Under the pieces are notes generated by a model. The model was not told where the DNA came from, searched no databases, and worked only from the letters and a program-made list of their open reading frames with translations. From Nannocystis bainbridge (lineage in GTDB: Bacteria; Myxococcota_A; Polyangia; Nannocystales; Nannocystaceae), in the NCBI RefSeq assembly GCF_028368995.1, contig NZ_JAQNDL010000002.1, positions 1,472,001-1,536,000 on the forward strand: a DNA stretch of 64,000 bases. The letters run 5' to 3'. The translations under genes and the position numbers were made by a program. Each line of letters starts with the position of its first letter. Position 1 is the stretch's first letter. This document shows positions 1-64,000 of the stretch, one piece after another.

Positions 1-60
1 CGCCCTCGCAGCCCGCGCCTGCCTCGCGTCCGCGAGGCGCCCGGGACGACGAGCGCGCTG

Positions 61-160
61 CATCGAGCATGTTCAATAGGACATGCTCTCATGAGCATGT
101 CCTTCGAGTCATGTCCCAAGGATAATGATCTTTCGAGCATGTTCGAGAGGACATGCCTGC
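61..160. repeat. 14-bp-phased CATG array (7 units)
   Basis: CATG at 68, 82, 96, 110, 138 and 152, with AATG at 124; exact 14-bp spacing and variable spacers. Confidence 0.9.
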
Positions 161-200
161 GCCGGTCCACGCGCCCGACGATCGTGCAGCGAACGCCGCC

Positions 201-1817
201 TCAGCGATCGTGCAGGCGCGTGCCGAGCGGCCGCTTCGCCTCGTCGCGCAGGCCGACGAGCACGCTGTCGCCGGCCTCGGCCAGGGCCAGCTCGCCGTAG
301 CGGGCCGCCTCGAGCGTCGTGGCCTCGCCCTCGGGGAACAGGAACGTCTCCGCCCCGAGGCTCACTTCGTCGCCGCGCTTGTGGTAGCGCAGGCGCAGCT
401 CGCCGGGCCGCAGCGCGCGGCCGTCGTCGACGCGGACGAACTGGGCCACGTCGTCGGCGTCGCGGGTGACGACCAGCGCCCCGCGCGAGGCCATCGCCTG
501 CACGTCGTCCAGCTCGGACACCAGCGCGTAGCGCAGCTCCATGTAGTCGCCCTGCATCAGCGAGCGCGGATCGACCGGGGCAAGGCGCAGCAGCACTCGC
601 TCGCCCGCCGCCAGCACGCGCTCCTTCTCGAACACCACCCACCCGGGGATCGCCAGCCCGAGCGCCAGCGCCAGCGACAACCACCGCAGGTCGCCGCCCC
701 GCGTCGCCAGCCGGCCCGCCTCCGTCTCGCGCGGGCGCGCGGCCGTGCGCCGCAGCAAGCCGGCCAACAGCAGGAACATCAGGCCGTGGCTGACGGCCAC
801 GAGCGACTTGGCCAGCAGCGTCGTGCCGTGCTCGTAGTACCAGAAGCCGAGGAAGCCGCCGATCGCGCTCAGGCCGAGCAGGCGCAGGTTGAAGCTCGCG
901 CGCAGCTGCCCGAGGATCAGCAGCGTCAGCCCGGCGCTGAGGCCCGGGGTGTCGAGGCCGAGCAGGGCGGTCAGCCAGATCCCCACACACGCGGCCGCCT
1001 GGGCCCGCCCGCGCAGCTCCGGCCGCTCGCGCCCCGCCTGTACGATCAGCCAGGTCGACAGCGCCGCCCAGCCCGCCGACAGCGCCATCGCTTCGAGCGC
1101 CCACGCGTCGCCGAGGAACATCGGCAGCCCGTCGGTCGCCCCGTCGCCGGCCCCGACCGTGATCGGCCCCAACAGCGCGAGCGGGAGGGTATACGCCAGC
1201 GGCTGCCACAGCCGGCCCAGCCGCGGCAGCAGCTGCGCCTGCAGCACCCACAGTCCGCACAGACATGTCCCCATGAACAGGGCCAAAAGACCATGTCCGA
1301 AGGGACCTACGTCGAGCTCGGCGGCCAGCACCAGCAGCGCCCAGGCGCCGACCAGGACCGCGGCGCAGCCGATGCTGAGGTCGCGGATCAGCCCCAGCGT
1401 GATCGCTTGCAGGATCATCGTGGCGACGCACATGGCCTCGTCGTCGCCGATGACCTCGGCCAGGCTGACGAGCAGCAGGATCTGGCCGCCGATGGCGGCG
1501 ATCCACCGCAGCTGCAGCTCGAGCAGGGTGGTCGCGCCGCGCGCGAGCACGGCCGCCAGCCCGAGGCCCGCGGCGCCGAGCGTGAGGCCGAGCGGCGCCA
1601 CCTCGGTGACATCCATCTCCACCAGGAAGACCGCCAGCAGCAGCGCCCCGAGCCACACCGAGACCGAGGCGCCCGCCTGCTGCAGCCGCAAGCCCTCGCC
1701 GGTGAGCCCGGTCAAGGCGTCGCGGGTCCGCTGCCCGAGCGGCGTGTCGGCGTCGAGCGCCGCGGGGTCGACGTGGCCCTCGCGGGCCAGCTGCTCGAGC
1801 AGCGCCCGGGTGCTCAC
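201..1817 (-). CDS. Membrane protein, DUF4401-like region fused to a C-terminal GDYXXLXY domain
   Basis: Multiple TM helices, then LAPVDPRSLMQGDYMELRY; GTG start overlaps the upstream stop (GTGA at 1814-1817). Confidence 0.85.
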   Translation of the reverse strand: MSTRALLEQLAREGHVDPAALDADTPLGQRTRDALTGLTGEGLRLQQAGASVSVWLGALLLAVFLVEMDVTEVAPLGLTLGAAGLGLAAVLARGATTLLELQLRWIAAIGGQILLLVSLAEVIGDDEAMCVATMILQAITLGLIRDLSIGCAAVLVGAWALLVLAAELDVGPFGHGLLALFMGTCLCGLWVLQAQLLPRLGRLWQPLAYTLPLALLGPITVGAGDGATDGLPMFLGDAWALEAMALSAGWAALSTWLIVQAGRERPELRGRAQAAACVGIWLTALLGLDTPGLSAGLTLLILGQLRASFNLRLLGLSAIGGFLGFWYYEHGTTLLAKSLVAVSHGLMFLLLAGLLRRTAARPRETEAGRLATRGGDLRWLSLALALGLAIPGWVVFEKERVLAAGERVLLRLAPVDPRSLMQGDYMELRYALVSELDDVQAMASRGALVVTRDADDVAQFVRVDDGRALRPGELRLRYHKRGDEVSLGAETFLFPEGEATTLEAARYGELALAEAGDSVLVGLRDEAKRPLGTRLHDR

Positions 1818-2806
1818 GCCTCGTCCTCCTCGGGCTCGGCCGGGCGGCGGGCGCGGAACCACTCGCCGCCGACGTAGCCCTGCGCGCCGAGCAACATGCT
1901 CATGATGAACAGGCCGCTGACCCCGGCGTCGAGCACGTCGAACACCAGCTTGCCCTCGGCGATGGCGAGCAGGCCGAACAGGTGGGCCACCGCCACGCGC
2001 TCGAGCTTGAAGTCGCCGAGCTCGCGCCCGAAGTGCAGCAGCGCGGCCGGCTGCGCCAGGGCCACCAGCAGCGCGAGCGCCTGTCCTTCGGGCCAGCCGT
2101 TCATGACGATCGCCGCCGCGCCGTGGGCGAAGCCGATGCACCAGCCGAGCATCAACGCCGTCGCCGCGGGGCCCTCGAGCGCGCCGCGGCGGATCCGGAG
2201 GAGCAGCGCCAGGGCGGTCAGGGCGGCCGTCACGGCCAGGCTGACCCAAAGACCAGGTGTCTCGAACGGGTTGCTGCCGAGCGCCTGATCGATCCACAGG
2301 TAGGCGGTCGTCACCGCCAGCAGCAGCGCCGTGATCCACGCGCCGCTGAACCGGGTCGCCAGCGCGTAGCCGGCCAGCACCACCGACCAGGCGAGGAACA
2401 GCTCGAACGCGTCGGCGCCGGTCTGGTAGACCTGGCCGACCAGGGCCAGCAGCGGCCCGAACAGCAGCCCGCCGGCCAGCGCCGCGGCCCGCCCGCTGAG
2501 CTTGTCGAGCCCGAGCCTGCCGCCCGCGAGGGTGGCGACGGCCATCGCCGCGGCCGCCATGCCGATCCGCGCCTGCGGCGAGAACATGTCCCAGTTGGCG
2601 GCGACGAAGAAGATCGCGCCGGCGACCGCGAGCACGGTGCCGAGGATGATCAGGTGGAAGCGCGCGAACCGGTACCAGCTCTCGGCGGTCGGCTTGTGGC
2701 CGATCAGCTCGAGCGCGCGCTCGAGGGCCGCGGGCTCGAGCACGCCGGCGGCCGCGAGCGCATGCACGCGGACTGCCAGCGGCGCCCCTGCCAGCGGGTC
2801 GTTCAC
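1814..2806 (-). CDS. DUF2157-family membrane protein
   Basis: GAIFFVAANW and LALVGQVYQTGAD motifs; typical neighbour of GDYXXLXY genes; GTG start chosen at 2806. Confidence 0.85.
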   Translation of the reverse strand: MNDPLAGAPLAVRVHALAAAGVLEPAALERALELIGHKPTAESWYRFARFHLIILGTVLAVAGAIFFVAANWDMFSPQARIGMAAAAMAVATLAGGRLGLDKLSGRAAALAGGLLFGPLLALVGQVYQTGADAFELFLAWSVVLAGYALATRFSGAWITALLLAVTTAYLWIDQALGSNPFETPGLWVSLAVTAALTALALLLRIRRGALEGPAATALMLGWCIGFAHGAAAIVMNGWPEGQALALLVALAQPAALLHFGRELGDFKLERVAVAHLFGLLAIAEGKLVFDVLDAGVSGLFIMSMLLGAQGYVGGEWFRARRPAEPEEDEA

Positions 2807-3132
2807 GCGGCGACGGTAGCACGCCGGCCCGGAGCCCGCGACGCCGGCGGCCATCCTGCGCCAGGGCGTCGGTCGACGCGGCGACGCGCGAGACCGCGAG
2901 ACGAAGATGGGCACGGCAGGACAGGCCAGGTATCGACCGCAAAGGCGGATGCACGGGTACGCCGGCAGGATGAGGGGACCGTCGCACCGCCGACCGCGCA
3001 CCGGGAGCGCATGCCTCGGGCGACAGGACATGGCGCGAGGGACAGGTCGCGTATTCGACCGCGAAGCCTGGCGTCCTGGCTGGCCCGCGGTCGCGAGCGC
3101 CCCCGGCTGCCGCGCTCGGGTATCGTGGCGGC

Positions 3133-4668
3133 ATGCGACGGACTCGTTCTTCCTTACCGCTGGCCCTCACGCTGGCCGGGTGCAGCGTCGAGATCGGGCA
3201 GCCCACCGACACCTCGACGAGCGAGGGCTCCGCGACCACCGAGTCTCAGGGCGAGAGCACGACGGGCACGTCGACCGTCGATCCGACCGGGGCCCCGACG
3301 ACCTCGACCGCTTCCACCTCGAGCACGAGCACGGGCACGACCGAGGCCGCGACCACTGACGTGCCGGCCGAGACCGACGGGCCGGTCCTGCCGGGCTGCG
3401 GGGATGAGTCTCATTTCGCCACGTTCAAGCAGCCGACCACGCTGATCCACGTGGCGACCGACGGCGCCGACGGGCCCGACTGCGGCGGCGAGGCGACGCC
3501 GTGTCAGACCCTCGCCGCGGCCGCGGCCAAGGCCACGCCGGGCACCGGCATTCGCCTGCTCGGCGAGACCTTCGGCCCCGACATCTTCCTCACCGACCTC
3601 GCCGGCACCGAAGATGCGCCGATCTGGATCGGCGGCGAACCGAATGGCACGCGCCCGCTCATCAGCGGCGGCGGCGAGGGCCTGCACCTGTCGCGTGTCC
3701 GCCACCTGGTCCTGCACGACCTCGAGATCACCGGCGCCACCAGCAACGGTATCAACGTCGACGACGGCGGCGACGTCGACGATCCGGAGGCGACCCGCTT
3801 CGTCGCGTTCGAACGCCTCTACATCCACGACATCGGCCAGGGCGGCAACCAGGACTGCCTCAAGCTGTCGGGCGTGCACGATTTCTGGGTGCTGGGCAGC
3901 CAGTTCGAGCGCTGCGGGGCCGGCGGCAGCGGCATCGATCACGTCGGCTGTCACCGCGGCCTGCTGGTCGGCAACTGGTTCCACGACAACGGCGGCAACG
4001 CGATCCAGACCAAGGGCGGCAGCGAGGACATCGAGATCCGCGGCAACACCATGGTCGACTGCGGGCAGCGGGCGGTGAACATGGGCGGCTCGACCGGGTT
4101 CGAGTTCTTCCGCCCGCCGCTGACCCCCGACGGCGTCAACGCGGAGGCGCGAAACATCCGCGTGGTCAGCAACGTGATCGAGGGCGGGGAGGTGCCGCTG
4201 GCGTTCGTCGGCTGCGTCGACTGCCTGGCGGCCCACAACACGATCATCCGCCCGCAGCAGTGGCTGCTGCGGATCCTGCAAGAGACGGTGACGGACCAGC
4301 AGTTCACGTTCGCGCCGGCGAGCGGCGGCCGTTTCTTCAACAACCTGGTGCTGTTCGACCGCGCCGAGATCTCGACGCACGTGAACATCGGCGGCGACAC
4401 GGCGCCCGAGACGTTCAGCTTCGCCAGCAACCTGTGGTTTGCCGCCGACGCGCCCGATCAGTCGAGCCCCGCCGGCGATCTGCCGGTCGTCGAGACCGAT
4501 CCGCTGACCGGCGTCGATCCGCTGCTGGTCAACCTCACCGACGACTACCGCCTCACGCCCGCCAGCCCGGCGCTCGGCACGGGCACGCCGCTGCCGGAGG
4601 TGGTCGCCGACCGCGACGGGCTGTGCTGGCGCGATCCGCCGAGCCGCGGCGCCTACGAGCTGCACTGA
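3133..4668 (+). CDS. Lipoprotein with Thr-rich linker and right-handed parallel beta-helix domain
   Basis: Lipobox LAGC, S/T-rich linker, PCQTL motif, repeated beta-helix strands, C-terminal DYRLTPASPA...GAYE. Confidence 0.8.
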   Translation: MRRTRSSLPLALTLAGCSVEIGQPTDTSTSEGSATTESQGESTTGTSTVDPTGAPTTSTASTSSTSTGTTEAATTDVPAETDGPVLPGCGDESHFATFKQPTTLIHVATDGADGPDCGGEATPCQTLAAAAAKATPGTGIRLLGETFGPDIFLTDLAGTEDAPIWIGGEPNGTRPLISGGGEGLHLSRVRHLVLHDLEITGATSNGINVDDGGDVDDPEATRFVAFERLYIHDIGQGGNQDCLKLSGVHDFWVLGSQFERCGAGGSGIDHVGCHRGLLVGNWFHDNGGNAIQTKGGSEDIEIRGNTMVDCGQRAVNMGGSTGFEFFRPPLTPDGVNAEARNIRVVSNVIEGGEVPLAFVGCVDCLAAHNTIIRPQQWLLRILQETVTDQQFTFAPASGGRFFNNLVLFDRAEISTHVNIGGDTAPETFSFASNLWFAADAPDQSSPAGDLPVVETDPLTGVDPLLVNLTDDYRLTPASPALGTGTPLPEVVADRDGLCWRDPPSRGAYELH

Positions 4669-4696
4669 GCGCGGCGGCCGGGCCGCCGCGCACCTC

Positions 4697-4760
4697 GGGA
4701 CATGTCCGTCAGCACATGTCCGTCAGAGCATGTCCCGCAGCACATGCCCTGCAGGCCAGC
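4697..4760. repeat. 14-bp-phased CATG array (4-5 units)
   Basis: CATG at 4701, 4715, 4729 and 4743, CAGC at 4757; lies between convergent genes. Confidence 0.85.
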
Positions 4761-5159
4761 TCATACGCACGCCGCCGCGGTCTTGAGCAGCTCGCTGTAG
4801 GCCTCGGCATCCAACAAAGTGGTGAACTCGCTGAGGTCGGGGGGGCGCACCGCGATCATCCAGCCCTCGCCGTAGCAGTCGTCGCTGATGGTCGCGGGCG
4901 TCAGGTCGAGGCCCTCGTGCACGCGGACTACCGAGCCGCTCAGCGGCGTGAACAGCTCGATCTCCGCCTTGGCGCTCTCGAGCACCGCGAAGCACTGGCC
5001 GGGCGCGAGCTCGTCGCCGGGCTGGACGCGGAGGGCGAAATCGGTGATCTCGCCGAGCTGATCGAGGGCGCGAGCGCTGAGCCCGACGAGCACGCTGTCG
5101 CCGTCGAGTTCGGCCCAGACATGATTGCGCGCGTACCGGCGGGAGTGAACGGGGGGCAT
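4761..5159 (-). CDS. gcvH: Glycine cleavage system H-like lipoyl carrier protein
   Basis: HVW...VGLS...LGEI, LESAKA (lipoyl Lys), PLSG, DCYGEGWM. Confidence 0.85.
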   Translation of the reverse strand: MPPVHSRRYARNHVWAELDGDSVLVGLSARALDQLGEITDFALRVQPGDELAPGQCFAVLESAKAEIELFTPLSGSVVRVHEGLDLTPATISDDCYGEGWMIAVRPPDLSEFTTLLDAEAYSELLKTAAACV

Positions 5160-5234
5160 CGGTTTCGCGTTATCCCACGCGAACCTGGCGCCAGCAACGG
5201 CCCCACTGCGCCGCAGCAGAACCGCGTTCGGGGG

Positions 5235-5813
5235 TCAGCGGCGGCCGGTGGTGGCCAGCTGCACGGCGATCCCGAGCAGCGCCAGCGCGGCCCACGCGAC
5301 GACCTCGGGGACCGCGTCGGGCAGGCCACCGGTCCACGGCAGGGCCGTCAGGTCGGTCAGCCACCGGATCGGGCTCTCGGCCATCACCTCGGCGCTGCGC
5401 ACCACCAGCGCCGCGCCGGTGATCGCGGTGGCGACGATCAGCACCACCCGCGTCACCACTACGCTGGCGCTGCCGGCCACGCAGGCCAGCAGCAGCTGGA
5501 CCTGCCACGAGACGCCGCCGACGGCCGGCGCGGCGGCCCAGGTCAGCAGCAGCGCCGCGACCGCGCCGATGGCGAAGACGCCGATCCGGAAGTACGCCAG
5601 CACCGTGCCGAGGCCGAGCAGGCCGGCGCCGATCTGCATCAAGCTGGCCGTGAGGACCTGTCCCGGAAACCAGATCGCGGCCAGAGCGGCGCCGGCGCCG
5701 ACGCCGAACACCAGGCCGTAGATGCCGAGCACCAGCGGGAACAACCTGTATCCGGCGATGCAGTGCACGAGCCCCACCAGGAGCGCGACGACGGGGGGCA
5801 GACCGAGCGGCAC
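5235..5813 (-). CDS. Membrane protein, DUF4203/TMEM198-like
   Basis: CIAGYRLF motif, several TM helices, IVATAITGA, GIAVQ. Confidence 0.7.
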   Translation of the reverse strand: MPLGLPPVVALLVGLVHCIAGYRLFPLVLGIYGLVFGVGAGAALAAIWFPGQVLTASLMQIGAGLLGLGTVLAYFRIGVFAIGAVAALLLTWAAAPAVGGVSWQVQLLLACVAGSASVVVTRVVLIVATAITGAALVVRSAEVMAESPIRWLTDLTALPWTGGLPDAVPEVVAWAALALLGIAVQLATTGRR

Positions 5814-6087
5814 GCCGGGACCCTAGCGACCGCGACCGCACAGGGCAAAATAACGGCCGGCCCGGCCGGGGGCAGAGGGCCGGCTCGCCGGTCGCGGCCG
5901 TCGCGGAGGCCAGCTCCGGCAGCGCGCCGGCGAACCCATCCTGGGGGCTGCGAGATCGCGAACGGCCCGTCACGCTCCGCGAAGCCGCGGTCGCGGGTCC
6001 GGATGTTTCACCGTTCGCTGCGAGGACGGACACATGAGGGGTTCCCCCTCGTGACAGGCGATCGTGGTATGGCAGGTCGAACGCGCC

Positions 6088-7392
6088 ATGCGCACCGTCC
6101 TGCTCCTCGCACTCCTGGCCGTGACTCCGCTCGCCTGCGGCGGTGAAGCTGGCGCGGGTGGTCCGGGCGGCCCCGGCGGTCCCGGAGGCAAGGGTCGCCG
6201 CGGCGGTGAGGCCGAGCCGCTGGCCGTCGCCGTCACCACCCTGACCCCGGCCACCATCGAGCGGCACTACCGCGGCGCCGGCACCCTGCGGGCCCTGCGA
6301 GCCGCCGACCTGGTCGCGCTGCAGCCCGGCGTCGTGCTCGATCTCAAGGCCGAAGAGGGCGACCTCGTGGCCGAGGGCCAGCTGCTGGCTCGCCTCGACG
6401 GCCGCGCGTATCAGCTGCAGGCCGCGCGCGACCGCCTCAGCGCCCAGAACGCGGCCAAGGAGCTCGGGCGGCTCGAGCAGTTGACCGGCGTGCTGTCGCG
6501 CGAAGAGCTCGACAAGCAGCGCTACGCCGCCGAATCGGCGCTGGCCAGCGCCCAGGTGTCGCGCCACCAGGCCTCGCAGACGACCGTCTCGGCCCCGTTC
6601 GCCGGCACCATCACCCGCCGCCACATCGACGTCGGCAACCTCGCCACCACCTCCAAGTCGCTCTTCACGATCGCCGACCTCAGCGCCCTCGACCTCGAGC
6701 TGCACGTGCCCGAGCGCGAGGCCAGCGCGGTCCAGGCCGGGGCGCCGGCCGTCGTCGAGCTGCAGGACGGCAGCACGTTCGAGGCCCGGGTCGAGCGCCG
6801 GGCGCCGGTCGTCGACCCGCTGACCGGGACCGTGAAGTTCGTGGTCCGGGCCCGCAGCTTCCCCGCGGGCGCGGTGCCCGGGGCGTTCGCGCGCGCGACC
6901 CTGCGCGTGGCAGTGCGCGAGGCGGCGCCGAGCGTGCCGCGCAGCGCGATCGTCGAGGTCGAGGGCAAGCCGCACGTGTACGTGGTCGAGGAGGGCCGGG
7001 CTCGCCGGCGTCCGGTCGAGCTCGGGCTGGTCGGCGAGGACCGGGCGGAGATCCGCGGCGGCGTGGCCGAGGGCGCCTCGATCGTGCTCGACGCCGGCAC
7101 CGGCATCGCCGAGGGCATGCCCGTGCGCGCGGTCGCCGAGGGCGAGGCCAAGGGAGCCACCAAGGCGACGGGCGAGGGCAAGGCCGACGCTGCCGCGGGC
7201 GGCGAGGGCAAGGCCGCGGCGGGCCAGGCAGGCGCCGCGGCTGCGGGCCTGTCCGCCGAGGCAGGTCCGAAGGGACAGGTCCCCGAGGCCAGGTCCGAAG
7301 GGGCAGGTCCCGAGGGCCAGGTTCCCGCGGCCAGGGCGCAAGAGACAGGTCCGAAGGGGCAGGCGGCCGCGGCGCCGCCAGGGGTCCGGTGA
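6088..7392 (+). CDS. RND efflux periplasmic adaptor (MFP) lipoprotein
   Basis: Lipobox LAC, EGDLVAEGQLLARLD, SAPFAG, VDPLTGT; directly upstream of the RND permeases. Confidence 0.92.
   Translation: MRTVLLLALLAVTPLACGGEAGAGGPGGPGGPGGKGRRGGEAEPLAVAVTTLTPATIERHYRGAGTLRALRAADLVALQPGVVLDLKAEEGDLVAEGQLLARLDGRAYQLQAARDRLSAQNAAKELGRLEQLTGVLSREELDKQRYAAESALASAQVSRHQASQTTVSAPFAGTITRRHIDVGNLATTSKSLFTIADLSALDLELHVPEREASAVQAGAPAVVELQDGSTFEARVERRAPVVDPLTGTVKFVVRARSFPAGAVPGAFARATLRVAVREAAPSVPRSAIVEVEGKPHVYVVEEGRARRRPVELGLVGEDRAEIRGGVAEGASIVLDAGTGIAEGMPVRAVAEGEAKGATKATGEGKADAAAGGEGKAAAGQAGAAAAGLSAEAGPKGQVPEARSEGAGPEGQVPAARAQETGPKGQAAAAPPGVR
7245..7365. repeat. 14-bp-phased CAGG/CCTG array inside the MFP 3' end (9 units)
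   Basis: CCTG at 7248; CAGG at 7262, 7276, 7290, 7304, 7318, 7332, 7346 and 7360. Confidence 0.9.
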
Positions 7393-10300
7393 CGGGCGAG
7401 GCGCGGCCGCGCGGCATGGTCGCGGGCGCGGTCGGGCGGCCGGTCACGACCACCATGGTGCTGGTCGCTCTGGTCGTGTTCGGGCTGGTCGCGCTGACGC
7501 GGCTGCCGCTGGCGCTGCTGCCCGACCTCAGCTACCCGAGCGTCACCGTCCGCACCGAGATGCCGGACGCGGCCCCGCAGGAGGTCGAGGAGCTGCTGAC
7601 GCGGCCGGTCGAGGAGCTGGTCAGCGCGGTCCCGGGGGTGGTGCAGGTCGAGTCGGTCTCGCGCGAGGGCATCAGCGAGGTCGTGCTCGATTTCGGCTGG
7701 GGCACCGACATGGACCGCGGGCTCGACGACGTGCGCGAGAAGCTCGACCGCGTGGCCCTGCCGACCGGCGTGCAGCGGCCGGTGGTGCTGCGCTACGACC
7801 CGTCGCAGGAGCCGATCCTGCGCCTGGCTCTGGTCTCGCGCGACAACATGCGCCCGGCCGAGCTGTGGGAGCTGGCCGATCGCCGGGTCAAGCGCGCGCT
7901 CGAGAAGATCCCCGGCGTCGCGGCGGTGCAGATCCACGGCGGCGACAAGGAGGAGGTCCGGGTCGAGCTCGACCCGCAGCGGCTGTCGGCCCTGCGCGTG
8001 ACCGCCGACGAGGTCGCCCAGGCGATCCGCCGCGACAACGTCAACCGCCCCGGCGGCGCGCTGTCGGAGCAGAAGAGCCGCTACCTGCTGCGCACCGTCC
8101 ACGAGGCGCGCGAGCCGGCCGAGCTGGCCGAGGTCGTGGTCCGCAGCCAGAGCGGCGCCGAGCTGCGCCTGCGCGACGTCGCCGTGGTCGCGCGGGTGCC
8201 GGTCGAGCGCGAGGAGCTGGCCCTGGTCGCCGGCCGCGAGGCGGTCGAGCTGGCGGTCTACCGCGAGGGCGACGCCAACACGGTGGCGGTGTCGCGGGCG
8301 GTCCAGACGGCGCTGCCCGAGCTGCCCCTCGGGACAGGTCAGAGCGTGGTCGTGCTCAGCGACCAGGCCGCCTTCATCGAGTCGGCGATCGCCGAGGTCC
8401 AGAGCAACACCCTGCTCGGCGGGGCGCTGGCGGTGCTGGTCCTGCTGTTCTTCCTCCGCGACCTGCGGGCCACCCTGGTCATCGCCGCGGCCATCCCGAT
8501 CTCGCTGCTGGTCACCTTCGTGCCGCTGCAGATGCTCGGCGTCAGCCTCAACCTCATGAGCCTCGGCGGCCTGGCGCTCGGCGTCGGCATGCTGGTCGAC
8601 AACAGCATCGTCGTGCTCGAGTCGATCGCCCGCGTGCGGGAGCGCGACCCGCACGGCGGCGCCGCGGCCACGGCGGTGCGCGGGGCCACCGAGGTCGCCG
8701 CGTCGGTCGTGGCGTCGACGCTGACCACGGTGGCGGTGTTCCTGCCGATGGCGTTCGTCGAGGGCGTGGCCGGGCGGCTGATCCGCGACCTCGCGTACAC
8801 GGTGTCGCTCAGCATCCTGTCGTCGATGTTCGTCAGCCTGACCCTGGTGCCGGTGCTGCAGAGCCTCGGCGGCGGGGCCGGCGAGGGCGAGGGCGAGCCG
8901 GCGCCGCGCTCGCTGATCGCCTGGCTGCTGGCCCCGCTCGCCCTGGCGTTTCGCGGCCTGCGCGTTGCGACATGGTCGATGGGGAAGGTGCTCCGCGTGC
9001 TCACGGCCCCGTTCACGGCCGCCTACGCCGCGGTCGAGGATGCCTATCCGCGGCTCCTGCGGGCCGCGCTGCGCTGGCGGTTCACGGTGGTGGCGCTGGC
9101 GGTGGCGCTGTGCGTGCTGGCGTTCCAGCAGCTGCAGGGCCTCGGCAGCACGCTGCTGCCGGAGATCCAGCAGGGCGAGTTCTTCGTCCAGATCTCGCTG
9201 CCGCAGGGCAGCTCGCTCGACCGCACGGCCCACGTCGCCCGCCGGGTCGCCGCCGCGGTCGAGCAGGACGAGGCGGTCGCCCAGGTGTTCGCGCGCGTCG
9301 GCAGCATGACCGCCGGCGACAGCGCCACCGGCACGGTCGCCGGCACCCACCTGGCCCAGGTCAACGTCCGCCTGCAGCCGGGCCTGCTGGCGCCGGAGGA
9401 GGCCGCGCTCGAGGAGGCGCTGATGCTGGCGATGGCCGGCGCGGCCGCCGATCCGGAGGCGACGCTGCGGCTCGGCCGACCGGCGCTGTTCTCGTTCGAC
9501 GCCCCGATCGAGGTCCGCATCTTCAGCGAGGAGCCCGAGCGCGCGATCGGCCACGCGCTGGCGCTGCTGCCCGACCTGCGCGCGATCGAGGGCCTCGCCG
9601 ACGTCGCCCCGGACGACCTCGCCGGCCGCCCCGAGGTCCGCGTCGACTTCGATCGCGAGCGCCTCAGCCGCCTCAACCTCGGCGTCGACGCGGCCGCGCT
9701 CGCGGTCCAGCGCGCGGTCCAGGGCGAAATCGCGACCAAGATGCACGCGGCCGACCGGCAGCTCGACGTCCGCGTTCAGCTGCCGCAGGTCGACCGCACC
9801 CGCGCGGCCGATGTCGGCAAGATCGCCGTGGCCGTGATCGGCGACATCCCGGTCACCGTGGCCGCCGTGGCCGACCTGGTCGAAGGGACAGGCCCCGCCG
9901 AGATCCGCCACCTCGACGGCCGCCGCGGCCTGCGGATCCGCGCCCGCCTCACCGGTGAGGACCTCGGCACCGTTGCAGCCCGCGTCGAGGACGTGCTCGC
10001 CGCCCACGACCCTGGCGACGGCCGCGTCCAGGCCGAGCTCGGCGGTCAGGCCGAGTCCCTCGGCGGGTCGATGAAAAGCATGATGTTCGCGGCACTTATC
10101 GCCGTGTTCCTCATCTACGTGGTGATGGCGTCGAGCTTCGAGAGCCTGCATCACCCGCTGCTGATCATGTTCACCGTCCCGCTGGCGGTGGTCGGGGTCG
10201 CGTGGGGCTGTGTGCTGACCGGCACCCCGATCTCGGCGATGGTCGGCATGGGGGCGATCATCCTCGGCGGCATCGTCGTGAACAACGCGATCGTGCTGGT

Positions 10301-10595
10301 CAACACCGTCAACTACCGTCGCGGCCAGGGCATGGCGGTCGGCCCGGCGCTGGTCGAGGCCGGCCGGTTGCGGCTGCGGCCGATCATCATGACCACGGCG
10401 ACGACCGTGCTCGGCCTGTTGCCGATGGCGTACGGGGTCGGCGACGGCGCGGCCCTGCGCCAGCCGCTCGCGGTCACCGTCATCGGCGGCCTGACCGCGG
10501 CGACCCTGCTGACCCTGGTCGTGATCCCGTGCCTCTACAGCCTGCTGCCCGGCAAGCGCCAGGACGCCTGGGCCGACATGGCGGGGGAGGACTGA
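7389..10595 (+). CDS. RND efflux permease (AcrB/AcrD/AcrF family)
   Basis: RPV N-terminus, GMLVDNSIVVLE, GIVVNNAIVLV, RLRPIIMTT. Confidence 0.95.
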   Translation: MTGEARPRGMVAGAVGRPVTTTMVLVALVVFGLVALTRLPLALLPDLSYPSVTVRTEMPDAAPQEVEELLTRPVEELVSAVPGVVQVESVSREGISEVVLDFGWGTDMDRGLDDVREKLDRVALPTGVQRPVVLRYDPSQEPILRLALVSRDNMRPAELWELADRRVKRALEKIPGVAAVQIHGGDKEEVRVELDPQRLSALRVTADEVAQAIRRDNVNRPGGALSEQKSRYLLRTVHEAREPAELAEVVVRSQSGAELRLRDVAVVARVPVEREELALVAGREAVELAVYREGDANTVAVSRAVQTALPELPLGTGQSVVVLSDQAAFIESAIAEVQSNTLLGGALAVLVLLFFLRDLRATLVIAAAIPISLLVTFVPLQMLGVSLNLMSLGGLALGVGMLVDNSIVVLESIARVRERDPHGGAAATAVRGATEVAASVVASTLTTVAVFLPMAFVEGVAGRLIRDLAYTVSLSILSSMFVSLTLVPVLQSLGGGAGEGEGEPAPRSLIAWLLAPLALAFRGLRVATWSMGKVLRVLTAPFTAAYAAVEDAYPRLLRAALRWRFTVVALAVALCVLAFQQLQGLGSTLLPEIQQGEFFVQISLPQGSSLDRTAHVARRVAAAVEQDEAVAQVFARVGSMTAGDSATGTVAGTHLAQVNVRLQPGLLAPEEAALEEALMLAMAGAAADPEATLRLGRPALFSFDAPIEVRIFSEEPERAIGHALALLPDLRAIEGLADVAPDDLAGRPEVRVDFDRERLSRLNLGVDAAALAVQRAVQGEIATKMHAADRQLDVRVQLPQVDRTRAADVGKIAVAVIGDIPVTVAAVADLVEGTGPAEIRHLDGRRGLRIRARLTGEDLGTVAARVEDVLAAHDPGDGRVQAELGGQAESLGGSMKSMMFAALIAVFLIYVVMASSFESLHHPLLIMFTVPLAVVGVAWGCVLTGTPISAMVGMGAIILGGIVVNNAIVLVNTVNYRRGQGMAVGPALVEAGRLRLRPIIMTTATTVLGLLPMAYGVGDGAALRQPLAVTVIGGLTAATLLTLVVIPCLYSLLPGKRQDAWADMAGED

Positions 10596-10596
10596 C

Positions 10597-13500
10597 GTGA
10601 GCGACCATCGACCTGGCGAAGGGGACATGTCCCCGAACGCAGGTCCGATCGGACCTGGCCCCGAGGACATGTCCTCGAAGGCAGGCCCGCAGGTCAGCGG
10701 TCGAGCCAGCCTCAGCGACCTCGCGCTCGACCGCCCGGTGATGATCGGGATGCTGCTGCTGGCGATCCTGGTCCTCGGCGCGATCGCCACCGCCCGCCTG
10801 CCGCTGGCGTTCCTGCCGGCCGGCGGGACCGCGCGCGTGTCGCTGCGCATCAACCTCCAGCGCACCAGCCCGGAGCTGGTCGAGCGCGAGATCATCCGCC
10901 CGGTCGAGGAGGCGATGGCCGGGCTGCGCGGGCTGCAGCGGATCCAGGTCGGCAGCGGCGGCTGGGGCGTGCGCGTCAACCTCGAGTTCGTCGCCGGCAC
11001 CGACATCGCGGCGCGCAAGGCCGAGATCCGCGAGCGCTTCGACCGCATCCGCGGGACCCTGCCGGACGCGATCACGCGGGTCACGCTCGACTCGTGGGGC
11101 CGCTCCGACGACGCGGTGGTCAAGCTGCGCCTCGCCAGCGACAGCGACCTGACGCGCTCGTACGACCTGATCGAGCGCTACGTGGTGCGGCCGATCGAGC
11201 GCATCCCGGGGGTCTCGCGGGTCGAGCTCGAGGGCGTCGAGCCGCGCGAGCTCGAGGTGGCGCTCGACCTCGAGGCCCTGCGCCGCGCCGGTGTGTCGGC
11301 CCAGGCCGTCAGCACCGCCGTGCGCGAGGCCAGGCAGGGCCGCAGCCTCGGCGTCCTGCGCGAGGACGCGACCCAGCCCGGCGTGCGCGCGCCGCCGATC
11401 GACGCCGACCCGCAAGCGTTCGCGGCCCTGCCGGTGGCCCGCAGCCGCGGGGCCGCGGCGTCGACGACCTCCGCGGCCACCACGGCGCCGCGCACGACCG
11501 CGACGCCTGCCTCTTCGGGCATGTCCTCGGGGACAGCTTCCGCCGGGACCACGCCAGCGGTCTCGGCCACCGCGCCCCTGACGGCCCAGGGCCCGCAAGG
11601 CGTCGGCGCGCGCAGCAACACCGCCAGCGTCGGCCCGGGCGTCTACACCAGCACGCCGATCGGGTCCGGGGTCGCGCCGGCCACGGCGGCGGCGGCCGGG
11701 CAGACCAGCGCGGCCGTGCCGGCGCGGGTCGGCGAGGTCGCGCGGGTCGAGGTCCACCCGCGAGAGAACCGCAACTTCCGCAGCCTCGACGGCCGCCTCG
11801 GCGTCGACCTCTCGGTCTACGCCGACGCCGGGGCCAGCCCGGTCGACGTCGCCCAAGCCGTCAACGGGGTGGTCGAGGAGCTGCAAGCCAGCCCGCGGCT
11901 CGGCGGCATCTCGGCGGTCGTCTACCACGACCAGGGCAAGATCATCCTCAAGACGCTGGCCGACCTGCGCGACACCGGCATCTACGGCGGCGTGCTCGGG
12001 GTGGCCATGCTGTGGCTGTTCCTGCGCCGCTGGGGCGTGACGATGGTGGCCGCGCTGTGCATCCCGCTGACGATCCTGGCGACCTGCGGGGTCCTGCTGA
12101 TCCGCGGCGAGGAGCTCAACTGCATCGTCCTGCTCGGCCTCGTGCTCGGCGTCGGCATGCTGGTCGACAACGCGGTCGTCATCACCGAGGCGATCGAGCT
12201 CCAGGCCCAGCGCGGGCTGCCGGCGCGCCTGGCGGTGCGGGCCGGCGGGCGCGAGGTCGGCCTGGCGACCGTGGCGTCGACGCTGTCGAGCGTGATCGTG
12301 TTCCTGCCGCTGGTGTTCGGCGACCCGGCCAACCCGATGAGCGCGCTGCTGGCCCCGCTCGGCCTGACCTTCGCCACGGTCCTTTTGTGCAGCCTGTTCG
12401 TCAGCCAGACGCTGGTGCCGCTGATCATGCCGACGGTGCTGCGGCGCGGCGGGGTGGCCGAAGGGACAGGTCGCGGCGGACGCCTGCTCGGCCCGCTGAT
12501 CGCCGGCTACGGGCGCCTGATCGCGTTCACGCTGCGGTTCCGCCGGACCGCGCTGGTGCTCGGCCTCGGCCTCGCGGCCAGCGCCGTCATCCCGGTCCGG
12601 CTGCTGGGCTACAACCTCACCGACATCGACCCGAAGCCCGACTGGGTCGAGGTCAGCATGCAGTTCGTCGGCAGCCCCGGCTACAAGGAGATCGGCGAGC
12701 GCGTGCGCGTGGTCGAGGAGGCGATCCTGGCCAAGAAGGACGCGCTCCAGGTCACCCACGTGTCGTGCGCCTACTCCGACTTCTGGGGCCGCTGCGACGT
12801 CCACCCGATCGCCCGCGCCGCCTCCGAGGCCGACGTCGAGGCGTTCACCACCACCGTCAAGCAGGCGCTGCCCGAGCAGCCGGGCGTGCGCTACCTGGTC
12901 GGCGAGAACAACCGCGGGCACATGCGCGGCAACTCCGATCGCCACGAGGTCGAGCTGGCGATCAAGGGCGAGGACATGGGCGTGCTCATGGACCTGTCCG
13001 AAAGGGCAGCTTCGCACCTGCGCGCGACGCTGCCGCGCGGCAGCGCCGACAACCCCGAGTCGGGCGGCGTCGACACCGTGATCGGCCCCTACGACGAGGG
13101 CTCGCGCGAGCTCCACGTCCGCCTCGACGGCGCCCTGCTGCGCCGCTACGGCCTGCGCGCCGACGACGTCGCGCGCCTGATCCAGACCGCGTTCCAGGGC
13201 ACGCCGCTCGGCCAGGTGCGCAGCCCCGAGGGGCAGATCGAGCTGCGCCTGTCGGCCGGCAACGCCAGCGGCAGGGCAGGGGACGGGCCGACGCTCGAGC
13301 AGCTGCGCGACCTGCCGATCCCGCTGGCCGACGGCGGCGAGGTCACCGTCGGCAGCATCGCCTCGCTCGAGCCGACGCGCAGCCCGTTCTACATCCAGCG
13401 GCTCGACCGCGAGACCCAGGTCAAGGTCAAGGCCCGCTTCTTCACCCCCGACCCGGAGAAGAACCGCGCCGCCGTCAACAAGGCGATGGAGAGCTTCGTG

Positions 13501-14088
13501 TTCCCGACCGGCTACAGCAGCGGCGAGTGGTCGCGCTGGGGCCGGACGCAGCGGTCGAGCATGGAGGTCCTGATCGACCTCGGCCTGTGCCTGCTGCTCG
13601 TCTACGCGGTGATGGCCTCGCTGTTCGAGAGCTTCCTGCAGCCGTTCGCCATCCTCGCGACGTGCCTGCTCGGCTGCGTCGGCGCCCCGTGGCTGATGTG
13701 GTGGACCGGCACCACCGTCGACACCACGGCGATGATCGGCCTCTTTATCCTCATCGGCATCGCCGTCAACAACGGCATCATGCTGATCGACCGCGCCATC
13801 CAGCTGCGCGCCGTCGGCATGACCCGCGACCAGGCGCTCGCGGCCGCCGGCTCCGACCGCCTGCGCCCGATCTTGATGACCGCGGGTACGACGGTGCTCG
13901 GCCTGGTGCCGATGCTGATCCACCACCCCACACTCGCAGGCGTCTACTACCACGCCATCGCGCTGATCCTCGTCGGCGGACTGGCGTCGAGTACGGTCAT
14001 GACGCTGGTCTTCCTGCCGGCCACGTACAGCTTGCTCGACGACCTGGCCCGCTCGGCCCGCTCGGTGTGGCGGCGCGTGGCCAGATGA
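10597..14088 (+). CDS. Second RND efflux permease with low-complexity insertion
   Basis: GMLVDNAVVITE, GIAVNNGIMLID, RLRPILMT; A/T/S-rich insert at ~11440-11720. Confidence 0.93.
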   Translation: MSDHRPGEGDMSPNAGPIGPGPEDMSSKAGPQVSGRASLSDLALDRPVMIGMLLLAILVLGAIATARLPLAFLPAGGTARVSLRINLQRTSPELVEREIIRPVEEAMAGLRGLQRIQVGSGGWGVRVNLEFVAGTDIAARKAEIRERFDRIRGTLPDAITRVTLDSWGRSDDAVVKLRLASDSDLTRSYDLIERYVVRPIERIPGVSRVELEGVEPRELEVALDLEALRRAGVSAQAVSTAVREARQGRSLGVLREDATQPGVRAPPIDADPQAFAALPVARSRGAAASTTSAATTAPRTTATPASSGMSSGTASAGTTPAVSATAPLTAQGPQGVGARSNTASVGPGVYTSTPIGSGVAPATAAAAGQTSAAVPARVGEVARVEVHPRENRNFRSLDGRLGVDLSVYADAGASPVDVAQAVNGVVEELQASPRLGGISAVVYHDQGKIILKTLADLRDTGIYGGVLGVAMLWLFLRRWGVTMVAALCIPLTILATCGVLLIRGEELNCIVLLGLVLGVGMLVDNAVVITEAIELQAQRGLPARLAVRAGGREVGLATVASTLSSVIVFLPLVFGDPANPMSALLAPLGLTFATVLLCSLFVSQTLVPLIMPTVLRRGGVAEGTGRGGRLLGPLIAGYGRLIAFTLRFRRTALVLGLGLAASAVIPVRLLGYNLTDIDPKPDWVEVSMQFVGSPGYKEIGERVRVVEEAILAKKDALQVTHVSCAYSDFWGRCDVHPIARAASEADVEAFTTTVKQALPEQPGVRYLVGENNRGHMRGNSDRHEVELAIKGEDMGVLMDLSERAASHLRATLPRGSADNPESGGVDTVIGPYDEGSRELHVRLDGALLRRYGLRADDVARLIQTAFQGTPLGQVRSPEGQIELRLSAGNASGRAGDGPTLEQLRDLPIPLADGGEVTVGSIASLEPTRSPFYIQRLDRETQVKVKARFFTPDPEKNRAAVNKAMESFVFPTGYSSGEWSRWGRTQRSSMEVLIDLGLCLLLVYAVMASLFESFLQPFAILATCLLGCVGAPWLMWWTGTTVDTTAMIGLFILIGIAVNNGIMLIDRAIQLRAVGMTRDQALAAAGSDRLRPILMTAGTTVLGLVPMLIHHPTLAGVYYHAIALILVGGLASSTVMTLVFLPATYSLLDDLARSARSVWRRVAR
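10608..10690. repeat. 14-bp-phased array inside the N-terminal extension of the second permease (6 units)
   Basis: CCTG 10612, CATG 10626, CAGG 10640, CCTG 10654, CATG 10668, CAGG 10682. Confidence 0.85.
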
Positions 14089-14171
14089 GCGAACGCGAGA
14101 CCGCGCCCTGCGTGTGACCGCCAACGTCCGCCGGCGCGCGAAAAGCCACCCCTGACCGCGGCTCCCGCGGG

Positions 14172-15038
14172 ATGATGGCCAGGTCCATGTCCGCCTCCAG
14201 CCCCGAACCCTCGCCCGAGCTGGCCACGCTCCTCGCCGAGAACGCCGCGCTGCGCGAGCGCAACGAGCTGCTCACGGCCGTCATCCGCCACTGCCCAGCG
14301 GTGATCTTCGTCAAGGACACCGAGGGTCGGCTGTTGGTGTGCAACCAGACCTACGAGCTGCTGACCGGGGCCGGGCCCGGGGGCCTGATCGGCAAGACCG
14401 ACGCCGACATCTTCGGCCCCGAGGCCGGGGCGCAGAACCGCAGCAACGACCTCCGGGTGTGCGAGAGCGGCGTGCCGCAGGAGGTCGAGGAGCTCATCCC
14501 GCAGAGCGACGGGGTCCACGTCTATCTCTCGGTCAAGTTCCCGATCTACGACGCCCGCGGCCAGCTGTGCGGCCTCGGCGGGATCGCCACCGACATCAGC
14601 GAGCGGCGCCGGGCCGAGGAGGAGCGCAACGCGCTTCAGCAGGAGGTCATCGCCGTCCAGCGCTCGGTGCTCGCCGAGCTGTCGACCCCGATCGTGCCGA
14701 TCGCCGACAACGTGATCGCGCTGCCCTTGATCGGCACCATCGACCGCGACCGCGGCCGCGCCATCATGGAGGCGCTGCTCGAGGGCGTGGCCGAGTACCG
14801 GGCCCGCGCGGCCATCCTCGACGTCACCGGCGTGCGCTCGATCGACGCCCAGATCGCCGCCGGTCTGCTGCAGGCGGTCCACGCGGCCCGCCTGCTCGGG
14901 ACCCGCGTGATCGTCACCGGCATCCGCCCGGAGGTCGCGCAGGCGATGGTCGGCCTCGACGCCGACTGGCGCAGCGTCGAGATCTTCGCCACCATGCGCG
15001 AGGCCGTCGCCTGGGCCCTCGGCCGCGCACGGCGCTGA
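14172..15038 (+). CDS. PAS + STAS domain protein (RsbR-like)
   Basis: PAS (IFVKDTEGR...GIATDISERR), then ELSTP...LPLIGTID...ILDVTGV...TGIRPEVA. Confidence 0.92.
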   Translation: MMARSMSASSPEPSPELATLLAENAALRERNELLTAVIRHCPAVIFVKDTEGRLLVCNQTYELLTGAGPGGLIGKTDADIFGPEAGAQNRSNDLRVCESGVPQEVEELIPQSDGVHVYLSVKFPIYDARGQLCGLGGIATDISERRRAEEERNALQQEVIAVQRSVLAELSTPIVPIADNVIALPLIGTIDRDRGRAIMEALLEGVAEYRARAAILDVTGVRSIDAQIAAGLLQAVHAARLLGTRVIVTGIRPEVAQAMVGLDADWRSVEIFATMREAVAWALGRARR

Positions 15039-15043
15039 CGACG

Positions 15044-15210
15044 ATGGCATGTCCCGAAGGCCATGCTCTTCGGGACATGTACTGCAGGACATGAGCATTG
15101 CGCCATGCCCTGAAGCACATGCGTTCGAGGCCATGCTCCCGAGAACATGTGCATCGAGACATGTCCATGAGGACATGGCCTGATGGCCATGCCCTGAGGG
15201 ACATGCCACG
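15044..15210. repeat. 14-bp-phased CATG array (12 perfect-core units)
   Basis: CATG at 15048, 15062, 15076, 15090, 15104, 15118, 15132, 15146, 15160, 15174, 15188 and 15202; between convergent genes. Confidence 0.95.
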
Positions 15211-15214
15211 CACC

Positions 15215-17125
15215 TCAGTCGCGCGCGCGCGAGCGGGTGAACAGCCCGCCGAGGCCGAGCAGCAGCGACAGCCCGCCCACCGCCAGACCTGTCCCATAGG
15301 CCAGGCGCGAGCGGAGCTCGGCCGCGGCCGTCTCCGGGCGCTCGACGCTGGCGGTCAGGCGCGCCTGCAGCTGCGGGTCTTCGGGCGCCAGCTCGGCCGC
15401 GGTCGCCAGCAGCATGCGCCGGCCGTCCTCGGTGGCGGCCAGGTCGGCCTCGGCCAGCAGCGCCTGGACCCGCAGCGCGTCGGCGCGGCCCGGATCGGCC
15501 TCGTCGAGCAGCGCCGCGCTCTTGCGCCACAGGCGAGCGCCCTGCGCCAGATCGCCGGCGGCGGCGGCCTCGCTGGCGGCCTGCTCGTAGGTCGGCACCA
15601 GCTCGGCGCGGGCGCTGAGCTGCGGATCGTCGGCGAGCAGGCGATCGAGGATCGCGATCGCGGCCGCGCGATCGGGCTCGCCGAGCGCCGCCGCGATCTC
15701 GGCCCGCTCGCGCTCGCGGCGGCCGTCGTCGAGCCGCTCGAAATACGCCCGCGCCAGCCGCTCCGGCTGGGCCTCGCACACCCCGGCGAACACGCTGTCC
15801 TTCGGCGCCGAGCGGCAGTCGGGTTCGGCCAGCTCGGGCTGATGGCTGGCGATCCGACTCATGATCGCGATCCGGGCCAGGTCGCGGTACGTCAGCTGCG
15901 CCGCCGACTCGCCGGTGCCGCCGCCGACGAAGCGCAGCAGCTTGCGCTCGGCCCGCGGCGCCGGCCCGGTCACGAACGCCAGGAACGCCTCGCGCGCGGC
16001 CTCACGCACCCGCGGGATCGCGGCGTCGACGAAATCGAGCAGCGGCCCGGCCGCGTCGCCCGGGCGGACCACGGCGTAGGCCGCGATCAGATCGGCGAGC
16101 CGCGCCGGATCGTCGCCGACCGCCTGCAGCGCCTTGCGCGGGTGGGCCCGGTCCATGCGGTCGACCTGGTAGCCGGCGTACTCCGCCGTGCGATAGGCGA
16201 CCGAGTCCTTCACCACCTGCGCCTCGCCCTCGTCGGCGGGCAGGGGCGGGCGGACCGAGCGCCGCAGCAGCCCGGGCAGCGCCGGATCGCCGAGGCGGCG
16301 GATCGCTCGCCCGACCTCGTCGCGGAACGTGCTCTCGTGCAGGTACGCGGCCGCCAGCAGCGCCTCGACGACCTCGTCGGTGTGCGCCGGCACGGCCCCG
16401 ATCGAGGCCGCCGCGCGCAGCAGCGCCGCCTGGATCACGCAGTCGCGGTAGATCGGCCGCAGCACCTTCGACACCTGGCGCGACGGCAGGGCCAGCAGGT
16501 CGGTGAACCAGTCCTCCGACAGCTTGATCCCTTGGTGGCCGTGGGCCTTCTTCCACGCCAGCTCGAAGTGCCCGTAGCGGTTCGGCACGTCGCCGCCGAT
16601 CACAGCCAGCAGCGCTTTGTAGTCGGCCTTGCGGGCGCTGCGCGGCGCCAGCAGCTCGGCCCGGACCGCCGGCCACAGCTCCGGGGGCGCCGCCGCCAGC
16701 GCTCGCGCCAGCGGCCCGAGGTCGCGGTGCGGCCCGTCGCGCATCGCCGCGATCAGCCCCGCGAGCTCGTCCGCGGCCGTCGGCGGCGCGACCGGCTGGC
16801 CTTCGATACCTGGCGCATCGACCCTGTCGGAAGGTTCCTGTTCTTCGGGACCTGTCCCTTCGGACTCGCGCGGCGGCCCGGTCTTGGCCTTGGCCTTGCG
16901 CTTCGCCGGGCGGGCGGGCTCGGCGTCGTCGGCGGGCAGCTCCGCGACCGCGGCGTCGAGCTCGCGGTCGCCCAGGGCCGCGGCCTGGGCGAACCAGAGC
17001 TCGTAGCGGTCGGCCCAGGCCTGGGCCTGCAGCGTGTCGGCCGACGAGCGGGTCAGGACCACGACCTGCGGCTCACCGGCGCAGGCGGCGACCAGGGTCG
17101 AAAGGAGCAGGGCGCGCCGTGGCAT
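15215..17125 (-). CDS. Hypothetical lipoprotein, HEAT/TPR-like helical, with C-terminal TM helix
   Basis: Lipobox VAAC, Ala-rich helical repeats, C-terminal hydrophobic segment. Confidence 0.75.
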   Translation of the reverse strand: MPRRALLLSTLVAACAGEPQVVVLTRSSADTLQAQAWADRYELWFAQAAALGDRELDAAVAELPADDAEPARPAKRKAKAKTGPPRESEGTGPEEQEPSDRVDAPGIEGQPVAPPTAADELAGLIAAMRDGPHRDLGPLARALAAAPPELWPAVRAELLAPRSARKADYKALLAVIGGDVPNRYGHFELAWKKAHGHQGIKLSEDWFTDLLALPSRQVSKVLRPIYRDCVIQAALLRAAASIGAVPAHTDEVVEALLAAAYLHESTFRDEVGRAIRRLGDPALPGLLRRSVRPPLPADEGEAQVVKDSVAYRTAEYAGYQVDRMDRAHPRKALQAVGDDPARLADLIAAYAVVRPGDAAGPLLDFVDAAIPRVREAAREAFLAFVTGPAPRAERKLLRFVGGGTGESAAQLTYRDLARIAIMSRIASHQPELAEPDCRSAPKDSVFAGVCEAQPERLARAYFERLDDGRRERERAEIAAALGEPDRAAAIAILDRLLADDPQLSARAELVPTYEQAASEAAAAGDLAQGARLWRKSAALLDEADPGRADALRVQALLAEADLAATEDGRRMLLATAAELAPEDPQLQARLTASVERPETAAAELRSRLAYGTGLAVGGLSLLLGLGGLFTRSRARD

Positions 17126-17182
17126 GCGGCCTGGGTACCAAGGGCAGGGGAGATCCCCAAATTAGTCACGCCTGCCCGCGGC

Positions 17183-17530
17183 TCAGTGGAGCCGGTCTTC
17201 GGGGACAGGTGCGCCGATCTCGGGCACGAAGCGGAGGAAGCGCAGACCGGCGCCGCTGAGGGCGCGCAGGCCGTCGCTGCCGGCGTACTGGAGATAGTAG
17301 TGGTTCTGAATGCGCGCGATCGCACAGATCGCGGCTTCGTCGCCCGGCATTTGGAAGCGGATGATCACCTTCGTCCGCAGCGGCAGCGGCTCGGGCATCT
17401 CGATGAACATGCCGGACTCCGAGATGTTGCGGGCGACGCACCACTGCTCCCCCACCTCCTCCGAGAAGACCAGCACGGGGAAAACTTTGTCGATCCGCGA
17501 AGAGCCACGGCGATCCTGGGCGACACGCAT
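17183..17530 (-). CDS. PilZ domain protein
   Basis: RRGSSR (RxxxR) and NISESG (D/NxSxxG) motifs, GLRF; start trimmed to ATG 17530. Confidence 0.85.
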   Translation of the reverse strand: MRVAQDRRGSSRIDKVFPVLVFSEEVGEQWCVARNISESGMFIEMPEPLPLRTKVIIRFQMPGDEAAICAIARIQNHYYLQYAGSDGLRALSGAGLRFLRFVPEIGAPVPEDRLH

Positions 17531-17708
17531 GATCAGAGCATCGCCGGGTCGGTGCATGAACACAAATATCCTACATGTGCGCCAGGGTGAGTCAATAAAT
17601 ACGGTGCTGGAGTGTGCTTTCTGCGCGCGTGCGCGAGGTCTGGCTGGCGGACGCCCCGCGCGCTTGATTCGGCCTGCGCCATCCCCCATAAAGCCCGGAC
17701 TTTTGGCC

Positions 17709-18686
17709 ATGGAAACCGATCCCACGCCGGAGCAGCGCGACGATGTGTCCTTTCGGGCAGGTACCGTCGCGCTGTGCGGGCGGCCCAACGTCGGCAAGTC
17801 GACCCTCCTGAACGCCCTCGTGGGCAGCGACCTGGCGGTCGCTACCCGGTTCCCGCAGACCACCCGCGAGCGCTTGCTGGGCGTGTGGTCGGAGGACGGG
17901 TTTCAGGCCGTGCTGGTCGACACCCCCGGCATCCACCGCGCCAAGTCGGCGCTCAACAAATTCATGGTCGACGAGGCGCTGCGCGGGGCGAAGGCGGTCG
18001 ACCTGGTGCTGATGCTCGCCGAGGCGCCGCTGCTCGCCGACACCGCCGCCGCCGAGGAGTGGGAGCCGGGCCCGTCGGCCGCCGCCGCGCTCGCCTCGCT
18101 CGCCACCGCCGGGCGGCCGATCGCGCTGGTGCTCACCAAGTGCGACCGCATCGAGGACAAGGGGCTGCTGCTGCCGATCCTCCACAAGTGGTCGACGCTG
18201 CACCCCTTCACCGCGCTCATCCCGATCAGCGCCACCGCCGGCGAGGGCCTGAAGCAGCTGCGCGACCACGTCGTCGCCGCTCTTCCGGTCGCCGAACCGC
18301 TGTTCCCCGAGGATCAGCTGAGCGACCGCGCGATCCGCTGGCACGCCGGCGAGCGCGTGCGCGCGGCCCTGTTCGACCACCTGCGCGACGAGCTGCCGTA
18401 CTGCTGCGCCGTCACCGTCGAGTCCTTCAAGGAGCAGCGCAAGCCGCCCCGGGACATCGTCCACGCCAGCGTCCACGTCGAGCGCGACAGCCAGAAGCCG
18501 ATGGTCATCGGCCGCGGCGCCGAGACGATCAAGGCCATCTCGATGTCGGCCCGGCGGGCGATCGCCGAGCTGACCGGACGGCCATGTGAACTCTACCTCG
18601 AGGTCAAGGTGACCCCGAATTGGACCCGCGACCCGGCGCTGATGCAGCGCCTCGGCCTGCACGTGCCCGTGGGGGGCCTGTCATGA
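17709..18686 (+). CDS. era: GTPase Era
   Basis: GRPNVGKS, PQTTR, DTPG, TKCD, KH domain ERDSQKPMVIG. Confidence 0.96.
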   Translation: METDPTPEQRDDVSFRAGTVALCGRPNVGKSTLLNALVGSDLAVATRFPQTTRERLLGVWSEDGFQAVLVDTPGIHRAKSALNKFMVDEALRGAKAVDLVLMLAEAPLLADTAAAEEWEPGPSAAAALASLATAGRPIALVLTKCDRIEDKGLLLPILHKWSTLHPFTALIPISATAGEGLKQLRDHVVAALPVAEPLFPEDQLSDRAIRWHAGERVRAALFDHLRDELPYCCAVTVESFKEQRKPPRDIVHASVHVERDSQKPMVIGRGAETIKAISMSARRAIAELTGRPCELYLEVKVTPNWTRDPALMQRLGLHVPVGGLS

Positions 18687-20155
18687 GCGAGCACGACGAC
18701 GATCTGGCCGAAGAGCCAGGCGAAGACATCTCCGAGGACGGCCCGGCGCCGAGCGCCGACGTCAACCGTCGCACCAGCGTGGTAGCGATCGTCGGCCGCC
18801 CGAACGTCGGCAAGTCGACCCTCTTCAACCGCCTGATCGGCTCGCGTCGGGCGATCGTCGAGGATCGCCCGGGCGTCACCCGCGACCGCCTCTACGGCGT
18901 CGTCACCCACGACGGCAAGAGCTACGTGATCGTCGACACCGGCGGCCTCGACTTCGAGGACGAGTCGCTCGGCAGCCAGATCCGCGTCCAGGCCGAGATC
19001 GCGATCGAAGAGAGCGACCTGATCCTGTTCGTCGTCGACGCCTTCGACGGCATCATGGCCGACGACCGCGACATCGCCGACATCCTGCGCCGCTCGGGCC
19101 GGCCGGTGCTGGTGGTCGTCAACAAGTGCGACAACCCCGAGCGCGAGCTCGCGGCCCAGGCCGCGCACGAGCTCGGCTTCCCGATCCTCGCCGTGTCCGC
19201 GGCGCACGGTCGCAACGCCGCCGAGCTGCACGATCACGTGCTCGGGCAGGTCCAGCAGCCCGCGCTCGAAGGCGTGCTCGCCAACACCCTCGAGGGCACC
19301 CGCGTCGCCTTCATGGGCCGCCCCAACGCCGGCAAGTCGAGCCTCATCAACGCGCTGCTCCGCGAGCCGCGGGTGATCGTCAACGCCGAGGCGGGCACCA
19401 CCCGCGACCCGATCGACCTGCCGTTCGAGTTCAACAAGCAGCCGATCGTCCTCATCGACACCGCGGGGCTGCGGCGGCGCAAGCAGATCGAGCGGGCCAT
19501 GGAGAAGCTGGCCGCGATCAAGGCGATCCGGACGATGGAGCGGACCCAGGTGGTCGCGCTCATCGTCGACGCCACCATGGGCGTCACCGACCAGGACCAG
19601 CGGCTGGCCCGCATGGCCCACGAGCGCGGCAAGGGCGTCGTCGTCTGCCTCAACAAGTGGGATCTCGTCGCGCGCGACAAAAAAGCCGCGCACGCCGTGC
19701 AGGTCCAGGCCGAAGAGGAACTGCAGTTCCTCGAGAAGCCCTACATCATCAAGACCTCGATCACCGGCGCCGGGCGCGACCGGGGGCAGGGCCACGCCCG
19801 CGGCCTCGGCGAGCTGATGGAGGCGTGCCTGCTCACCGCGCGCGCGCTCGGCAAGCACATCTCGACCGCGGATCTCAACGCCGAGCTCGCAGCCGCGGTC
19901 GCCGAGCACTCGCCGCCGATGTTCGGGCCCAAGCCGGTAAAACTGTTGTTCGCTACCCAGGCCGAGAGCGATCCCCCGCTGATCGTCATCTCTGCCAACC
20001 ACGGACGCTGTCTTCCGGCGTCCTACGAGCGCTACTTGCTGCGTCGCTTTCGGACTCGCTGGAACCTGCGCGGCATCCCCGTGCGGCTCGTCGTGCGCGC
20101 CCGTGGCCGCACCAACAGCGAGCGGGGCCGGGGCGCGAACAAGTCGGCCGAGTGA
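18683..20155 (+). CDS. der: Ribosome biogenesis GTPase Der (EngA)
   Basis: Two G domains (GRPNVGKS/GVTRD and GRPNAGKS/GTTRD), C-terminal SYERYL; ATGA overlap with era. Confidence 0.96.
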   Translation: MSEHDDDLAEEPGEDISEDGPAPSADVNRRTSVVAIVGRPNVGKSTLFNRLIGSRRAIVEDRPGVTRDRLYGVVTHDGKSYVIVDTGGLDFEDESLGSQIRVQAEIAIEESDLILFVVDAFDGIMADDRDIADILRRSGRPVLVVVNKCDNPERELAAQAAHELGFPILAVSAAHGRNAAELHDHVLGQVQQPALEGVLANTLEGTRVAFMGRPNAGKSSLINALLREPRVIVNAEAGTTRDPIDLPFEFNKQPIVLIDTAGLRRRKQIERAMEKLAAIKAIRTMERTQVVALIVDATMGVTDQDQRLARMAHERGKGVVVCLNKWDLVARDKKAAHAVQVQAEEELQFLEKPYIIKTSITGAGRDRGQGHARGLGELMEACLLTARALGKHISTADLNAELAAAVAEHSPPMFGPKPVKLLFATQAESDPPLIVISANHGRCLPASYERYLLRRFRTRWNLRGIPVRLVVRARGRTNSERGRGANKSAE

Positions 20156-20157
20156 TT

Positions 20158-20185
20158 GGCGGCGCCTCGCCGCGGAGGCGCCGTC
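20158..20185 (+). terminator. Hairpin after der
   Basis: GGCGGCGCCTC...GAGGCGCCGTC inverted repeat right after the stop; no U-tract. Confidence 0.45.
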
Positions 20186-20363
20186 TCAAATGGATGACGG
20201 TCGAACCCGGATGTGAGGGAGCGCCGGGCGCTCGCGCGCCACTGCGCAGCCGAGCGCGGCCCCAGCGCTCCTGACATCTGGAGTGTTCGCGGACTTTACA
20301 AGCCGGGGCCACCTTTGCGATGGTAGGGCACACCGCCCACTCCGGCCTCCCTGGAGAACCTTC

Positions 20364-22034
20364 ATGTCGCGCGTTACTTCCCTGAGTCGCTTCTCGCTCA
20401 CCGCCGGCGCTGCCCTGGCGCTCACCGCCTGCCTCGAGCACCCGATCAAGAAGGTGCTCTACGACAAGAGCTCCGAGGCGCAAGAGAACGTCGCCATCGC
20501 GATCAACAAGGACGTCGACATCCTCTTCGTCATCGACAACTCCGGGTCGATGGCCGATGAGCAGGCCCTCCTCGCCAAGAACTTCGCCGCGTTCATCAAC
20601 GTGCTCGAGGCCGAGGACGTGAACGCGAACTACCGCATCGGCATCACGACCACCGACAGCGGCAACCCGCGCTGTCCGGCGGCCCAGACCACCCCCGAGG
20701 GCGGCAAGCTGGTGTTGTCGAGCTGCCTCGGCCGCGTGGATCTCGGCGACTTCTCGTTCGACATGGACGACTACGCCTACGCCTGCACGGACGTCTGCAA
20801 CCTCACCGACGATCAACTGCAGATCAAGCCCACCGAGACGGCGTACTCGAACGGTGAGAAGGCCCCGCGCAACTGGATCGAGCGCATCGAGACGGTCACC
20901 AACCTCCCCGACGACGTTACGACCGTGCAAGCGTTCCAGTGCTTCGGTCCGCAGGGCGTGTCGGGCTGCGGCTTCGAGCAGCACCTCGAGTCGATGTACA
21001 GGGCGCTGGCGCTGGCCGGCCAGGAGTCGTCGGGGAGCAACTACGGCTTCATCCGCGACACCGCGATCCTCTCGATCGTGTTCATCACGGACGAGGTCGA
21101 CTGCTCGCACAACGACAAGTTCAAAGAGATCTTCACGACCAACAAGCAGTTCTGGGAGGACCCGGATCGCCCCGACGCCACCAGCGCCGTGTGCTTCAAC
21201 GCCGGCGTGAAGTGCGACGGCGCAGGCCCGACCTTCGCCCGCTGTGAGTCGGCCAACTACGGCATCGACGGTTCGGTCGACGTCGCCGACGCCGACGCCG
21301 TGCTGCAGCCGCTGTCGAAGTACATCAACTTCGTCCAGAACCTCGAGACCCAGAAGCAGACCTTCGACCTCAACCAGGAGGTCCTGGTCGCGCTGATCGC
21401 CGGCGTGCCGCCCGGCTACGAGGACGGCGACAAGGACATCGTCTACGAGGACGATCCCGACCCGGACCAGCAGGATCTTTTCGGCATCGGCAAGGGCTGC
21501 ACCCTGCCGAACATGATGGATCCGGACGCCCCGCAGACGGCTCTCCCGCCGGTGCGCGAGCGCGAGTTCGCCGAGGCGTTCCAGGTCGGCGACGATCGCA
21601 ACCTGTTCTCGATCTGCCAGGACGACTACTCCGGCGCGCTCAAGGCGATCGCGAACAAGATCCGCGACCAGATCAAGCCGGCGTGCATGACCAAGTGCGT
21701 CAAGGACGTCGATCCCTCGGATGCGATCCTGCAGCCGAACTGCCAGATCTTCGAGGACAACCTCGCGGCCATGACTCGCAACGAGATCCAGCCGTGCGAG
21801 GAAGTCGCGGGCGAGTGGATCGCCCCGGCCGGTGAGACCGCGTGCTTCGCCGAGCTCATCGACCCGGGCACCGAGACCCCGAGCGAGATCGACAACATGT
21901 CGGAGGAGTGCGTGCTCGAGGGCTACAACCTCGAGTTCCTGCTCATCCGCACCGGCGCCGCTGCGGCCGGCACGACCATCTCGGCCGCGTGCGAGCTGTC
22001 GCCGAACCCGGGCAACGACTGCCCGATGCTCTGA
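20364..22034 (+). CDS. Cys-rich VWA-domain lipoprotein (copy 1)
   Basis: Lipobox LTAC, DILFVIDNSGSM (MIDAS DxSxS), YRIGITTTD, FITDE. Confidence 0.88.
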   Translation: MSRVTSLSRFSLTAGAALALTACLEHPIKKVLYDKSSEAQENVAIAINKDVDILFVIDNSGSMADEQALLAKNFAAFINVLEAEDVNANYRIGITTTDSGNPRCPAAQTTPEGGKLVLSSCLGRVDLGDFSFDMDDYAYACTDVCNLTDDQLQIKPTETAYSNGEKAPRNWIERIETVTNLPDDVTTVQAFQCFGPQGVSGCGFEQHLESMYRALALAGQESSGSNYGFIRDTAILSIVFITDEVDCSHNDKFKEIFTTNKQFWEDPDRPDATSAVCFNAGVKCDGAGPTFARCESANYGIDGSVDVADADAVLQPLSKYINFVQNLETQKQTFDLNQEVLVALIAGVPPGYEDGDKDIVYEDDPDPDQQDLFGIGKGCTLPNMMDPDAPQTALPPVREREFAEAFQVGDDRNLFSICQDDYSGALKAIANKIRDQIKPACMTKCVKDVDPSDAILQPNCQIFEDNLAAMTRNEIQPCEEVAGEWIAPAGETACFAELIDPGTETPSEIDNMSEECVLEGYNLEFLLIRTGAAAAGTTISAACELSPNPGNDCPML

Positions 22035-22052
22035 GCCTGGTTCGCTCGACGT

Positions 22053-22087
22053 GAAGGCGCTCCCGCCGCGAGGCGAGGGGCGCCTTT
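22053..22087 (+). terminator. Intrinsic terminator-like hairpin
   Basis: GAAGGCGCTCC...GGGGCGCCTTT after the stop, followed by T-rich bases. Confidence 0.55.
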
Positions 22088-22244
22088 CGCTTTGGGTCCG
22101 CGCCGCGCGGTCGGCGTGCCAACTCGGTTGGCGAACCACTCGCAACGGCGCAACCCCGTTGCGGCGGTCTCCCGTCTCAACGACGCGAGATGTCAGCGTT
22201 TTCCTGCTGGCCTGCGAGGCGCATGGACCCCGGCGGAGGTCCCG

Positions 22245-23915
22245 ATGTCGCTGCGCTCCACCCTTATCGTCTCGCTTCCCCTCGTCACTGGTCTCCTCGC
22301 CGGCTGTCTCGACCACCCGGTCAAGAAGGTCACCTACGACAAGACCCAGGTCGACGACATCACCGTCGACGTCCAGCTCAACAAGGACGTCGACATCCTG
22401 TTCGTCATCGACAACTCGGGCTCGATGGCGGACGAGCAAGCGACGCTGTCGAAGAACTTCGAGGCCTTCATCGGCGTGCTCGAGCGCAAGGACGTCGACG
22501 CCAACTATCGCATCGGCATCACCACCACCGACGCCGGCAACCCGCTGTGCAAGCAGGCCCAGACCACCCCGGAGGGCGGCAAGCTGGTGCTCTCGAGCTG
22601 CCTCGATCGCATGGCGCTCGGCGACTTCACCTTCAACATGGACGACTACGGCTATGCCTGCAGCGACTACTGCAAGCTCGACGACGCGGCGCTGACCGAC
22701 CGCATGAAGCCGACCGAGACCCAGTACTCCGACGGCGAGGTGGCGCCGCGGCGGTGGATCGAGCGCATCGAGGGGAAGACCAACCTGCCCGACGACGTGA
22801 GCTCGGTGGAGGCGTTCCAGTGCTTCGGCCCGCAGGGCGTGTCCGGTTGCGGTATGGAGTCGCACCTCGAGTCGATGTACCTCGCGCTGGCCCAGGCGAG
22901 CCGCGCCGACTCGCCGACCAACTACGGCTTCCTGCGCGACCAGGCGATCCTCTCGGTGGTGTTCATCACCGACGAGCTCGACTGCTCGTACAACCCCGAG
23001 TTCGGCGAGATCTTCACCACCGACAAGACCTTCTGGTCCAACCCGGACGACCCGCAGGCGACCAGCGCGGTGTGCTTCAACGCCGGCGTGAAGTGTGACG
23101 GCGACGGCCCGACGTACACCAACTGCCGCTCCGCCAACTTCGGCGTCGACGGCACCGAGGGCGTGTCCGACGACCAGGCCGTGCTGCGGCCGCTCTCGAA
23201 GTACGTCAACTTCCTGCAGACGATCGAGGACGCGAAGAAGGTCACCCAGCCTGATCAGGAGGTGCTCGTCGCGCTGATCGCCGGCGTGCCTCCGGGCTAC
23301 GAGACGAAGGACGCCGACGTCATCTACGAAGACTCGAGCGACCCCGAGTTCCAGGACAGCTTCGGCATCGGCGCCGGCTGCACGTTGGCCAATGCGATGG
23401 ACCCGGACAAACCGCAGACCGCGGTCCCGCCGGTGCGCGAGCGCGAGTTCGCCGAGGCGTTCCAGGTCGGCGAGGACCGCAACCTGTTCTCGATCTGTCA
23501 GGACGACTACTCCGAGGCGCTGCGCGCGATCGCCAAGACGCTCGAGGCGCAGCTCAAGCCGGCGTGCATGACCGAGTGCGTCAAGGACATCGATCCGACC
23601 ACGCCGGTGGTCGACCCCTCGTGCGTGCTGACCGCGATCAACGCCCGCGAGGGCACCCGCGAGGACATCCCGTCCTGCGAGGAGGTGGGCGGCGAGTGGG
23701 TCGCGCCCGCGGGCTCCACCGCCTGCTTCGCCGAGCTGATCGACGCGGACGACGAGACCCCGAGCGCGATCGACAACATGGACGCGGCCTGCGTCGCCGA
23801 GGGCTTCAACCTCGAGTTCAAGCTCATCCGCACCGCACCGGCCCCGGCCGGCACCACCTTCGAGGCCACCTGCGAGCTGTCGCCGAACCCGAGCCAGGAC
23901 TGCCCGATGCTGTGA
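22245..23915 (+). CDS. Cys-rich VWA-domain lipoprotein (copy 2, tandem paralogue)
   Basis: Lipobox LAGC; same motifs as copy 1, collinear to the shared end DCPML. Confidence 0.88.
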   Translation: MSLRSTLIVSLPLVTGLLAGCLDHPVKKVTYDKTQVDDITVDVQLNKDVDILFVIDNSGSMADEQATLSKNFEAFIGVLERKDVDANYRIGITTTDAGNPLCKQAQTTPEGGKLVLSSCLDRMALGDFTFNMDDYGYACSDYCKLDDAALTDRMKPTETQYSDGEVAPRRWIERIEGKTNLPDDVSSVEAFQCFGPQGVSGCGMESHLESMYLALAQASRADSPTNYGFLRDQAILSVVFITDELDCSYNPEFGEIFTTDKTFWSNPDDPQATSAVCFNAGVKCDGDGPTYTNCRSANFGVDGTEGVSDDQAVLRPLSKYVNFLQTIEDAKKVTQPDQEVLVALIAGVPPGYETKDADVIYEDSSDPEFQDSFGIGAGCTLANAMDPDKPQTAVPPVREREFAEAFQVGEDRNLFSICQDDYSEALRAIAKTLEAQLKPACMTECVKDIDPTTPVVDPSCVLTAINAREGTREDIPSCEEVGGEWVAPAGSTACFAELIDADDETPSAIDNMDAACVAEGFNLEFKLIRTAPAPAGTTFEATCELSPNPSQDCPML

Positions 23916-23936
23916 GCCGGCCTCGCCGCTTCGACG

Positions 23937-23966
23937 GAGGCGCTCTCGCGCGTGCGAGGGCGCCTC
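23937..23966 (+). terminator. Hairpin after VWA copy 2
   Basis: GAGGCGCTCTCGC...GCGAGGGCGCCTC. Confidence 0.5.
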
Positions 23967-24233
23967 ACGCCTTTCTGGCCTGAGCGCATGACCTGAAAGG
24001 CGAGCCACGGATGGTGTGGCCACCCACGCCGGCCGGCCACAGGCGCCCTCGACCCAATCGAAGTTTAAAGCGCTCTCGGGGCCTCCAGGATCCCGGCGGC
24101 CGATAGCGATTGCTGACAGCTCCCCGCGAGCCCGCCATTGGCTCGCCTTGGGACGCCGTCGTCGCAGATCCCGGCTCGCCCGGCGCCTGGTCTCGTGAAT
24201 GCGCGAGCCGGCAAGGGTCTGCAGTTATCATTC

Positions 24234-24262
24234 TTGTATGATGAGAATCAGTCTACGATAAT
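24234..24262 (+). promoter_or_regulatory. Sigma70-like promoter overlapped by a Fur-box-like sequence
   Basis: TTGTAT-N17-GATAAT; 24237-24255 matches 13/19 of the GATAATGATAATCATTATC consensus. Confidence 0.4.
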
Positions 24263-24769
24263 AGAACGCAAGCAGACGTAAGTGCGATTTGCCGGCGCTC
24301 GACGGGCTACTCCGGCGACAGGCGTCGGTGCATTCGCGGGCAGGGCATTCCCTCGGCGCGGGAGCAGCTTCTCGGCCCAGAGATGCGCCATTTGCTGCCG
24401 GGCGGGTGAGCGCTCTGGGATTTAATCATCATCCGTGCCCGATGAAATGGTGTGGCTCGGACACCCCGTATAGCGGGGTTCGATTCGGCGCGACAGCGAA
24501 CTCATACTATTCGAGTTTGGTTATTTGCGCGGTTACGCATCGGGGCGCTCTGCGGATAAAAAATGCCCCGTTAACGGATTCGTCGATCGCACGAGAATCG
24601 ATAGGGATTACTTTTCCCCTGACCACGATGGAGGACTTCTCCATTATTTGATGGTAGGAGCCGCTCGCGGGCACCGGATCGAGCGGCCATGGGTGCGCTT
24701 TGGCGCACGCGGCTCGCGCTTACGGGCGCGAGCCGCGAGAGGGTTGTCCCGAGCTTCGCTCCGATTGCG

Positions 24770-26308
24770 TCAGTACGCCTTGGCCATCAGCACCCGCTGC
24801 GCGCTCGGGTTGCCGGAGAACACGCAGCGGCCGGCCTCGGGCGCCGGGCCCTGGCCGGGCAGGGGGATGCAGCGGATCGTGACGCGCGTCTGCTCCTTGA
24901 TCTTGGCCTCGGTCTCGCGGGTGCCGTCCCAGTGGCACCAGGCGAACGTGCTCTTGTCGCCAGCGAACGCGGCCAGGAACTCGTCCCAGGTGTCGATGGT
25001 GCGCGCGCGCTCGCGCACGCGGTCCTGGGCGATGCGCAGCAGCTCGTCCTGGAAGCGATCGAGCCGCTCTTTGATGGTGGCGACGAACTCGTTCTGCGGG
25101 ATGAACTCCTTGCCGCGCCCGGCCGCGGTGTCGACCCGCATCTTGACGCAGACCTGACCCTTGGCGAGGTCCTTGGGCCCGAGCTCGACGCGCACCGGCA
25201 CGCCCTTGCGCTCCCAGATGTAGAACTTGTTGCCGGGCCGCAGGTCGCGGTCGTCGACCACGACCTCGACGAAATCGCGGTGGCGGCTGCGCGGCAGGGA
25301 GAGGTCGACGTCGGCCAGTTGGGCGCGGATCGACTCGGCCGCCGCCAGCACCTGCGAGCGCTCCTCGTCGGTCTTGTAGATCGGGACGATGACGACGTGG
25401 ATCGGGGCCACGCGCGGCGGGAGCACCAGGCCGCTGTCGTCGGCGTGGGTCATGATGACGCCGCCGACCAGGCGCGTGCTGACGCCCCACGACGTCTGCC
25501 ACACGTAGTCGCGGCCGCCGGCCTCGGTCTGGAACATGACGTTGAACGCCTTGCCGAAGTTCTGCCCGAGGTCGTGGCTGGTGCCGGCCTGCAGCGCCTT
25601 GCCGTCCTGCATCATCGCCTCGATGCAGGTGGTCTGGACCGCGCCGGCGAACCGCTCAGCGTCGGTCTTGATGCCGCGAATCACCGGCATCGCCATGATC
25701 TGCTCGGCGAAGTCGCCGTAGACGTCGAGCATGCGCTTGACCTCGGCCTGGGCCTCCTCATGGCTCGAGTGGGCCGTGTGGCCCTCCTGCCACAGGAACT
25801 CGGTGGTGCGCAGGAACATCCGGGTGCGCTTCTCCCAGCGCATCACGTTGGCCCACTGGTTCACCAGCAGCGGCAGGTCGCGGTAGCTCTCGATCCAGCG
25901 CGAGAAGAAGTAGCCGATGATCGTCTCGCTGGTCGGGCGGATGACGTATGGCTCCTCGAGCTTCTCGCCGCCGGCGTGAGTGACGACCGCGAGCTCGGGC
26001 GAGAAGCCCTCGACGTGCTCGGCCTCCTTGGTGATGAAGCTCTGCGGCACGAGCAGCGGGAAGTAGGCGTTCTGGTGGCCGGTGGCCTTGAAGCGGGCGT
26101 CGAGGTCGCGCTGCAGCTTCTCCCAGATGGCGTAGCCGTGCGGCTTGATGACCATGCAGCCCTTGACGACCTTGGCCGGCTCGGCCAGCTCGGCCTCGCG
26201 GATGACGTCCTGGTACCACTGCGGGTAGTCGGTCTCGCGCGGGGTGATCTTCCCGCCTGCCTTGCCTACCTGATCCTCTTGCTGCTCCGCTCGGGCGCCC
26301 TGTTTCAT
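24770..26308 (-). CDS. proS: Proline--tRNA ligase (archaeal/eukaryote-type, family I)
   Basis: [43 protein letters not shown]-terminal AKAY. Confidence 0.97.
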
Positions 26309-26403
26309 GCGCGGAGGATGCCGAGGGGGCGACGAGGTGGCAAGTCCGCGCCCTCACGCCCTGGCGCACGGGCGCGGCGCCGGGGTAGGGGCCCGGCCGC
26401 GGC

Positions 26404-27156
26404 TCAGGTGCCGGTCAGCGGCGTGATCTGGTGGCGCAGCGCCACGATCTCGGCCCGCACCTGCTCCTTGAGCGCCTGCAGGTCGTCGAGCGTCAGGCCG
26501 CGGGTCGAGATCGGGGTCCCGACGGCCACAAAGGCGCGCGCCTGGCCGAAGCGCCAGTCGTGCTTGCGCAGCGCCGCGGCGGTGCCGGCGACCGCCACCG
26601 GCAGGATGTCGGCGCCGGTCTCGATCGCCAGGTGGAAGGCGCCGTCCTTGAACGGCCCCATCTCGTCGCCGAGCGCGCGCGTGCCCTCGGGGAAGATCAT
26701 CACCGGCGTGTCGCGCATCAAGTACCGCCGGCACCGCGCCATCGCCCCCTTGGCCGAGCCGCGGTCGCCTCGCACGACCGGGATGTCGCCGGCGAGGAAC
26801 ATCGCCCAGCCGAGGATCGGCACCTTGAACAGCGACGCCTTGCCGAGCCACTTCATCTCCCACGGCAGATGCGAGATGAGGAACGGGTCGGTCTGCGAGC
26901 AGTGATTGCTGACGACGACGGTGCGCCGCGGCCGGTACGGCGGCAGCGGCCGGAGCACGCGGAAGTCCCACAGCGGATTGAACTTGGTGACGCCGATCGC
27001 CGCCAGGCGGAACAGCCGCCCGGTGACCCTTCGACCATGGTCGAAAGGCCAGGTCAGCGGCACGAGCACGCATTGCAGGCAGAACGCGAGGCCGCCGAGC
27101 CCGAAGATGAGCAAGTATGTCCAAACGGACAGGATGATCGTGCGCGAAGCGGACAT
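26404..27156 (-). CDS. Lysophospholipid acyltransferase (PlsC-like)
   Basis: NHCSQTD (HxxxxD), FPEGTR, FKDGAF. Confidence 0.92.
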   Translation of the reverse strand: MSASRTIILSVWTYLLIFGLGGLAFCLQCVLVPLTWPFDHGRRVTGRLFRLAAIGVTKFNPLWDFRVLRPLPPYRPRRTVVVSNHCSQTDPFLISHLPWEMKWLGKASLFKVPILGWAMFLAGDIPVVRGDRGSAKGAMARCRRYLMRDTPVMIFPEGTRALGDEMGPFKDGAFHLAIETGADILPVAVAGTAAALRKHDWRFGQARAFVAVGTPISTRGLTLDDLQALKEQVRAEIVALRHQITPLTGT

Positions 27157-27610
27157 GCGCGGCATGCAGGCGTGCCCCTGAAGATGGGCCACAGCCGTCA
27201 TGCCACGGCGCTTGCGACGTGCCAAGCGCCGCGGGCCGCGCAGGCCGATCGTGCGCGGCGCGGCAGCGTGAACGGCGGGCGAGCACGCGCGGGGGAGAAA
27301 CCACCTGGCACCATCCGTGGCACCGTCAACCCAAGCCGATTTCAACGCGGGGTCGGGCGCGCGCGGCCGGACCGTTGGCCCATCTTCCCGCGGCCCAGCG
27401 CACGCACTCCCGACTCCCATCCATGTCAGTGGCCCTGGCGCCCTGGTTCCGTTGGCGGTCGACGCATGAGCTGTCGCACGACGAGCACCCGCCCGCAGGG
27501 ACGACGGATCGACGCAGGGAGGACACGCGAGGCGCGAAGCCGTCACGGCCGCACGAGACCTCGCGGACCGCGACCGCCACGACGCTCTTCCGTCGGCTCG
27601 ACGCTGTCAT

Positions 27611-27800
27611 GCCGCGGCGCGGAGCCGTCCCGAAGCCCTCGGCCGCAGCGCGACGCGTCGACCTCTTGCCGCGGCGCGGAGCCGCCATTACGGACCTCGA
27701 GGTCCTCGGCCGCCAGCGCGACGCGTCGACCCGACCTCATGCCACGGCGCGGAGCCGCCACTACGGACCTCGAGGTCCTCGGCCGACAGCGCGACGCTCG
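27611..27800. repeat. Degenerate GC-rich tandem repeat, 3 units of ~57-73 bp with internal palindromes
   Basis: GCC(G/A)CGGCGCGGAGCCG at 27611, 27668 and 27741; GGACCTCGAGGTCC palindrome in two units. Confidence 0.8.
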
Positions 27801-27803
27801 GCC

Positions 27804-28202
27804 TCAATGACGCAGCGCGGCGGCGTCGAGCAGCGACCCGCAGCGGCGGGCCGCGTCGTCGAGCGTGAACAGGCCGACGAGGTGACCGCGGTCGCTGATG
27901 ACCACGGCCTCGGAGCGGTGCGTCAGCATCAATCGCAGCACCGCGTCGACGCTGCGCCACGGGGGTGCGACGGTGGGGTCGCCGCACATCACGTCGCGCA
28001 CGAGCCGACGCGCGAGCAGGTCGCCGCGGAGCCTGGCGAGGTCGCGCTCGTACACGAGGCCGAGCAGCTCGCCGTAGTCGAGCACGGGCAGCAGCGCGAC
28101 GCCCTCGTCGCGCATGCGCTGGAGCGCCGAAGCGGCCACCTCGTCGGGCAGGACCGAAGAGGGCAGGGCGCGCATGAGCTCGCAGACCGGGCGAGAAGCC
28201 AT
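27804..28202 (-). CDS. CBS domain pair protein
   Basis: VCELM...LPVLD.GELLGLV.ERDL; VRDVM...GHLVGLFTLDD. Confidence 0.85.
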   Translation of the reverse strand: MASRPVCELMRALPSSVLPDEVAASALQRMRDEGVALLPVLDYGELLGLVYERDLARLRGDLLARRLVRDVMCGDPTVAPPWRSVDAVLRLMLTHRSEAVVISDRGHLVGLFTLDDAARRCGSLLDAAALRH

Positions 28203-28296
28203 CGCCGATCACTTTAGCCGAGACCGCGGACGGATCCACCGCGCCCGGCCCACATCGGCCCCGCGATGTGATGCCGCCCGGCTGCCTGACGCTACG

Positions 28297-29253
28297 TCAC
28301 CGGTCGGGGCGCGCACGCCCGTCGAGACCTGTTTGGGCGTACAGCAATTCGAGCGAGAACAGCACGGCGGCCACCCACAACGCCGTACCGAGGCCGAGGT
28401 GCAGGACCTGCATCCAGCCGGGGGCGGACAACATCACATTGAGGACGCCCGCCGCCAGCTGAGCGAACACCAGGATCATCACCCACGCGCTCGCGCGACG
28501 GACGGCCGGCGCCGCGGTGTTGCCGAGGTGATGGGCGATCACCGCGGTGAAGAAACCGAGGCCGCAGGCGAGCACCGGGTGCATCAGTCGCAGGCGCTGG
28601 AGGAAGTGCGCGCCGGCCCCGAGGTCGCGCTGCAATCGTTCGGCCAACGCGCCGGCCTCGACGGGGTAGAGCGTGTCGCCGAGGGCCGTGACGGCCCCGC
28701 TGAGGCCGACGAGCACCAGCCCCCCGAGGCTGGCACCGAGCAGCCAGCGGACACGACGGGACGCGCCGCTCCGCGTGACCGCGCCGGGATCGCGGCCCGC
28801 GGCCCACGCCGTCAGCGCGATCGCGCCGGTGAGCAGCGAGGTGTTGAGGAGGTGCGCGGCCATGACGACGGCGCGCGCGACCGAGTCGTTGTGGCCGACC
28901 AGACCGAAGCGCACCAGCCCGGCGCCGATCAGCGCCTCGGTGATCGTGAAAACCAGCGCCAGCCAGGCCCCGACCCGCGCCGTGTGCCCGCGCGGGAAGC
29001 CCCGCAGCGCCGCGATCAGCAGGGCGAGCACGATGATGCCGCACAGCCCCGAGGTGACGCGGTGCGAGAACTCGATGATCGTCTCGATCGTGGGGCTGAT
29101 CGGCACGATCTCGCCGTGACAGGTCGGCCAGTGCTGCCCGCAGCCCGCGCCGGAGCCGGTGATCCGCACCACCGCGCCGAACAGGATCACGAGGACGGTG
29201 TACGCGAGAGTGCCCCAGGCGAGGCTGCGAAAGCGTGCGCGAGCGGCGGCCAC
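28297..29253 (-). CDS. COX15/CtaA-family (heme A synthase-like) protein
   Basis: VRITGSGAGCGQHWPTCHG, IEFSHR, conserved His residues in TM helices. Confidence 0.9.
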   Translation of the reverse strand: MAAARARFRSLAWGTLAYTVLVILFGAVVRITGSGAGCGQHWPTCHGEIVPISPTIETIIEFSHRVTSGLCGIIVLALLIAALRGFPRGHTARVGAWLALVFTITEALIGAGLVRFGLVGHNDSVARAVVMAAHLLNTSLLTGAIALTAWAAGRDPGAVTRSGASRRVRWLLGASLGGLVLVGLSGAVTALGDTLYPVEAGALAERLQRDLGAGAHFLQRLRLMHPVLACGLGFFTAVIAHHLGNTAAPAVRRASAWVMILVFAQLAAGVLNVMLSAPGWMQVLHLGLGTALWVAAVLFSLELLYAQTGLDGRARPDR

Positions 29254-29544
29254 GGGCCCTCCATACTCGCTTTTTCCGGCGCCGAAAAGCCCTGCGACGG
29301 GCTGCCACGGCCCGCAGCACGTGCGCTGGGCGACGCGACGTCAGCTCGGCCGGCCGCGCCGGCGCCGCCTCGACCGCACACCGGAGCGTCGCCACGTGCG
29401 CACGCAGACGGGCGCGGCTGCCTCGCACGACGCGAGCTCGCCGCAGCCGCGACGCGAGTTCGCCGCGGCCCCGACGCGCGATGACTCCAGCACGCCCCAG
29501 CCGCCGCCTGCTCGATGGCGCGTGCCTCGAGACGGTAGCTCGGG

Positions 29545-29885
29545 TCTGCATGTACTCCTGAACATGCCTCGCGGGACATGCTCATACAGACATAAACAAA
29601 TCGTCATGTCCAAAGGGCCATGACCAGATGTACATGGCCGATCGATCAGATACATATGTCTGATACAACATGCCCGATAGACCATGCCCAAAGGGACATG
29701 TCCTCTAAAACATCATCGCATGCCCTATGCGACATGCCCGATCGAACATGGCTATATGGACATGTCCTCTAGAACATCCTCGCATGTCCGATGCGACATG
29801 CCCGATCGACCATGCTCACATGGACATGTCCTATGGAACATTCTCGCATGTCCGATGCGACATGCCCGATCGACCATGTCCTCTC
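29545..29885. repeat. Large 14-bp-phased CATG array with a 64-bp higher-order repeat
   Basis: Cores every 14 bp from 29549 to 29875, with 8-bp steps before 29655, 29719, 29783 and 29847, giving 64-bp units. Confidence 0.95.
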
Positions 29886-29893
29886 GAACTTCG

Positions 29894-31516
29894 TCAACCT
29901 TGCTGCTGCACCCGGCGCCGCCGCAGCCGGCGCACGAGCCCGGCCGGCATCCCCCACAGCTGCACGCCGCCCGGGTACCGCCCCGCGCGGACGATCGCCG
30001 CGAACGCCACGAACCCGAGCGCGACTACCAGTCCGAGCGCGCCGGCGCCCAGCAGCGCGCGCAGCGGGCGGGGCAGGGCGGCCAGCGGACCGGCGAGCAG
30101 GTGCGCGGCGCCGGCCCAGGCGGCCCACACGACCACGGCGAGGCCGGCGTTGGCGGCCGCGAGCACCCCCACCTCGCGCCAGCGGCCGGGGCGGGCCAGG
30201 CCGCCGATCTCATGCCGGTAGAACGCGCGCAGCAGGCTCAGGTTGACGACCGCGCCGAGTGATGTCCCGAGGGCCAGGCCGGGCGCGCCGAGGCGCTCGT
30301 AGGTCGCCGCGTTGAAGCCGATGTTGACCGCCACCGAGGCCACCGACGCGATCAGCGGCACCCGCGGGCGATCGATCGAGTAGAACGCCGGCGCCACGAT
30401 CTTGACCATGCTGTAGGGCGCGAGCCCGATCGCGTAGGCCTGCAAGATCAGCGCGACCGCGGCCGACTCCGCGGGGCTGAAGCGGCCGCCCTCGTAGATC
30501 AGCGCCACGATCGGGTGGGCCAGCAGGATCAGGCCGACCGTGCTCGCCGACGTCAGCAGCCAGGCCGCCGACAGGCCCTCGCCGGTGCGGGCGATCAGGC
30601 GCGAGCGGTCGCCGCGGGCCGCCTCCTCCGACACCTGCGTGGCCGTCACCGTCGCCAGCGCCACTCCGAACACCCCGATCGGCAGGAAGAAGATCCGGAA
30701 CGCGTACTCGATCTGCGCCACCGCGCCGTCGCCGAGGCTGGCGGCGAAGCGCGTATTGACGAACACGTTGAGCTGGACCGCGGCCACGCCGACGATCGCC
30801 GGCAGCATCAGCGAGACGATCCGGCGCACGCCCGGGTGCTGCAGCAGGCCGCGCAGCTGCGGGCGGGCGCGGTAGCCGAGCCGGCGCAGGTACGGCAGCA
30901 GCACGGCCGCCTGGGCGACGCTGGCGACCAGCGTGCCGACGCTCCAGGCCATCACGGCGGCCGGTCCGCCGAGCCCGGCCAGCCACATGCCGAGGCCCGC
31001 GGCGATGCTGACCAGGTTGAACAGCACGGGCGCCAGCGCGAACGGCAAGAAATTGCGCTGGGCGTTCAGGATCCCGCCCCACACCGCGCCGACGCTCACG
31101 AACGCGAGGATCGGCATCATGATGCGCGTCAGCGCGGCGGTCTCGGCGATCTTCTCGGCGCTCCATCCCGACGTGATCGCGGCCACGAGCGGCCCGGCGA
31201 ACACCACCCCGAGCAGCGTCAGCGCGCCGGTGACGAGCAAAATCCCGGCCAGCGCGAGGTTGGCGAGCTGGTACGCGCGCTCGCGATCCTCCTGCACCAG
31301 GGCCGCGGTGAAGGTCGGGACGAACGCGCTCGACAGGGCGCCCTCGGCGAGCAAGTCGCGCAGGAGGTTGGGGATCCGGAAGGCCACGGAAAACGTGTCC
31401 GCGAGCGCGCCGGCGCCGATGAGGCGCGACTGCAGCGACATGCGCACGAGCCCGAGGACGCGCGAAGCGGCGACCGCGGCGCTGATCGAACCCGACGACT
31501 GGAGGGCGGACGGCAC
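29894..31516 (-). CDS. murJ: Lipid II flippase MurJ
   Basis: SRVLGLVR, AFRIPNLLRDLLAEGALSSAFVP. Confidence 0.95.
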   Translation of the reverse strand: MPSALQSSGSISAAVAASRVLGLVRMSLQSRLIGAGALADTFSVAFRIPNLLRDLLAEGALSSAFVPTFTAALVQEDRERAYQLANLALAGILLVTGALTLLGVVFAGPLVAAITSGWSAEKIAETAALTRIMMPILAFVSVGAVWGGILNAQRNFLPFALAPVLFNLVSIAAGLGMWLAGLGGPAAVMAWSVGTLVASVAQAAVLLPYLRRLGYRARPQLRGLLQHPGVRRIVSLMLPAIVGVAAVQLNVFVNTRFAASLGDGAVAQIEYAFRIFFLPIGVFGVALATVTATQVSEEAARGDRSRLIARTGEGLSAAWLLTSASTVGLILLAHPIVALIYEGGRFSPAESAAVALILQAYAIGLAPYSMVKIVAPAFYSIDRPRVPLIASVASVAVNIGFNAATYERLGAPGLALGTSLGAVVNLSLLRAFYRHEIGGLARPGRWREVGVLAAANAGLAVVVWAAWAGAAHLLAGPLAALPRPLRALLGAGALGLVVALGFVAFAAIVRAGRYPGGVQLWGMPAGLVRRLRRRRVQQQG

Positions 31517-31566
31517 GTGGCGCGGCAGTAGAACACGCGCCGGGGCCGTGCGATAGTCCCGGCCCC

Positions 31567-32439
31567 GTGCTCCTCGCGCTCATCAAGACGCTCCGGCCGC
31601 GTCAGTGGATCAAGAACCTCTTCGTCGCCGTGCCGCTGATGTACGGCCAACGGCTCACCGATCCGTCGAGCCTGCTCATCACCGCCGGCGCCGTCGCGCT
31701 GTTCTGTCTGATCTCCGGCTGCGTCTACATCCTCAACGACCTCGTCGACGTCGAGAAGGACCGCGCCCACCCGAAGAAGCGCAACCGACCGATCCCGTCG
31801 GGCAAGCTGCCCGAGGTCGTCGCCCGCCGCTTCGCCGTGATCTGCGTGCCGGTCTGCCTCGCGCTCGGCTACTGGCTGCAGCCGCTCTACGCCGCCGCGC
31901 TCGGCGGGTACTTCGCGCTCAACCTGGCCTACAGCTTCAAGCTCAAGCAGATCGCCTACGTCGACGTGCTGTCGATCGCCGCCGGCTTCATCCTCCGCGT
32001 GCTGGCCGGGGCGCTCGCGCTGGGGATCCCGGCCTCGCCGTGGCTGCTCGGCTGCACGGGCCTCCTGGCCATGTTCCTCGGCTTCGGCAAGCGGGCCCAC
32101 GAGCTCGCCGGCGCCGAGGACCCGCAGAAGCAGCGCGCCGCGCTCGCGGCCTACAACCTCACCACGCTGCGGATCATCCTCTACGCGCTGGGCGTCGCCA
32201 CCGTCGGCCTCTACGTCGCCTACACCCTCAGCGACCACGTGCTCGAGCTGTTCGGCACCAACCGCCTGGCGTGGACGGCCGTGTTCGGGGTGGTGGGCAT
32301 CGCCCGCTTCATCTTCCTCTCGACCACCCGGCGCGAGGCCGAGTCGCCGACCGAGGAGATGCTGAAGGACCCGCTGTTCATGCTCAACTTCGTGGTCTGG
32401 ATCGCCCTGACCGCCGCGCTCCTCTACGGTTGGATCTGA
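31567..32439 (+). CDS. UbiA-family prenyltransferase (decaprenyl-phosphate phosphoribosyltransferase-like)
   Basis: LRPRQWIKN, YILNDLVDVEKDRAHPKKRNRPIPSG, GKRAHE. Confidence 0.92.
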   Translation: MLLALIKTLRPRQWIKNLFVAVPLMYGQRLTDPSSLLITAGAVALFCLISGCVYILNDLVDVEKDRAHPKKRNRPIPSGKLPEVVARRFAVICVPVCLALGYWLQPLYAAALGGYFALNLAYSFKLKQIAYVDVLSIAAGFILRVLAGALALGIPASPWLLGCTGLLAMFLGFGKRAHELAGAEDPQKQRAALAAYNLTTLRIILYALGVATVGLYVAYTLSDHVLELFGTNRLAWTAVFGVVGIARFIFLSTTRREAESPTEEMLKDPLFMLNFVVWIALTAALLYGWI

Positions 32440-32446
32440 GGCGCGG

Positions 32447-32899
32447 ATGTTGACGGTCATCCAGCGGGTCTCGCGGGCGGCGGTGCGGGTCGACGGCGAG
32501 GTCGTCGGCGCCATCGAGCGCGGCGCCATGTTGCTGGTCGCGGTCGAGCGCGGCGACGTCGACGCCGACGCGATCGCCACCGCCAAGAAGATCGCCTCGC
32601 TGCGGTTCTTCCCCGGCGCCACGCCCATGGATCGCACCCTCGCCGAGGTCGGCGGCGGCGTCCTCGTCGTCTCGCAGTTCACCCTCGCCGGCTCGCTGCG
32701 CAAGGGCCGGCGGCCCAGCTTCGAGGGCGCGGAGCTGCCCGAGCGGGCCCGCGCGCTGTACGAGGCGGTCGCCGCGGCGCTGCGGGCCGAGGGCCTCGAG
32801 GTGGCCACCGGGCGCTTCGCCGCGCACATGGAGGTCGACCTCGTCAACGACGGCCCCGTCACCTTCCTGCTGCGCAGCGTCGCCGGCCAGGTCCAGTGA
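32447..32899 (+). CDS. dtd: D-aminoacyl-tRNA deacylase
   Basis: VIQRV, VSQFTL, KGRRPSF, NDGPVT. Confidence 0.96.
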   Translation: MLTVIQRVSRAAVRVDGEVVGAIERGAMLLVAVERGDVDADAIATAKKIASLRFFPGATPMDRTLAEVGGGVLVVSQFTLAGSLRKGRRPSFEGAELPERARALYEAVAAALRAEGLEVATGRFAAHMEVDLVNDGPVTFLLRSVAGQVQ

Positions 32900-32945
32900 G
32901 CCGTTCACTGGCGCGGGCGCCCGCGGAGCGCTAACGTCGCCGCGT

Positions 32946-33203
32946 ATGCGCACCAGCTTGCTCGTGCTCGTCGCCCTCGCCACCTCGGCCTGCGCCTCGA
33001 TGCAGGTCGGCGAGAGCCGCCGCAACGTCACGGCCTTCTGCGTCGGCGCCGACGGCAGCGCCTACGCCATCGCCACGCAGGTCAGCACCGGTGACCGCAA
33101 GAGCGACCGCGTCTGTCGCCGCGCCGTCGCCGGCATGGAGCACCCGCCCGGCGCCGACCTGCCGTGCCGGATGATGGAGTTCACGGTCGTGCGCGACAAG
33201 TAG
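32946..33203 (+). CDS. Small hypothetical lipoprotein
   Basis: Signal peptide with TSAC lipobox; GC3-biased codons. Confidence 0.6.
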   Translation: MRTSLLVLVALATSACASMQVGESRRNVTAFCVGADGSAYAIATQVSTGDRKSDRVCRRAVAGMEHPPGADLPCRMMEFTVVRDK

Positions 33204-33211
33204 GGCGCTCG

Positions 33212-33292
33212 CCGGCATGGCTGCGAGGACATGTCGCCGAGAGCATGTCCGTGCGGGCATGTCTTCTTGCACATGCCCGATCGCACATGTCC
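33212..33292. repeat. 14-bp-phased CATG array (6 units)
   Basis: CATG at 33216, 33230, 33244, 33258, 33272 and 33286; between convergent genes. Confidence 0.9.
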
Positions 33293-34417
33293 TCAAAGCC
33301 AGCGCACGAACATGAACGCGGCCAGCACCGCCGGCGGGGCCAGCAGCAGGCCCTCGAGCCCGCGTAGGCGGCCGCTGCGTTCGGGCGCGGGCACCGGCAG
33401 GGCGGCCAGCAGGGCGGCGTTGCGCCGGCGCTCGCGCGCCAGGATCTGCAACGGGCTCAGCCACAGCGCCGCCATGGCGCACCACAGCGCGATCCTCGGC
33501 GCGTCGGGCGGCTGAGCGCGCGACACCAGCCAGCCGCTCACGAGCAGGAGGGCGACCAGGCGCAGGCGCAGCAGCGGGCACAGGCGCAGCAGCTGGGTGG
33601 TGCCGAGCTGCAGGATCGGGTTGTGCATTCGCGCGACGAAGCCCGGGCGCGGGGCGGGCACGCCGGTGCCCGCCAGCCGCCGCGTCGCCTCGCTGAGCCA
33701 CGGCACCGCCTCCCACAGCCCCGCCGCGTAGAGCCGACCGGCCGTCACGCGCACGACGAGCGCCGCCAGCATCGGCGCCGCCAGCAGCGTCCAGTGCTGC
33801 GTGCTGGCGGTCCCGCGCTCGGCCAGGCGGGCCAGCGTCAATTGCCCAGGCATGGCGATCAGCGTCGCCAGCCCGACCCCGAGCGCCGGCGCGTAAAGGT
33901 GCACGGCCGCCTCCTCGGCCGTCCAGCCGCCCGCGCCGAAGCGCTGCGCCTCGCCGATCCAGTGCTCGGGCGGGAACCGGCGCCCGGCGTAGGCCGCGAG
34001 CCCGGCGATGCCCGGCTCGATCAAGCTGGCCGCCAGCGCCAGCCACAGGAAATCACCGAGCAGCCAGGCGCAGCGCGTGAGGTCGGGCAGGGTCGCGGCC
34101 GCGATGGCGCCGGCCCCGGCGACGACGGTCAGCGCCAGGCCGCGGCGGTGCGCCGGGAGGGCCGATCGGAAGTGGCGCGCCGGCTCGATCGGCAGCGGCA
34201 GCAAGCGCTCGCGCTCGGGCGCGTGGAGGTAACCGCCGAGGCGCGCGTGCAGGCCGGCGAGCAGGAGGAACGGACCGCCGGCGAACACGAGGCCGCGCTG
34301 CGCGGTCAACTCGGGCTCGTTGGCCAGCGCGATAGACCAGGCGGCAGCCAGCACCAGCGGTGCGACCCACGCATTGGGCCAGGTCGCCGGCCAGCGGGGC
34401 AGGGGAGGGGCACGCAC
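33293..34417 (-). CDS. Hypothetical polytopic membrane protein
   Basis: Multiple hydrophobic segments, LLPLPI and LAALPV loops. Confidence 0.7.
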   Translation of the reverse strand: MRAPPLPRWPATWPNAWVAPLVLAAAWSIALANEPELTAQRGLVFAGGPFLLLAGLHARLGGYLHAPERERLLPLPIEPARHFRSALPAHRRGLALTVVAGAGAIAAATLPDLTRCAWLLGDFLWLALAASLIEPGIAGLAAYAGRRFPPEHWIGEAQRFGAGGWTAEEAAVHLYAPALGVGLATLIAMPGQLTLARLAERGTASTQHWTLLAAPMLAALVVRVTAGRLYAAGLWEAVPWLSEATRRLAGTGVPAPRPGFVARMHNPILQLGTTQLLRLCPLLRLRLVALLLVSGWLVSRAQPPDAPRIALWCAMAALWLSPLQILARERRRNAALLAALPVPAPERSGRLRGLEGLLLAPPAVLAAFMFVRWL

Positions 34418-34531
34418 GCGGCGAACATAACCGCACTCGAGCGCCGGGGCGAGCGCATCCCGTCGCGGCTCACGGGGCTCGGACAGCTCGACGTAGGTCT
34501 CGCCCGCGCCACGTGCGTCGGCTGGAGGCCG

Positions 34532-34921
34532 TCAGTTCTTCGCGCTGTAGATCGTGAACAGCTCGACGTCGGTCACCGCCACCAGGCGGTACGCGTGTTC
34601 GCCCTCGGCGACCGCGATCGGCGTCGCCGGCAGCAGCTCCACCCGATCGACGCTGTCGTCGGCACGGGTCTCGAGCAGGGCGCGGCCGCCGGTCAGCATC
34701 ACCGTCATGTCGCGGCGGCCCTTCGTCGAGATCGCCACCACCTCGCCGGCGCGGACCCGGAGCACCTTGGCCGTGTAGCCCTGGCCCTGGGCCCACACGA
34801 ACTCGCCGCCGAAGCTGCGGCGCTCGAACGGCGGGCCATAGTCGTCGTCACCGGGGTCGACGGCGTTCTCGTCCAGAACGGCCTCCGGCTCCTCCGAACC
34901 TGCGCGATCCCTGTGCTCCAT
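34532..34921 (-). CDS. Small cupin-fold protein
   Basis: GGEFVWA...YTAKVLRVRAG...HAYRLVAVTDVELF beta-barrel pattern; start trimmed to ATG 34921. Confidence 0.65.
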   Translation of the reverse strand: MEHRDRAGSEEPEAVLDENAVDPGDDDYGPPFERRSFGGEFVWAQGQGYTAKVLRVRAGEVVAISTKGRRDMTVMLTGGRALLETRADDSVDRVELLPATPIAVAEGEHAYRLVAVTDVELFTIYSAKN

Positions 34922-35289
34922 CGCCGCGATGATAGCCCGGAGCCGCGCAGCACGCGAGGGGGGGACCCGGACCCCGGGACTCTTGCCGTGACGTTGCGTG
35001 CCCATGCGCGTCCTCGCCGACCTCGTAAAGGCGTCCGGGGCGTCGACGAAGGGCGACGCGAACCACGTCTGCGTGGGGGTAGTGGCCGGTTCCTGGGCGG
35101 ACGCAGGCAGCGCGAGGTCGAGGAGTCTGCGAGGCGATCCGGCGGGCATTTCGGACGCTGACGGCGCGAACGATCGCCATCGGCGTGGGCGATCCGTCGT
35201 GCAGATAATCGGCGGCGGCGCGAACGCTCGTGTTCGCGGAGAGCGATTTGTCGAGCGCGGCGGTCGACGGCGGCGCGCACGCTCGCGGT

Positions 35290-35985
35290 CGACGAGGGCG
35301 ATTTGTCATGCCTCTCGATCCCAGCGGCGTGCACGCTCACGGCATGTCGCTCATCCGGCGCAAGGGCGTGCGTCCGCGGCGCGCACCAGCGGCGCAGAGG
35401 AGCTCTCTTCGTATCTCGACGCGGCGCGTCCGACTTCTGGGCGTCCAGCTGCTGGGCTGTCGGGCTTGTGACGTCCGGGGGCAGGAGAAAGACAGCGAGC
35501 AAGGTGCAGGCGAAGAGCACCGTGAAACCGAGCGACGCGGCGAGGACCCACGGCCTGGGCGGCGCGGGCGTGCTTGGTGGCGGTAGGACGGGCGGCCGAG
35601 CCGTCGTCGCCGATGACCGGGCGAGAGCGGGAGAGGGGCCCATCGGGACATGGAGACCAGTGACCGGCGTGAGCGCTGGCGCTGGCGGCGTCGGTTCGGG
35701 CGCGCGAGCGGTCGGCACCAGGGCCTTGCGGGCCGAGGGCTCGAGGAGTCGCCGAAGTTGCCGCCCGAGTTCGGCCGCGGAGGCCGGCCTCTGTGCCGGG
35801 TCTCCGCCGATAGCTCGCATCACCAGGTTCTCGAGGTCCGTCGGCAGCCGCACTTCAAACTCCGACGGACGTGCCGGAGCGACGCCGAGTGCAATCTCCA
35901 CCTGCTGCGCTTGTGCCGTGGTTCCACGCCACGGCATCCGGGCGGTGAGCAACTTGAACAGCGTGACGCCGAGGGCGAGCCGGGG
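35290..35985 (-). pseudogene. Truncated Ser/Thr protein kinase (C-lobe, Pro linker, TM helix only)
   Basis: ALGVTLFKLLTARMPW (subdomain IX), DPAQRPASAAEL (XI), TM helix; no N-lobe, catalytic loop or DFG upstream. Confidence 0.75.
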
Positions 35986-36124
35986 GCGGTATGTCTGAAG
36001 GGACATGTTCATCGAGGATCATCCGGCAATCACCGCAGCGCGTCGCGTGCATCGACCTGCGCTCGAAGCGGCCGCGCCGAGGCCAGGCGAGGCCCGATAT
36101 CGCCACGGGGGAGGCGCGGCTACG

Positions 36125-37396
36125 ATGGATTGGATGGTCTCCAGAAGAGCTCGTGCCGGGGTCCTCGCGGCCGGGCTCCTGGCCTGCGCGCCCGAGCCGT
36201 GCACCGAGGTCGAGGGGCTCGAGCTGTGGGACGCCGGCGTCTCGGGGCCGTTGTGTGTGCTCGGCGACGTCGTCGTGAACGAGCGGACGGCCGCCGAGCT
36301 CGCCCGCCTCGAGGGCATCGAATCGATCGCCGGCTCGCTCATCGTATTCGCCAACCCCGAATGGACCGAGCTGCCGCGCTTCGCTTCCCTGCGGGAGATC
36401 GGCGGCGCCCTGTCGATCTCCGACAACCCCGCGCTCACCACGATCGACGCCTTCCCGGCGCTCGAGCGGATCGGCGGGACGCTCTACGTCGGCGAGCACC
36501 CGCGCCTCGTGTCCGTCGCGCTCGGCGATCGCCTGGTCGAGATCGGCGGCCTCCAGCTCGCGCTCAACCCCGAGCTCGCCTCGATCGCCGGCCTGCAACG
36601 CATCGAGTCCGTGGCCGGCGACTTCATCGTCCAGGAGAGCGGGCGGCTCGCCACGCTCGAGTTCCCCGCGTTGACGCGGGTCGACGGGGGGCTCCGTCTC
36701 GTCGCGCTGCCGAGCCTGCGCAGCGTCGATTTCTCCGGGCTCGTGCGGAGCGGGGGCTTGAGTTTCGCGTCCACGGGCCTCGACGGGCTGGCCGGGTTCT
36801 CCGCGCTCGAGAGCGTCGGGTCGGTCATCCTCGAGGACAACTCGCGGATGACCGAGATCGAGCTCACCGGCTGGGCCCTCGGTTCCCTCAGTGTCCGCGG
36901 TAACGCGGGCCTGCGACGCCTGGCCGCGGTCCTCACCCCGGTCCCGGAGACGACCGCCTCGGTCTTCATCACCGACAACGCCGCGCTCACGCGGATCGAC
37001 TGCGCCATCGACGGCGAGGAGCTCCAGTGGCTGGTCCTCACCGACAACGCCGCGCTCGCGCAGATCGCCCCCTGGACGGGCCTCGCGCGCTTGAGCGGCC
37101 TGCGCATCCAGCACAACGCGAGCCTCACCGAGCTCCGCTCGTGGCTGCCCACGCTGTCCCGCGCCGACCAGGTGTGGATCTTCGGCAACGCCGCGCTCCC
37201 TCCCGCGGCCGTCGACGCGTTGCTCGCCGAAGTCGATCACGACCGCGAACCTCGCGTCGGCGACAACGAGGGCCAGGTGACCTTGCTCGATCCGTGCCCG
37301 TGGCCCGACGACTACGTCTGCGACGCCGAGCAAGACGCGGACGGGGAGCCGGGCACCGGCCTGTGCCTCGTCGATCCGGACGGCTGCGGAGGTTGA
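36125..37396 (+). CDS. Lipoprotein with receptor-L/LRR-like repeats
   Basis: LLAC lipobox; repeated L..IGG.L.I..NP.L..I motif. Confidence 0.85.
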   Translation: MDWMVSRRARAGVLAAGLLACAPEPCTEVEGLELWDAGVSGPLCVLGDVVVNERTAAELARLEGIESIAGSLIVFANPEWTELPRFASLREIGGALSISDNPALTTIDAFPALERIGGTLYVGEHPRLVSVALGDRLVEIGGLQLALNPELASIAGLQRIESVAGDFIVQESGRLATLEFPALTRVDGGLRLVALPSLRSVDFSGLVRSGGLSFASTGLDGLAGFSALESVGSVILEDNSRMTEIELTGWALGSLSVRGNAGLRRLAAVLTPVPETTASVFITDNAALTRIDCAIDGEELQWLVLTDNAALAQIAPWTGLARLSGLRIQHNASLTELRSWLPTLSRADQVWIFGNAALPPAAVDALLAEVDHDREPRVGDNEGQVTLLDPCPWPDDYVCDAEQDADGEPGTGLCLVDPDGCGG

Positions 37397-38448
37397 ATGC
37401 GCGCTCCTCTTCTCGTCCTCGCTGTCCTCGTCGCTTGCGCGCCTCCGGTGTCCGACGCCGAGGAGCCGCGTCCTGCGTGGGTCGGTGAGCACTTCACCAT
37501 CGACACCACTGTCGAGACGGAGCAGCTGTGCGCCGGCAGCGTGCAGAGCCTCGATCGTTCATCGAGCGCACCTTCGCCTTCCTCGGCGAGCCGGTCCCCG
37601 ACGACTTCGTCGCGCTCGTGGAGGTTGGCGACATCTCCCTGTGCCCGCCGACGGCGCAGGCGTGTTACCTGGGGGACCCGAACACGTCGTACCTCCAATC
37701 GCTCGCCAATTTCGGTCTGCCGCTGACGACGCTGCGTCACGAGCTCGTCCACGCAATGACGTGGGAGGCGTGGGGGCCCAGCATCTCGTTCTTCGCCGAG
37801 GGCATCGCCGCCGCGCTGCAGGGGCCCGTACTCGTGGGCGCGCCCCTTCCCGTCGGCGATCAACTCACCCTCACGACGGGGACGCTCGATTACGGCGCGG
37901 TGGCGCAGTTCACCCGCTTCCTGATCGACACACGCGGCGTGGACGCCTTCCGGCGGATGTATCAGGGCGCGCAGACGTGGTCCGAGGACGACATCCGCGC
38001 GCTCTTCCTCGAGGTCTACGGTGAGTCGCTGGCCGAGCTCGAGGCGGAATACCTGGCCACGCCGCTCGGCTGCACGTACGCGGTCGACCTCTGCGACGCC
38101 GGCAGCGCCGAACGGGTCGCGGACGTCTGGGCGCACAGCTTCGTCGTCTCGTGCGACGACCCCGGCTACGTCGGCGTCCGCGACTCGTCGCAAGTGTTCT
38201 TCACGGGGATGTGGACCGCCATGACGCTCCGGGTCGAGCGCGCCGGCCGCTATCGCCTCCGCTCCTCCGACTATGTCGAGCTGGGGGGATGCGGCGCCTG
38301 TGTCGGCCCGTGGAGCGGGATCCCGGCTCTCGACACCGACATCGAGCTCGACCTCGACGCCGGGCTTTACACCCTGCTCGCGCCGGCCGCCGCCGCCACC
38401 CGCACGGTTCAGGACGTCGAGCTGCGGCTCGTCGAGCCCGCGCCCTGA
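37397..38448 (+). pseudogene. Frameshifted lipoprotein with HExxH gluzincin-like motif
   Basis: LVAC lipobox frame reads to LDR, then continues as FIER in another frame at ~37558; HELVH...FFAEGIA. Confidence 0.7.
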
Positions 38449-38914
38449 CGGCCGGCCGCCGACCGCCACGTGCTCGCCCGAGCTCCGGCGTGGTACACGT
38501 CGGGCGTGCGCGGTCAGCTCGCGATCCTGGGAGCGCTCGCCCTGTTCCACGCGCTGTCGGTGCGCGCGAGGTCGCGGACCCGGCTCTCGAGCGCAGCGTT
38601 GTCGACGTACTCGAAGGCGCAGGACACGAACACCACGACGCTGTGGTGACGCGCGGTCGCTTGCGCGTGACGGGGCGAATCGCCGGTCGCTCCCCCGTTT
38701 TTCGGGCGCCGAGGTCGGGAGGATGAGCGGTCTGAACTTCGGTTCAGGTCGATGGAATGTCTCTTCGAACAGGTTCTGGGATGCGCGTGAGGGAATACGA
38801 GCGACACCGGCGTGGTTCCGCCACAGCCGCGCGTTCGAGGCCGTCCTGCACGAAGGTGGGTCCATGAGAGGCCATCCGGGCCGGTGGCACGTTCGCCCGA
38901 CTCCGCGAGTCGAC

Positions 38915-41227
38915 ATGCCCAGCCTGTCCCGGCGATCCGCCCATCGCTCTCTCATTGTTTGGACCGCAGGTCTGACGCTGCTCCTGAGCGGTGCCGCGGG
39001 CTGCGAGCGGCGCGGCGGGCCGGTGATCCTCGCCAGGGCGAAGGCGCTGGCGCCCGTGGAAGATCGGGCCGCGACGGCCGCGCTCGAGCAGGTGCGCCGC
39101 GGGTACATGGGTCGCGACTGGTGGGGGTGCGCGCACGAGGGGGCGGCCCTGCGGGAGAAGCACCCCGACGACGCGCGGCTGCAGGCGTGGACGATCCTGT
39201 GCGCGGGCCGCTCGGGGGGCAACGCGCTCGCGCAGGCGGAGGCGATGCTGGCTGAAAGGCCAGGTGACCCGTGGGCCCTGTTCGCTCGCGCCGGCGCGCT
39301 GCTCGACGACCCGTCGCGCGGCCAGCAGGAGAGCATCCCGGCGGCGCGGGCGGCACTGGCGGCCCTGGACGGGCACCCGGACGCGCTGTGGCAGCTCGGC
39401 CGGGCGCTCGTGGTCCACGCGCCGCGGATCGAGACGGTACAATTCTTCGCCGAGCACGGCGGCGCGACGCCCGATCTGCTGGCGCTCGAGCTCGCGTTCG
39501 CGATCCAGTCGATCGGGTCGACCGAGGCGCAGGTGCTCGAGCTGGCGGCGAGGACCAGGGCCGCCGACCCGAACAACGTCGACGCGGAGTTCGCGACGGC
39601 GACGTGGCTGCTGAACCACCGCCGCCCGGACGAGGCGGGCCCGCTGCTGGTCCGCGCGCTCGAGCTGTCGCCGCACTCGTCGTCGCTCCACGCGCAGCTG
39701 TGGGAGGCGCTGCTGCAGGCGAGCGATTCAGCCGCGGGCGGGGCGGGCGGGGCGATGGTGGAGGCACCGCTCGCGCGCGAGCACGACGACGCGGACCGGT
39801 CGACGTGGGAGGCGATGGTGCAGGCGGCCCGGCGCGGGCCGGAGGGTCGGCGGGCGGTGATCGACGCGGGGGTGGCGTCGCTGCTGCGCGCACGCCCGGA
39901 CTCGCCTGGGACGTTGAAGACGGCGGCCGACGTGTACGCGACGCTGGCCCCCGAGGTGCAGGCGAAGTACGAGGCCGAGCTCCTCGAGCGTTTCCCCGCC
40001 AGCGGCTCGGCGGACTGGGTCCGGGTCGGCCAGCTCCGCAAGCTGACGCAGGCGCGGTACGAACGCGAGACGAAGAAGACGCCGGACGTCGCCGCCGACG
40101 CGCAGCTGCGGGCGCAGATCGAGACGCTGCTGCGCGAGCGACCGCCGGCGCTGCCGGGGCTGCGCGCCGAGCAGTACATGGAGCTGTACTTCCTGCTGCG
40201 CGACGACGAGCAGGCCGCGCCGGAGGTGCTGCTGTCGACGCTGCAGGCGTGGGTCGAGGTCGAGCCGCGCAACTTCATCGTGCTGGCTGACGCGGCGGTC
40301 GTGCTCGCCGAGCGCACGCCGTACCGGCGTGAGGCCGAGGTGATCCTCCGCGAGGCGATCCGGCGCAGCGAGGCGATGCTGGCCGCGGGCCGGGCCCAGG
40401 AGGACGATTCGAAGATCTTCGACGAGCAGGACAGCTACTTCGCGGGCCGGATGAACAGCGCACTGGGCTCGGTGCTGCTGGCGCAGGGCCGGCGCGACGA
40501 GGCACGCGAGGCGTTCGCGCGGGTCCAGGCGCTGGCGAACAAATCACCCGAGATGGTGCTGCCGCTGGCCGCCTTCGCCGAGTCCGAGGGGCGGATCGCG
40601 GAGGCCGAGCAGCTGCTGGTCGAGGGGCTGGCGCTGTGGGGCGGCGAGAAGTCGTGCGAGGAGGCGCTGCGCGGGCTGTACCGCCGCCAGCACGGCAGCG
40701 ACCGCGGCTACGCCCGCCACCGGGCCCGGCTCGAGGACGACGTGCGGGCCAAGCGGCGCGCGCAGGTGCTGGCGGGCGCGATCGCCGAGCCGAAGCCGCT
40801 GCCGCCCTTCGCGCTGCCGCGCCTGAACGACGAGGAGCTGCGCAGCGAGGCGCTGCGCGGCCGCGTGGCGGTGATCAACCTGTGGACGACGTGGTGCGGC
40901 CCGTGCGCGGCCGAGATGCCGGCGCTGCAGCAGCTGGCCGACGCGTACGCGAAGGACCCCGACGTGGCCGTGCTGACGATCAACGGCGAGCCGCACACCG
41001 ACGAGCTGCGGGGCTGGCTGGCCGAGCGGAAGATCCGGCTCGAGGTGCTGCTCGGGGCCCGCTGGACCAGCGACAACGGGTTCACCACGCTGCCGACGAC
41101 GCTGTTCGTCGATCGCGCGGGGCGGGTCGTGTTCTCGCACGAGGGGGCGACGGAGCGGCTGGTCGAGGAATTCACGTGGCGCATCGAGGCGCTCCGCGAG
41201 GCGGGCCGGGCCGACGCCGCAGGTTGA
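38915..41227 (+). CDS. TPR-rich lipoprotein with C-terminal TlpA/ResA-like thioredoxin (copy 1)
   Basis: AAGC lipobox, TPR-like helices, WTTWCGPCAAEMP, LPTTLFVDRAG. Confidence 0.88.
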   Translation: MPSLSRRSAHRSLIVWTAGLTLLLSGAAGCERRGGPVILARAKALAPVEDRAATAALEQVRRGYMGRDWWGCAHEGAALREKHPDDARLQAWTILCAGRSGGNALAQAEAMLAERPGDPWALFARAGALLDDPSRGQQESIPAARAALAALDGHPDALWQLGRALVVHAPRIETVQFFAEHGGATPDLLALELAFAIQSIGSTEAQVLELAARTRAADPNNVDAEFATATWLLNHRRPDEAGPLLVRALELSPHSSSLHAQLWEALLQASDSAAGGAGGAMVEAPLAREHDDADRSTWEAMVQAARRGPEGRRAVIDAGVASLLRARPDSPGTLKTAADVYATLAPEVQAKYEAELLERFPASGSADWVRVGQLRKLTQARYERETKKTPDVAADAQLRAQIETLLRERPPALPGLRAEQYMELYFLLRDDEQAAPEVLLSTLQAWVEVEPRNFIVLADAAVVLAERTPYRREAEVILREAIRRSEAMLAAGRAQEDDSKIFDEQDSYFAGRMNSALGSVLLAQGRRDEAREAFARVQALANKSPEMVLPLAAFAESEGRIAEAEQLLVEGLALWGGEKSCEEALRGLYRRQHGSDRGYARHRARLEDDVRAKRRAQVLAGAIAEPKPLPPFALPRLNDEELRSEALRGRVAVINLWTTWCGPCAAEMPALQQLADAYAKDPDVAVLTINGEPHTDELRGWLAERKIRLEVLLGARWTSDNGFTTLPTTLFVDRAGRVVFSHEGATERLVEEFTWRIEALREAGRADAAG

Positions 41228-41995
41228 CCGGGGGCGCCGATTCATGACAGTCCGGCTCGCGGTCGTCGTGGACCTCGCATTCGTGCAGGCCCACGAATCG
41301 TCGGATTTCCGCGGCGTCGTCGATGCACATGTGAGCCGTGCGCCCGGGCCTCGGCAGTGCGCGAGCCGGGGACCTGCGCGGCGGAGATAGCCGCGCCGGC
41401 GGGGTGCCCAGCGCTCTTCCCGTCAGCCCGCGCTCAGCGGCGCGGGAACACGGGATCAGCCCAAGTCACTGGTGAAGGCGCACCGCGGTGGCGCGCTGGA
41501 TGGCGTTTGACGTGACGTAGCCGCCCCAGACCGCCTGGTCAAACGCGCCCGTGGCCACCGCGTGTGCCGCGGAGCGCCAGCGCACGACCGCGCACGACCT
41601 CGGCAATTCTGACCTCCGAAGCGAACGCGTTGCCCAGGAGCGAGTCGTCCGACTCGCCGACACTCAATAGATGGCGGCGACGAGTCGTAAGCACCTGTTC
41701 GCGACCGAGCTGTACGCTCCGGTGGCGACGGTCCAGTTCTCCTTCGAGGGAGACACCACCGGGCTCGTGGATTCCGGGAGCCTCGCACGCAGCAGCTACA
41801 CCGTCATCTGGACCGGCAAGCCCTTCTCGCAAGTGTGGCTCGCCGCCAAGCCCGCCTTCGCCCCCACCCACGACGTATTTCTCGGCTACCACCCGCCCGA
41901 GACGGCGACGGCCACCTTGGCGGCGCAGTTCATCGCGGACGCGCTTCAGCGCGACGTGACGGTCGAAGGACGCGTCGTGACGCCGAGGCCGCTCT

Positions 41996-42116
41996 CGGCC
42001 TCGCCACTCGTCGATCGGCTACTCGACCCCGATCGCCTACGAGGAGAGCTTCTACGCCGAACAGGCGCAGACTCAAGCGGCATAAGCAAAGTGTCCACTT
42101 TTTCGGGGCAATCCCA
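41996..42116 (+). mobile_element. IS3-family remnant: transposase C-terminus plus right inverted repeat
   Basis: 42002-42085 reads RHSSIGYSTPIAYEESFYAEQAQTQAA*, then GTGTCCACTTTTTCGGGGCAATCCCA, a typical IS3-family end. Confidence 0.85.
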
Positions 42117-42215
42117 ACCTGTTCCTGGCTGGCGAATTGGGCAGAAACCTGTACATGCGCGCAGTATCACAGAAACACGGTATGTGCCAAGGACGCCAAG
42201 CCCGCCTCCGCCGCC

Positions 42216-42320
42216 TCACGTTCGCGGGTGCCGTTCCTGCCGAGGAAGAGGGGCGGGACTGGCGCGTTGAGCAACTGGCGGCGCACCTCGAGGTACTGCT
42301 GCACCACTGCCGTGTCGAGG
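42216..42320 (-). pseudogene. Short internally deleted xerC-like fragment
   Basis: Close copy of 44934-45030 fused to 44691-44702; encodes AVVQQYLEVRRQLLNAPVPPLFLGRNGTR. Confidence 0.85.
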
Positions 42321-42486
42321 CTGAACGAAGTGAAGGCCCTCCTCGAGGCGGCCGCGAGCAACACGGGGCGGCGTCGGGCCGGGTGACGTAGGCCGCGTCG
42401 ACTCATGCACCGACCCTTCCGTCGCGCGAGCGCGCGGGTGGTATCTCAGAGCGCAGATCGCCGACCCGCGCAACGCGTACGAGCCT

Positions 42487-44655
42487 ATGATGCCTCGCTC
42501 CCGAGCTGTCAGAACGACCATGTGCCTGGCGCTCGCGCTGACGCCGGTCGGTTGTTCCCGCGCCGCTCCCTCTCACTCTCACGGGCAGCTCACCTCCGAA
42601 GTCGTCGATCCCGCGGACGCGGCCGCGGACGGGTTGCGCGCTCGCCTCACCGCCGACGACGCTTTCGGATGCGCCCGCGACGGCGAGGCGCTCGTGCGGC
42701 AGCACCCCGCGAGCCGACGCCTGCGCGCGTGGTGGATCGGCTGCGTCTCCGCGGCCGGGCGCCGGACCGAGGCCGCAGCCATGTCTGCGGCGATGCTGTC
42801 CGCACCGCGAGGTGACCCGTGGGCCCGGCTGGCGGAGGTGCTCGCGGCCGTCGGCGGCGGCACGATCGTCGATCCGGCGCTGCTCGGCCGCTCCGAGGCG
42901 CTGCTCACCGACCTGCCGAACCACGCGGACGCCGTCGTCGCCCGCGCGTGGCTGCTGCTGGCGATGCACCGCGCCGCCGACATCCTCGCGCTGGCGGCGG
43001 CCGAGTCGGGCACGCCGGCGTCGGCGCGGGTCTACGCCCTCCTCGACGCCGCCCGCAGCGACCCCACCCGCCTGCCGGAGGCCCTGTCGGTGGCAGGCGG
43101 CGTGGCGCAGGACGACCCGGAATTCGTCGCGGTGGCGGTGACGGCTGCCGGGCTGCTCAGCCAGCAGGAGCGGTCGGTCGAGGCGCTCGAATGGGTCGAG
43201 GCCGCGCTCGCGCACGCTCCGGGCGCGCCGTCGCTGCTGCGCCGGCGCTGGCACTTGATGCAGGAACGAGCGGACGTCGGCGACATCGCCGACGCAGTGT
43301 TTGCGGACATCGACGACGTCGTCGCCAGCTGGCCCGATCGGCCCGACGTACTCCTCGCCGCCGTCGACGGCGCACGGGCCGTCGGTCGGGCCGGCCACGC
43401 CGGGCTGCTCGAGCAGCGGCTCCTCGCCGAGTACCCCGACAGCCCCGAGGCCGAGTCGGTGTTGTACCGCCGCCTCGACCTGCGCGACGCCGCCGGCACG
43501 CGCCTCGACGTCGAGGCCTCGCTGCTGCGCGACACTATGCTCGCGGCCTTCCTCGCGCGGCCGATCCACCACGACCCGCGCAAGCTCGCCACGGTCGCCC
43601 GGTGGCGCTTCGAAGCAAAAATGGCCGTTCCTTCGGCCACCCCCGAATCGATCCTCGCCGCCGTCGAGGACATGATCGCACACGAGCCGGTGGTGCCGTC
43701 GCCGAAGCTCGTCGGTGCGCGCGCGCTGTTCGACCGCACCCCCTTCCACGACCGCGCCGGCGAGCTCGCGCGCGCGGGGATCGAGGCGAGCGAGAGCTAC
43801 GCCCGCGCGTGGCGTGAGGCCGGCTCGCTCCACGTCGACATGCTGCGGCGCGATCACGTGACCGTCGGCAGCACGATACTCGGCAACCTAGCTTTGAAGT
43901 CTGGTGACCTCGACGCCGCCCAGGCTGCGTTTCGGCGGGCCGAGAGCAACAGCCTCGGCCCGTTCGCCGACCTCCAGCTCGGCCTCGCCGAGGTCGCCCG
44001 CCGCCGCGGCGACCGCGACGCCGCCGAGCTCCACCTCGTCGCGGGGCTCTCCCTCCCCGGCGACGGCGGCGAGCGCTGCCGCGGCGCCCTCGTCGAGCTC
44101 TACCGCGCCCGCACCGGCAGCACCCAGGGTCTATCGCAATACATGGAGGGCCTCGAGGCTGGCTCGGCCGAGCGCCGCAAGCGGCAGGCCCTGGCCTCCT
44201 ACGACGAATCCGCCGCGCCGCTGCCCGACTTCTCGCTGCGCAGCACTGACCACCGCGAGGTCACCCTCGCGTCGCTGCGCGGCAAGATTGTCGTGCTGCA
44301 CTTCTGGTTCAAGACCTGCGCCGGCTGCCTGCTGGAGATGCCCGAGTTATCCGCGTTCGCCGCGGCCCACGCCGGCGACCCGGACGTCGCGGTGGTCAGC
44401 ATTCATTACGGCGGCAGCCTCGGCGCCGTCGCCGAGTGGGTACGCGCGCAGAGGCTCCCGTTCACCGTGCTGATGGATGACGGCTACGCCGAGCGCATCG
44501 GCGTCCACAGCTATCCCACCACCTGGTTCCTCGACCCCGAGGGCCGGCGCCGCTTCGACGAAGGCTTCGGCTACACCCGACACTTGCGCGAGGAGTTCGA
44601 GTGGCGAATCGAGGCCCTGCGCGCCCGCGCCGCCCCGCCCGCGAACTCCGGCTAG
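42487..44655 (+). CDS. TPR-rich lipoprotein with C-terminal TlpA-like thioredoxin (copy 2)
   Basis: PVGC lipobox, FWFKTCAGCLLEMP, YPTTWFLDPEG; ends EEFEWRIEALR like copy 1. Confidence 0.85.
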   Translation: MMPRSRAVRTTMCLALALTPVGCSRAAPSHSHGQLTSEVVDPADAAADGLRARLTADDAFGCARDGEALVRQHPASRRLRAWWIGCVSAAGRRTEAAAMSAAMLSAPRGDPWARLAEVLAAVGGGTIVDPALLGRSEALLTDLPNHADAVVARAWLLLAMHRAADILALAAAESGTPASARVYALLDAARSDPTRLPEALSVAGGVAQDDPEFVAVAVTAAGLLSQQERSVEALEWVEAALAHAPGAPSLLRRRWHLMQERADVGDIADAVFADIDDVVASWPDRPDVLLAAVDGARAVGRAGHAGLLEQRLLAEYPDSPEAESVLYRRLDLRDAAGTRLDVEASLLRDTMLAAFLARPIHHDPRKLATVARWRFEAKMAVPSATPESILAAVEDMIAHEPVVPSPKLVGARALFDRTPFHDRAGELARAGIEASESYARAWREAGSLHVDMLRRDHVTVGSTILGNLALKSGDLDAAQAAFRRAESNSLGPFADLQLGLAEVARRRGDRDAAELHLVAGLSLPGDGGERCRGALVELYRARTGSTQGLSQYMEGLEAGSAERRKRQALASYDESAAPLPDFSLRSTDHREVTLASLRGKIVVLHFWFKTCAGCLLEMPELSAFAAAHAGDPDVAVVSIHYGGSLGAVAEWVRAQRLPFTVLMDDGYAERIGVHSYPTTWFLDPEGRRRFDEGFGYTRHLREEFEWRIEALRARAAPPANSG

Positions 44656-44690
44656 TAGCCGCTGTCGGCGGGCTCGTCGAATCCGCGGCC

Positions 44691-45407
44691 TCACGTTCGC
44701 GGATGGGCTCGGTAGTACTCGGCCGCGAGCCAGCCAAGGTCGAGCTTCGTGTAGCGCTGCGTGCTGCTCAGGCTTGCGTGGCCCAGCATCTCCTGGATGC
44801 TTCGCAGGTCGCAGCCCCGCAGCAACAGGTGCGTGGCGAAGCTGTGGCGGATCCCATGAGGCCCCACGCGGACCTTGGCCTCGACCGCCTTGCAGCGGCG
44901 ATACACCAGCTCTCGAACAGTGCGGTCGCTGAGGCGGGTGCCGTTCCTGCCGAGGAAGAGGGACGGGGCGGGGGCGATGAGCAACTGGTGACGCACCTCG
45001 AGGTACCGCTGCACCGCTGCCGCGCCGAGGGTTCCAATGGGAACAATGCGGTCCTTGTCCCCCTTGCCGCGCACCACCCGGATCGTTAGCTCGTCGCAAT
45101 CCCAACGAAGATCATCAACATCGAGCGCAACGCACTCGGTGACGCGTAGACCGGCCCCGTAGAGCACCTCGAGGACCGCGCGGTCACGGAGGCCGCGAGC
45201 GCCCTGCGCATGGCCTGGCCCTTCAATCATGTTCTCAAGGTCGCTGAGCGCGGCGGGCCGGCCGTGTCGGCGCTCAACTCCGTTCGCAAACCCGTGGAGG
45301 TCGCCTGAGTAGGCGCGGGCGGTGTGCGGCGAGAGCCGCCGCACGCACGTGATGAACCGAGGAAGCGCTTTATAGCGTTGCGCAGCACACGCTCGATCTA
45401 CCGCCAC
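44691..45407 (-). pseudogene. xerC: XerC-like tyrosine recombinase with in-frame deletion in the core-binding domain
   Basis: LSPHTARAYSGDL, RDRAVLEVLYGAGLRVTE, GKGDKDRIVP, HGIRHSFATHLL, QEMLGHASLSSTQRYT, AHPR; ~238 aa versus ~300 typical; start uncertain. Confidence 0.8.
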
Positions 45408-45468
45408 AGCCTGTGGGCAACTTAGCCTGAGTGGAGCATGTCTCGTGAGAGATATCTGTTTTTGGTTT

Positions 45469-46543
45469 GCCTGAAAGGGACTTCGCTTGATGTCCGTGCT
45501 GCCACGCAACGGCCGCCACCATCGCGCCGCTACCTTGCGGGCGAGGGGCGAGAAGGTGGCCATCGCCAGGTTGGGGGATGCCCTCGAGGAGGGCACAGGC
45601 AACCACAGCTTGCGCCGCCGCTCGGCCGCGAATCGCTCGACCACGGACGCGCAGTCCCAGTGCTCGACCCTGGACAGCGCGGGACCCCGCGACCACGCCA
45701 TGTCCCAATGCGCGACCGCCTGCCCCAAATGCCCCGTCACAATCGTCGCCGACATCACCGAGCGAGCGAGCTCGTGGTATCGTCGGTGCGTGAGCCAGGG
45801 AAGGCTGATGGCAGCGATCCTGACGCTCGGTACCGTGGGGGCCGCGGTGTGGCTGTCGGCATCGCGCGGCGAACTGCAGACCGCGACGGACACTCCGCCT
45901 CTGACTGAGGCATCAAAGGCGCCCCGGGTCTCGTGGCGGCTCGACCCGCTTATCACCGAGGCGCTCGCGCGCCACCCGAAGCTGCGGGCGTACTTCGCTA
46001 CGATGAGCTACGACGAGTCGTTCCGCGTCGGCGGCGATCTGGCACAACGCGGCATGTGCAGCCTGGCCGACGAGCAGCTGTTACGCGTGGTCGCGCTGCA
46101 GCTCCGGCAGACGGAGCTGCTGGGCGACCGCGCGTGCGAGATGCTGCTGGCGGGCGACGGGTTGGTGGCGGTGGCGGCGATGGAGCTGCTGCCCGACACC
46201 GAGCTGCGCGAGTTCATCACCTACAAGACGCTGGCGCAGCTGCTGGCCCTCGAGGGCGCCGAGATATCGCTGACGCCGCAAGAGGCGGCGGCCGAGCGCG
46301 AACGCCGGCTCGCGGAGGTGCGAGGGTCGCTGTCGGCGGAGGCACGGGCGGCGTTCGAGACGCAGGCGTGTTTCTCGGAGGAGACGATGTTCCGCTCCGC
46401 GCTGGCGCTGGCGCCCGCGGAGGGCGGCCGGATGATCCGCGCGTTCCTCGAACCGTCGTGTCGGGCGCTCCCGCCACCCGCTGCGGCGAAGCGCTGAGGC
46501 CCTGCGACGTCGTTCCGAGCGGCCTGAAAGGGATTTCGCTGGA
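45469..46543 (+). repeat. 22-bp imperfect direct repeat pair
   Basis: GCCTGAAAGGGACTTCGCTTGA (45469-45490) and GCCTGAAAGGGATTTCGCTGGA (46522-46543), 20/22 identical. Confidence 0.75.
45808..46497 (+). CDS. Hypothetical exported protein
   Basis: N-terminal hydrophobic segment, helical Cys-containing body; start uncertain. Confidence 0.6.
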   Translation: MAAILTLGTVGAAVWLSASRGELQTATDTPPLTEASKAPRVSWRLDPLITEALARHPKLRAYFATMSYDESFRVGGDLAQRGMCSLADEQLLRVVALQLRQTELLGDRACEMLLAGDGLVAVAAMELLPDTELREFITYKTLAQLLALEGAEISLTPQEAAAERERRLAEVRGSLSAEARAAFETQACFSEETMFRSALALAPAEGGRMIRAFLEPSCRALPPPAAAKR

Positions 46544-46640
46544 CCGATCTGCTGGTTCGCTCCTGGCGCACATCCTCAGCGACAAGTTCTGCCACGGCCT
46601 GCCGTTCCATGGCCAGGAGTGTACGGCTTAGACTCGCCGC

Positions 46641-47198
46641 ATGGGACTCTTGACCTTCAGCATCAACGTCACCCTGGACGGCTGCGTCGACCACCAGGAG
46701 GGAATCGCCGACGATGAGACACACGCCTTCTTCACCCGCCTCATGGACGAGGGCGGGGCGATGCTGTGGGGCCGCGTCACCTACGAGATGATGGAGAGCT
46801 ACTGGCCGGCGGTCGCCCGCGGCGACGAGGAGGCGGCGCCGCCGATGCGCGAATGGGCGGTCAAGCTGGAGGCCAAGCCGAAGTACGTGGTGTCGTCGAC
46901 GCGAAAGGACTTCCCGTGGACCAACAGCCACCACATCGCTGGCGACCTGCGCACGGGCGTGCAGAAGCTCAAGGACGCGACCCCGGCCGGCGTGCTCCTC
47001 GGTAGCGGGAAGCTCGCGACCGAGCTGGACCGGCTGGATCTGATCGACGAGTACAATTTCCTCGTCCACCCCAGGATCGCTGGCCACGGCCCGACCCTGT
47101 ACCAGAGCGGGCTGCCCAGCACGCGACGGCTCGAGCTGGTCTCGGCGAAGCCGCTCCGCAGCGGCGCGGTCGCCATGCACTACCGGCGCGCGCGCTGA
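46641..47198 (+). CDS. Dihydrofolate reductase/RibD C-terminal family protein
   Basis: INVTLDG, LWGRVTYE, PKYVVSST, GSGKL, LIDEYNFLVHP..AGHG. Confidence 0.93.
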   Translation: MGLLTFSINVTLDGCVDHQEGIADDETHAFFTRLMDEGGAMLWGRVTYEMMESYWPAVARGDEEAAPPMREWAVKLEAKPKYVVSSTRKDFPWTNSHHIAGDLRTGVQKLKDATPAGVLLGSGKLATELDRLDLIDEYNFLVHPRIAGHGPTLYQSGLPSTRRLELVSAKPLRSGAVAMHYRRAR

Positions 47199-47263
47199 CT
47201 CAGAGCACACACCAGCCGAGGATCTCGATCGATTGGGCAATGGCCCGTGACGCTCGTCGAAAG

Positions 47264-47908
47264 TCAGCGCCTGAAGCGGATGGTGACCGAAGCGACCGCC
47301 GCGGCTGAGTTCGTGCCGGTGAAGCGGGCGATGATAGCGTCTCCTTGGGCGACCGTCGCGGGCGGGGGCACGGCCCCCCTCGGGGTGAACGCGGCGGTTC
47401 CGTTGGCCAACGTAACGAGGCTGCCCGGAACCAGGACTCCGCCCGCGAGCTCGAGGGACACCGACAGGGGGCCGCCTGCGATGTTCGCGTTGGCGATGAG
47501 GCTCAAGAAGTCGATGGCGCCGCTGATCGGCGCGACGCCGGCGACTGCTGCGGGGAGCACCGAAGCGTTGGCGAGCTGGAGGGTGATGGCAGCGGAGTCC
47601 GCGACCGTGACGTCGACCCGATCGTTGACCGCGTTGTCCGCGACGCTGACGGCGCCGATGAAGTTGAGCCTGGGCCGCGATCCTTGGAGCACGCCGCCGC
47701 CCTGGACCTCGACGTTGACCCGGTGTCGATGGTCGGCTCGCGCGACGAAGGTGGAGACGCCGGCGTCGTTCGTGACGCCTCCCGCGGTCGCCGGCGCCGG
47801 CGAGGCGGGCAGGGGATGTTGGTGGTCCGCGCGGGCGGCCTCTGGCATCGCGCCGACCTGAGCTGCATCGCCGACGTCGATCTGGGTCGGCGGCTGGTTC
47901 GTCAGCAC
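47264..47908 (-). CDS. Phage tail-fibre/structural-like protein, probably a 5'-truncated remnant
   Basis: Two ARADHxH motifs and RLNFIGAVSVADNAVNDRVDVTV; starts about 35 bp from dif. Confidence 0.5.
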   Translation of the reverse strand: MLTNQPPTQIDVGDAAQVGAMPEAARADHQHPLPASPAPATAGGVTNDAGVSTFVARADHRHRVNVEVQGGGVLQGSRPRLNFIGAVSVADNAVNDRVDVTVADSAAITLQLANASVLPAAVAGVAPISGAIDFLSLIANANIAGGPLSVSLELAGGVLVPGSLVTLANGTAAFTPRGAVPPPATVAQGDAIIARFTGTNSAAAVASVTIRFRR

Positions 47909-47942
47909 CCGGCAAGGACGACGGCCCTCGGCCGGACTCTCT

Positions 47943-47970
47943 TTTGCCGATAATAGTTATTATGTTAAGT
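47943..47970 (+). other. dif: dif chromosome dimer resolution site
   Basis: TTTGCCGATAA-TAGTTA-TTATGTTAAGT; XerD arm 10/11 identical to TTATGTTAAAT; intergenic and AT-rich; KOPS polarity switches here. Confidence 0.92.
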
Positions 47971-48363
47971 TAAAGAGGACAGGCAGCCAGGGGCGCCGGG
48001 CGGACGTTCTGGCTCGTCGGCGCCTGGCAAACCCTGGCTCGTCGGCGTCTTCTTGCAAGCCAGCCTTCGGCACTCGAAGTTCCGGTGAGAACCTTTGGGC
48101 TCCACGCATGCGAGTGACCAGGATCCTCGAACCCTATTCTGCGACGAGAGCTCAACAACTTCGGTCCCCGTTGTCCGGCTCTGCTCGATGGTCGGTCGTC
48201 AGCGCAGCCGATGTCCGCTCGACGACGGTCGTCATCACGCCGGTTATCCGCTCCACGACGGTCGTCCATCGCAGCGATCACTGCGCGAAATGTTCCGGCG
48301 CGCACTCATGCCCGTGCGCCGCCGCGCGCCGCACCGCCGGCATGTCTCGATGCCCGGAGCCGG

Positions 48364-50700
48364 TCAGCGGATCGGCAGCCAGAAACGGCTCATCGGCAGC
48401 CAGATCCGCTCCGCGCGGCCCTTTACGTTGCCGCGCGGCACATACGGCTGCGGGCGTTCGGCCGCCGGATCGACGAAGTTGCTGGCGTCGTGGGCCTTTT
48501 GGTACGCGCGCTTGGCCAGGTCGCGGGCGACCTCCGGCGTCGGGCACAGGCCCACGCTGCACTGCATCCGGATCACGACCTCCGTCGCGGGCACCGCAAA
48601 CGCGTACTGCGTGCCGTTGCCCGAAACCGCGTCGCCGGTGATCGCGCCGCTGGCCACGCTGTCGTCGACCTTGGCGTTCGGGATGTCGGCTTGCAGCGCG
48701 GCCAGCTTCTCCGCCAGGCCCTCGGTCGGCCGCAGCCACACCCACACCCCGAGGCTGTACGCCACGTCGCGGACCGTCGCGTCGAGGCGGATCCGGTCGT
48801 ACTCGTAGCGCTCGCTGACCGGAAGCTGCGGCATCTCCTTGTAGCCCGGGATGTCGCCCGGCGGCAGCAGCTCGGGCAAGCGCGTGCGATCCTTGCTGAC
48901 CGAAGGGACATGTCCTTCGACGCTGCGGACCAGCGCCAGCAGCTCACGGTCGCTCGCGCAGCGCTGGCGCCCGCACTCGAGGCTGAACGCGACCAGGCTC
49001 TTGGCGTCGGCGCGCACGTATGTGAATTTTTGCTCGTCCTCGACCAGCCAGCCGTCGTCGCCGGCCTCGTTGACGACCTGCCGGGCCAGCGAGCGCGAGC
49101 TGCCCGCGGCCGCCAGCGCCGTGTCGCGGACGAAATCGACGCTCTCGTCGGGCGCACGCCAGGCGCGTAGCCGGACCAGGCCCGCGGGGCTCGCCGGCTC
49201 GGCGCCGGTCTTGCTGTAGCGGCGCTCGAGGAACGTCTCGGCGGTGGCGCTGCGGCTGGTCCAGTGCTGCGAGTAACGGGCGGTGTTGTCGCCGTCGAGG
49301 ATCTGGCGCGCGTCCTGGCCGCGGTCACGGCCCCAGCGCTCGACCACCTCGGCGACCTTCTCGGCCACGCGACCGGGCGTGCGGCACACCGCGTTGCCGC
49401 AGCGCAGGCGCATCACCGCGTCGGGGTCGACGCGGAACACCGCGTCCTGGGCCACCTCGCCCGCGCTGAGCGTGATGGCCGGGATGTCGGCGCCGACCCG
49501 CAGCAGGCGCTCGCGCAGCTTGGCGTTGCCCTTGCTGCCGAGCCGCTCGTCGCCCTCGATCAGGGCCGCGAAGGTCGTCGCCCTCCCCTCGCCTGCCGTC
49601 AGCGCCTTGTACACCGCCTCGCTGCCGAGCACCGGCTGCCGCCAGATCTCGAGCTCGAGCCCGTGCGCGTCGCTGGCGTGGTCGGCGATGTAGAGGATGT
49701 GATCGAAGCTGGCGTCACCGCGGGCCGAGACGTCGTCGGGGCGCGTCAGCGAGAACAGCTTCTCGTCGGTCAGGTCGCGCAGGTCCTTGACGCTGAGCAA
49801 GCCGTCGGCCGCCACGGCCTCGACCTGGCGCGTCCACGCCAGGCTGTCGTGGCTCTCGTTGCGGTTGTCGCCCATGACCAGCAGGTGGCCCTCGGGCACC
49901 GTCCACTCGCCCACCCTGCGGGCGCCGGCGCGTGGGTCGAGGTTGGTCTTGTAGCGGACCACGTACGTGTGGCCGTCGAGCGTCTCCTCGAACAGCTCGC
50001 AGTGCGGGACCTGCTGCGTGCCGCTGTCGTCGCGGCACTTCTCGGGCAGCTTGTTTCGCTTCAGCTCCTCGAACTCGGCGTCGTCGCTGCGGCGGATGCT
50101 GACCTTGTTGCCGTCGACGCGGATGGTGTCGCCGGCCAGGCCGATGACGCGCTTGATGAAGTCTTCGGACTCGTCGATCGGGTAGCGGAAGACGACGACG
50201 TCGCCGCGCGCGATGTGACCCCAGCGCTCGCCGACGACGGTGGTCGTGAACGGGACCTGGATGCCGTAGATGAACTTGTTGACGAAGATGTGATCGCCGG
50301 CGACGAGCGTCGGCATCATGCTGCCGCTCGGGATCTTGAACGGCTCGTACAGGCACGAGCGCAGGCCCAGCGCCACGAGGACCGCGACGCCGACGTTCTC
50401 GATCGTCTCGCGCAGCGGGCTCTTGCGGGCGAAGCTGGCGTGCTGGTGCAGCAGCTCGTCGAGCCGCTCGGCCTCGTCCTCGGCCTGGTGCCACTGCTTG
50501 GCCTCGCGGTGGCGGGCCAGCGCGTCGACGCTGGCCCGGATCGCCTGCGCGGGCTCGGGCGCGATGCGCCCGCCGTACTTCTTGAGGATCCGGTTGGCTT
50601 CCTTGACCAAAAGCCCGGCGGCGGCCTTGACGCTACCGGTCGAGCGGCGCCCCTCGGGTTTGGCGGGGCGCGGCTCCTGCGCTTGCTGCGGCGTGGTCAC
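48364..50700 (-). CDS. lepB: Signal peptidase I with large internal insertion
   Basis: IPSGSMMPTL (Ser), RGDVVVF, FIKRVIG (Lys), GDNRNESHDS; lies downstream of lepA. Confidence 0.92.
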   Translation of the reverse strand: MTTPQQAQEPRPAKPEGRRSTGSVKAAAGLLVKEANRILKKYGGRIAPEPAQAIRASVDALARHREAKQWHQAEDEAERLDELLHQHASFARKSPLRETIENVGVAVLVALGLRSCLYEPFKIPSGSMMPTLVAGDHIFVNKFIYGIQVPFTTTVVGERWGHIARGDVVVFRYPIDESEDFIKRVIGLAGDTIRVDGNKVSIRRSDDAEFEELKRNKLPEKCRDDSGTQQVPHCELFEETLDGHTYVVRYKTNLDPRAGARRVGEWTVPEGHLLVMGDNRNESHDSLAWTRQVEAVAADGLLSVKDLRDLTDEKLFSLTRPDDVSARGDASFDHILYIADHASDAHGLELEIWRQPVLGSEAVYKALTAGEGRATTFAALIEGDERLGSKGNAKLRERLLRVGADIPAITLSAGEVAQDAVFRVDPDAVMRLRCGNAVCRTPGRVAEKVAEVVERWGRDRGQDARQILDGDNTARYSQHWTSRSATAETFLERRYSKTGAEPASPAGLVRLRAWRAPDESVDFVRDTALAAAGSSRSLARQVVNEAGDDGWLVEDEQKFTYVRADAKSLVAFSLECGRQRCASDRELLALVRSVEGHVPSVSKDRTRLPELLPPGDIPGYKEMPQLPVSERYEYDRIRLDATVRDVAYSLGVWVWLRPTEGLAEKLAALQADIPNAKVDDSVASGAITGDAVSGNGTQYAFAVPATEVVIRMQCSVGLCPTPEVARDLAKRAYQKAHDASNFVDPAAERPQPYVPRGNVKGRAERIWLPMSRFWLPIR

Positions 50701-50709
50701 GGAGACTCT

Positions 50710-52542
<1,833 letters not shown>

Positions 52543-52809
52543 GTCGGATGGCGGAGCGGTGAGCGGAGGTGCGGCGCGGAGGTCGTGGAGCGAAACCAGA
52601 GGCCGCGTCGGCTGCGGGAGTTCGGGGGCCGCGGAGCCGCGCGGAGGGCCCGGGAGCGCCGCGCGAGGAGAAAGGCGGTCGCCCGCGGCGATCGTCAGCC
52701 GCGGCTAGTAGCACAAGACGCGCCGCCGCGCCTGCGCCGGGGCCGCGGGAGGGGTCACATTTTGCCCTCGGCTTGCGAGAGGCGCCTGCCGTCCCCTAAA
52801 GTGTGTCCG

Positions 52810-53856
52810 GTGATCCCCGTCCTCGCTCGCCCGGCCGCGCTGCTCCTGCTCCTCGGGCTGGCCGGCTGTGCAGCCAAGGCCAAGGCCACCGCCGCCCCCA
52901 CCGCCGCGTCGACGCCCGACAACGAGCCGCCACACAAGATCGAGCCGATCCTGCCAGTGCGCCAGGTCGCGCTGATCCCGCTGGCGATCGACGGCCAGCA
53001 CTGCGACGCGACCGGCAAGCGTGTGCAACAGCAAGACTCGAACTACGACGGCCGCGCAGACATCGTCACGCTGATCGGCGGCCGCGCGCCCGACGAGGGC
53101 CGCACGCGCTGCCAGCAGGCCGACTTCAATTTCGACGGCCGCCTCGACGCGTTCCTCCACTTCGACGCGTCCGGCGAGCTGGTCCGCGAGCAGTACGACC
53201 AGGACTTCGACGGCCGCATCGACCTCGGTCGCCACTACGAAGCCGGCAAGCCGACGCTCGACGAGCAAGACACGGACTACGACGGCTACGTCGACGCCTG
53301 GCGCCGCTACGACAAGGGCCGCCTGGTCCGCATCGACGCCGACCGCGACCGCGACGGCAAGCCCGACGTGTTCACGTTCTTCGTCCAGGGCACGATCGAC
53401 CGCGTCGGCTACGACACCGACGGCGACGGCAACGTCGACGCGTGGGACCAGGACGTGGCCCGCCGGGCCAAGCTGGCGCTCGAGCGCCGACGCAAGGCCG
53501 ACCGCGAGCTCGGCAGCGAAGAATTCGTGGACGCGCCCAAGGCCGAAGAAACCAAGCCGGAGGCGGCAGCAGAGGCGGACAAGAAGGGCGCGAAGGGCAA
53601 AAAGTCCGAGGCGAGCAAGCCCGAGGCGAACGCGAAGAAGACCGAGGCGAGCAAGCCCGACGCGACCAAGCCGGCCGACGCGAAGCCGGCCGAGGCGAGC
53701 AAGCCCGAGACGAAGCCGAGCGAGGCGAGCAAGCCCGAGACGAAGCCGAGCGAGGCGAGCAAGCCCGCCGCGGGCGCGAAGGATGCCAAGGACGCGAAGC
53801 CGGCCGAGGCCGACAAGAAGCCGGCCGCGCCGACGACCTACAAGAAGCGCGGCTGA
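52810..53856 (+). CDS. Lipoprotein with DxDxDG repeats and Lys/Glu/Ala-rich tail
   Basis: LAGC lipobox; DSNYDG, DFNFDG, DQDFDG, DTDYDG, DRDRDG, DTDGDG; EASKPETKPS repeats. Confidence 0.82.
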   Translation: MIPVLARPAALLLLLGLAGCAAKAKATAAPTAASTPDNEPPHKIEPILPVRQVALIPLAIDGQHCDATGKRVQQQDSNYDGRADIVTLIGGRAPDEGRTRCQQADFNFDGRLDAFLHFDASGELVREQYDQDFDGRIDLGRHYEAGKPTLDEQDTDYDGYVDAWRRYDKGRLVRIDADRDRDGKPDVFTFFVQGTIDRVGYDTDGDGNVDAWDQDVARRAKLALERRRKADRELGSEEFVDAPKAEETKPEAAAEADKKGAKGKKSEASKPEANAKKTEASKPDATKPADAKPAEASKPETKPSEASKPETKPSEASKPAAGAKDAKDAKPAEADKKPAAPTTYKKRG

Positions 53857-53891
53857 GCACGCGCCGCCGCTGGACGCGTTCGAGCCGGTCC

Positions 53892-54185
53892 CTACGAACT
53901 TGCGGAAGGCGCCACCGTCACCTCGGTGCGGTCGAGCCAGAAGGCGTCGACGTGGTAGGTCTTGCGGTCCTCGGAGTAGACCGTATCACCGCCGGCGATG
54001 AAGACCATTCCCGGCTCGCTTGCGCAGTCCTGCGGCGTGGTCGGGGCCGGGGCCTCGCTCGGAGGCACCGCCGCTGCGGGGGCCGCCTGAGCCTGAGCCG
54101 GCGCGTCGGTCGCCCTCGGCGCCGACCCGCAGGCGAACGGCGTGATGAAAGAAAGCGTTAGATATACGGCCTGTCGCATCGTCAT
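53892..54185 (-). pseudogene. Truncated FGE-sulfatase/SUMF1-like lipoprotein
   Basis: PFAC lipobox, PGMVFIAGG...VDAFWLDRTEVTV, then an early stop. Confidence 0.7.
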
Positions 54186-54489
54186 GAGCGTCGCAGCGCG
54201 GAGGCTTCCTTGATGTGTTTGATGACGGTCTCGTTGCTGGACTTGAGGTCGCCGACGACGTCGAGGAGGTCGACGAGCGAGCTGAACGCCTGCTCCCCTT
54301 TCTCAGCTAGCGGATGCGCACGTGCAGCCATGAACATGGGAGCTGCGACCGCGCTTCCACGTGCGCATGCACGGCGGCGACCAGAGCGGCCTTGTCCGTG
54401 CCTGCGGCCTTGGCCACCGCCTCGGCGGCGGCGGCGATCGTGGTCTTGCCGTTCATCTTGCGCGGCACTTCCGCCACGTTCGGATCCAC
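54182..54489 (-). pseudogene. Frameshifted gene fragment coupled to the FGE-like gene
   Basis: Two protein-like partial frames (54307-54489 and the 3' part of 54182-54547); ATGA overlap with the next gene. Confidence 0.35.
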
Positions 54490-54602
54490 CGGGCCCGGTT
54501 CCTCGCGGAAGAGTCTCCGATATCGTCGTCTCTGCGCCGATCAGCACAGGGCAGATCGCCCTCCATTTGGGGGGCGCTGCTCACCGTGATACACATGACC
54601 GC

Positions 54603-55220
54603 ATGGCACGCCAGAGATCTCTGATGGTCATCGCCGCCGTCGCCGCCCTCTTGGCGCTCCCCCCGTCACGCGGCGACGCTTGCGAAAACGCCGTGCTAGC
54701 GACGGACAAGAGCGTCGCCTCCGTGAAGGAGGCCGAGGTGATCCTCAACGGCGGCGACCCGAAGGAGGCGCGCCGCAGGATCCAGGAGATCCTCGGGGGC
54801 GCGGATGAGTTCGACGAACGGACGCCGAGCGCCAAGGGCCTCACCAAGCGTGCCAAACGCATCATCGCGCTCGCTGACGTCCGGCTCGACGACCTCCGGA
54901 GCGAACACCGCAAGGTCTTCCTCGACAACGCCGTCTCGGTGCTCTCGTGGCTCGCCGCCGACAGCCCGAGCGACGCTGCCAAGAAGGCCGACCTCGCCGA
55001 GGCGCTCGCCAAGACCAACGCCGGCAAGGCCAAGAAGATCCTCGAGGACCTCGCCAAGCACGATGTCGTTGCGACCCCCTACGCCTACGCCGCCCTCGCC
55101 CGTCTGCGCGCCTCGGACGGCGACGAGAAGGGCCGCGACGAGGCGATGGCCAGGTGCAAGCAGATGGCGAAGCCCGAGAAGGTCAGGTCGATCTGCAAGC
55201 TCACGCAGGGGGCGCGCTAG
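54603..55220 (+). CDS. Hypothetical exported helical protein
   Basis: Signal peptide ending GDAC, TPR-like helices. Confidence 0.7.
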   Translation: MARQRSLMVIAAVAALLALPPSRGDACENAVLATDKSVASVKEAEVILNGGDPKEARRRIQEILGGADEFDERTPSAKGLTKRAKRIIALADVRLDDLRSEHRKVFLDNAVSVLSWLAADSPSDAAKKADLAEALAKTNAGKAKKILEDLAKHDVVATPYAYAALARLRASDGDEKGRDEAMARCKQMAKPEKVRSICKLTQGAR

Positions 55221-55246
55221 CGCCTGCCCCACCACCCCCTGGACCT

Positions 55247-56272
55247 TCAACCGTCTCGCCGCAGCACCACCCCCTGGAAGTACAGCGGCACCGGATCGGT
55301 CGGGTTCGGACAGTCGCCGGCCATCTGGTGGAGGTCGTGGTGGCGGCGGGCGTAGTTCACGATCGCCCGGTAATCGCCGACATCGGCGCGGGTCCGATCC
55401 GGCACCAGGACCACGTCCCCCGCTTCGGCGAACTCGAGCAGCAGGCGCTCGTACGAGTCGTTGTCGTGGCAGTCGACCGGCACGCCGCAGCTGTCCTCGT
55501 TGAAGCTGATCGAGATCGGCGCCAGGAAATCGGGCAGCCCGGCGGGCAGCGCCGTGTCGGCCTCGTGGGCGGCGAGCAGCAACGGTGGGTCGAGGGTCTC
55601 GTCGCGCAGCGCCAGCCACTGATTGGTCCAGAAGATCCCGCCCCGGGCCAGCCAGTCGAGTTCCAGCGCCTGTCCTGGCTGCAGCGACAGGGTGAACTCG
55701 GCCGGCGCGACCGCGACCTCGACGATCGCCGTACGGTCGCCGCAGTCGAGCGAAATTTCGAAAAGGTCGGGCTGCGTGACCTCGACGACCGTGCACACGC
55801 CGGTGAATTTCTGCTCGTTGCCCTCGATCTCGGGCCACACGTCGAACAGCACCCGCGCGTAGTCTTCGGGCCCGGCTTGGCCGTCGGTGCATACCGGATC
55901 TGGCCCGCCCGTGCTCGCGGTCTCGCCGGTCTCGCCGGTCTCCACGGCGGTCGTCTCGCCCGGGCCGGTCGTGGTGCCTTCCGTCGTCGTGGTCGTCGCG
56001 GTGGCCTCCGTGGTCTCCGTGGTCTCGCTGTCGGCCGTCGAAGCCTCGCTGGTACCCGTCGGCCCGTTCGCGGTGGTCGTCAGCGCTGGCTCGTCGCCGG
56101 TGACGCTCGAGCTCATGGTCGCGGTATCCGGGGTCGTGTCCGTCCCCGTGCCCGACTCCGGCCCCGGGTTCGAATCGGTGTACTGCCCCAGGTCGCCCTG
56201 CAGTGGACAGCCCGTGGCTCCCACGAGCGAGGTGATGAGGACGACATGGAACGGGAGCTCCGGAGCGCGCAT
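55247..56272 (-). CDS. Hypothetical lipoprotein with Thr-rich linker
   Basis: ATGC lipobox, T/G/E-rich linker, Cys-containing domain. Confidence 0.75.
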   Translation of the reverse strand: MRAPELPFHVVLITSLVGATGCPLQGDLGQYTDSNPGPESGTGTDTTPDTATMSSSVTGDEPALTTTANGPTGTSEASTADSETTETTEATATTTTTEGTTTGPGETTAVETGETGETASTGGPDPVCTDGQAGPEDYARVLFDVWPEIEGNEQKFTGVCTVVEVTQPDLFEISLDCGDRTAIVEVAVAPAEFTLSLQPGQALELDWLARGGIFWTNQWLALRDETLDPPLLLAAHEADTALPAGLPDFLAPISISFNEDSCGVPVDCHDNDSYERLLLEFAEAGDVVLVPDRTRADVGDYRAIVNYARRHHDLHQMAGDCPNPTDPVPLYFQGVVLRRDG

Positions 56273-56322
56273 GGATGGCATCGAACGGTACTTTCCCGGT
56301 CGCCGCGATTTCCGTGACGGAC

Positions 56323-56455
56323 CCTCGCGCGCGCCCGAGAGTTTTTTTGGGCGCGCCCCGAAGGTCAGCTCGAGCGACGCGGCCCGGAGATCCTCGCGAG
56401 CGCCCGAGAGTTTTTGGGGCGCGCCCCGGAGGTCAGCTCGAACGACGCGGCCCGG
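56323..56455. repeat. Tandem duplication, 2 x ~65 bp (69-bp period)
   Basis: CCTCGCG.GCGCCCGAGAG-polyT-GGGCGCGCCCCG.AGGTCAGCTCGA.CGACGCGGCCCGG at 56323 and 56392. Confidence 0.85.
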
Positions 56456-57047
56456 TGCACCCCGGTGACGCGGAGCCGACCTCTCCTGGCGACGAAGCGG
56501 TGCGAATGCCCGTGAGCGCGAGGCGCAGCAGCCGGCTCGTGGTGGCCGGATCGTTCTCGGTGGCGACGGCCACCGCGTTCGCCAGGACCATCAGGTCTCG
56601 CGACGTGGCGCCCGCTTGCAGCGCGCCCGCCGACGACGCCCGGGCTACCAGGACTTCCAGCACGCCGAGCAGCATGTCGGTGCAGCAGACCTCTTCGGTC
56701 GACAGACCGTCCGGGCCGGCCAGCAGCGCCGTGGCCAGCCCGCGATGGGTCGCTGCGTAGACCGTCATCTCCTCGAGCCACGCGGCCAACTCGGCGCCCG
56801 GGTCCTCCCCCGGCTGCGCCGCTGCGCGCTCGCACAGCTGCGCGACGCCGGCGCGGAAGACCGCCTCCAGCAGCGCTTGCCGCGACGAGAAATGCCGGTG
56901 CAGCGTCGCCGAGCCGACCCCTGCCCGCTGCGCGACCTCCTCCAGCGACGCCTGGGCGCCGTCCCGGGCGACCAGCTCCGCGGCGGCCGCGACGATGCGC
57001 TCCCGGTTGCGTTGCCCGTCAGCTCGCAGTTTTTTAGCGCGCTCCAT
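56433..57047 (-). CDS. TetR/AcrR-family regulator
   Basis: LRADGQRNRERIVAAA...SLEEVAQRAGVGSATLHRHF. Confidence 0.93.
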   Translation of the reverse strand: MERAKKLRADGQRNRERIVAAAAELVARDGAQASLEEVAQRAGVGSATLHRHFSSRQALLEAVFRAGVAQLCERAAAQPGEDPGAELAAWLEEMTVYAATHRGLATALLAGPDGLSTEEVCCTDMLLGVLEVLVARASSAGALQAGATSRDLMVLANAVAVATENDPATTSRLLRLALTGIRTASSPGEVGSASPGCTGPRRSS

Positions 57048-57065
57048 GGGCGATTTTGCTCCTCG

Positions 57066-57127
57066 ACAAACGGGGTGGCACCCCATATCTTGCCTGCGAG
57101 GCATAAACGGTGGGCAACCCCATTTGT
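57066..57127. promoter_or_regulatory. Two probable TetR operators
   Basis: AAACGGGGTGGCACCCCATAT and AAACGGTGGGCAACCCCATTT, related imperfect palindromes between divergent genes. Confidence 0.65.
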
Positions 57128-57142
57128 GAACAGGAGCATAGC

Positions 57143-58057
57143 ATGAGCAGCAACAAGCCCGTTCTCGTCACCGCCGCCACGGGGCGCCAGGGCGGCGCCA
57201 CCGCCAGGGCGCTGCTGGCCGAAGGCGGAACCTTGGTTCGTGTGATGGTGCGCAACCCGGATGCGCCGAACGCGAGGGCCCTCGCGGCTGCTGGCGCCGA
57301 GGTGGTCGTCGGCGACCTCGACGACCCGGCGTCTCTGCGCGCCGCCTGCGTCGGGGCCCGGGCCGTGTTCTCGATGCAGTCGCCGATCATGACCGCGAGC
57401 GGCGTCGACTTCAGCAAGGAGCGCGCGCAGGGGCGCAACCTCGTCGAGGCCGCGCTGGCCGAGGGCGTCGGGACGATCGTGCACACCGCCACGTCGGGCG
57501 TCGGCGACCACCGCGACGTCGAGGGTTGGGCCGAGGGTCGGTGGAAGGACCGCGAGGAGTACTGGGAGAACAAGCTCGCCACCTGCGAGCTCGTGCGCAA
57601 CGCGGGCTTCGAGCACTGGACCATCCTTCTGCCTGCCACCTTCATGGACCATCCCATGCTCGATCCGGCCGGGTTCGCCGACGGGCATCGCCTGGTCACC
57701 GTGTTCAAGCCCGACCTGCCCATGGGGCTGATCGCCCCGGAGGACATCGGCAAGGCGGCGGCGGCGGCGATCCTCGACCCGGCCAGGTTCGACGGTGTCA
57801 CGCTGCAACTCGCCGGCGACCTGCTCACGCTGCCACAGATCGCCGAGGTCCTGTCGCGCGTCGACGGCAAGCAGTACGTGGTGGAGTCGGGCACGGTCGA
57901 GGAGGCGGTCGCGGCCGGTCTGCATCCCGCCGTCGCGGGAGGACTGATGTACATGAACGTCGCCCCGGTGCTGGCACGGCCGGAGATCGCCCGCTCCTTC
58001 GGCCTCTCGCTGATGAGCTTCGAGACGTGGGCCCGTCAGCAGCGCGGCATGGCCTGA
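57143..58057 (+). CDS. NmrA-family NAD(P)-binding protein
   Basis: VLVTAATGRQGGATA, GDLDDPASL, EDIGKAAA. Confidence 0.92.
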   Translation: MSSNKPVLVTAATGRQGGATARALLAEGGTLVRVMVRNPDAPNARALAAAGAEVVVGDLDDPASLRAACVGARAVFSMQSPIMTASGVDFSKERAQGRNLVEAALAEGVGTIVHTATSGVGDHRDVEGWAEGRWKDREEYWENKLATCELVRNAGFEHWTILLPATFMDHPMLDPAGFADGHRLVTVFKPDLPMGLIAPEDIGKAAAAAILDPARFDGVTLQLAGDLLTLPQIAEVLSRVDGKQYVVESGTVEEAVAAGLHPAVAGGLMYMNVAPVLARPEIARSFGLSLMSFETWARQQRGMA

Positions 58058-58266
58058 TCGTCGTCCGCGACGATTGATTCGGTCGACCGGGTTCGCGTCG
58101 GCTCACGACCCGCGGGTTCTCCCGCGACCGCATGCCAGGCCTCTCCGCCATCCTGGCGACTGACGGGCCGCGGGTCTCGGTGGTTCGGGCCGCGGATTCG
58201 TGATGCCCCGAGCCCTGGCCCGGGCCTCGTCCCCTCTCCCATCCGACTTCGTTATGCTCGAACGCC

Positions 58267-58731
58267 ATGGGTAGCGACTACCAGCGCATCAAGATCACCG
58301 AGGTCCGCGAGGGCCTCGTCGTCCTCGAGGTCACCGAGTGTCACCCCGACATGGCGGCCATCGATCGGCTGTTGATCGGCAGCCCTCGCGCGGGCGATCC
58401 GGCCCCGCGGACCGAGCTTGCGATCTCGACGAGCATGGGCTCGCGCGCCCGCACCTTCGCCGCCCAGCTGCTCACGGAGTACGGCGACAGCGACCTCAAG
58501 GCCGCCGCGGAGCGCCAGGCGGACGAGGACGACGGCCTCCAGGCCGACGCGTTCGTCGCCGACGTCGCCGTTCGTGCCCTCGAGCCGCTCGTTCGCGCCA
58601 ACGAGGCCGCCTGGCTGTACCGCGCGACGCTGGCGATCGAGCTGCGAGACCCGGCGCTGTCTCGCGGCTTCGTGGTCGGCGAACAGTACGTCGCCCGCGC
58701 CTGCCCCAACGGCGAATGGTACCTCGATTGA
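58267..58731 (+). CDS. Hypothetical protein
   Basis: 154-aa ORF with balanced composition and GC3 bias. Confidence 0.6.
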   Translation: MGSDYQRIKITEVREGLVVLEVTECHPDMAAIDRLLIGSPRAGDPAPRTELAISTSMGSRARTFAAQLLTEYGDSDLKAAAERQADEDDGLQADAFVADVAVRALEPLVRANEAAWLYRATLAIELRDPALSRGFVVGEQYVARACPNGEWYLD

Positions 58732-59947
58732 GCGCGCTTCGATTCGCGGTACTGTCATTCGCCTATTGCGAGTAGCGCGATGGGATCACGCGGACGGTCG
58801 CCATGACGGTTGCGGACGAGCTCGCTTGCATCATCGCGTCTGCAGCGGGTCGCACAAGTCACCGCGCCCAGACGCGCACAATCGATTCGTGTCCGCCTAC
58901 GTACCGGACGCATCGCCACGGGGCGTGCACGCTAGGTCACCGGGCTGGTCGGGTCGTTCGCCGACCGCGGGCACTGGGCGCTGTCGTAGGGATGGTCGCG
59001 CAGGACGATGCTGCGCACTGGCCCGCTCCGGTCGTCCTCGACGACCTCGTCCCACGAGAAGAACACGCGCTCGGGCTGCGGACGCCGCGGCACGACCAGC
59101 GCGCCCCAGCGCGACAGCGTCGGCAGCGGCTCTTCCGTCGCTTGCGGGGCCAGGACGACGGCGATGCCGGTCGGGTCCTCCGAGGCGACGACGCCGCGGC
59201 GGAGCGCTTCACGGCCCTTGTAGATGTTGACGGGTGCTCCAATGGACTGCATGGGGGTGCCGCCTGGAAGTTAGGTCTTCCACACGCGAGGGGGCCCCGA
59301 GGCAGGCTCGGCGCGCCACAGTCGCATGTCAGTGATAGCCCATCGTCGAGCATCGTCCAGCCGACTTTGTTCAGACCGGCCATCGGCTCGCTGGACCGTA
59401 TCCTGGCGGGGCGCGTCCACCCGAGCCTGCTTGCAGCCGCGGTAGCGCCGCCCGGAACTGATTCCAAACCGACAACGCGGGGCGCTGGTGGCAGTATCCG
59501 ACACTGCGAATCGCGGACAGGTGTCTGGTCGTCCTCGCTTCGCGCTGGACCGGGTTTGGTTTCACGGGCAGGCACGAAATCGTCGAATTCACCGGAAGGC
59601 GCGCCACGGGGCCTTGAGAGCCGGTTTCGCGGTCCTTCTCCTGCCCTTGCATGGCGCGGTGGCACGAGCGCAATTCGGACATCTGTCCGAGAAGCTCTTT
59701 GAGGCACCCGGTATGGTCATACCCGTCCGCCCCCATTCGTCGGACCTGACGCAAAGTACGACCACGCCCTGCCCCCCGGCGACGAACCTGGAGCGACGCC
59801 GATACTGCGTTGCAGGACGACGCTCGGACCGGCGACCGGCACGTGCTCGAGGCGGCGCCTGACCCATCGGCGGCGTACCCCTGCGGGCCGTGACGCGCTC
59901 GCGCGCATCGGTTGGCCCGGCGGCGCAGGACATGGGACCATCACGGC

Positions 59948-60442
59948 GTGAGGCGGCACGGGGCGAATCGTTGGCTGCTCGGTCTCGGCGCGCTCGCGCT
60001 GCACTCGATGGCGTGCGCGGGCGAGGTGGCGCAGGCCGAGGAGGCGCGACGAACGATCGCCGTGCCGCAGTTGCAGGCGCAGCTCGAGGTGCCGGCGTCG
60101 GCGCTCGTCGAGGTGCGCGGGCGCTGGGTGCGGGTGGTGATCGGGCCAGGACGACGTGCGCCGGAGCTGCTCGAGTTCGGGGGGCCTGGGCCGAAGCGAG
60201 ATCGGGGCCTGGCGCTCGCGGGCGACCCCGGGGTGCGCCTCGACGCCGCGCTCGGCAAGGCCGTGTTGCGGGGCCGCATCGAGCACCGCGACGGCGGCAG
60301 CGGCGGGCCGGAGGCAGCATTGACGGGGCAGATCGCGGTCGGCCCTCACGAGGTCGAGGTGTTCTGCAGCGCGCAGGACGAGGACCATCCGTCGCTGCGC
60401 TGGTGCCTGCGCTTGCTGCAGACGCTGCGGCCGCTGGGATGA
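59948..60442 (+). CDS. Hypothetical lipoprotein
   Basis: WLLGLGALALHSMAC signal, GGSGGPEA motif, C-terminal Cys pair. Confidence 0.6.
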   Translation: MRRHGANRWLLGLGALALHSMACAGEVAQAEEARRTIAVPQLQAQLEVPASALVEVRGRWVRVVIGPGRRAPELLEFGGPGPKRDRGLALAGDPGVRLDAALGKAVLRGRIEHRDGGSGGPEAALTGQIAVGPHEVEVFCSAQDEDHPSLRWCLRLLQTLRPLG

Positions 60443-60486
60443 GCCCGGCTCGAGCCTCACCTCACGCGGGGTAGGATGACGACCTG

Positions 60487-61244
60487 ATGTCGCCCCCTGC
60501 TGCTGGCCCCGATCCGACTGACCACGCGAGCAACGTGGTGGCGGCGCTGTACTTCGCGCCGGCGGTCGAGCCGGCGGTCGAGCCGGCCTGCGCGACAGCC
60601 TCGTGCCGCTCGCAGCAGCGCTCGGAGGTCCCGTCGAACCCGATGAAGCCATCGACGCGGCCATCCTCGCCGGTGACCTGGCGCAGTTCGAAGCAGCTGG
60701 CGAGATGGTCTATCTGCGGTGCCCCGCTCGTGCGGAGACCGACAGCTTCGGTGTGATGTTCGGCCGCACGCGATCGGCGTCGCGGCTCTACTTCTCGGTC
60801 CGCGCGGGCCTTTTCGGACCCGACGAGGTCCGCGAGATCTGGACGCGGACCGTGGCTGTTATGACCGCGCTGATCCCGACGCTGCGGCCGTCGTTCGCGC
60901 TGGCCAACGGCACGGCCGACGAGGAACCGACGCCGGCCCTCGTGCCGCTCGACGAGGTCCGCCGCGGCCGCCTGCCGTCGTTCGTCACGCCCTACACCTA
61001 CGTCCACGAGGCGCTGCTCGCTGAGGCGCCGCGCCAGCAGCTCGCCGACGCCGGCGCCCAGGTCGAGCGCCGCGCGGACGGCTGGCAGATCATGTTCGTC
61101 CCCGACCTCAAAATCGTGCCCTCGCGCGGCCTGCTCCAAGCCGTGGCCTCCTGGCTCGGCGCCCCAGGCGGCTACGTCCAGCGCCGGCTGCCGGCCGGGA
61201 AAGGGCGCCGGCAGCGAAGCACGAAGGTCCGCGCGAGAAGCTGA
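60487..61244 (+). pseudogene. Hypothetical protein, probably frameshifted near 60585
   Basis: N-terminal frame (VVAALYFAPAVE) switches to the 60603-61244 frame next to a 12-bp duplication GCCGGCGGTCGA. Confidence 0.45.
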
Positions 61245-61419
61245 ACTTGCCCACCCGGGCAGACGGTCGGATTGCGTGAGAGCGACCCCCATCTCGCGGA
61301 GCGACGATCGGCAGGTCCGCGATCGAGCCAGCGGGACGTCCTCGCAGCACCGCAACTCGGGCCGGAGCTTGCTGCGGCACCACGTCTCCGCCGCGAGCGC
61401 GCCTCCATGTCATGAGGCT

Positions 61420-61446
61420 GTCCAGCCCCCTCGAGGGGGACTGGAC
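61420..61446 (-). terminator. Hairpin downstream of the tRNA fragment
   Basis: GTCCAG-CCCCC-TCGA-GGGGG-A-CTGGAC. Confidence 0.5.
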
Positions 61447-61448
61447 GC

Positions 61449-61510
61449 TAGCGCCCACAGCAGGGATCGAACCTGCGACCTACAGTTTAGGAAACCGTCG
61501 GTCAATCCAA
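61449..61510 (-). mobile_element. tRNA-Arg(CCT) 3' fragment, probable att site
   Basis: Minus strand ACGGT-TTCCTAA-ACTGT (anticodon CCT), AGGTC, GCAGG-TTCGATC-CCTGC, TGTGGGC-G-CTA; no matching 5' acceptor strand. Confidence 0.85.
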
Positions 61511-61808
61511 CGCCGGCCTCGGCCGGCGCGTCGATCGGCTGCATGTTTTGCCCTCCGGCCCGCTGGGGCGGGCACCGATCGGGGCTAGCAGGGCGCTCCG
61601 GCCGCGTCAACAGTTAATCTCAGGACTCGCTCCTGCGAACTGCCCGCCGGGCATGTGGGCGGAGCGAGTCTTCTATCCTCTCAGAGCCCATGTCCCAGCG
61701 TGTACAGCTGCACCACGAAGCGCGACCCAACAAGCTCGGGCGGCGGTCGCCAAAGCGCACAGAGCGGCGACGAAGCGGTCGCGCCGCCCGCCTCACCGCC
61801 TCGGAGTT

Positions 61809-62015
61809 TTACAGTTCCTCCGATGCGCGTGAAATCTCCTCGGCGCGCCGGTATCGCTGACTCAGGTTCCCGCTTTTCGTGACGATTCCGAGCGACTTCA
61901 AGAGCTTCACTTTCTCCTTGAGCGAGCCCTTTTGAACCGCCGCAATCATTTCCTGGGGAGTCAAAGCGTGCTCAACCGCTTTCTGTTTCGAAGCCCGGGT
62001 CTTCGTCTCGGCCAT
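61809..62015 (-). CDS. Small basic hypothetical protein (68 aa)
   Basis: Overlaps the end of the upstream gene; LLKSLGIVTKSGNLSQRYR; lower GC. Confidence 0.65.
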   Translation of the reverse strand: MAETKTRASKQKAVEHALTPQEMIAAVQKGSLKEKVKLLKSLGIVTKSGNLSQRYRRAEEISRASEEL

Positions 62016-62598
62016 AGCGTCCGTCTCGTTTCATCGACCAGATTGCCACGATATTCGGCGCGCGTCGCACGCAAAGTTGGATGTGCGCGTTCTTAAAAAT
62101 TCCACTTCCCTTCCAGGCGCGCTCCAGACCACCCGCCGACGAGCTACCGGGCACGAAGGCCGCCCGAATACTTTCAAAGTCTTGCCCATCTTGCACCATC
62201 TTGCCGCAGAAGTAGTTGAAAACGGCACAGTCTAAGCGCTTATTTTTCTTGACATTCTCTGGAAGGGGAGCACCGGTCGCTCGCATGGCCAGAACGAAGT
62301 CAGCGTGCGCGGCCTGTAGCACAGGGACGTTTTCCGGGTCCAAAAGGTCAAAACAACGCCCGAGCCGAATAAGCGCGCCCACCACGGCGGCCTCCTTGCC
62401 ATGGCGCTGTCTCGCCCAGCGCCATGCTTGCTGAGGGGCATACTCCCAAAAGTAAATCCCGTGTCCCAGCCAATCGTCATCGTTCTCGCTCTTGCCGACC
62501 GCCGTACCATCAACTAAGCGAGCGGCCGTCTCACCCCTCGTTCCATGGAAACCGACCACTGTACGGTCGTAGTTGTACAAAGTCCGCGCGGATGACAT
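61972..62598 (-). CDS. Putative ADP-ribosyltransferase-fold protein
   Basis: FHGT...DDWLGHGIYFWE...HIQLCVR, resembling the H-Y-E/Q triad of PARP/DT-like ARTs; lower GC. Confidence 0.6.
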   Translation of the reverse strand: MSSARTLYNYDRTVVGFHGTRGETAARLVDGTAVGKSENDDDWLGHGIYFWEYAPQQAWRWARQRHGKEAAVVGALIRLGRCFDLLDPENVPVLQAAHADFVLAMRATGAPLPENVKKNKRLDCAVFNYFCGKMVQDGQDFESIRAAFVPGSSSAGGLERAWKGSGIFKNAHIQLCVRRAPNIVAIWSMKRDGRYGRDEDPGFETESG

Positions 62599-62769
62599 GC
62601 ATGCACCCCTTCATGCGGAGCGTACCAGGCCCATCAGGGGTCTTCTACTGAGTCATCCAAGGACAGACGGCGCGAAAATGCTCTGCCCTACTGGGACGCC
62701 ACCGCCGGAGTGGCCTTCTCCCTCCTCAATGCAGTGTATTGCCGCTCACGAGTCTGGTACCTTGAGTAA

Positions 62770-63843
62770 ATGGAAAGTGAACCATCCAAGACTGACAAAG
62801 CAGAGTTTGCGGCAGAGATTGAAGCGTTGGCGGCAGCGCTAAATGCGGATATCCTCGTTTACAGCGGGGATATCGAGCCCGGCAACGAAGACACGGTGAT
62901 CGAGCTTTGCAACAGGCGGGCACGTCGGCCTAATATCTTGCTCCTTCTGGCAACGTACGGCGGCGATGCACACACAGCCTACCGGATTTCAAGGTGTCTT
63001 CAGCAGAAATACACCCAATTCTTCGTTTTGGTCACAGGGCGGTGCAAGAGCGCTGGCACCCTTCTTGCCACAGGAGCAAATGAGCTCATCATGGGCGACC
63101 TCGCAGAGTTGGGGCCCCTGGATGTGCAGATGCGGAAGACGGATGAGATCGACGAGCGAAGCTCGGGTCTGACTCCTTCGCAGGCCATGATGTCGTTGGA
63201 TGCGCAGACTGTTGTAGCTTTCCAACAACACTTTCTGAGTCTGAAAGAGATCTCACTGACAACGCGCACGGCGGCGGAAATCGCCTCGTCGCTCGTGACC
63301 GGCCTTTACAGTGGCATCTACTCCCAGATTGAACCCATGAAAGTGGGCGAAATGCAGCGCGCGCTCACCGTCGCGCGCGTTTACGGAATGCGCTTGCAGC
63401 GCAACGTCAAGGCGAACCCACGGGCTGACGTGTTGTCTCTCCTGGTCAGCGCGTTCCCCGATCACGGGTACGTGATCGACCGGGAAGAGGCCAGGACCCT
63501 CTTCGAGCGGGTGCGCGAGCCGTCAAATGAAGAAATGAAGATCGTCAAGAGGTTGTTTGGTATTCTGCGTGAGCCAGCCGAACCGACCCAGATCTGCTTT
63601 TTGAATCCCCAACATCAACCAGAGCTAGAAGAGTCTCAAGATGCGAAGCAAAAATCAGACGCTACAGACGCCGGCGGAAGTGGCGAAGACTTTGAGAGCG
63701 ACGGAGCAACTGCGGAGGGATCAGGCGCAACAGGCGCTCCGAACTCTGCAACAGGCCGTCCGGGAGCAGGGCAAGCCGACCCCGTCGCCGCTCCCGCGCC
63801 GCTAGCATCCTCGGACGACGAGGAGCCAGCGAACGAGGTGTAG
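62770..63843 (+). CDS. SDH-family ClpP-fold serine protease with acidic tail
   Basis: TYGG, CKSAGTL (Ser), ELGPLDVQ (Asp), PDHGYVIDREEA (His). Confidence 0.88.
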   Translation: MESEPSKTDKAEFAAEIEALAAALNADILVYSGDIEPGNEDTVIELCNRRARRPNILLLLATYGGDAHTAYRISRCLQQKYTQFFVLVTGRCKSAGTLLATGANELIMGDLAELGPLDVQMRKTDEIDERSSGLTPSQAMMSLDAQTVVAFQQHFLSLKEISLTTRTAAEIASSLVTGLYSGIYSQIEPMKVGEMQRALTVARVYGMRLQRNVKANPRADVLSLLVSAFPDHGYVIDREEARTLFERVREPSNEEMKIVKRLFGILREPAEPTQICFLNPQHQPELEESQDAKQKSDATDAGGSGEDFESDGATAEGSGATGAPNSATGRPGAGQADPVAAPAPLASSDDEEPANEV

Positions 63844-63863
63844 TTCGCTCGAACCGTGAAACA

Positions 63864-63898
63864 GCGAAGCCCTGGCGACCTGGTCGCCAGGGCTTCGC
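63864..63898 (+). terminator. Perfect 17-bp inverted repeat after the protease gene
   Basis: GCGAAGCCCTGGCGACC-T-GGTCGCCAGGGCTTCGC. Confidence 0.65.
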
Positions 63899-64000
63899 CA
63901 TTTCCAGGTCCTGAAAAGCTCTTGGGCTCCCGCAACCCCGAGTCTCTCGACCTCGCATGCCGCAGCGTGCTCCGAGCGCACGCTCACCCCGCCGGCGCGG

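Follow-up and report, generated by a model that had tools for sequence, protein, structure and literature searches.

Introduction

Why does the 3' end of a gene for an efflux-pump adaptor carry a row of four-base motifs at steps of exactly 14 bp, a period that is no multiple of three, and why are these motifs spelled differently from those of arrays between genes? We approached this question in a soil myxobacterium of the genus Nannocystis (genome G000; 11.05 Mb, 71.5% GC), in which the locus lies within a window of 64,000 nucleotides (G000:C3:1472001-1536000). Genes were called with a self-trained caller made for this analysis, giving 8,120 genes in the genome. The original prediction held that a 14-bp array built on a CATG core is also written inside this gene, and that a one-base change of the core avoids Met, His, Cys and stop codons while keeping the site.

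The gene (6088 to 7392, plus strand) encodes a HlyD-family membrane fusion protein (MFP; PF16576, E 3e-19). Its reading frame could open as early as 6064, the coding model places the start at 6088, and the frame runs to 7392. The N-terminus is lipobox-like and the C-terminal tail is of low complexity; it is in this tail that the array spells the residues. A single-sequence AlphaFold model (mean pLDDT 48.8) was uninformative on the tail, for which no phage match was found. The TGA stop overlaps the GTG start of the downstream gene for an AcrB-family RND transporter (7389 to 10595, plus strand; PF00873, E 3e-230), followed by the gene for a second one (10597 to 14088, plus strand; PF00873, E 6e-143). 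Isolated sites of the dyad described below lie inside both transporter genes, at 8323 and 9877 in the first and at 11522, 12455 and 12995 in the second.

The repeating unit and its arrays

Nine phased 4-mers occupy positions 7248 to 7363 of the MFP tail: a CCTG at 7248 is followed by CAGG at 7262, 7276, 7290, 7304, 7318, 7332, 7346 and 7360, in exact 14-bp steps and with no CATG among them, just as predicted. The 14-bp phase was also read correctly, but the 4-mer does not lie at the middle of the repeat. What repeats is the dyad TGTCC-N4-GGACA, of which the genome holds 1,987 perfect copies (156-fold over expectation), against 16 with a three-base and 5 with a five-base spacer, and array ends trail off behind a GGACA half. 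Because this unit ends after GGACA, CATG is the junction of two abutting dyads, and CAGG or CCTG is therefore a change in the outermost base of one unit. In the MFP array the nine junctions bound eight units (7250 to 7361) of the type (T/G)GTCC-N4-GGRCA. An array model that ignores the two central bases and was trained on the middle unit of each CATG triplet (score at least 8) likewise places eight units in the tail, at 7243-7354, the right flank of a ninth being degenerate. Tandem Repeats Finder reports periods of 14, 28 and 42 for the same stretch.

Genome-wide, the model finds 1,394 arrays at period 14 and 0-44 at periods 11, 13, 15, 16 and 17; after removal of overlaps, 1,393 arrays with 6,247 units are left. 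Arrays can be as long as 20 units; their register is exact and their spacers are unrelated. Of the perfect dyads, 1,601 stand outside arrays of three or more units. There are 100 runs of at least seven phased CATG, CAGG or CCTG cores with a period of 14 and 7 with a period of 13, but none with a period of 11, 12, 15, 16 or 17. Since long phased runs concentrate in this way at period 14, the MFP array is no product of chance. The peptide that it encodes (AGPKGQVPEARSEG/AGPEGQVPAARAQE/TGPKGQ) does not dictate the cores either: given the peptide, the probability of all nine under genome codon usage is 2.5e-10, a value so low because the rare codons GCA/ACA and AGG are needed.

A single site extends to C(A/C)TGTCY-N4-RGACA(T/G)G, so that neighbouring sites overlap where they join. 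With up to one mismatch allowed, the genome has about 6,200 sites, of which 2,594 lie in coding sequence, spread along the gene length; perfect sites are divided among the three reading frames as 448/282/63. At the outermost base T>G is the commonest single-mismatch variant (299, against 76 and 57). Variants inside one array tend to share their orientation (49 vs 15 pairs in genes, 167 vs 54 outside), which suggests a history of duplication. Nonetheless, adjacent intergenic units are barely more alike than random pairs (8.1 vs 7.8 of 14 bases). We also considered array growth by template switching, for which the signal is weak: adjacent spacers are reverse complements in 2.2% of cases, while 4.2% are identical and 1.2% are expected at random.

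The window holds several further arrays. Between convergent genes lies a twelve-unit intergenic array with CATG at every junction (15043 to 15210), which serves here as the non-coding form for comparison. The array model also places an eight-unit intergenic array with mostly CATG junctions at 49 to 160 and, in agreement with Tandem Repeats Finder, a four-unit CATG array between convergent genes at 4696 to 4751. Two arrays are coding: one of three units (1259 to 1300) in a minus-strand gene at 201-1817, kept in three relatives with its length unchanged, and one at 16818 to 16873 in a minus-strand gene at 15215-17125, where CCTG on the plus strand is CAGG on the coding strand. Finally, a six-unit array with CCTG, CATG and CAGG junctions mixed sits at the boundary of the two RND genes (10607 to 10690) and at the same place in three relatives; it is coding if the second transporter starts at GTG 10597, whereas a start at ATG 10669 would leave most of it untranslated.

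Junction spelling in the three reading frames

Coding arrays do use less CATG than intergenic ones. CATG makes up 408 of 856 internal coding units and 2724 of 3473 intergenic units (78%), and CAGG plus CCTG make up 310/856 and 323/3473, respectively. The same difference is found within arrays that span a stop codon (53/113 CATG in the coding part vs 794/1034 outside), and arrays of at least five units that lack CATG altogether are 8 of 33 in genes and 5 of 361 between them. The altered junction is not a coding-only form, as its intergenic share makes clear.

As 14 is no multiple of three, every array samples all three reading frames. In the MFP array, CATG would be read with ATG as a codon (Met frame) at 7248, 7290 and 7332, as xCA TGx (Cys frame) at 7262, 7304 and 7346, and as CAT Gxx (His frame) at 7276, 7318 and 7360. 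We compared the frames in those 164 of 280 coding arrays that have strongly coding flanks on both sides, so that the counts rest on genes predicted by the self-trained caller. In the Cys frame (188 units) CAGG is found 104 times, CATG 46, CCGG 10, CATT 5, CACG 4, AAGG 4, CCTG 3 and CAAG 0. The Met frame (227 units) has 132 CATG, 28 CCTG and 25 CAGG, and the His frame (211 units) 121, 35 and 31. At one vote per array the Cys-frame test gives 107 vs 4 with 73 ties (184 arrays), and stretches of three relatives give CAGG:CATG:CCTG ratios of 15:2:0, 10:3:0 and 5:1:0.

On the DNA, CAGG and CCTG are the same thing read from opposite strands, and between genes they are balanced (141 vs 182; 80 vs 87 in the sense orientation of tandem gaps), as they are in the Met and His frames; therefore the imbalance of 104 vs 3 must stem from translation. 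In the Cys frame, CAGG turns the TGx codon into Gly and CCTG leaves it as it is. Other changes would also remove the cysteine, such as Arg CGT (6) or Ser AGT/AGC (0 among the 188), and as these are hardly used, the choice of G points to the DNA site itself. When intergenic units are read in the same frame (n = 5448), 5005 give Cys and 146 TGA, so that it is chiefly Cys that is avoided, with stops a minor matter. Among the TGx codons left in genes, TGG accounts for 19 of 49, as against 297 of the 5448 intergenic readings. Cysteine avoidance does not differ significantly between secreted and other proteins (CATG:CAGG 15:53 vs 55:109, p 0.09).

Of the residues named in the original prediction, cysteine is thus the one that the counts bear out. 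Avoidance of Met and His is weak: both are mildly reduced and largely tolerated, the CATG share being 57-58% in their frames. Hence codons alone fail to account for CAGG in the Met and His frames of the MFP array. There it was probably inherited from a duplicated GGTCC-type unit, and a less stable mRNA fold shortly before the coupled RND start possibly helped.

Conservation at the MFP locus and at silent sites

For the MFP tail we examined 22 loci, one of which, that of G007, was left out of the comparison because the extension ran into another frame. The array is shared by three relatives (G010, G005 and G001). Over eight units in the four genomes the junction columns C, A, G and G are invariant and 11 of 32 spacer columns vary, and the GCA/ACA and AGG codons as well as nearly all GGT codons of the array are kept. 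In a further relative, G003, the same DNA phase encodes another peptide at this place (GMPEGAGAKEQAAKDMPEAAGAKGQAARDMP); CATG stands in all three Met-frame units, which again speaks against avoidance of Met, and CAGG in all four others. The tails of G002, G008, G009 and 13 genomes of other genera are unrelated and carry no array (scores below 5). Given the exchange of the peptide on the same phase and the unrelated tails elsewhere, the tail is lineage-specific and the phase outlasts the peptide.

The wider test of a constraint at the DNA level used orthologue pairs from three relatives: 159 pairs from 254 kb of G010, 217 from 400 kb of G001 and 92 from 145 kb of G003. At fourfold sites, A/T bases that match the motif are conserved in 96 of 112 cases in arrays, 36 of 40 in perfect single sites and 74 of 82 in sites with one mismatch, as against 1260 of 3783 elsewhere; these counts are not independent, up to three relatives being compared with the same G000 sites. 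Mismatching A/T bases within arrays are conserved in 5 of 13 cases. The difference holds for single codons when copies within the motif are set against copies elsewhere: GGT 35/44 vs 292/831, AGG 17/18 vs 51/96, CCT 28/32 vs 92/274, GCA 21/21 vs 98/291 and ACA 78/86 vs 55/102. GGT and AGG arise in CAGG units, and therefore the altered units are under constraint too. On the amino acid level the arrays are less conserved than the background (323/442 vs 74646/83340, against G001). In 98 of 101 comparisons the orthologous position also carries an array, often of different sequence (score at least 6; a few rows are duplicates or neighbours).

An ordinary peptide repeat would be another account of the tail. 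A 42-bp duplication, by slippage or otherwise, could have been selected as a Gly/Pro/Ala linker of 14-residue repeats, with the 14-bp phase incidental. Tandem Repeats Finder does give the period of 42 at 78% matches, some coding arrays are plain 42-bp duplications, and identical adjacent spacers slightly exceed the random share, as given above. The core probability given the peptide, the rare codons kept in four genomes and the peptide exchanged in G003 on an unchanged phase are all at odds with this account, as are the 16 other orthologues that have no such peptide. The silent-site conservation refutes it unless the orthologue pairs were misaligned, and we regard it as extremely unlikely.

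Placement in the genome and in related genomes

Sites are densest in convergent gaps (4.84 per kb), followed by tandem gaps (1.69), divergent gaps (0.57) and coding sequence (0.28). Arrays, too, favour convergent gaps (238/520 and 204/394) over divergent ones (1/339 and 7/472) and avoid promoters; in tandem gaps they begin a median 22 bp past a stop codon. The gaps between arrays are over-dispersed (CV 1.63), and the distance from coding to intergenic arrays exceeds that from random positions nearby (median 3.6 vs 2.6-2.9 kb).

Across GTDB species the double-unit pattern was found in 79 stretches, 73 of them from Nannocystis or Nannocystaceae and the other six being single matches elsewhere. 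The pattern is also present in one viral contig. For perfect dyads the count per genome is 114-2,090 within the genus (11 genomes), 87-169 in the genera g2 and g4 (five genomes) and 0-20 in the other 45 genomes. When 400 kb of G019 and 200 kb of G041 were scanned, no alternative spaced dyad came up. The CA..TG flank dominates in G000 (615 vs 124), in five close relatives and in the sister genus g2. The CC..GG flank is commoner in four genomes of the genus, further evidence that the altered junction is not peculiar to genes; the 18-mer with CC..GG vs CA..TG flanks is found 56 vs 23 times in G002, 74 vs 27 in G006, 98 vs 40 in G008, 127 vs 63 in G009 and 12 vs 9 in G013. Even the intergenic sites of G009 mainly have the CC flank (19/32 vs 4).

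In g2 the perfect 18-mer is isolated and AT-flanked, resembling an operator of 18-22 bp. We fetched 40 such sites (20 of 21 in G011 and 20 of 39 in G052, the latter chosen with a leaning to AT-rich spacers), two of which are coding. Of the 27 sites that were classed by eye from BLAST-identified neighbours, 17 lie in tandem, 8 in divergent and 2 in convergent gaps, compared with 218, 46 and 273 in G000. Judged from this comparison of sequences, the distribution suggests that an ordinary operator, isolated in the sister genus, may have expanded genome-wide and moved behind genes in Nannocystis.

Could the arrays of this locus still serve a regulator of their own operon? Lying at the gene junctions 7248-7363 and 10607-10690, they might tune the ratio of MFP to RND proteins by stalling RNA polymerase. 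They are kept at both junctions in relatives, and the operator-like sites of g2, with 25 of the 27 classifiable intergenic ones in tandem or divergent gaps, would suit a regulator. The number of sites in the genome and in coding sequence far exceeds a regulon, though, and promoters are avoided in G000; a role specific to this operon is very unlikely.

A further alternative is molecular drive, as for DUS and HIP1. Here, uptake, repair or conversion would rewrite near-matches to the consensus, the sites would be functionless in place, and the protein would merely filter out Cys and stops. Silent-site conservation is expected from drive as well. Moreover, site density climbs with GC content (rho 0.53) and is low in low-GC stretches, the tripeptides encoded by the motif are enriched (DMS 1.9x, TCP 1.4x), and the distribution resembles that which the consulted parts of two studies describe for DUS, in permissive protein regions, highly conserved and scarce in recently acquired DNA (PMC2397512; PMC2817400). 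The genome also has a ComEC-type gene and N6/N4 methyltransferases (PF01555, 12 matches), although ComEC is near-universal, being present in 10 of 14 control genomes. However, uptake or methylation would leave single sites here and there, and does not produce rows as long as 20 units whose register is exact and whose spacers are unrelated; drive leaves the contrast between convergent and divergent gaps (4.8 vs 0.57 sites per kb) unaccounted for; and a drive that respects the register would still require a cooperative reader. We therefore hold drive to be unlikely.

RNA-type signals

The placement behind genes would also suit an RNA element resembling REPs, in which the dyads act as mRNA hairpins for stability or termination, and in which CAGG in genes weakens the fold for the ribosome so that the coupled RND start stays open. 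Arrays lie mostly in convergent gaps and shortly past the stop in tandem ones, as is described for REPs in the available part of PMC3733652. Folding is indeed weaker in coding than in intergenic arrays (median z -2.7 vs -4.5, 60 each), and the MFP array, at -1.97, folds more weakly than the intergenic array at 15043-15190 (-5.1/-6.2). Symmetric double mismatches are in excess among 1598 intergenic sites (357 vs 219 expected, 1.6-fold), and complementarity of the flanks is 0.56 vs 0.45. Near stops, loops of the UUCG type show a mild sense-strand excess (50 vs 31; TCCG 22 vs 5), and one U.G-compatible variant does so in convergent gaps (188 vs 94).

Against this, another wobble variant is biased the opposite way near stops (47 vs 70), and the units of arrays are nearly without base-pair covariation, with observed/expected pairing of 0.87/0.86, 0.93/0.93, 0.48/0.45, 0.58/0.57 and 0.59/0.57. 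The non-pairing variants TGGCC (786) and TGACC (408) are among the commonest. A hairpin requires neither an exact four-base loop nor an exact 14-bp register, and does not account for CAGG 104 vs CCTG 3 in a single frame. Additionally, a Y1 transposase was not found in the genome, and the window has no Rfam match in positions 1-36000. Some sites may double as hairpins; that the arrays as a whole are RNA elements is quite unlikely. The strict spacing, the near absence of covariation and the common non-pairing variants would therefore fit a site read by a protein on double-stranded DNA.

Candidate readers

Which protein might read the motif? Three known operators are instructive: that of Escherichia coli LexA is CTGT-N8-ACAG, that of LexA in Verrucomicrobia TGTTC-N4-GAACA, and the ram site of RacA TGNC-N6-GNCA. 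LexA itself was rejected for G000, where the single lexA gene has a different box in its own promoter, a match to the Myxococcus-type LexA box, and no dyad there. The dyad is also absent at one recA, uvrA, recN, ssb and a dnaE-type gene; a loose match to TGNC-N6-GNCA lies upstream of a second recA and of one ruvA candidate. The PadR motif, ATGT-N8-ACAT (PMC3506622), has the same geometry as the dyad. PadR genes number none in G000, and are present in four of ten other genomes of the genus and also in motif-poor genera.

Further candidates fared no better. RTP, the protein of the RTP-Ter replication terminators (PF02334), has no match in G000, nor has the Y1/RAYT family of REP transposases (PF01797) in a search that was 90% complete and whose controls match in 6 of 14 genomes. 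Inspection of 28 loci of MerR_1/HTH_17 proteins for nearby sites revealed no pattern. One family of winged-helix proteins, which have a helical domain at the N-terminus and about 11 loci in G000, is found throughout the bacterial family and fails to track the motif: it is present in 35 of 36 other genomes, motif-poor genera included, with a second member in 21 of 24. Only one of its 11 loci has a site upstream, compared with a background of 18-32%, and the family model had no match in the PDB at E of at most 0.001. By analogy with the shared geometry (A/C)TGT-N8-ACA(T/G), our guess would be that the reader is a winged-helix dimer.

A probably dual-coded protein tail

How, then, can the MFP tail be understood? 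That it is dual-coded, under a DNA-level constraint together with an avoidance of cysteine, we regard as very likely. From its form and spacing we infer that the site is preserved because a protein binds it, and such a putative reader is likely. In full, the explanation starts from a tail that is written as a head-to-tail row of the genome-wide dyad and conserved at silent positions. A dimeric DNA-binding protein likely binds the dyads, and its dimers would pack in a cooperative manner, one every 14 bp; selection on the protein removes the Cys codon that the CA|TG junction makes in one of the three frames. To abolish TGY, T>G, giving Gly, is used, and the other two base changes hardly. It is also the change that the motif tolerates best in non-coding arrays, and therefore the altered site is probably still read. 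Elsewhere, junctions in the Met and His frames mostly stay CATG. The job of the protein may be one at the level of the chromosome, where it would be loaded behind genes and away from promoters. Taken as a whole, with a row of putative protein sites from which the Cys codon is removed by selection on the protein, this explanation is on balance probable.

A bolder version, which we put forward tentatively and consider possible but doubtful, is that the operator of a transcription factor, which in the sister genus still stands before genes as isolated sites flanked by AT, has been co-opted into a genome-wide lattice. The reader would polymerise behind genes at the 14-bp pitch, three units making 42 bp or about four helical turns, and its landing strips would write new protein tails and linkers whose frame-dependent spelling excludes cysteine.

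In either case the arrays are a clean natural experiment in overlapping codes. The imbalance between CAGG and CCTG in one frame isolates selection on the protein, and the lack of Arg and Ser in place of Cys isolates selection on the DNA. A reader would be predicted to tolerate T>G at the outer base and to refuse T>C and T>A. Furthermore, a DNA motif can create lineage-specific protein tails, and such arrays make it easier to test whether HIP1, DUS and other abundant motifs of bacteria owe their presence to selection or to drive.

Comparison with known systems

A literature search, with subscription journals mostly outside its coverage, found no paper on the motif. Among known systems, the DNA uptake sequences, DUS in Neisseria and USS in Pasteurellaceae, come close. 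Frame bias, enriched motif tripeptides, permissive protein regions and scarcity in acquired DNA are described for them in the consulted sections of PMC2817400 and PMC2397512, and here too there are thousands of copies, many of them coding, with frame bias, tripeptide enrichment and depletion in low-GC stretches. DUS, however, is an asymmetric 10-12-mer, whereas the Nannocystis motif is a spaced dyad that tiles at exactly 14 bp; an array therefore occupies all three frames and its spelling must change by frame.

HIP1 of cyanobacteria (GCGATCGC) is likewise a lineage-restricted, hyper-abundant palindrome. As far as the cited texts extend, its codons are more conserved inside the motif than outside (PMC5861425), a codon-independent conservation in genes that we also observe, and it has been linked to methyltransferases (PMC4390886). 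HIP1 differs in being an unspaced octamer, while the Nannocystis motif is spaced and forms abutting arrays behind genes. HIP1 is quasi-periodic over the chromosome; the gaps between Nannocystis arrays are over-dispersed, although coding arrays keep some distance from intergenic ones.

REP and BIME elements share with our arrays the position downstream of genes, here mostly in convergent and tandem gaps. For REPs, the accessible part of PMC3733652 describes 3' placement, clustering and occasional intragenic copies at protein termini; Nannocystis, Plesiocystis, Sorangium and Myxococcus are unmentioned in that part. Their units measure 20-40 bp rather than 14 bp, and the Nannocystis units are barely more alike than random. 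Covariation is nearly absent within arrays, and intergenic sites have the excess of symmetric double mismatches given above. A GTAG/CGTC terminal tag was not found in the Nannocystis arrays, whose flank logos show C(A/C)..(T/G)G only. The same dissimilarity of units sets the arrays apart from minisatellites derived by slippage, in which near-identical units would be expected. The operators of winged-helix proteins (PadR, LexA, RacA) have an identical geometry, but are present in tens of copies at promoters and not in thousands behind genes.

As far as the cited texts go, none of DUS, HIP1 and REP forms abutting phased arrays with frame-dependent spelling. New here are the frame rule, the natural experiment provided by G003 and the operator-like state in the sister genus. 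The motif acts like DUS and HIP1 in genes, is placed like REP, and is a member of none of these groups.

The MFP tail in relatives and the growth of arrays

The C-terminal tails of the HlyD-family membrane fusion protein (MFP) in three relatives, G002 (L007), G009 (L008) and G008 (L009), are encoded without the 14-bp array. Instead, a CTGTCC-N4-GGACAG-like site occurs there in one to several copies, recurring every ~21-27 bp in two of the three tails and accompanied by EAVPKTS or AVPRDSK peptides. This is the same site in the same tail, arranged otherwise than in the 14-bp array. In the G007 orthologue (L005, C2:2728358-2729611) the reading frame stays open for 805 aa after the point where it should stop, which points to an assembly error or to a frameshift within or close to the tail.

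The array near C3:1296494 of N. bainbridge (G000) comprises 6 units, while its counterparts (L060/L047) have 23 in G001 and 11 in G010. Given that the 23-unit array is composed of exact 42-bp repeats, arrays can expand by 42-bp duplication. At window positions 29558-29883, five short arrays lie side by side, with the register shifted from one to the next, and together they make up a higher-order repeat of 64 bp, present in 3.5 copies (TRF score 320). Two other tandem repeats, of 73 bp (27637-27820, 2.6 copies) and 68 bp (56323-56455, 1.9 copies), are unrelated to the dyad.

Genomic context of the dyads

Positions 40001-64000 are nearly devoid of the dyad, with 1 loose match in 24 kb compared to 2-12 per 8 kb earlier in the window, and the loss is accompanied by a drop in GC to 67-71%. 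An integrase-like fragment (44691-45014) lies inside this stretch, which is possibly recently acquired DNA. A methyltransferase-like gene is found just past the window end.

In the sister genus g2 (G011, G052; L178-L217), genes for secreted-looking, Cys-rich (CGDG-repeat) proteins lie downstream of many operator-like sites. Among genes at divergent gaps of G000, CGDG proteins were not enriched in those with an upstream site; lipoproteins were modestly enriched (59/296 versus 344/2550, p 0.004).

Among viral contigs, the double-unit pattern occurs in a single one, a 14.7-kb IMG/VR contig (L314) that may represent either a prophage of Nannocystis or a piece of the host genome. Two G000 contig ends (C1:4518321-4536243 and C2:3022944-3033464) share identical genes, one of them in three copies, which suggests that these ends were duplicated or belong to a terminal repeat.

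Candidate nucleoid proteins

A 65-aa protein of G000 (C1:1377114-1377311, L233) is a possible bacterial histone, with weak histone-fold matches (PF00808, E 0.004, which does not reach the cut-off). G000 also encodes multiple copies of a winged-helix family (L218-L226; C1:218146-218619, 775470-776261, 1768099-1768311 and 4246066-4246596; C2:586509-587093, 1545743-1546555, 1707006-1707593 and 2529716-2530519; C3:1107326-1107877), in which a linker rich in Lys, Ala and Pro joins a helical N-terminal domain to a winged helix at the C-terminus; one member has the N-terminal part only and another has two winged helices. The family is present in 35 of 36 other genomes of the same taxonomic family, with one weak match among 24 genomes outside it; G013 has 17 matches. 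No clear fit was found in Pfam. We consider these proteins a candidate undescribed nucleoid protein family, whose domain layout resembles that of H-NS/Rok.

Follow-up and report, generated by a model that had tools for sequence, protein, structure and literature searches.

A phased 18-bp inverted repeat in genes and at gene ends of three related Nannocystales genera is a candidate binding site of an abundant chromosomal protein

The window, a 64,000-nucleotide stretch of the contig of the soil myxobacterium Nannocystis bainbridge NZ_JAQNDL010000002.1 with 49 called genes, includes an MFP-RND-RND operon. Its second permease (RND permease 2, ACR_tran; 10597..14088, + strand) begins at a GTG one base past the stop codon of permease 1, a start supported by an ATG at the same place in relative G009. 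A short inverted repeat recurs along this gene. Five phased units (10614..10683), with junctions CCTG-CATG-CAGG-CCTG-CATG-CAGG, make up most of the N-terminal extension of the permease; two lie in an S/T/A-rich insert (11508..11535); a single unit of 11.5 bits, missed by an earlier sequence-only reading, lies in a variable loop (12455..12468); and another single unit (12995..13008), made by substitutions and using the rare codons AGG and GAA, lies in a conserved gap-free stretch. The single-sequence structure prediction of permease 2, with a mean pLDDT of 43, is discounted. Further right, an 11-unit intergenic array between convergent genes (15050..15203) represents the typical location of the family. 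It is followed by the gene for a probable lipoprotein (15215..17125, - strand; by eye it has a lipobox-like LVAAC, and Pfam gives no match), with a single unit at the start of its C-terminal hydrophobic anchor (15290..15303) and four in-phase windows in a K/P/E-rich linker (16811..16866).

Each unit consists of an inverted repeat of 18 bp, C[A/C]TGtcc-N4-ggaCA[T/G]G, with a 14-bp core, TGtcc-N4-ggaCA, and adjoining units overlap by 4 bp. Because these 4 bp are common to both neighbours, CATG alone fits both units, which accounts for the strict phase of 14 bp and for junctions that run CCTG...CATG...CAGG. The counts show this geometry: TGTC-N6-GACA occurs 3663 times versus 29-155 times for 15 other spacers, and the next site lies 14 bp away in 4897 cases and 28 bp away in 232, every other spacing below 60 bp being seen at most 78 times. 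The in-phase neighbour is kept even across a CAGG junction (7.7% of coding and 13.1% of intergenic cases, versus 0.2-0.3% at 17 bp).

The sequence-only reading had correctly placed motifs at all the coordinates that it named, but its unit counts are counts of 4-bp junctions. Because the unit is 18 bp long and overlaps its neighbour by 4 bp, all seven of its isolated 'pairs' (at 2080, 3010, 3029, 9875, 12993, 15288 and 35990) are single sites of 12-22 bits, the second window scoring -5 to -28. The array that it placed at 10612-10682 exists with five units of 12-18 bits instead of six (the sixth window scores -14.7), the motif at 11506-11534 consists of two units instead of three, and the four units claimed at 1264-1306 resolve into three plus a weak one at 1252. 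Four in-phase windows do occur at 16809-16851, as claimed, with scores of 5.1, 6.8, 16.2 and 9.5 bits, and a near-palindrome at 48901 is the right junction of a 17.5-bit unit (48897..48910) with a 3.6-bit neighbour.

Elsewhere in the window, an eight-unit array (7250..7361), which has CAGG at its junctions and contains 42-bp repeats, encodes part of a C-terminal tail of 66 aa in the MFP gene, a tail that G009 does not have, and the three units plus a weak one at 1252..1307 fall in a hydrophobic segment of a DUF4401 membrane protein. Single units are found in a membrane-protein gene (2082..2095; arms kept, spacer different in each relative), in RND permease 1 (9877..9890; missing from G009 at equal length, by substitutions), in a signal peptidase gene (48897..48910; kept in three close relatives, missing from G009) and, as a strong site, at the edge of unshared DNA (35992..36005). 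Two out-of-phase single units 19 bp apart (3012..3044) precede the called start of the gene that ends at 1814. The largest intergenic cluster (29551..29890) has about 21 units in several registers and contains 64-bp duplications.

These sites exceed chance expectation. The 49 genes contain 31 sites above 11 bits, compared with a mean of 2.4 and a maximum of 9 in 200 synonymous-codon shuffles, and genome-wide there are 4416 coding sites above 12 bits versus 448 and 418 in two shuffles. We count about 12,700 motif copies in the genome, of which 40%, about 5000, are coding, in genes on both strands; 2102 of the 7039 larger genes have codons rewritten by the motif, and GC3 falls from 0.94 to 0.65 within sites. 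Every contig carries sites, and viral contigs have no exact match to the two-unit sequence.

On tolerance by the protein, arrays and single sites give different answers. The proposal that sites occupy dispensable protein regions and accumulate wherever they are tolerated is borne out by arrays, which favour variable regions and segments that relatives lack. The flanks of 37 array units are 18 percentage points less identical to G013 orthologues than the gene mean, and 7 of the 37 lie in gaps, units of one array not being independent. For single sites the bias is not significant against distant orthologues in G019 (n=14, p 0.74), G024 (n=18, p 0.83) or G013 (n=35, p 0.18). Nor does 'dispensable' describe the unit at 12995, in a stretch aligned gap-free in all distant orthologues shown, those at 1252-1307 and 15290, in or beside hydrophobic membrane segments, or those at 9877 and 48897, in gap-free aligned regions. 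An overlay on disorder-like composition gives only a small shift: the most disorder-like flanks hold 21% of 2541 singles versus 15% of controls, and 24% of 177 arrays of three or more units versus 11% of controls.

Whether the repeats create new disordered segments, as had been suggested, has a divided answer. Segments missing from G009 hold 14 of 60 internal array units (four genes) versus 1 of 57 singles, and a further six C-terminal array units (one gene); against this, inserts holding arrays are longer than the arrays themselves. In permease 2 the N-terminal array is in frame in five close relatives and appears as two unit groups in G009, the extension being short and without sites in G004 and missing in G013, and the variable insert at 11.5 kb is also found in site-free relatives. 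Base changes write lone copies into ordinary stretches of protein, and phased rows fill variable linkers and lineage-specific tails.

Coding sites are well kept in relatives (77/90, 58/67 and 33/37 in three comparisons). A or T at four-fold positions is retained in 68/80, 55/68 and 35/40 cases inside sites, compared with 214/660, 193/574 and 120/413 outside. Gain and loss take the form of multi-base substitutions towards the consensus. Single sites originate through substitution, and selection maintains them against strong GC3 pressure; for thousands of weak singles such selection is hard to tell from molecular drive. We consider it very unlikely that copies of a selfish mini-element or replication slippage made the protein inserts directly. 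The 42-bp repeats of the MFP tail, the 64-bp repeats at 29.7 kb, a greater likeness of coding units at lag 3 (5.5 of 10 bases), the arrays within inserts missing from relatives and a 14-codon indel coinciding with a site, once in G005 and once in G001, would agree with such an origin. However, adjacent units are no closer than random ones (4.6 vs 4.4 of 10 bases), slippage is rejected as the main source, and only about 2% of neighbours between genes are near-copies; of 117 sites, 62 are missing from G009 at equal length, and stepwise substitution without length change is already usual for single sites. DNA alignments of close relatives, in which megablast rarely crosses long gaps, have no gaps in 14-bp multiples and none of 14 or 28 bp at sites. 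Spacer inversion by template switch, prompted by site 2082, occurs at chance level (1/31 and 2/43, versus 0.5 and 0.9 expected), and G000, 90% complete, has no Y1 transposase of the RAYT family (PF01797, 0 matches).

Between genes, sites concentrate at gene ends. Density is 17.3 per kb in convergent gaps, 4.7 in co-directional gaps and 1.2 in divergent gaps, convergent gaps being 14-fold denser than divergent ones; most arrays begin 0-30 nt past the stop codon, and long ones avoid divergent promoters. Coding arrays show no enrichment close to stop codons, and capture of 3' arrays through stop-codon loss is rejected as a general route. Arrays fold strongly as RNA and hug stop codons, as RNA elements would, which speaks against a protein reading. 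Under a REP-like explanation, which we regard as doubtful, tandem hairpins would end or protect mRNA 3' ends without Rho, coding sites being a by-product. Five-unit arrays fold at -30.8 kcal/mol versus -17.7 when shuffled, yet the consensus explains almost all of this (-29.1 with columns resampled). Most arm changes have no compensating change, mirror-position compensation being absent in coding sites and slight in intergenic ones, and there is a small sense-strand G.U excess after replichore skew (0.74 and 0.39 versus baselines of 0.64 and 0.36). None of the 73 genomes of the order yielded a Rho, and hairpin-plus-T terminators are rare, and rarer still behind co-directional genes with arrays (6/255 vs 81/1446); in convergent gaps, however, they are equally common with arrays (71/565) and without (39/336), and the arrays themselves are not followed by a T-tract. 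About 5000 conserved sites within genes on both strands, and arrays inside the MFP-RND-RND operon, also fit an RNA element poorly, and 50 motif-poor genomes lack Rho too, for which reason we reject Rho loss as the cause.

Sites had also been described as scarce from 36 to 47.9 kb and right of 49 kb. The scarcity is real but mild: 36.1-64 kb, a stretch picked after the scarcity was seen, has five sites, which ranks it at the 5.7th percentile among windows of equal length across the genome. The data do not support a gap specific to dif. The dif-like site (47943..47970, + strand), recognised by its pattern, is nearly identical in G001, G005 and G010, and the surrounding 25 kb and 50 kb on each side fall at the 24th and 41st percentiles. 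The empty stretches consist of genes that have no orthologue in syntenic DNA of the relatives, and the unequal density expected between core and unshared DNA was found (1.79 vs 0.96 sites per kb), unshared DNA of relatives having fewer sites in 7 of 9 blocks. Scarcity near dif tracks unshared DNA, not dif. A KOPS- or matS-type replichore or terminus signal is rejected, there being no polarity towards dif and no confinement to one domain; leading-strand half-site asymmetry is small and would fit GC skew.

Cyanobacterial HIP1, like uptake sequences, is highly iterated and lies in genes against codon preference. The Nannocystis word likewise overrides codon choice, is highly iterated and is scarce in unshared genes. 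According to PMC2817400, the DUS of Neisseria and USS of Pasteurellaceae occur in thousands of copies, many in genes against codon preference, favour poorly conserved positions and are depleted in genes without homologues, traits that the Nannocystis sites resemble. This likeness, the sparser unshared DNA and the substitutions towards consensus could reflect molecular drive, in which uptake, recombination or repair favours a word that has no per-site function and accumulates where tolerated. We hold this to be rather unlikely, since drive on one word leaves unexplained the strict head-to-tail phasing with weak neighbours, the convergent/divergent contrast and the peak just past stops. Here, unlike in DUS, USS and HIP1, the unit is a degenerate 18-bp dyad in an exact 14-bp register concentrated past stop codons; methylase words, too, differ from such a dyad.

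The explanation that we favour, with a probability of roughly 0.6 judged from sequence, is that the unit is bound by an abundant, sequence-specific protein with two-fold symmetry, which coats the chromosome in three related Nannocystales genera. Dimers would occupy adjacent units, probably in a cooperative manner, each about 120 degrees from the next. A single site would cost a protein 5-6 near-neutral codons and could fit almost anywhere; arrays, at 10-40 codons, would survive chiefly in linkers, tails and membrane segments and become new low-complexity peptide. The protein may organise the chromosome, or act as a barrier at the ends of genes, at which transcription halts or collides.

Several known systems share parts of this pattern. 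REP/BIME sequences are abundant palindromes just past stop codons, mostly between convergent genes, and are associated with RAYT transposases. The Nannocystis palindromes similarly concentrate in extragenic space after stops, but no such transposase was found in G000, the units are not copies of one another, stem compensation is little, and 40% of sites are coding and arise by substitution. Rickettsia palindromic elements, inserted and about 150 bp long, become extra peptide in proteins, as repeats do here; unlike them, Nannocystis sites are short and arise mostly by substitution, only arrays coinciding with inserts. Fis is a sequence-preferring nucleoid protein that binds genome-wide in genes and intergenic DNA. 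For CdbA of Myxococcus xanthus, PMC7156744 gives 569 peaks, 8917 predicted motif sites and little influence on transcription; the Nannocystis sites likewise occur in genes and intergenic DNA, but form an inverted rather than a direct repeat, carry much more information and tile strictly. Literature on Nannocystis and myxobacterial repeats does not describe the motif family among the matches listed (subscription papers and supplements outside scope), and the listed matches to the exact decamer are p53 and primer papers.

The motif is present in 23 of the 73 genomes of the order, comprising 23/23 of three genera and including named Nannocystis records with cultured representatives; the other 50 have 0-3 hits. 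In 200 kb each of the motif-poor G019 and G024, there is no excess of sites and no alternative phased motif stood out. An expanded stand-alone Fis-like family is the leading candidate reader, tentatively so, with 3-14 copies in the 23 motif genomes and one copy in 45 of the 50 others. One motif-poor genome has three copies, the recognition helix is identical in motif-poor genomes, 30 loci have no autoregulatory arrays or sites upstream, and the link between copy number and motif, probably a single evolutionary event, vanishes within the clade when the six closest genomes are left out (rho -0.04; 17 genomes). In G000, Fis-like paralogues lie at C2:73091 and C1:1320087 and a copy of ancestral type at C2:2991539. 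An H-NS-like winged-helix family (C3:1107326 in G000) comes next, as an improbable candidate; a fold search gave no match at E 0.001, the nearest being Z-alpha, AspA, ArsR and PadR winged helices. It and a bacterial histone occur family-wide (23/24 each), and both are rejected on copy number, which does not follow the motif. LexA, whose SOS box is CTGT-N8-ACAG, is rejected because its domain is near-identical in motif-rich and motif-poor genomes; the lexA promoter has no site in G000 or G013 and one at -134 in G001.

The sharp phyletic edge, the cultured representatives and the few candidate readers could make the protein identifiable by pull-down. A 12,700-copy code that rewrites codons and supplies peptide to lineage-specific linkers would be a second information layer on the chromosome of a bacterium, resembling uptake sequences except for its phasing. 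If gene ends are marked in place of Rho, bacteria would have a new means of ending transcription. One specific version, speculative and quite improbable, is that in this GC-rich order, where Rho was not found and classical terminators are few, three genera evolved a lattice of protein-coated DNA: the Fis-like family tiles 14-bp-phased sites behind genes as a bidirectional roadblock or supercoil barrier ending transcription, a code whose pull rewrites thousands of codons and adds linkers and tails. Separately, the supplement of PMC11347177 may list more Rho-less species.

PadR is rejected as the reader: it was not found in G000 (Pfam PF03551, PF14557 and two own profiles, the latter matching only HxlR/MarR/ArsR-like proteins, judged by eye), in the complete G001, or in G002, G004, G006, G008 and G009, and it is patchy in relatives (15/41). 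The shape of its operator is nonetheless close. The Nannocystis unit matches the geometry C-N-T-G-N10-C-A-N-G of the 18-bp sequence C-N-T-G-N-A-N6-T-N-C-A-N-G read by B. subtilis PadR (PMC5728393), and AphA binds ATGCAA-N4-TTGCAT cooperatively at adjacent sites (PMC6855506). Unlike these operators, the Nannocystis sites have an inner C where PadR prefers A, avoid promoters and number about 12,700. Phased TGTCA-N4-TGACA rows stand beside PadR/AphA-like genes in five actinobacterial loci.

In the studied Nannocystis genome (G000; 11.05 Mb, ~71.5% GC), TGTC-N6-GACA occurs 3663 times compared with 29–155 occurrences for 15 other spacers, indicating a dyad centred on the spacer. CATG is repeated at 14 bp 3736 times versus about 60–200 at neighbouring distances not divisible by three, a peak absent from six control tetramers. 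An iterated matrix finds 12,705 sites above 11 bits with the consensus c[A/C]TGtcc-N4-ggaCA[T/G]g, adjacent units sharing 4 bp. Middle junctions of intergenic arrays are mostly CATG (3766, compared with 196 CAGG and 195 CCTG), first junctions are CATG or CCTG, and last junctions are CATG, CATC, CAGC or CAGG. The motifs listed by the sequence-only reading are present, but it had counted these junctions, so that its n units are mostly n–1 sites and all seven of its pairs are one site each.

Genes were called with our own dicodon model (8315 genes), in which stops are reliable and starts less so. Across the genome, coding sites above 12 bits number 4416, compared with 448 and 418 after each of two shuffles of synonymous codons, and intergenic ones 7025, compared with 61. 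The window itself (C3:1472001-1536000) holds 31 sites where 2.4 are expected (maximum 9 in 200 synonymous shuffles), well above the codon-shuffled null; the original observation is real, with its counts corrected.

The most likely reading, to which we give a probability of about 0.6, is a code under selection that is bound by a putative protein. Coding sites are kept in three close relatives (~91% protein identity) in 77 of 90, 58 of 67 and 33 of 37 cases, and in the same relatives A/T at four-fold positions is kept in 81–88% of cases inside sites versus 29–34% outside. GC3 falls from 0.94 to 0.65 inside sites, where rare codons dominate (ACA encodes 74% of Thr and AGG 39% of Arg). Among intergenic sites, the 117 that are kept show 2–5% divergence at the TG/CA bases and 30–34% in the spacer, a comparison that is partly circular since both copies must score. 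Against the relative G009 (65% identity), only 14 of 117 coding sites are kept and 62 are missing at equal length, so single sites turn over by substitution. Molecular drive, by which the motif would spread without a function at each site, is an unlikely account of the family. Across the genome, the 100 genes closest to ribosomal-protein genes in codon use almost lack coding sites (0.06 per kb, versus 0.35–0.51).

Sites are most frequent in convergent gaps (17.3 per kb, versus 4.7 in co-directional and 1.2 in divergent gaps), and arrays of three or more units begin mostly 0–30 nt past the stop codon. This placement is what RNA 3′-end hairpins would show, but no T-tract follows the arrays, mirror compensation is little and the folding energy is that given by the consensus alone, making such hairpins doubtful. 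The whole genome gave no Rho match. The 73 genomes searched across the order, one of them a 13.2-Mb assembly in a single contig, likewise gave no hit to the Rho RNA-binding domain, which is present in two genomes from a different family of the same class. The accessible portion of PMC11347177 names only Haliangium ochraceum among 12 Myxococcota. By our own simple rule, hairpin-plus-T terminators occur in 141 of 1098 convergent gaps; classical terminators are also scarce in this genome of a GC-rich order. These results make a role of the motif at gene ends attractive but leave its phyletic edge unexplained.

The sequence-only reading further proposed that sites accumulate wherever the protein tolerates them and may create new disordered segments, an interpretation that is half right. 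Flanking identity at pooled sites lies 5–12 points under the gene mean. For 37 array units compared with G013, flanks lie 18 points below, 7 units fall in gaps and 10 more beyond the alignment, so tolerance holds for arrays; singles show no significant bias in small samples against G019 (14 sites, p 0.74), G024 (18, p 0.83) or G013 (35, p 0.18). Their composition (21% versus 15% in controls) is consistent with a weak bias toward tolerant regions. If 10597 is the start, the N-terminal array of RND permease 2 is translated; an ATG at the same place in G009 supports this start, and the extension is missing from G013. The insert at 11.5 kb is older than its sites, and site 12995 is located in a conserved stretch. 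Charged residues and proline abound in the lipoprotein linker; a search for a distant orthologue to date it found none.

As to new segments, those missing from G009 hold 14 of 60 internal array units (in 4 genes), compared with 1 of 57 among singles and, over all residues, 770 of 46,231; 6 further array units lie within the 66-aa tail of the MFP gene; direction was polarised only where G013 or G004 also lacks the segment. The inserts are longer than the arrays they hold and in one gene G009 has its own array within the same insert, which looks as if arrays had colonised a permissive spot and expanded in part by 42-bp duplication. Selfish copying as the source of the whole motif is very improbable. 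The motif resembles uptake sequences in its manner of entry into genes and REP elements in its place of clustering, but falls outside both by their defining tests. Among the literature matches listed, none describes this phased repeat family.

Counted on both strands, CATGTCC-N4-GGACA has 26–1468 matches in each of the 23 genomes of three Nannocystales genera (g1, g2 and g4) and 0–3 in the order's other 50. In 200-kb samples, sites with a 14-bp neighbour number 132 of 327 in G000, 30 of 141 in G009, 4 of 59 in G013 and 1 of 46 in G011, arrays being common in samples of genus g1 only. A second dyad is over-represented in G011 C24:400001-600000 (L247-L256; TGTA-N2-TACA 18 versus 1, TTGC-N4-GCAA 25 versus 5). 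When GTDB genomes were scanned for three cores in phase, 40 loci came up; by their titles, 22 belong to Nannocystis or Nannocystaceae, and the others are mainly Roseobacter-group and actinobacterial records. Four Roseobacter-group genomes hold 32–55 exact copies of a related word, ATGTC-N6-GACAT, some of them forming phased rows between genes or behind them (L023, L025, L041, L045, L047, L049, L052, L053, L056); no regulator was seen within 1 kb. Five actinobacterial loci (L026, L030, L031, L037, L058; Mycobacterium and other Actinomycetota) carry 3–4 phased TGTCA-N4-TGACA units at ~1001-1036, in the promoter region that a PadR/AphA-like gene shares with a divergently transcribed RPE65-family oxygenase gene, likely a cooperative operator.

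Three candidate readers of the sites emerged when small genes were ranked by how closely their codon use resembles that of ribosomal-protein genes. The first comprises eleven stand-alone Fis-like HTH_8 proteins of 65–82 aa (C2:73091, C2:2991539, C1:1320087 and eight more; loci L147-L153) with codon use like that of highly expressed genes; domains of the Fis family recognise words of the form TGT...ACA. Copies number 3–14 in the 23 motif-bearing genomes; of the other 50, 45 have one, two have none, two have two and one has three. A complex model with four copies and an alignment of our own, unlike the calibration, scored 0.46 versus 0.00 for the best of 3 controls; in the calibration, 20 of 30 solved pairs but 1 of 23 single chains attain this mark. 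Separate runs agree in at least 47% of contacts, with pLDDT at least 75. The model supports self-pairing, bears on the protein and not on DNA, and probably scores by likeness to known Fis-type dimers. Against a Fis-like reader, motif-poor genomes carry the same recognition helix, the genes themselves have no upstream sites, and the correlation of copy number with the motif is gone within the clade. The second candidate, with an N-terminal helical domain, a basic linker and a C-terminal Z-alpha-like winged helix (C3:1107326-1107877, L155; C2:1707006-1707575, L154), has 1–17 matches in 23 of 24 family genomes irrespective of the motif; its unnamed, H-NS-like architecture points to a likely undescribed nucleoid protein. 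The third, a bacterial histone-fold protein (C1:1377114-1377311, L156), has an identical sequence in each of the five closest relatives and is family-wide (23 of 24 genomes).

PadR was also considered. The Bacillus subtilis PadR site is an 18-bp C-N-T-G-N-A-N6-T-N-C-A-N-G (PMC5728393), ATGT/ACAT words with 8–10 bases between them are reported (PMC3506622), and AphA binds ATGCAA-N4-TTGCAT, also cooperatively (PMC6855506). These operators share the geometry of the motif, but no PadR was found in G000.

A dif-like site occupies 47943-47970 and is present in three relatives as well. By eye, sites had seemed scarce from 36 to 47.9 kb and right of 49 kb; 36.1–64 kb indeed holds 5 (5.7th percentile), but dif ±25 kb is only at the 24th percentile. 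A dip around dif is seen in relatives too and may reflect a small dif-related effect. Orthologues occur in the compared DNA of relatives for none of 10 called genes at 36–48 kb and 1 of 10 at 54–61 kb. Density is unequal between shared and unshared genes of the window (1.79 versus 0.96 sites per kb), and in 7 of 9 blocks from relatives the sites are sparser in the unshared DNA. The lineage-specific DNA flanking dif (36000-48000 and 54000-64000) includes a tyrosine integrase (44691-45956) and two AhpC/TPR genes, and GC falls to 0.59 in 62–64 kb. Tandem repeats of 73 and 68 bp at 27637-27820 and 56323-56455 are unrelated to the 14-bp unit. Elsewhere, two contigs end in identical genes (C2:3022-3033 kb and C1:4522-4536 kb), suggesting an assembly overlap.

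Follow-up and report, generated by a model that had tools for sequence, protein, structure and literature searches.

Short palindromic words that recur throughout bacterial genomes, such as HIP1 and the REP elements, have been known for decades, and their function is not agreed upon. The uptake sequences DUS and USS of Neisseria and Haemophilus are genome-wide words of about ten bases, whose inverted pairs often stand behind genes as terminators, while plasmid centromeres and operators of the omega/ParR/ParG type consist of iteron or heptad arrays to which small dimeric proteins bind cooperatively. HIP1 is the highly iterated palindrome GCGATCGC of cyanobacteria, which, according to the available part of the source, is 15- to 300-fold over-represented, occurs within as well as between ORFs, and is conserved from genome to genome (PMC5861425). 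The same text takes this conservation as evidence of selection and treats a role in chromosome or nucleoid structure as suspected and unproven, and HIP1 has also been linked to methyltransferases (PMC4390886, available part). REPs lie behind genes, separating convergent or unidirectional ORFs, and often form clusters (PMC3733652, available part), and those of E. coli are described in the accessible text of a recent report as terminators and mRNA stabilisers (10.64898/2026.03.23.713779).

Here we describe an element of Nannocystis that combines HIP1-like and REP/BIME-like features and is a member of neither family. The original prediction held that no element of this form had been described, which agrees with the open-access literature: in the accessible text of open-access papers and bioRxiv preprints on Nannocystis and other myxobacteria, including the Sorangium and N. 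exedens genome papers, the element is not described. The genome comprises 11.05 Mb in five contigs, with 71.5% GC, and the analysed stretch of 64,000 nucleotides, referred to as the window, corresponds to C3:1472001-1536000.

The main array of the window (Table 1) fills the gap between two convergent genes. Direct reading confirmed the predicted 12 CATG cores at an exact 14-bp period, from 15048 to 15202, separated by differing 10-nt spacers; counted as abutting TGYCC-N4-GGRCA units, and including the degenerate units at its edges, the array has 13 members. The stop codon of the PAS-STAS gene lies 9 bp upstream of the first CATG, and that of the 636-aa ORF lies 9 bp beyond the last one. This ORF also carries isolated units at 15290-15303 and 16839-16866. 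By chaining of in-phase cores, the main array ranks second in length in the genome. Tandem Repeats Finder flags only fragments of it (15140-15207), because the units are too dissimilar. The soil-metagenome contigs that align to positions 1-20000 of the window (X1-X4) are short and of low depth, and the listed piece that reaches the main array (643 nt) stops inside it, at 15126.

Table 1 Phased arrays, isolated units and flanking genes in the window
Feature	Coordinates	Strand	Remarks
Main array	15044..15210	.	12 CATG cores 15048-15205, 14-bp period
PAS + STAS domain protein, 288 aa	14172..15038	+	PF08448 1.2e-18, PF01740 3.7e-11
Convergent 636-aa ORF	15215..17125	-	without Pfam match
Array	68..155	.	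6 in-phase CATG cores; 6 units above 8 bits
Small array	1252..1307	.	3 units above 8 bits across 4 unit lengths
Array	4701..4758	.	4 cores; convergent ORFs 2974-4668 (+) / 4761-5234 (-)
Degenerate array	7251..7363	.	CAGG cores replace CATG; period 14, higher-order periods 28 and 42
Array	10610..10689	.	3-4 units, between two tandem AcrB-type pump genes
Composite array	29549..29890	.	five blocks, 3-5 units each
Array	33216..33301	.	6 cores; convergent ORFs 32411-32899 (+) / 33293-34531 (-)
Isolated unit, intragenic (AcrB-type pump)	12995..13008	.	16.1 bits
Further isolated intragenic units	17746-17759, 27118-27131, 38758-38771

The four further arrays of the original prediction were recovered with our own script, at 68-152 (6 cores), 4701-4743 (4), 29549-29875 (five sub-arrays) and 33216-33286 (6). 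Altogether the window contains 26 in-phase CATG triplets, and 100 dinucleotide-preserving shuffles gave none (mean 0.00, maximum 0). Three arrays had been placed between convergent genes, and those at 4701, 15048 and 33216 indeed lie there, the number with our crude ORF model being three or more. The array at 33216-33301 overlaps the end of ORF 33293-34531. The composite array lies directly 3' of the stop of ORF 29894-31579 (-) and contains four-unit blocks at a 64-bp period (14x4 + 8; 85% matches, 29656-29878), which are a recent block duplication. The degenerate array at 7251-7363 falls within the C-terminal tail of a HlyD-type adaptor ORF (6064-7392), the HlyD domains of which stop near residue 263 of 442, and it is therefore apparently translated, while the array at 10610-10689 falls inside an annotatable 5' extension of ORF 10597-14088. 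A match to a known repeat family, which would have spoken against a new element, was not obtained for any array of the window in Rfam, the sole match in the window being a tRNA (61452-61517).

The 14-bp phase is a property of the whole genome. The proposed autocorrelation check gave 3736 CATG pairs at lag 14, where 144 are expected (25.9-fold), and the excess continues at lags 28, 42 and 56 (14.4-, 11.0- and 5.2-fold), whereas lag 13 stands at 0.5-fold and lag 15 at 1.8-fold, the level seen at every multiple of three. Arrays with at least three in-phase cores number 988 genome-wide, with 367 of three cores, 283 of four, 212 of five, 94 of six and 23 of seven; only nine are longer, with a maximum of 16. 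The predicted consensus CATG-YCC-N4-GGR holds over 2770 spacers, with position frequencies of T.53/C.37, C.75 and C.75 before the N4, and G.72, G.70 and A.57/G.30 after it.

The atomic unit, however, is the interrupted palindrome TGYCC-N4-GGRCA and not the CATG core, which arises because units abut. At the left edge of the arrays the unit preserves only its own ..TG (CCTG 133, GCTG 83, GATG 44, GGTG 32), and at the right edge only its CA.. (CAGC 97, CATC 86, CAGG 85, CACC 46). A near-complete unit is missing on both sides in only 182 of the 1771 GGRCATGYCC junctions. Units that have no abutting half-sites, by contrast, are common. In the genome there are 2828 exact units, against about 66 expected from the half-site counts, while the same half-sites at spacers of 2, 3, 5 and 6 occur 91, 93, 54 and 28 times, and in the everted arrangement 38 times. 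The excess of the unit is 40- to 100-fold, and scanning with a weight matrix yields 11,069 units of at least 10 bits, compared with 714 in a reversed-sequence control. In this respect the unit resembles HIP1, exceeding the 15-fold lower end of its range both here and in the six large genomes of the genus (below), with the difference that GCGATCGC is uninterrupted and cyanobacterial, whereas the Nannocystis motif is an interrupted 5-N4-5 palindrome from another phylum. The junction GGRCATGYCC is also what we take to be the p53 half-site consensus; the p53 profile PF00870, run without a positive control, gave no match in the genome.

Units either abut exactly or stand far apart. The distances between matrix hits concentrate at 14 bp (2986), 28 (1632), 42 (1047), 56 (547) and 70 (210), whereas distances of 13, 15, 27 and 29 bp occur 0, 3, 35 and 13 times; minor bumps at 21-22 and 36 derive from a 22-bp variant. 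For HIP1, the available text of PMC5861425 reports neither exact head-to-tail arrays nor a marking of gene ends.

As predicted, the spacers drift whereas core and phase are retained: 2164 of the 2770 spacers are distinct. Spacers of one array agree at 4.5-5.0 of 10 positions, compared with 4.2 in random pairs, and their reverse-complement matches remain at the random level. The N4 is identical in 2.8-3.9% of unit pairs from the same array and in 1.3% of random pairs, and therefore few units are recent copies, although copy events are nonetheless seen, namely the 64-bp-period blocks of the composite array and a four-unit duplication relative to the comparison genome G005. The N4 is saturated, whereas the other ten positions of the unit and, above all, its phase are retained. 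Its composition is also non-neutral, with about 45% GC compared with 71.5% in the genome and strand-symmetric word preferences (CGAA 68/TTCG 50, TGAA 49/TTCA 55). An ordinary 14-bp minisatellite shares with these arrays the period and a copy number that varies between relatives, but, as the original prediction had noted, it differs in the spacers, which are identical in the true 14-bp repeats found elsewhere in the phylum and near-random here, with ten of fourteen positions and the phase held. Neutral decay of a tandem repeat, considered originally as a possible cause of the spacer divergence, does not account for it, since indels are nearly absent at the junctions and recent copies are few.

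To place the arrays relative to genes we used ORFs running from stop to stop, with a minimum length of 240 nt and a GC3 above 0.82 (6699 ORFs, about 82% of the genome); the context counts that follow are approximate, because this gene model is crude and its 5' ends are over-extended. Of the 988 arrays, 707 are intergenic, 102 overlap the end of an ORF and 179 lie inside one, many of these near an unreliable 5' end. Among the 705 intergenic arrays with both neighbours, 415 lie between convergent, 259 between tandem and 31 between divergent ORFs; counted by gaps, an array is present in 393 of 1177 convergent, 242 of 1957 tandem and 27 of 705 divergent ones. The first CATG is found at a median of 38 nt from a facing stop codon, compared with 329 nt from a facing ORF start. 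The longer the array, the larger the convergent share, which is 15% for single units and reaches 46% for five units; 12 of the 14 longest arrays lie between convergent ORFs. Among the 4314 gene ends that adjoin a gap of 40 bp or more, 1303 have two or more units inside 120 nt. This location, downstream of genes and between convergent or unidirectional ORFs, is that of the REPs, and both systems are confined to a species or genus and amount to hundreds or thousands of extragenic palindromes per genome.

The two systems differ in most other respects. REPs are 20-40 bp long and tagged with GTAG or CGTC, and their copies, spread by descent from few masters, resemble one another from end to end, whereas the Nannocystis unit has 14 bp, its loops are unrelated between copies, and its units abut in exact phase and occur also inside genes. 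No such tag appears in sequence logos of the 42 nt on either side of the 988 arrays, which show only decaying units. The RAYT/Y1 transposase profile PF01797 had no match in the genome (90.5% complete), with a positive control in 6 of 14 genomes; CGTC-type REPs are likewise without RAYT, as stated in the available part of PMC3733652, so that the missing RAYT alone does not exclude the REP family.

Inside genes, a coding mask retains 902 exact units, against 11-66 for spacers of 0-12 other than 4, and 519 of the exact units have both flanks at a GC3 of at least 0.85 in the ORF frame. These 519 occur in all three phases, show an even distribution along the ORFs and correspond to peptides without relation to one another. 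Such a genome-wide word excess in coding and non-coding DNA is common to the uptake sequences DUS and USS, which differ in being non-palindromic and are not known to form phased arrays. Conservation was evaluated against G005, the closest genome in the genus, of which 400 kb are collinear with C3:1.295-1.690 Mb and about 88-92% identical in genes. For the 57 of 134 isolated units with ungapped alignments, the only ones used for this one genome pair, identity is 96.1% at the ten specified positions, 91.1% in the flanks and 89.9% in the N4. Third codon positions are identical in 139 of 144 cases within the unit (96.5%) and in 1671 of 1976 control cases (84.6%; p 1.3e-5), and unclassified or non-coding positions in 185 of 190 and 2657 of 2919 (p 0.001), while first and second codon positions at the same 57 sites show no difference between unit and control. 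The excess at third positions indicates that the unit is maintained as DNA, including at sites where it is silent in the protein. Like HIP1, the unit is thus present and conserved within and between ORFs, as far as 57 sites in one genome pair are concerned.

Among about 330 genomes of the phylum, phased arrays are restricted to Nannocystis. Runs of four in-phase CATG number 869 in the genome studied here, 409-527 in five other 12-13-Mb genomes of the genus and 1-13 in five genomes that are placed in the same genus but are smaller, more distant and less complete. None was found in the reversed control or outside the genus, where eight further genera of the family and 12 further families of the class were covered. 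Another 300 genomes of the phylum yielded no comparable arrays; 11 of them have 14-bp CATG arrays, with 1-5 matches each, and those listed are perfect or near-perfect repeats. The exact unit has a wider range: 2271-2846 copies in the six large genomes (reversed control 21-34), 170-1071 in the small genomes of the genus (control 8-32), a weaker excess in two sister genera (246 vs 47 and 233 vs 18) and 69 vs 15 in a genome of another family (G028), the remaining genomes being within about two-fold of the control. Exact abutting pairs number 7 and 14 in two distant genomes of the genus and 0 in the two sister genera. The unit is therefore older, and the arrays are a later elaboration.

Within the genus, array positions are maintained across species. 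Orthologues of the PAS-STAS protein in N. punicea, N. exedens, N. pusilla, N. radixulma and N. sp. share 78-88% protein identity, which assigns the window to Nannocystis or its immediate neighbourhood, and in 6 of 6 large genomes the stop of this gene is followed by an array of 4-12 cores (4-7 in the other five, 12 here), in which related first units are recognisable and the other spacers are different. Of the 56 arrays in the 400 kb compared with G005, both flanks were located for 40; 29 of these were dropped as ambiguous, and the 11 counted loci all have units in G005, at least two of them abutting in 10 cases. The G005 site orthologous to the array at 33216-33301 has five units. The cores of orthologous arrays interchange CATG, CAGG and CCTG, which explains arrays with CAGG cores such as that at 7251-7363.

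The degenerate positions Y3 and R12 of the unit show a strand asymmetry that tracks the direction of both replication and transcription. T-G outnumbers C-A by 99 to 16 where the sense strand is the leading strand, compared with 42 to 50 in head-on genes, and by 282 to 165 in convergent gaps oriented by replication; T and G are preferred on the lagging-strand template, with respect to replication, and on the sense strand, with respect to transcription. The composition of the N4 tracks replication alone. The asymmetry favours a single-stranded form of the arrays, and it may come from a deamination-type mutation bias at the only positions where transitions are free, or may come from selection for hairpins that tolerate G.U or G.T pairs.

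Three other accounts of these arrays have to be weighed against a protein that would read the palindrome as duplex DNA. The closest competitor, which we consider possible but doubtful, is a REP-like element acting as RNA or single-stranded DNA: arrays would be transcribed as 3' UTRs, core-core pairing would fold them into an extended hairpin in which 10-bp helices alternate with 4x4 loops, and, like the E. coli REP arrays, this structure would act as a terminator for transcription arriving from either side or as a barrier to 3' exonucleases. The position of the arrays, close behind stop codons, rare in divergent gaps and, for the longest, nearly always between convergent genes, fits this account and the downstream location and terminator-stabiliser role of known REPs, as does the frequent marking of gene ends: in a sample of 1500 of these, 449 had an array and 117 a hairpin plus T-run, and an array of at least two units lies downstream of 6 of 102 tRNA genes and upstream of 0 of 102. 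The main array also folds very stably as a single strand (-85.6 kcal/mol, z -6.6), because each core is self-complementary, 200 arrays average -0.45 kcal/mol per nt, and U and G at the degenerate pair of the sense strand would suit G.U pairing. However, compensatory variation is absent from the 2770 units. The pairing observed at mirrored positions is what multiplying their individual frequencies gives (0.444 vs 0.418, 0.597 vs 0.570, 0.571 vs 0.574), their mutual information is at most 0.013 bit, and no covariation beyond the consensus was detected within units, between neighbouring units or over whole arrays; the half-sites vary independently, and thus the sequence is constrained and not the pairing. 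Likewise, the 200 real arrays fold barely better than arrays assembled from genome-pooled units (mean z -0.28; 10.5% below -2, 3.5% above +2). Positions 14000-16000 contain 0 sites resembling an intrinsic terminator, no T enrichment or T-run follows the arrays in the flank logos, and stable tetraloops in the N4 show no sense-strand excess (GNRA 37 vs 31, UNCG 19 vs 15). A hairpin tolerates a one-base bulge, yet a spacing of 13 or 15 essentially never occurs, and the RNA account gives no role to isolated intragenic 5-bp palindromes conserved at synonymous sites.

That the element has no cellular function seems unlikely to us. Under this explanation the unit would spread by molecular drive (for example through biased repair, through preferential uptake of DNA or recombination, or through a mobilising enzyme since lost), and arrays expanded by slippage would persist where they are least harmful, in gaps without promoters. 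The convergent bias that rises with array length is predicted by such a safe-haven model, and the differing unit numbers between species (12 vs 4-7 cores at the PAS-STAS locus), the block duplications, the greater age of the units, seen in sister genera and distant genomes of the genus, and the drop of unit density in 100-kb bins of lower GC (r about 0.55), which other native-DNA signatures share, all point the same way. Drive on single units, however, would not protect the junctions, where indels are nearly absent while the N4 is saturated; unit pairs resembling recent copies amount to only about 2-3%, the ordinary 14-bp repeats of 11 other genomes in the phylum have identical spacers, and a search for a Y1 transposase (PF01797) found none. 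We regard it as very improbable that the arrays are clustered targets of a CATG-specific or other DNA methyltransferase and act through their methylation state, as the original prediction had offered as an option. CATG is a known methyltransferase target, HIP1 provides a precedent for such a link, and the genome encodes one D12-class adenine methylase and about nine N6/N4 methylase matches, but CATG itself is unlikely to be the selected feature: isolated units do without it, the array edges conserve the half-sites (TG.. and ..CA) in its place, and orthologous cores replace it. The D12 family, moreover, is present in 25 of 31 relatives, a distribution unlike that of the motif, and a C5 methylase was not found in the genome. 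Here the element differs from HIP1, whose methyltransferases recognise the inner part of GCGATCGC, since no methylase that tracks the Nannocystis motif was found. The remaining probability belongs to other explanations.

The reading we favour, tentatively and from sequence statistics, is that TGYCC-N4-GGRCA arrays are cooperative binding sites of a putative dimeric DNA-binding protein. It is favoured by the two-fold symmetry of the unit, the enrichment of a spacer of 4 alone, the independent half-sites, the exact abutment, the conserved intragenic units and the array positions shared between species, and the AT-rich, strand-symmetric N4 fits indirect readout of the spacer. The 14-bp palindrome would be read by a probably abundant dimeric protein of the Nannocystis lineage, with single sites scattered over the genome, genes included (about 11,000 by the weight matrix). 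Exact abutment would bring neighbouring dimers into contact, and at 14 bp per dimer successive dimers would be turned by about 120 degrees round the helix, so that an array could be coated cooperatively. Accumulated directly behind stop codons, chiefly between convergent genes, such arrays would form a symmetric protein-DNA block that stops or insulates transcription, or handles its supercoiling, from both sides while leaving promoters undisturbed. Several observations count against a protein reader: the location of the arrays is the classic one of REPs, which act as RNA, the single-stranded array is strongly self-complementary, and the transcription component of the Y3/R12 asymmetry is not predicted by a purely double-strand reader.

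The original prediction had proposed binding or polymerisation sites for a DNA-binding protein, such as a nucleoid or terminus organiser. The statistics described here favour such sites, but a terminus role is not supported: units occur at about 100 per 100 kb all round the genome, and the density of arrays far from dnaA exceeds that near it by a factor of at most about 1.6. The window itself sits at the GC-skew switch opposite dnaA. In mechanism, the closest parallel to the proposed protein reader would be the cooperative iteron arrays of the omega/ParR/ParG type, with their short, directly abutting sites, an alternating half-site orientation that is allowed, and a protein coat along the helix, which in our case is a proposal drawn from the sequence signature. 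They differ in occupying one or a few plasmid loci with the protein gene adjacent, whereas the Nannocystis arrays occupy about 1000 chromosomal loci without a linked gene. A broader form of the protein reading, which we find rather unlikely as a whole, is a sequence-coded chromatin layer, in which the dimeric protein, present at about 11,000 sites, would polymerise on the arrays behind some 1000-1300 gene ends, a third of the convergent gene pairs included, and create bidirectional barriers to transcription and supercoiling, that is, insulators.

With a sharp motif and about 1000 gene ends, the Nannocystis element is easy to test, and the absolute spacing rule makes 13-, 14- and 15-bp variants natural controls. 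Its genus-level distribution, graded over the sister genera, should allow comparative genomics to name the reader. Nannocystis is a producer of natural products, and for the annotation and engineering of its genomes the arrays matter in that ORFs are easily over-extended through them, examples being 10597 and 7251-7363. Should the arrays act as RNA, they would be the main recognisable 3'-end signal of a genome poor in classical terminators; if a protein coats them, they would represent a new kind of bacterial boundary element, in organisms with genomes among the largest of bacteria.

The GC skew of contig C3 switches from positive to negative near 1.5 Mb, and the window (positions 1-64000, C3:1.472-1.536 Mb) lies at this switch, while dnaA, at 4.35 Mb of contig C1 (C1:4353122-4353607), adjoins the opposite switch. 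It is therefore probable that the replication terminus lies within the window. Genome-wide, the 14-bp unit, the interrupted palindrome TGYCC-N4-GGRCA, shows a strand asymmetry at its two degenerate positions, where the leading or sense strand carries T and G. This asymmetry tracks the directions of both replication and transcription, whereas that of the N4 spacer tracks replication only.

Units are unevenly spread along the window. The first half carries an array of abutting units every few kb, whereas positions 36006-64000, where the GC content is lower (0.645-0.72), contain only two units scoring at least 12 bits. Genome-wide, 100-kb bins of low GC likewise hold fewer units (r about 0.55), one example being C1:1.1-1.3 Mb, where the unit counts are 25 and 14 and arrays are absent. 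The window also holds repeats of other kinds, which are listed below together with one CAGG-core array.

Repeats of other kinds and a CAGG-core array in the window
Feature	Window position	Description
CAGG-core array	7251-7363	inside C-terminal tail of HlyD-type adaptor ORF 6064-7392
Tandem repeat, 73-bp unit	27637-27820	2.6 copies, 82% matches, inner 42-bp period
Coding-type repeats, 15, 30 and 48 bp	53589-53853	AAGCCCGAGGCGAGC and relatives
Repeat, 68-bp unit	56323-56455	1.9 copies, 92% matches

The 73-bp tandem repeat has no relation to the palindrome family. The 68-bp unit includes GGGGCGCGCCCC, a palindrome that follows a T-run and resembles a classical terminator. The coding-type repeats suggest a repetitive protein segment rich in Lys, Pro, Glu and Ala.

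The PAS-STAS locus, together with its convergent neighbour, has three matches in G003, another genome of the genus (G003:C20:136847-144508 and G003:C9:1-2538). Two of these lie on one contig and are inverted relative to each other, a pattern that points to either a large inverted duplication or an artefact of assembly.

The stop codon of the HlyD-type adaptor ORF, which contains the CAGG-core array, overlaps the start (7389) of the next, AcrB-type gene; this 14-nt-period array therefore seems to be translated, as a tail with a 14-residue period. For the second AcrB-type gene (10597-10730 region), the longest ORF begins at 10597 and stays open across an array at 10610-10689, which reads as the peptide ...GEGDMSPNAGP...EDMSSKAGP...; the real start is probably further downstream. 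Start-codon calls can be misled by arrays.
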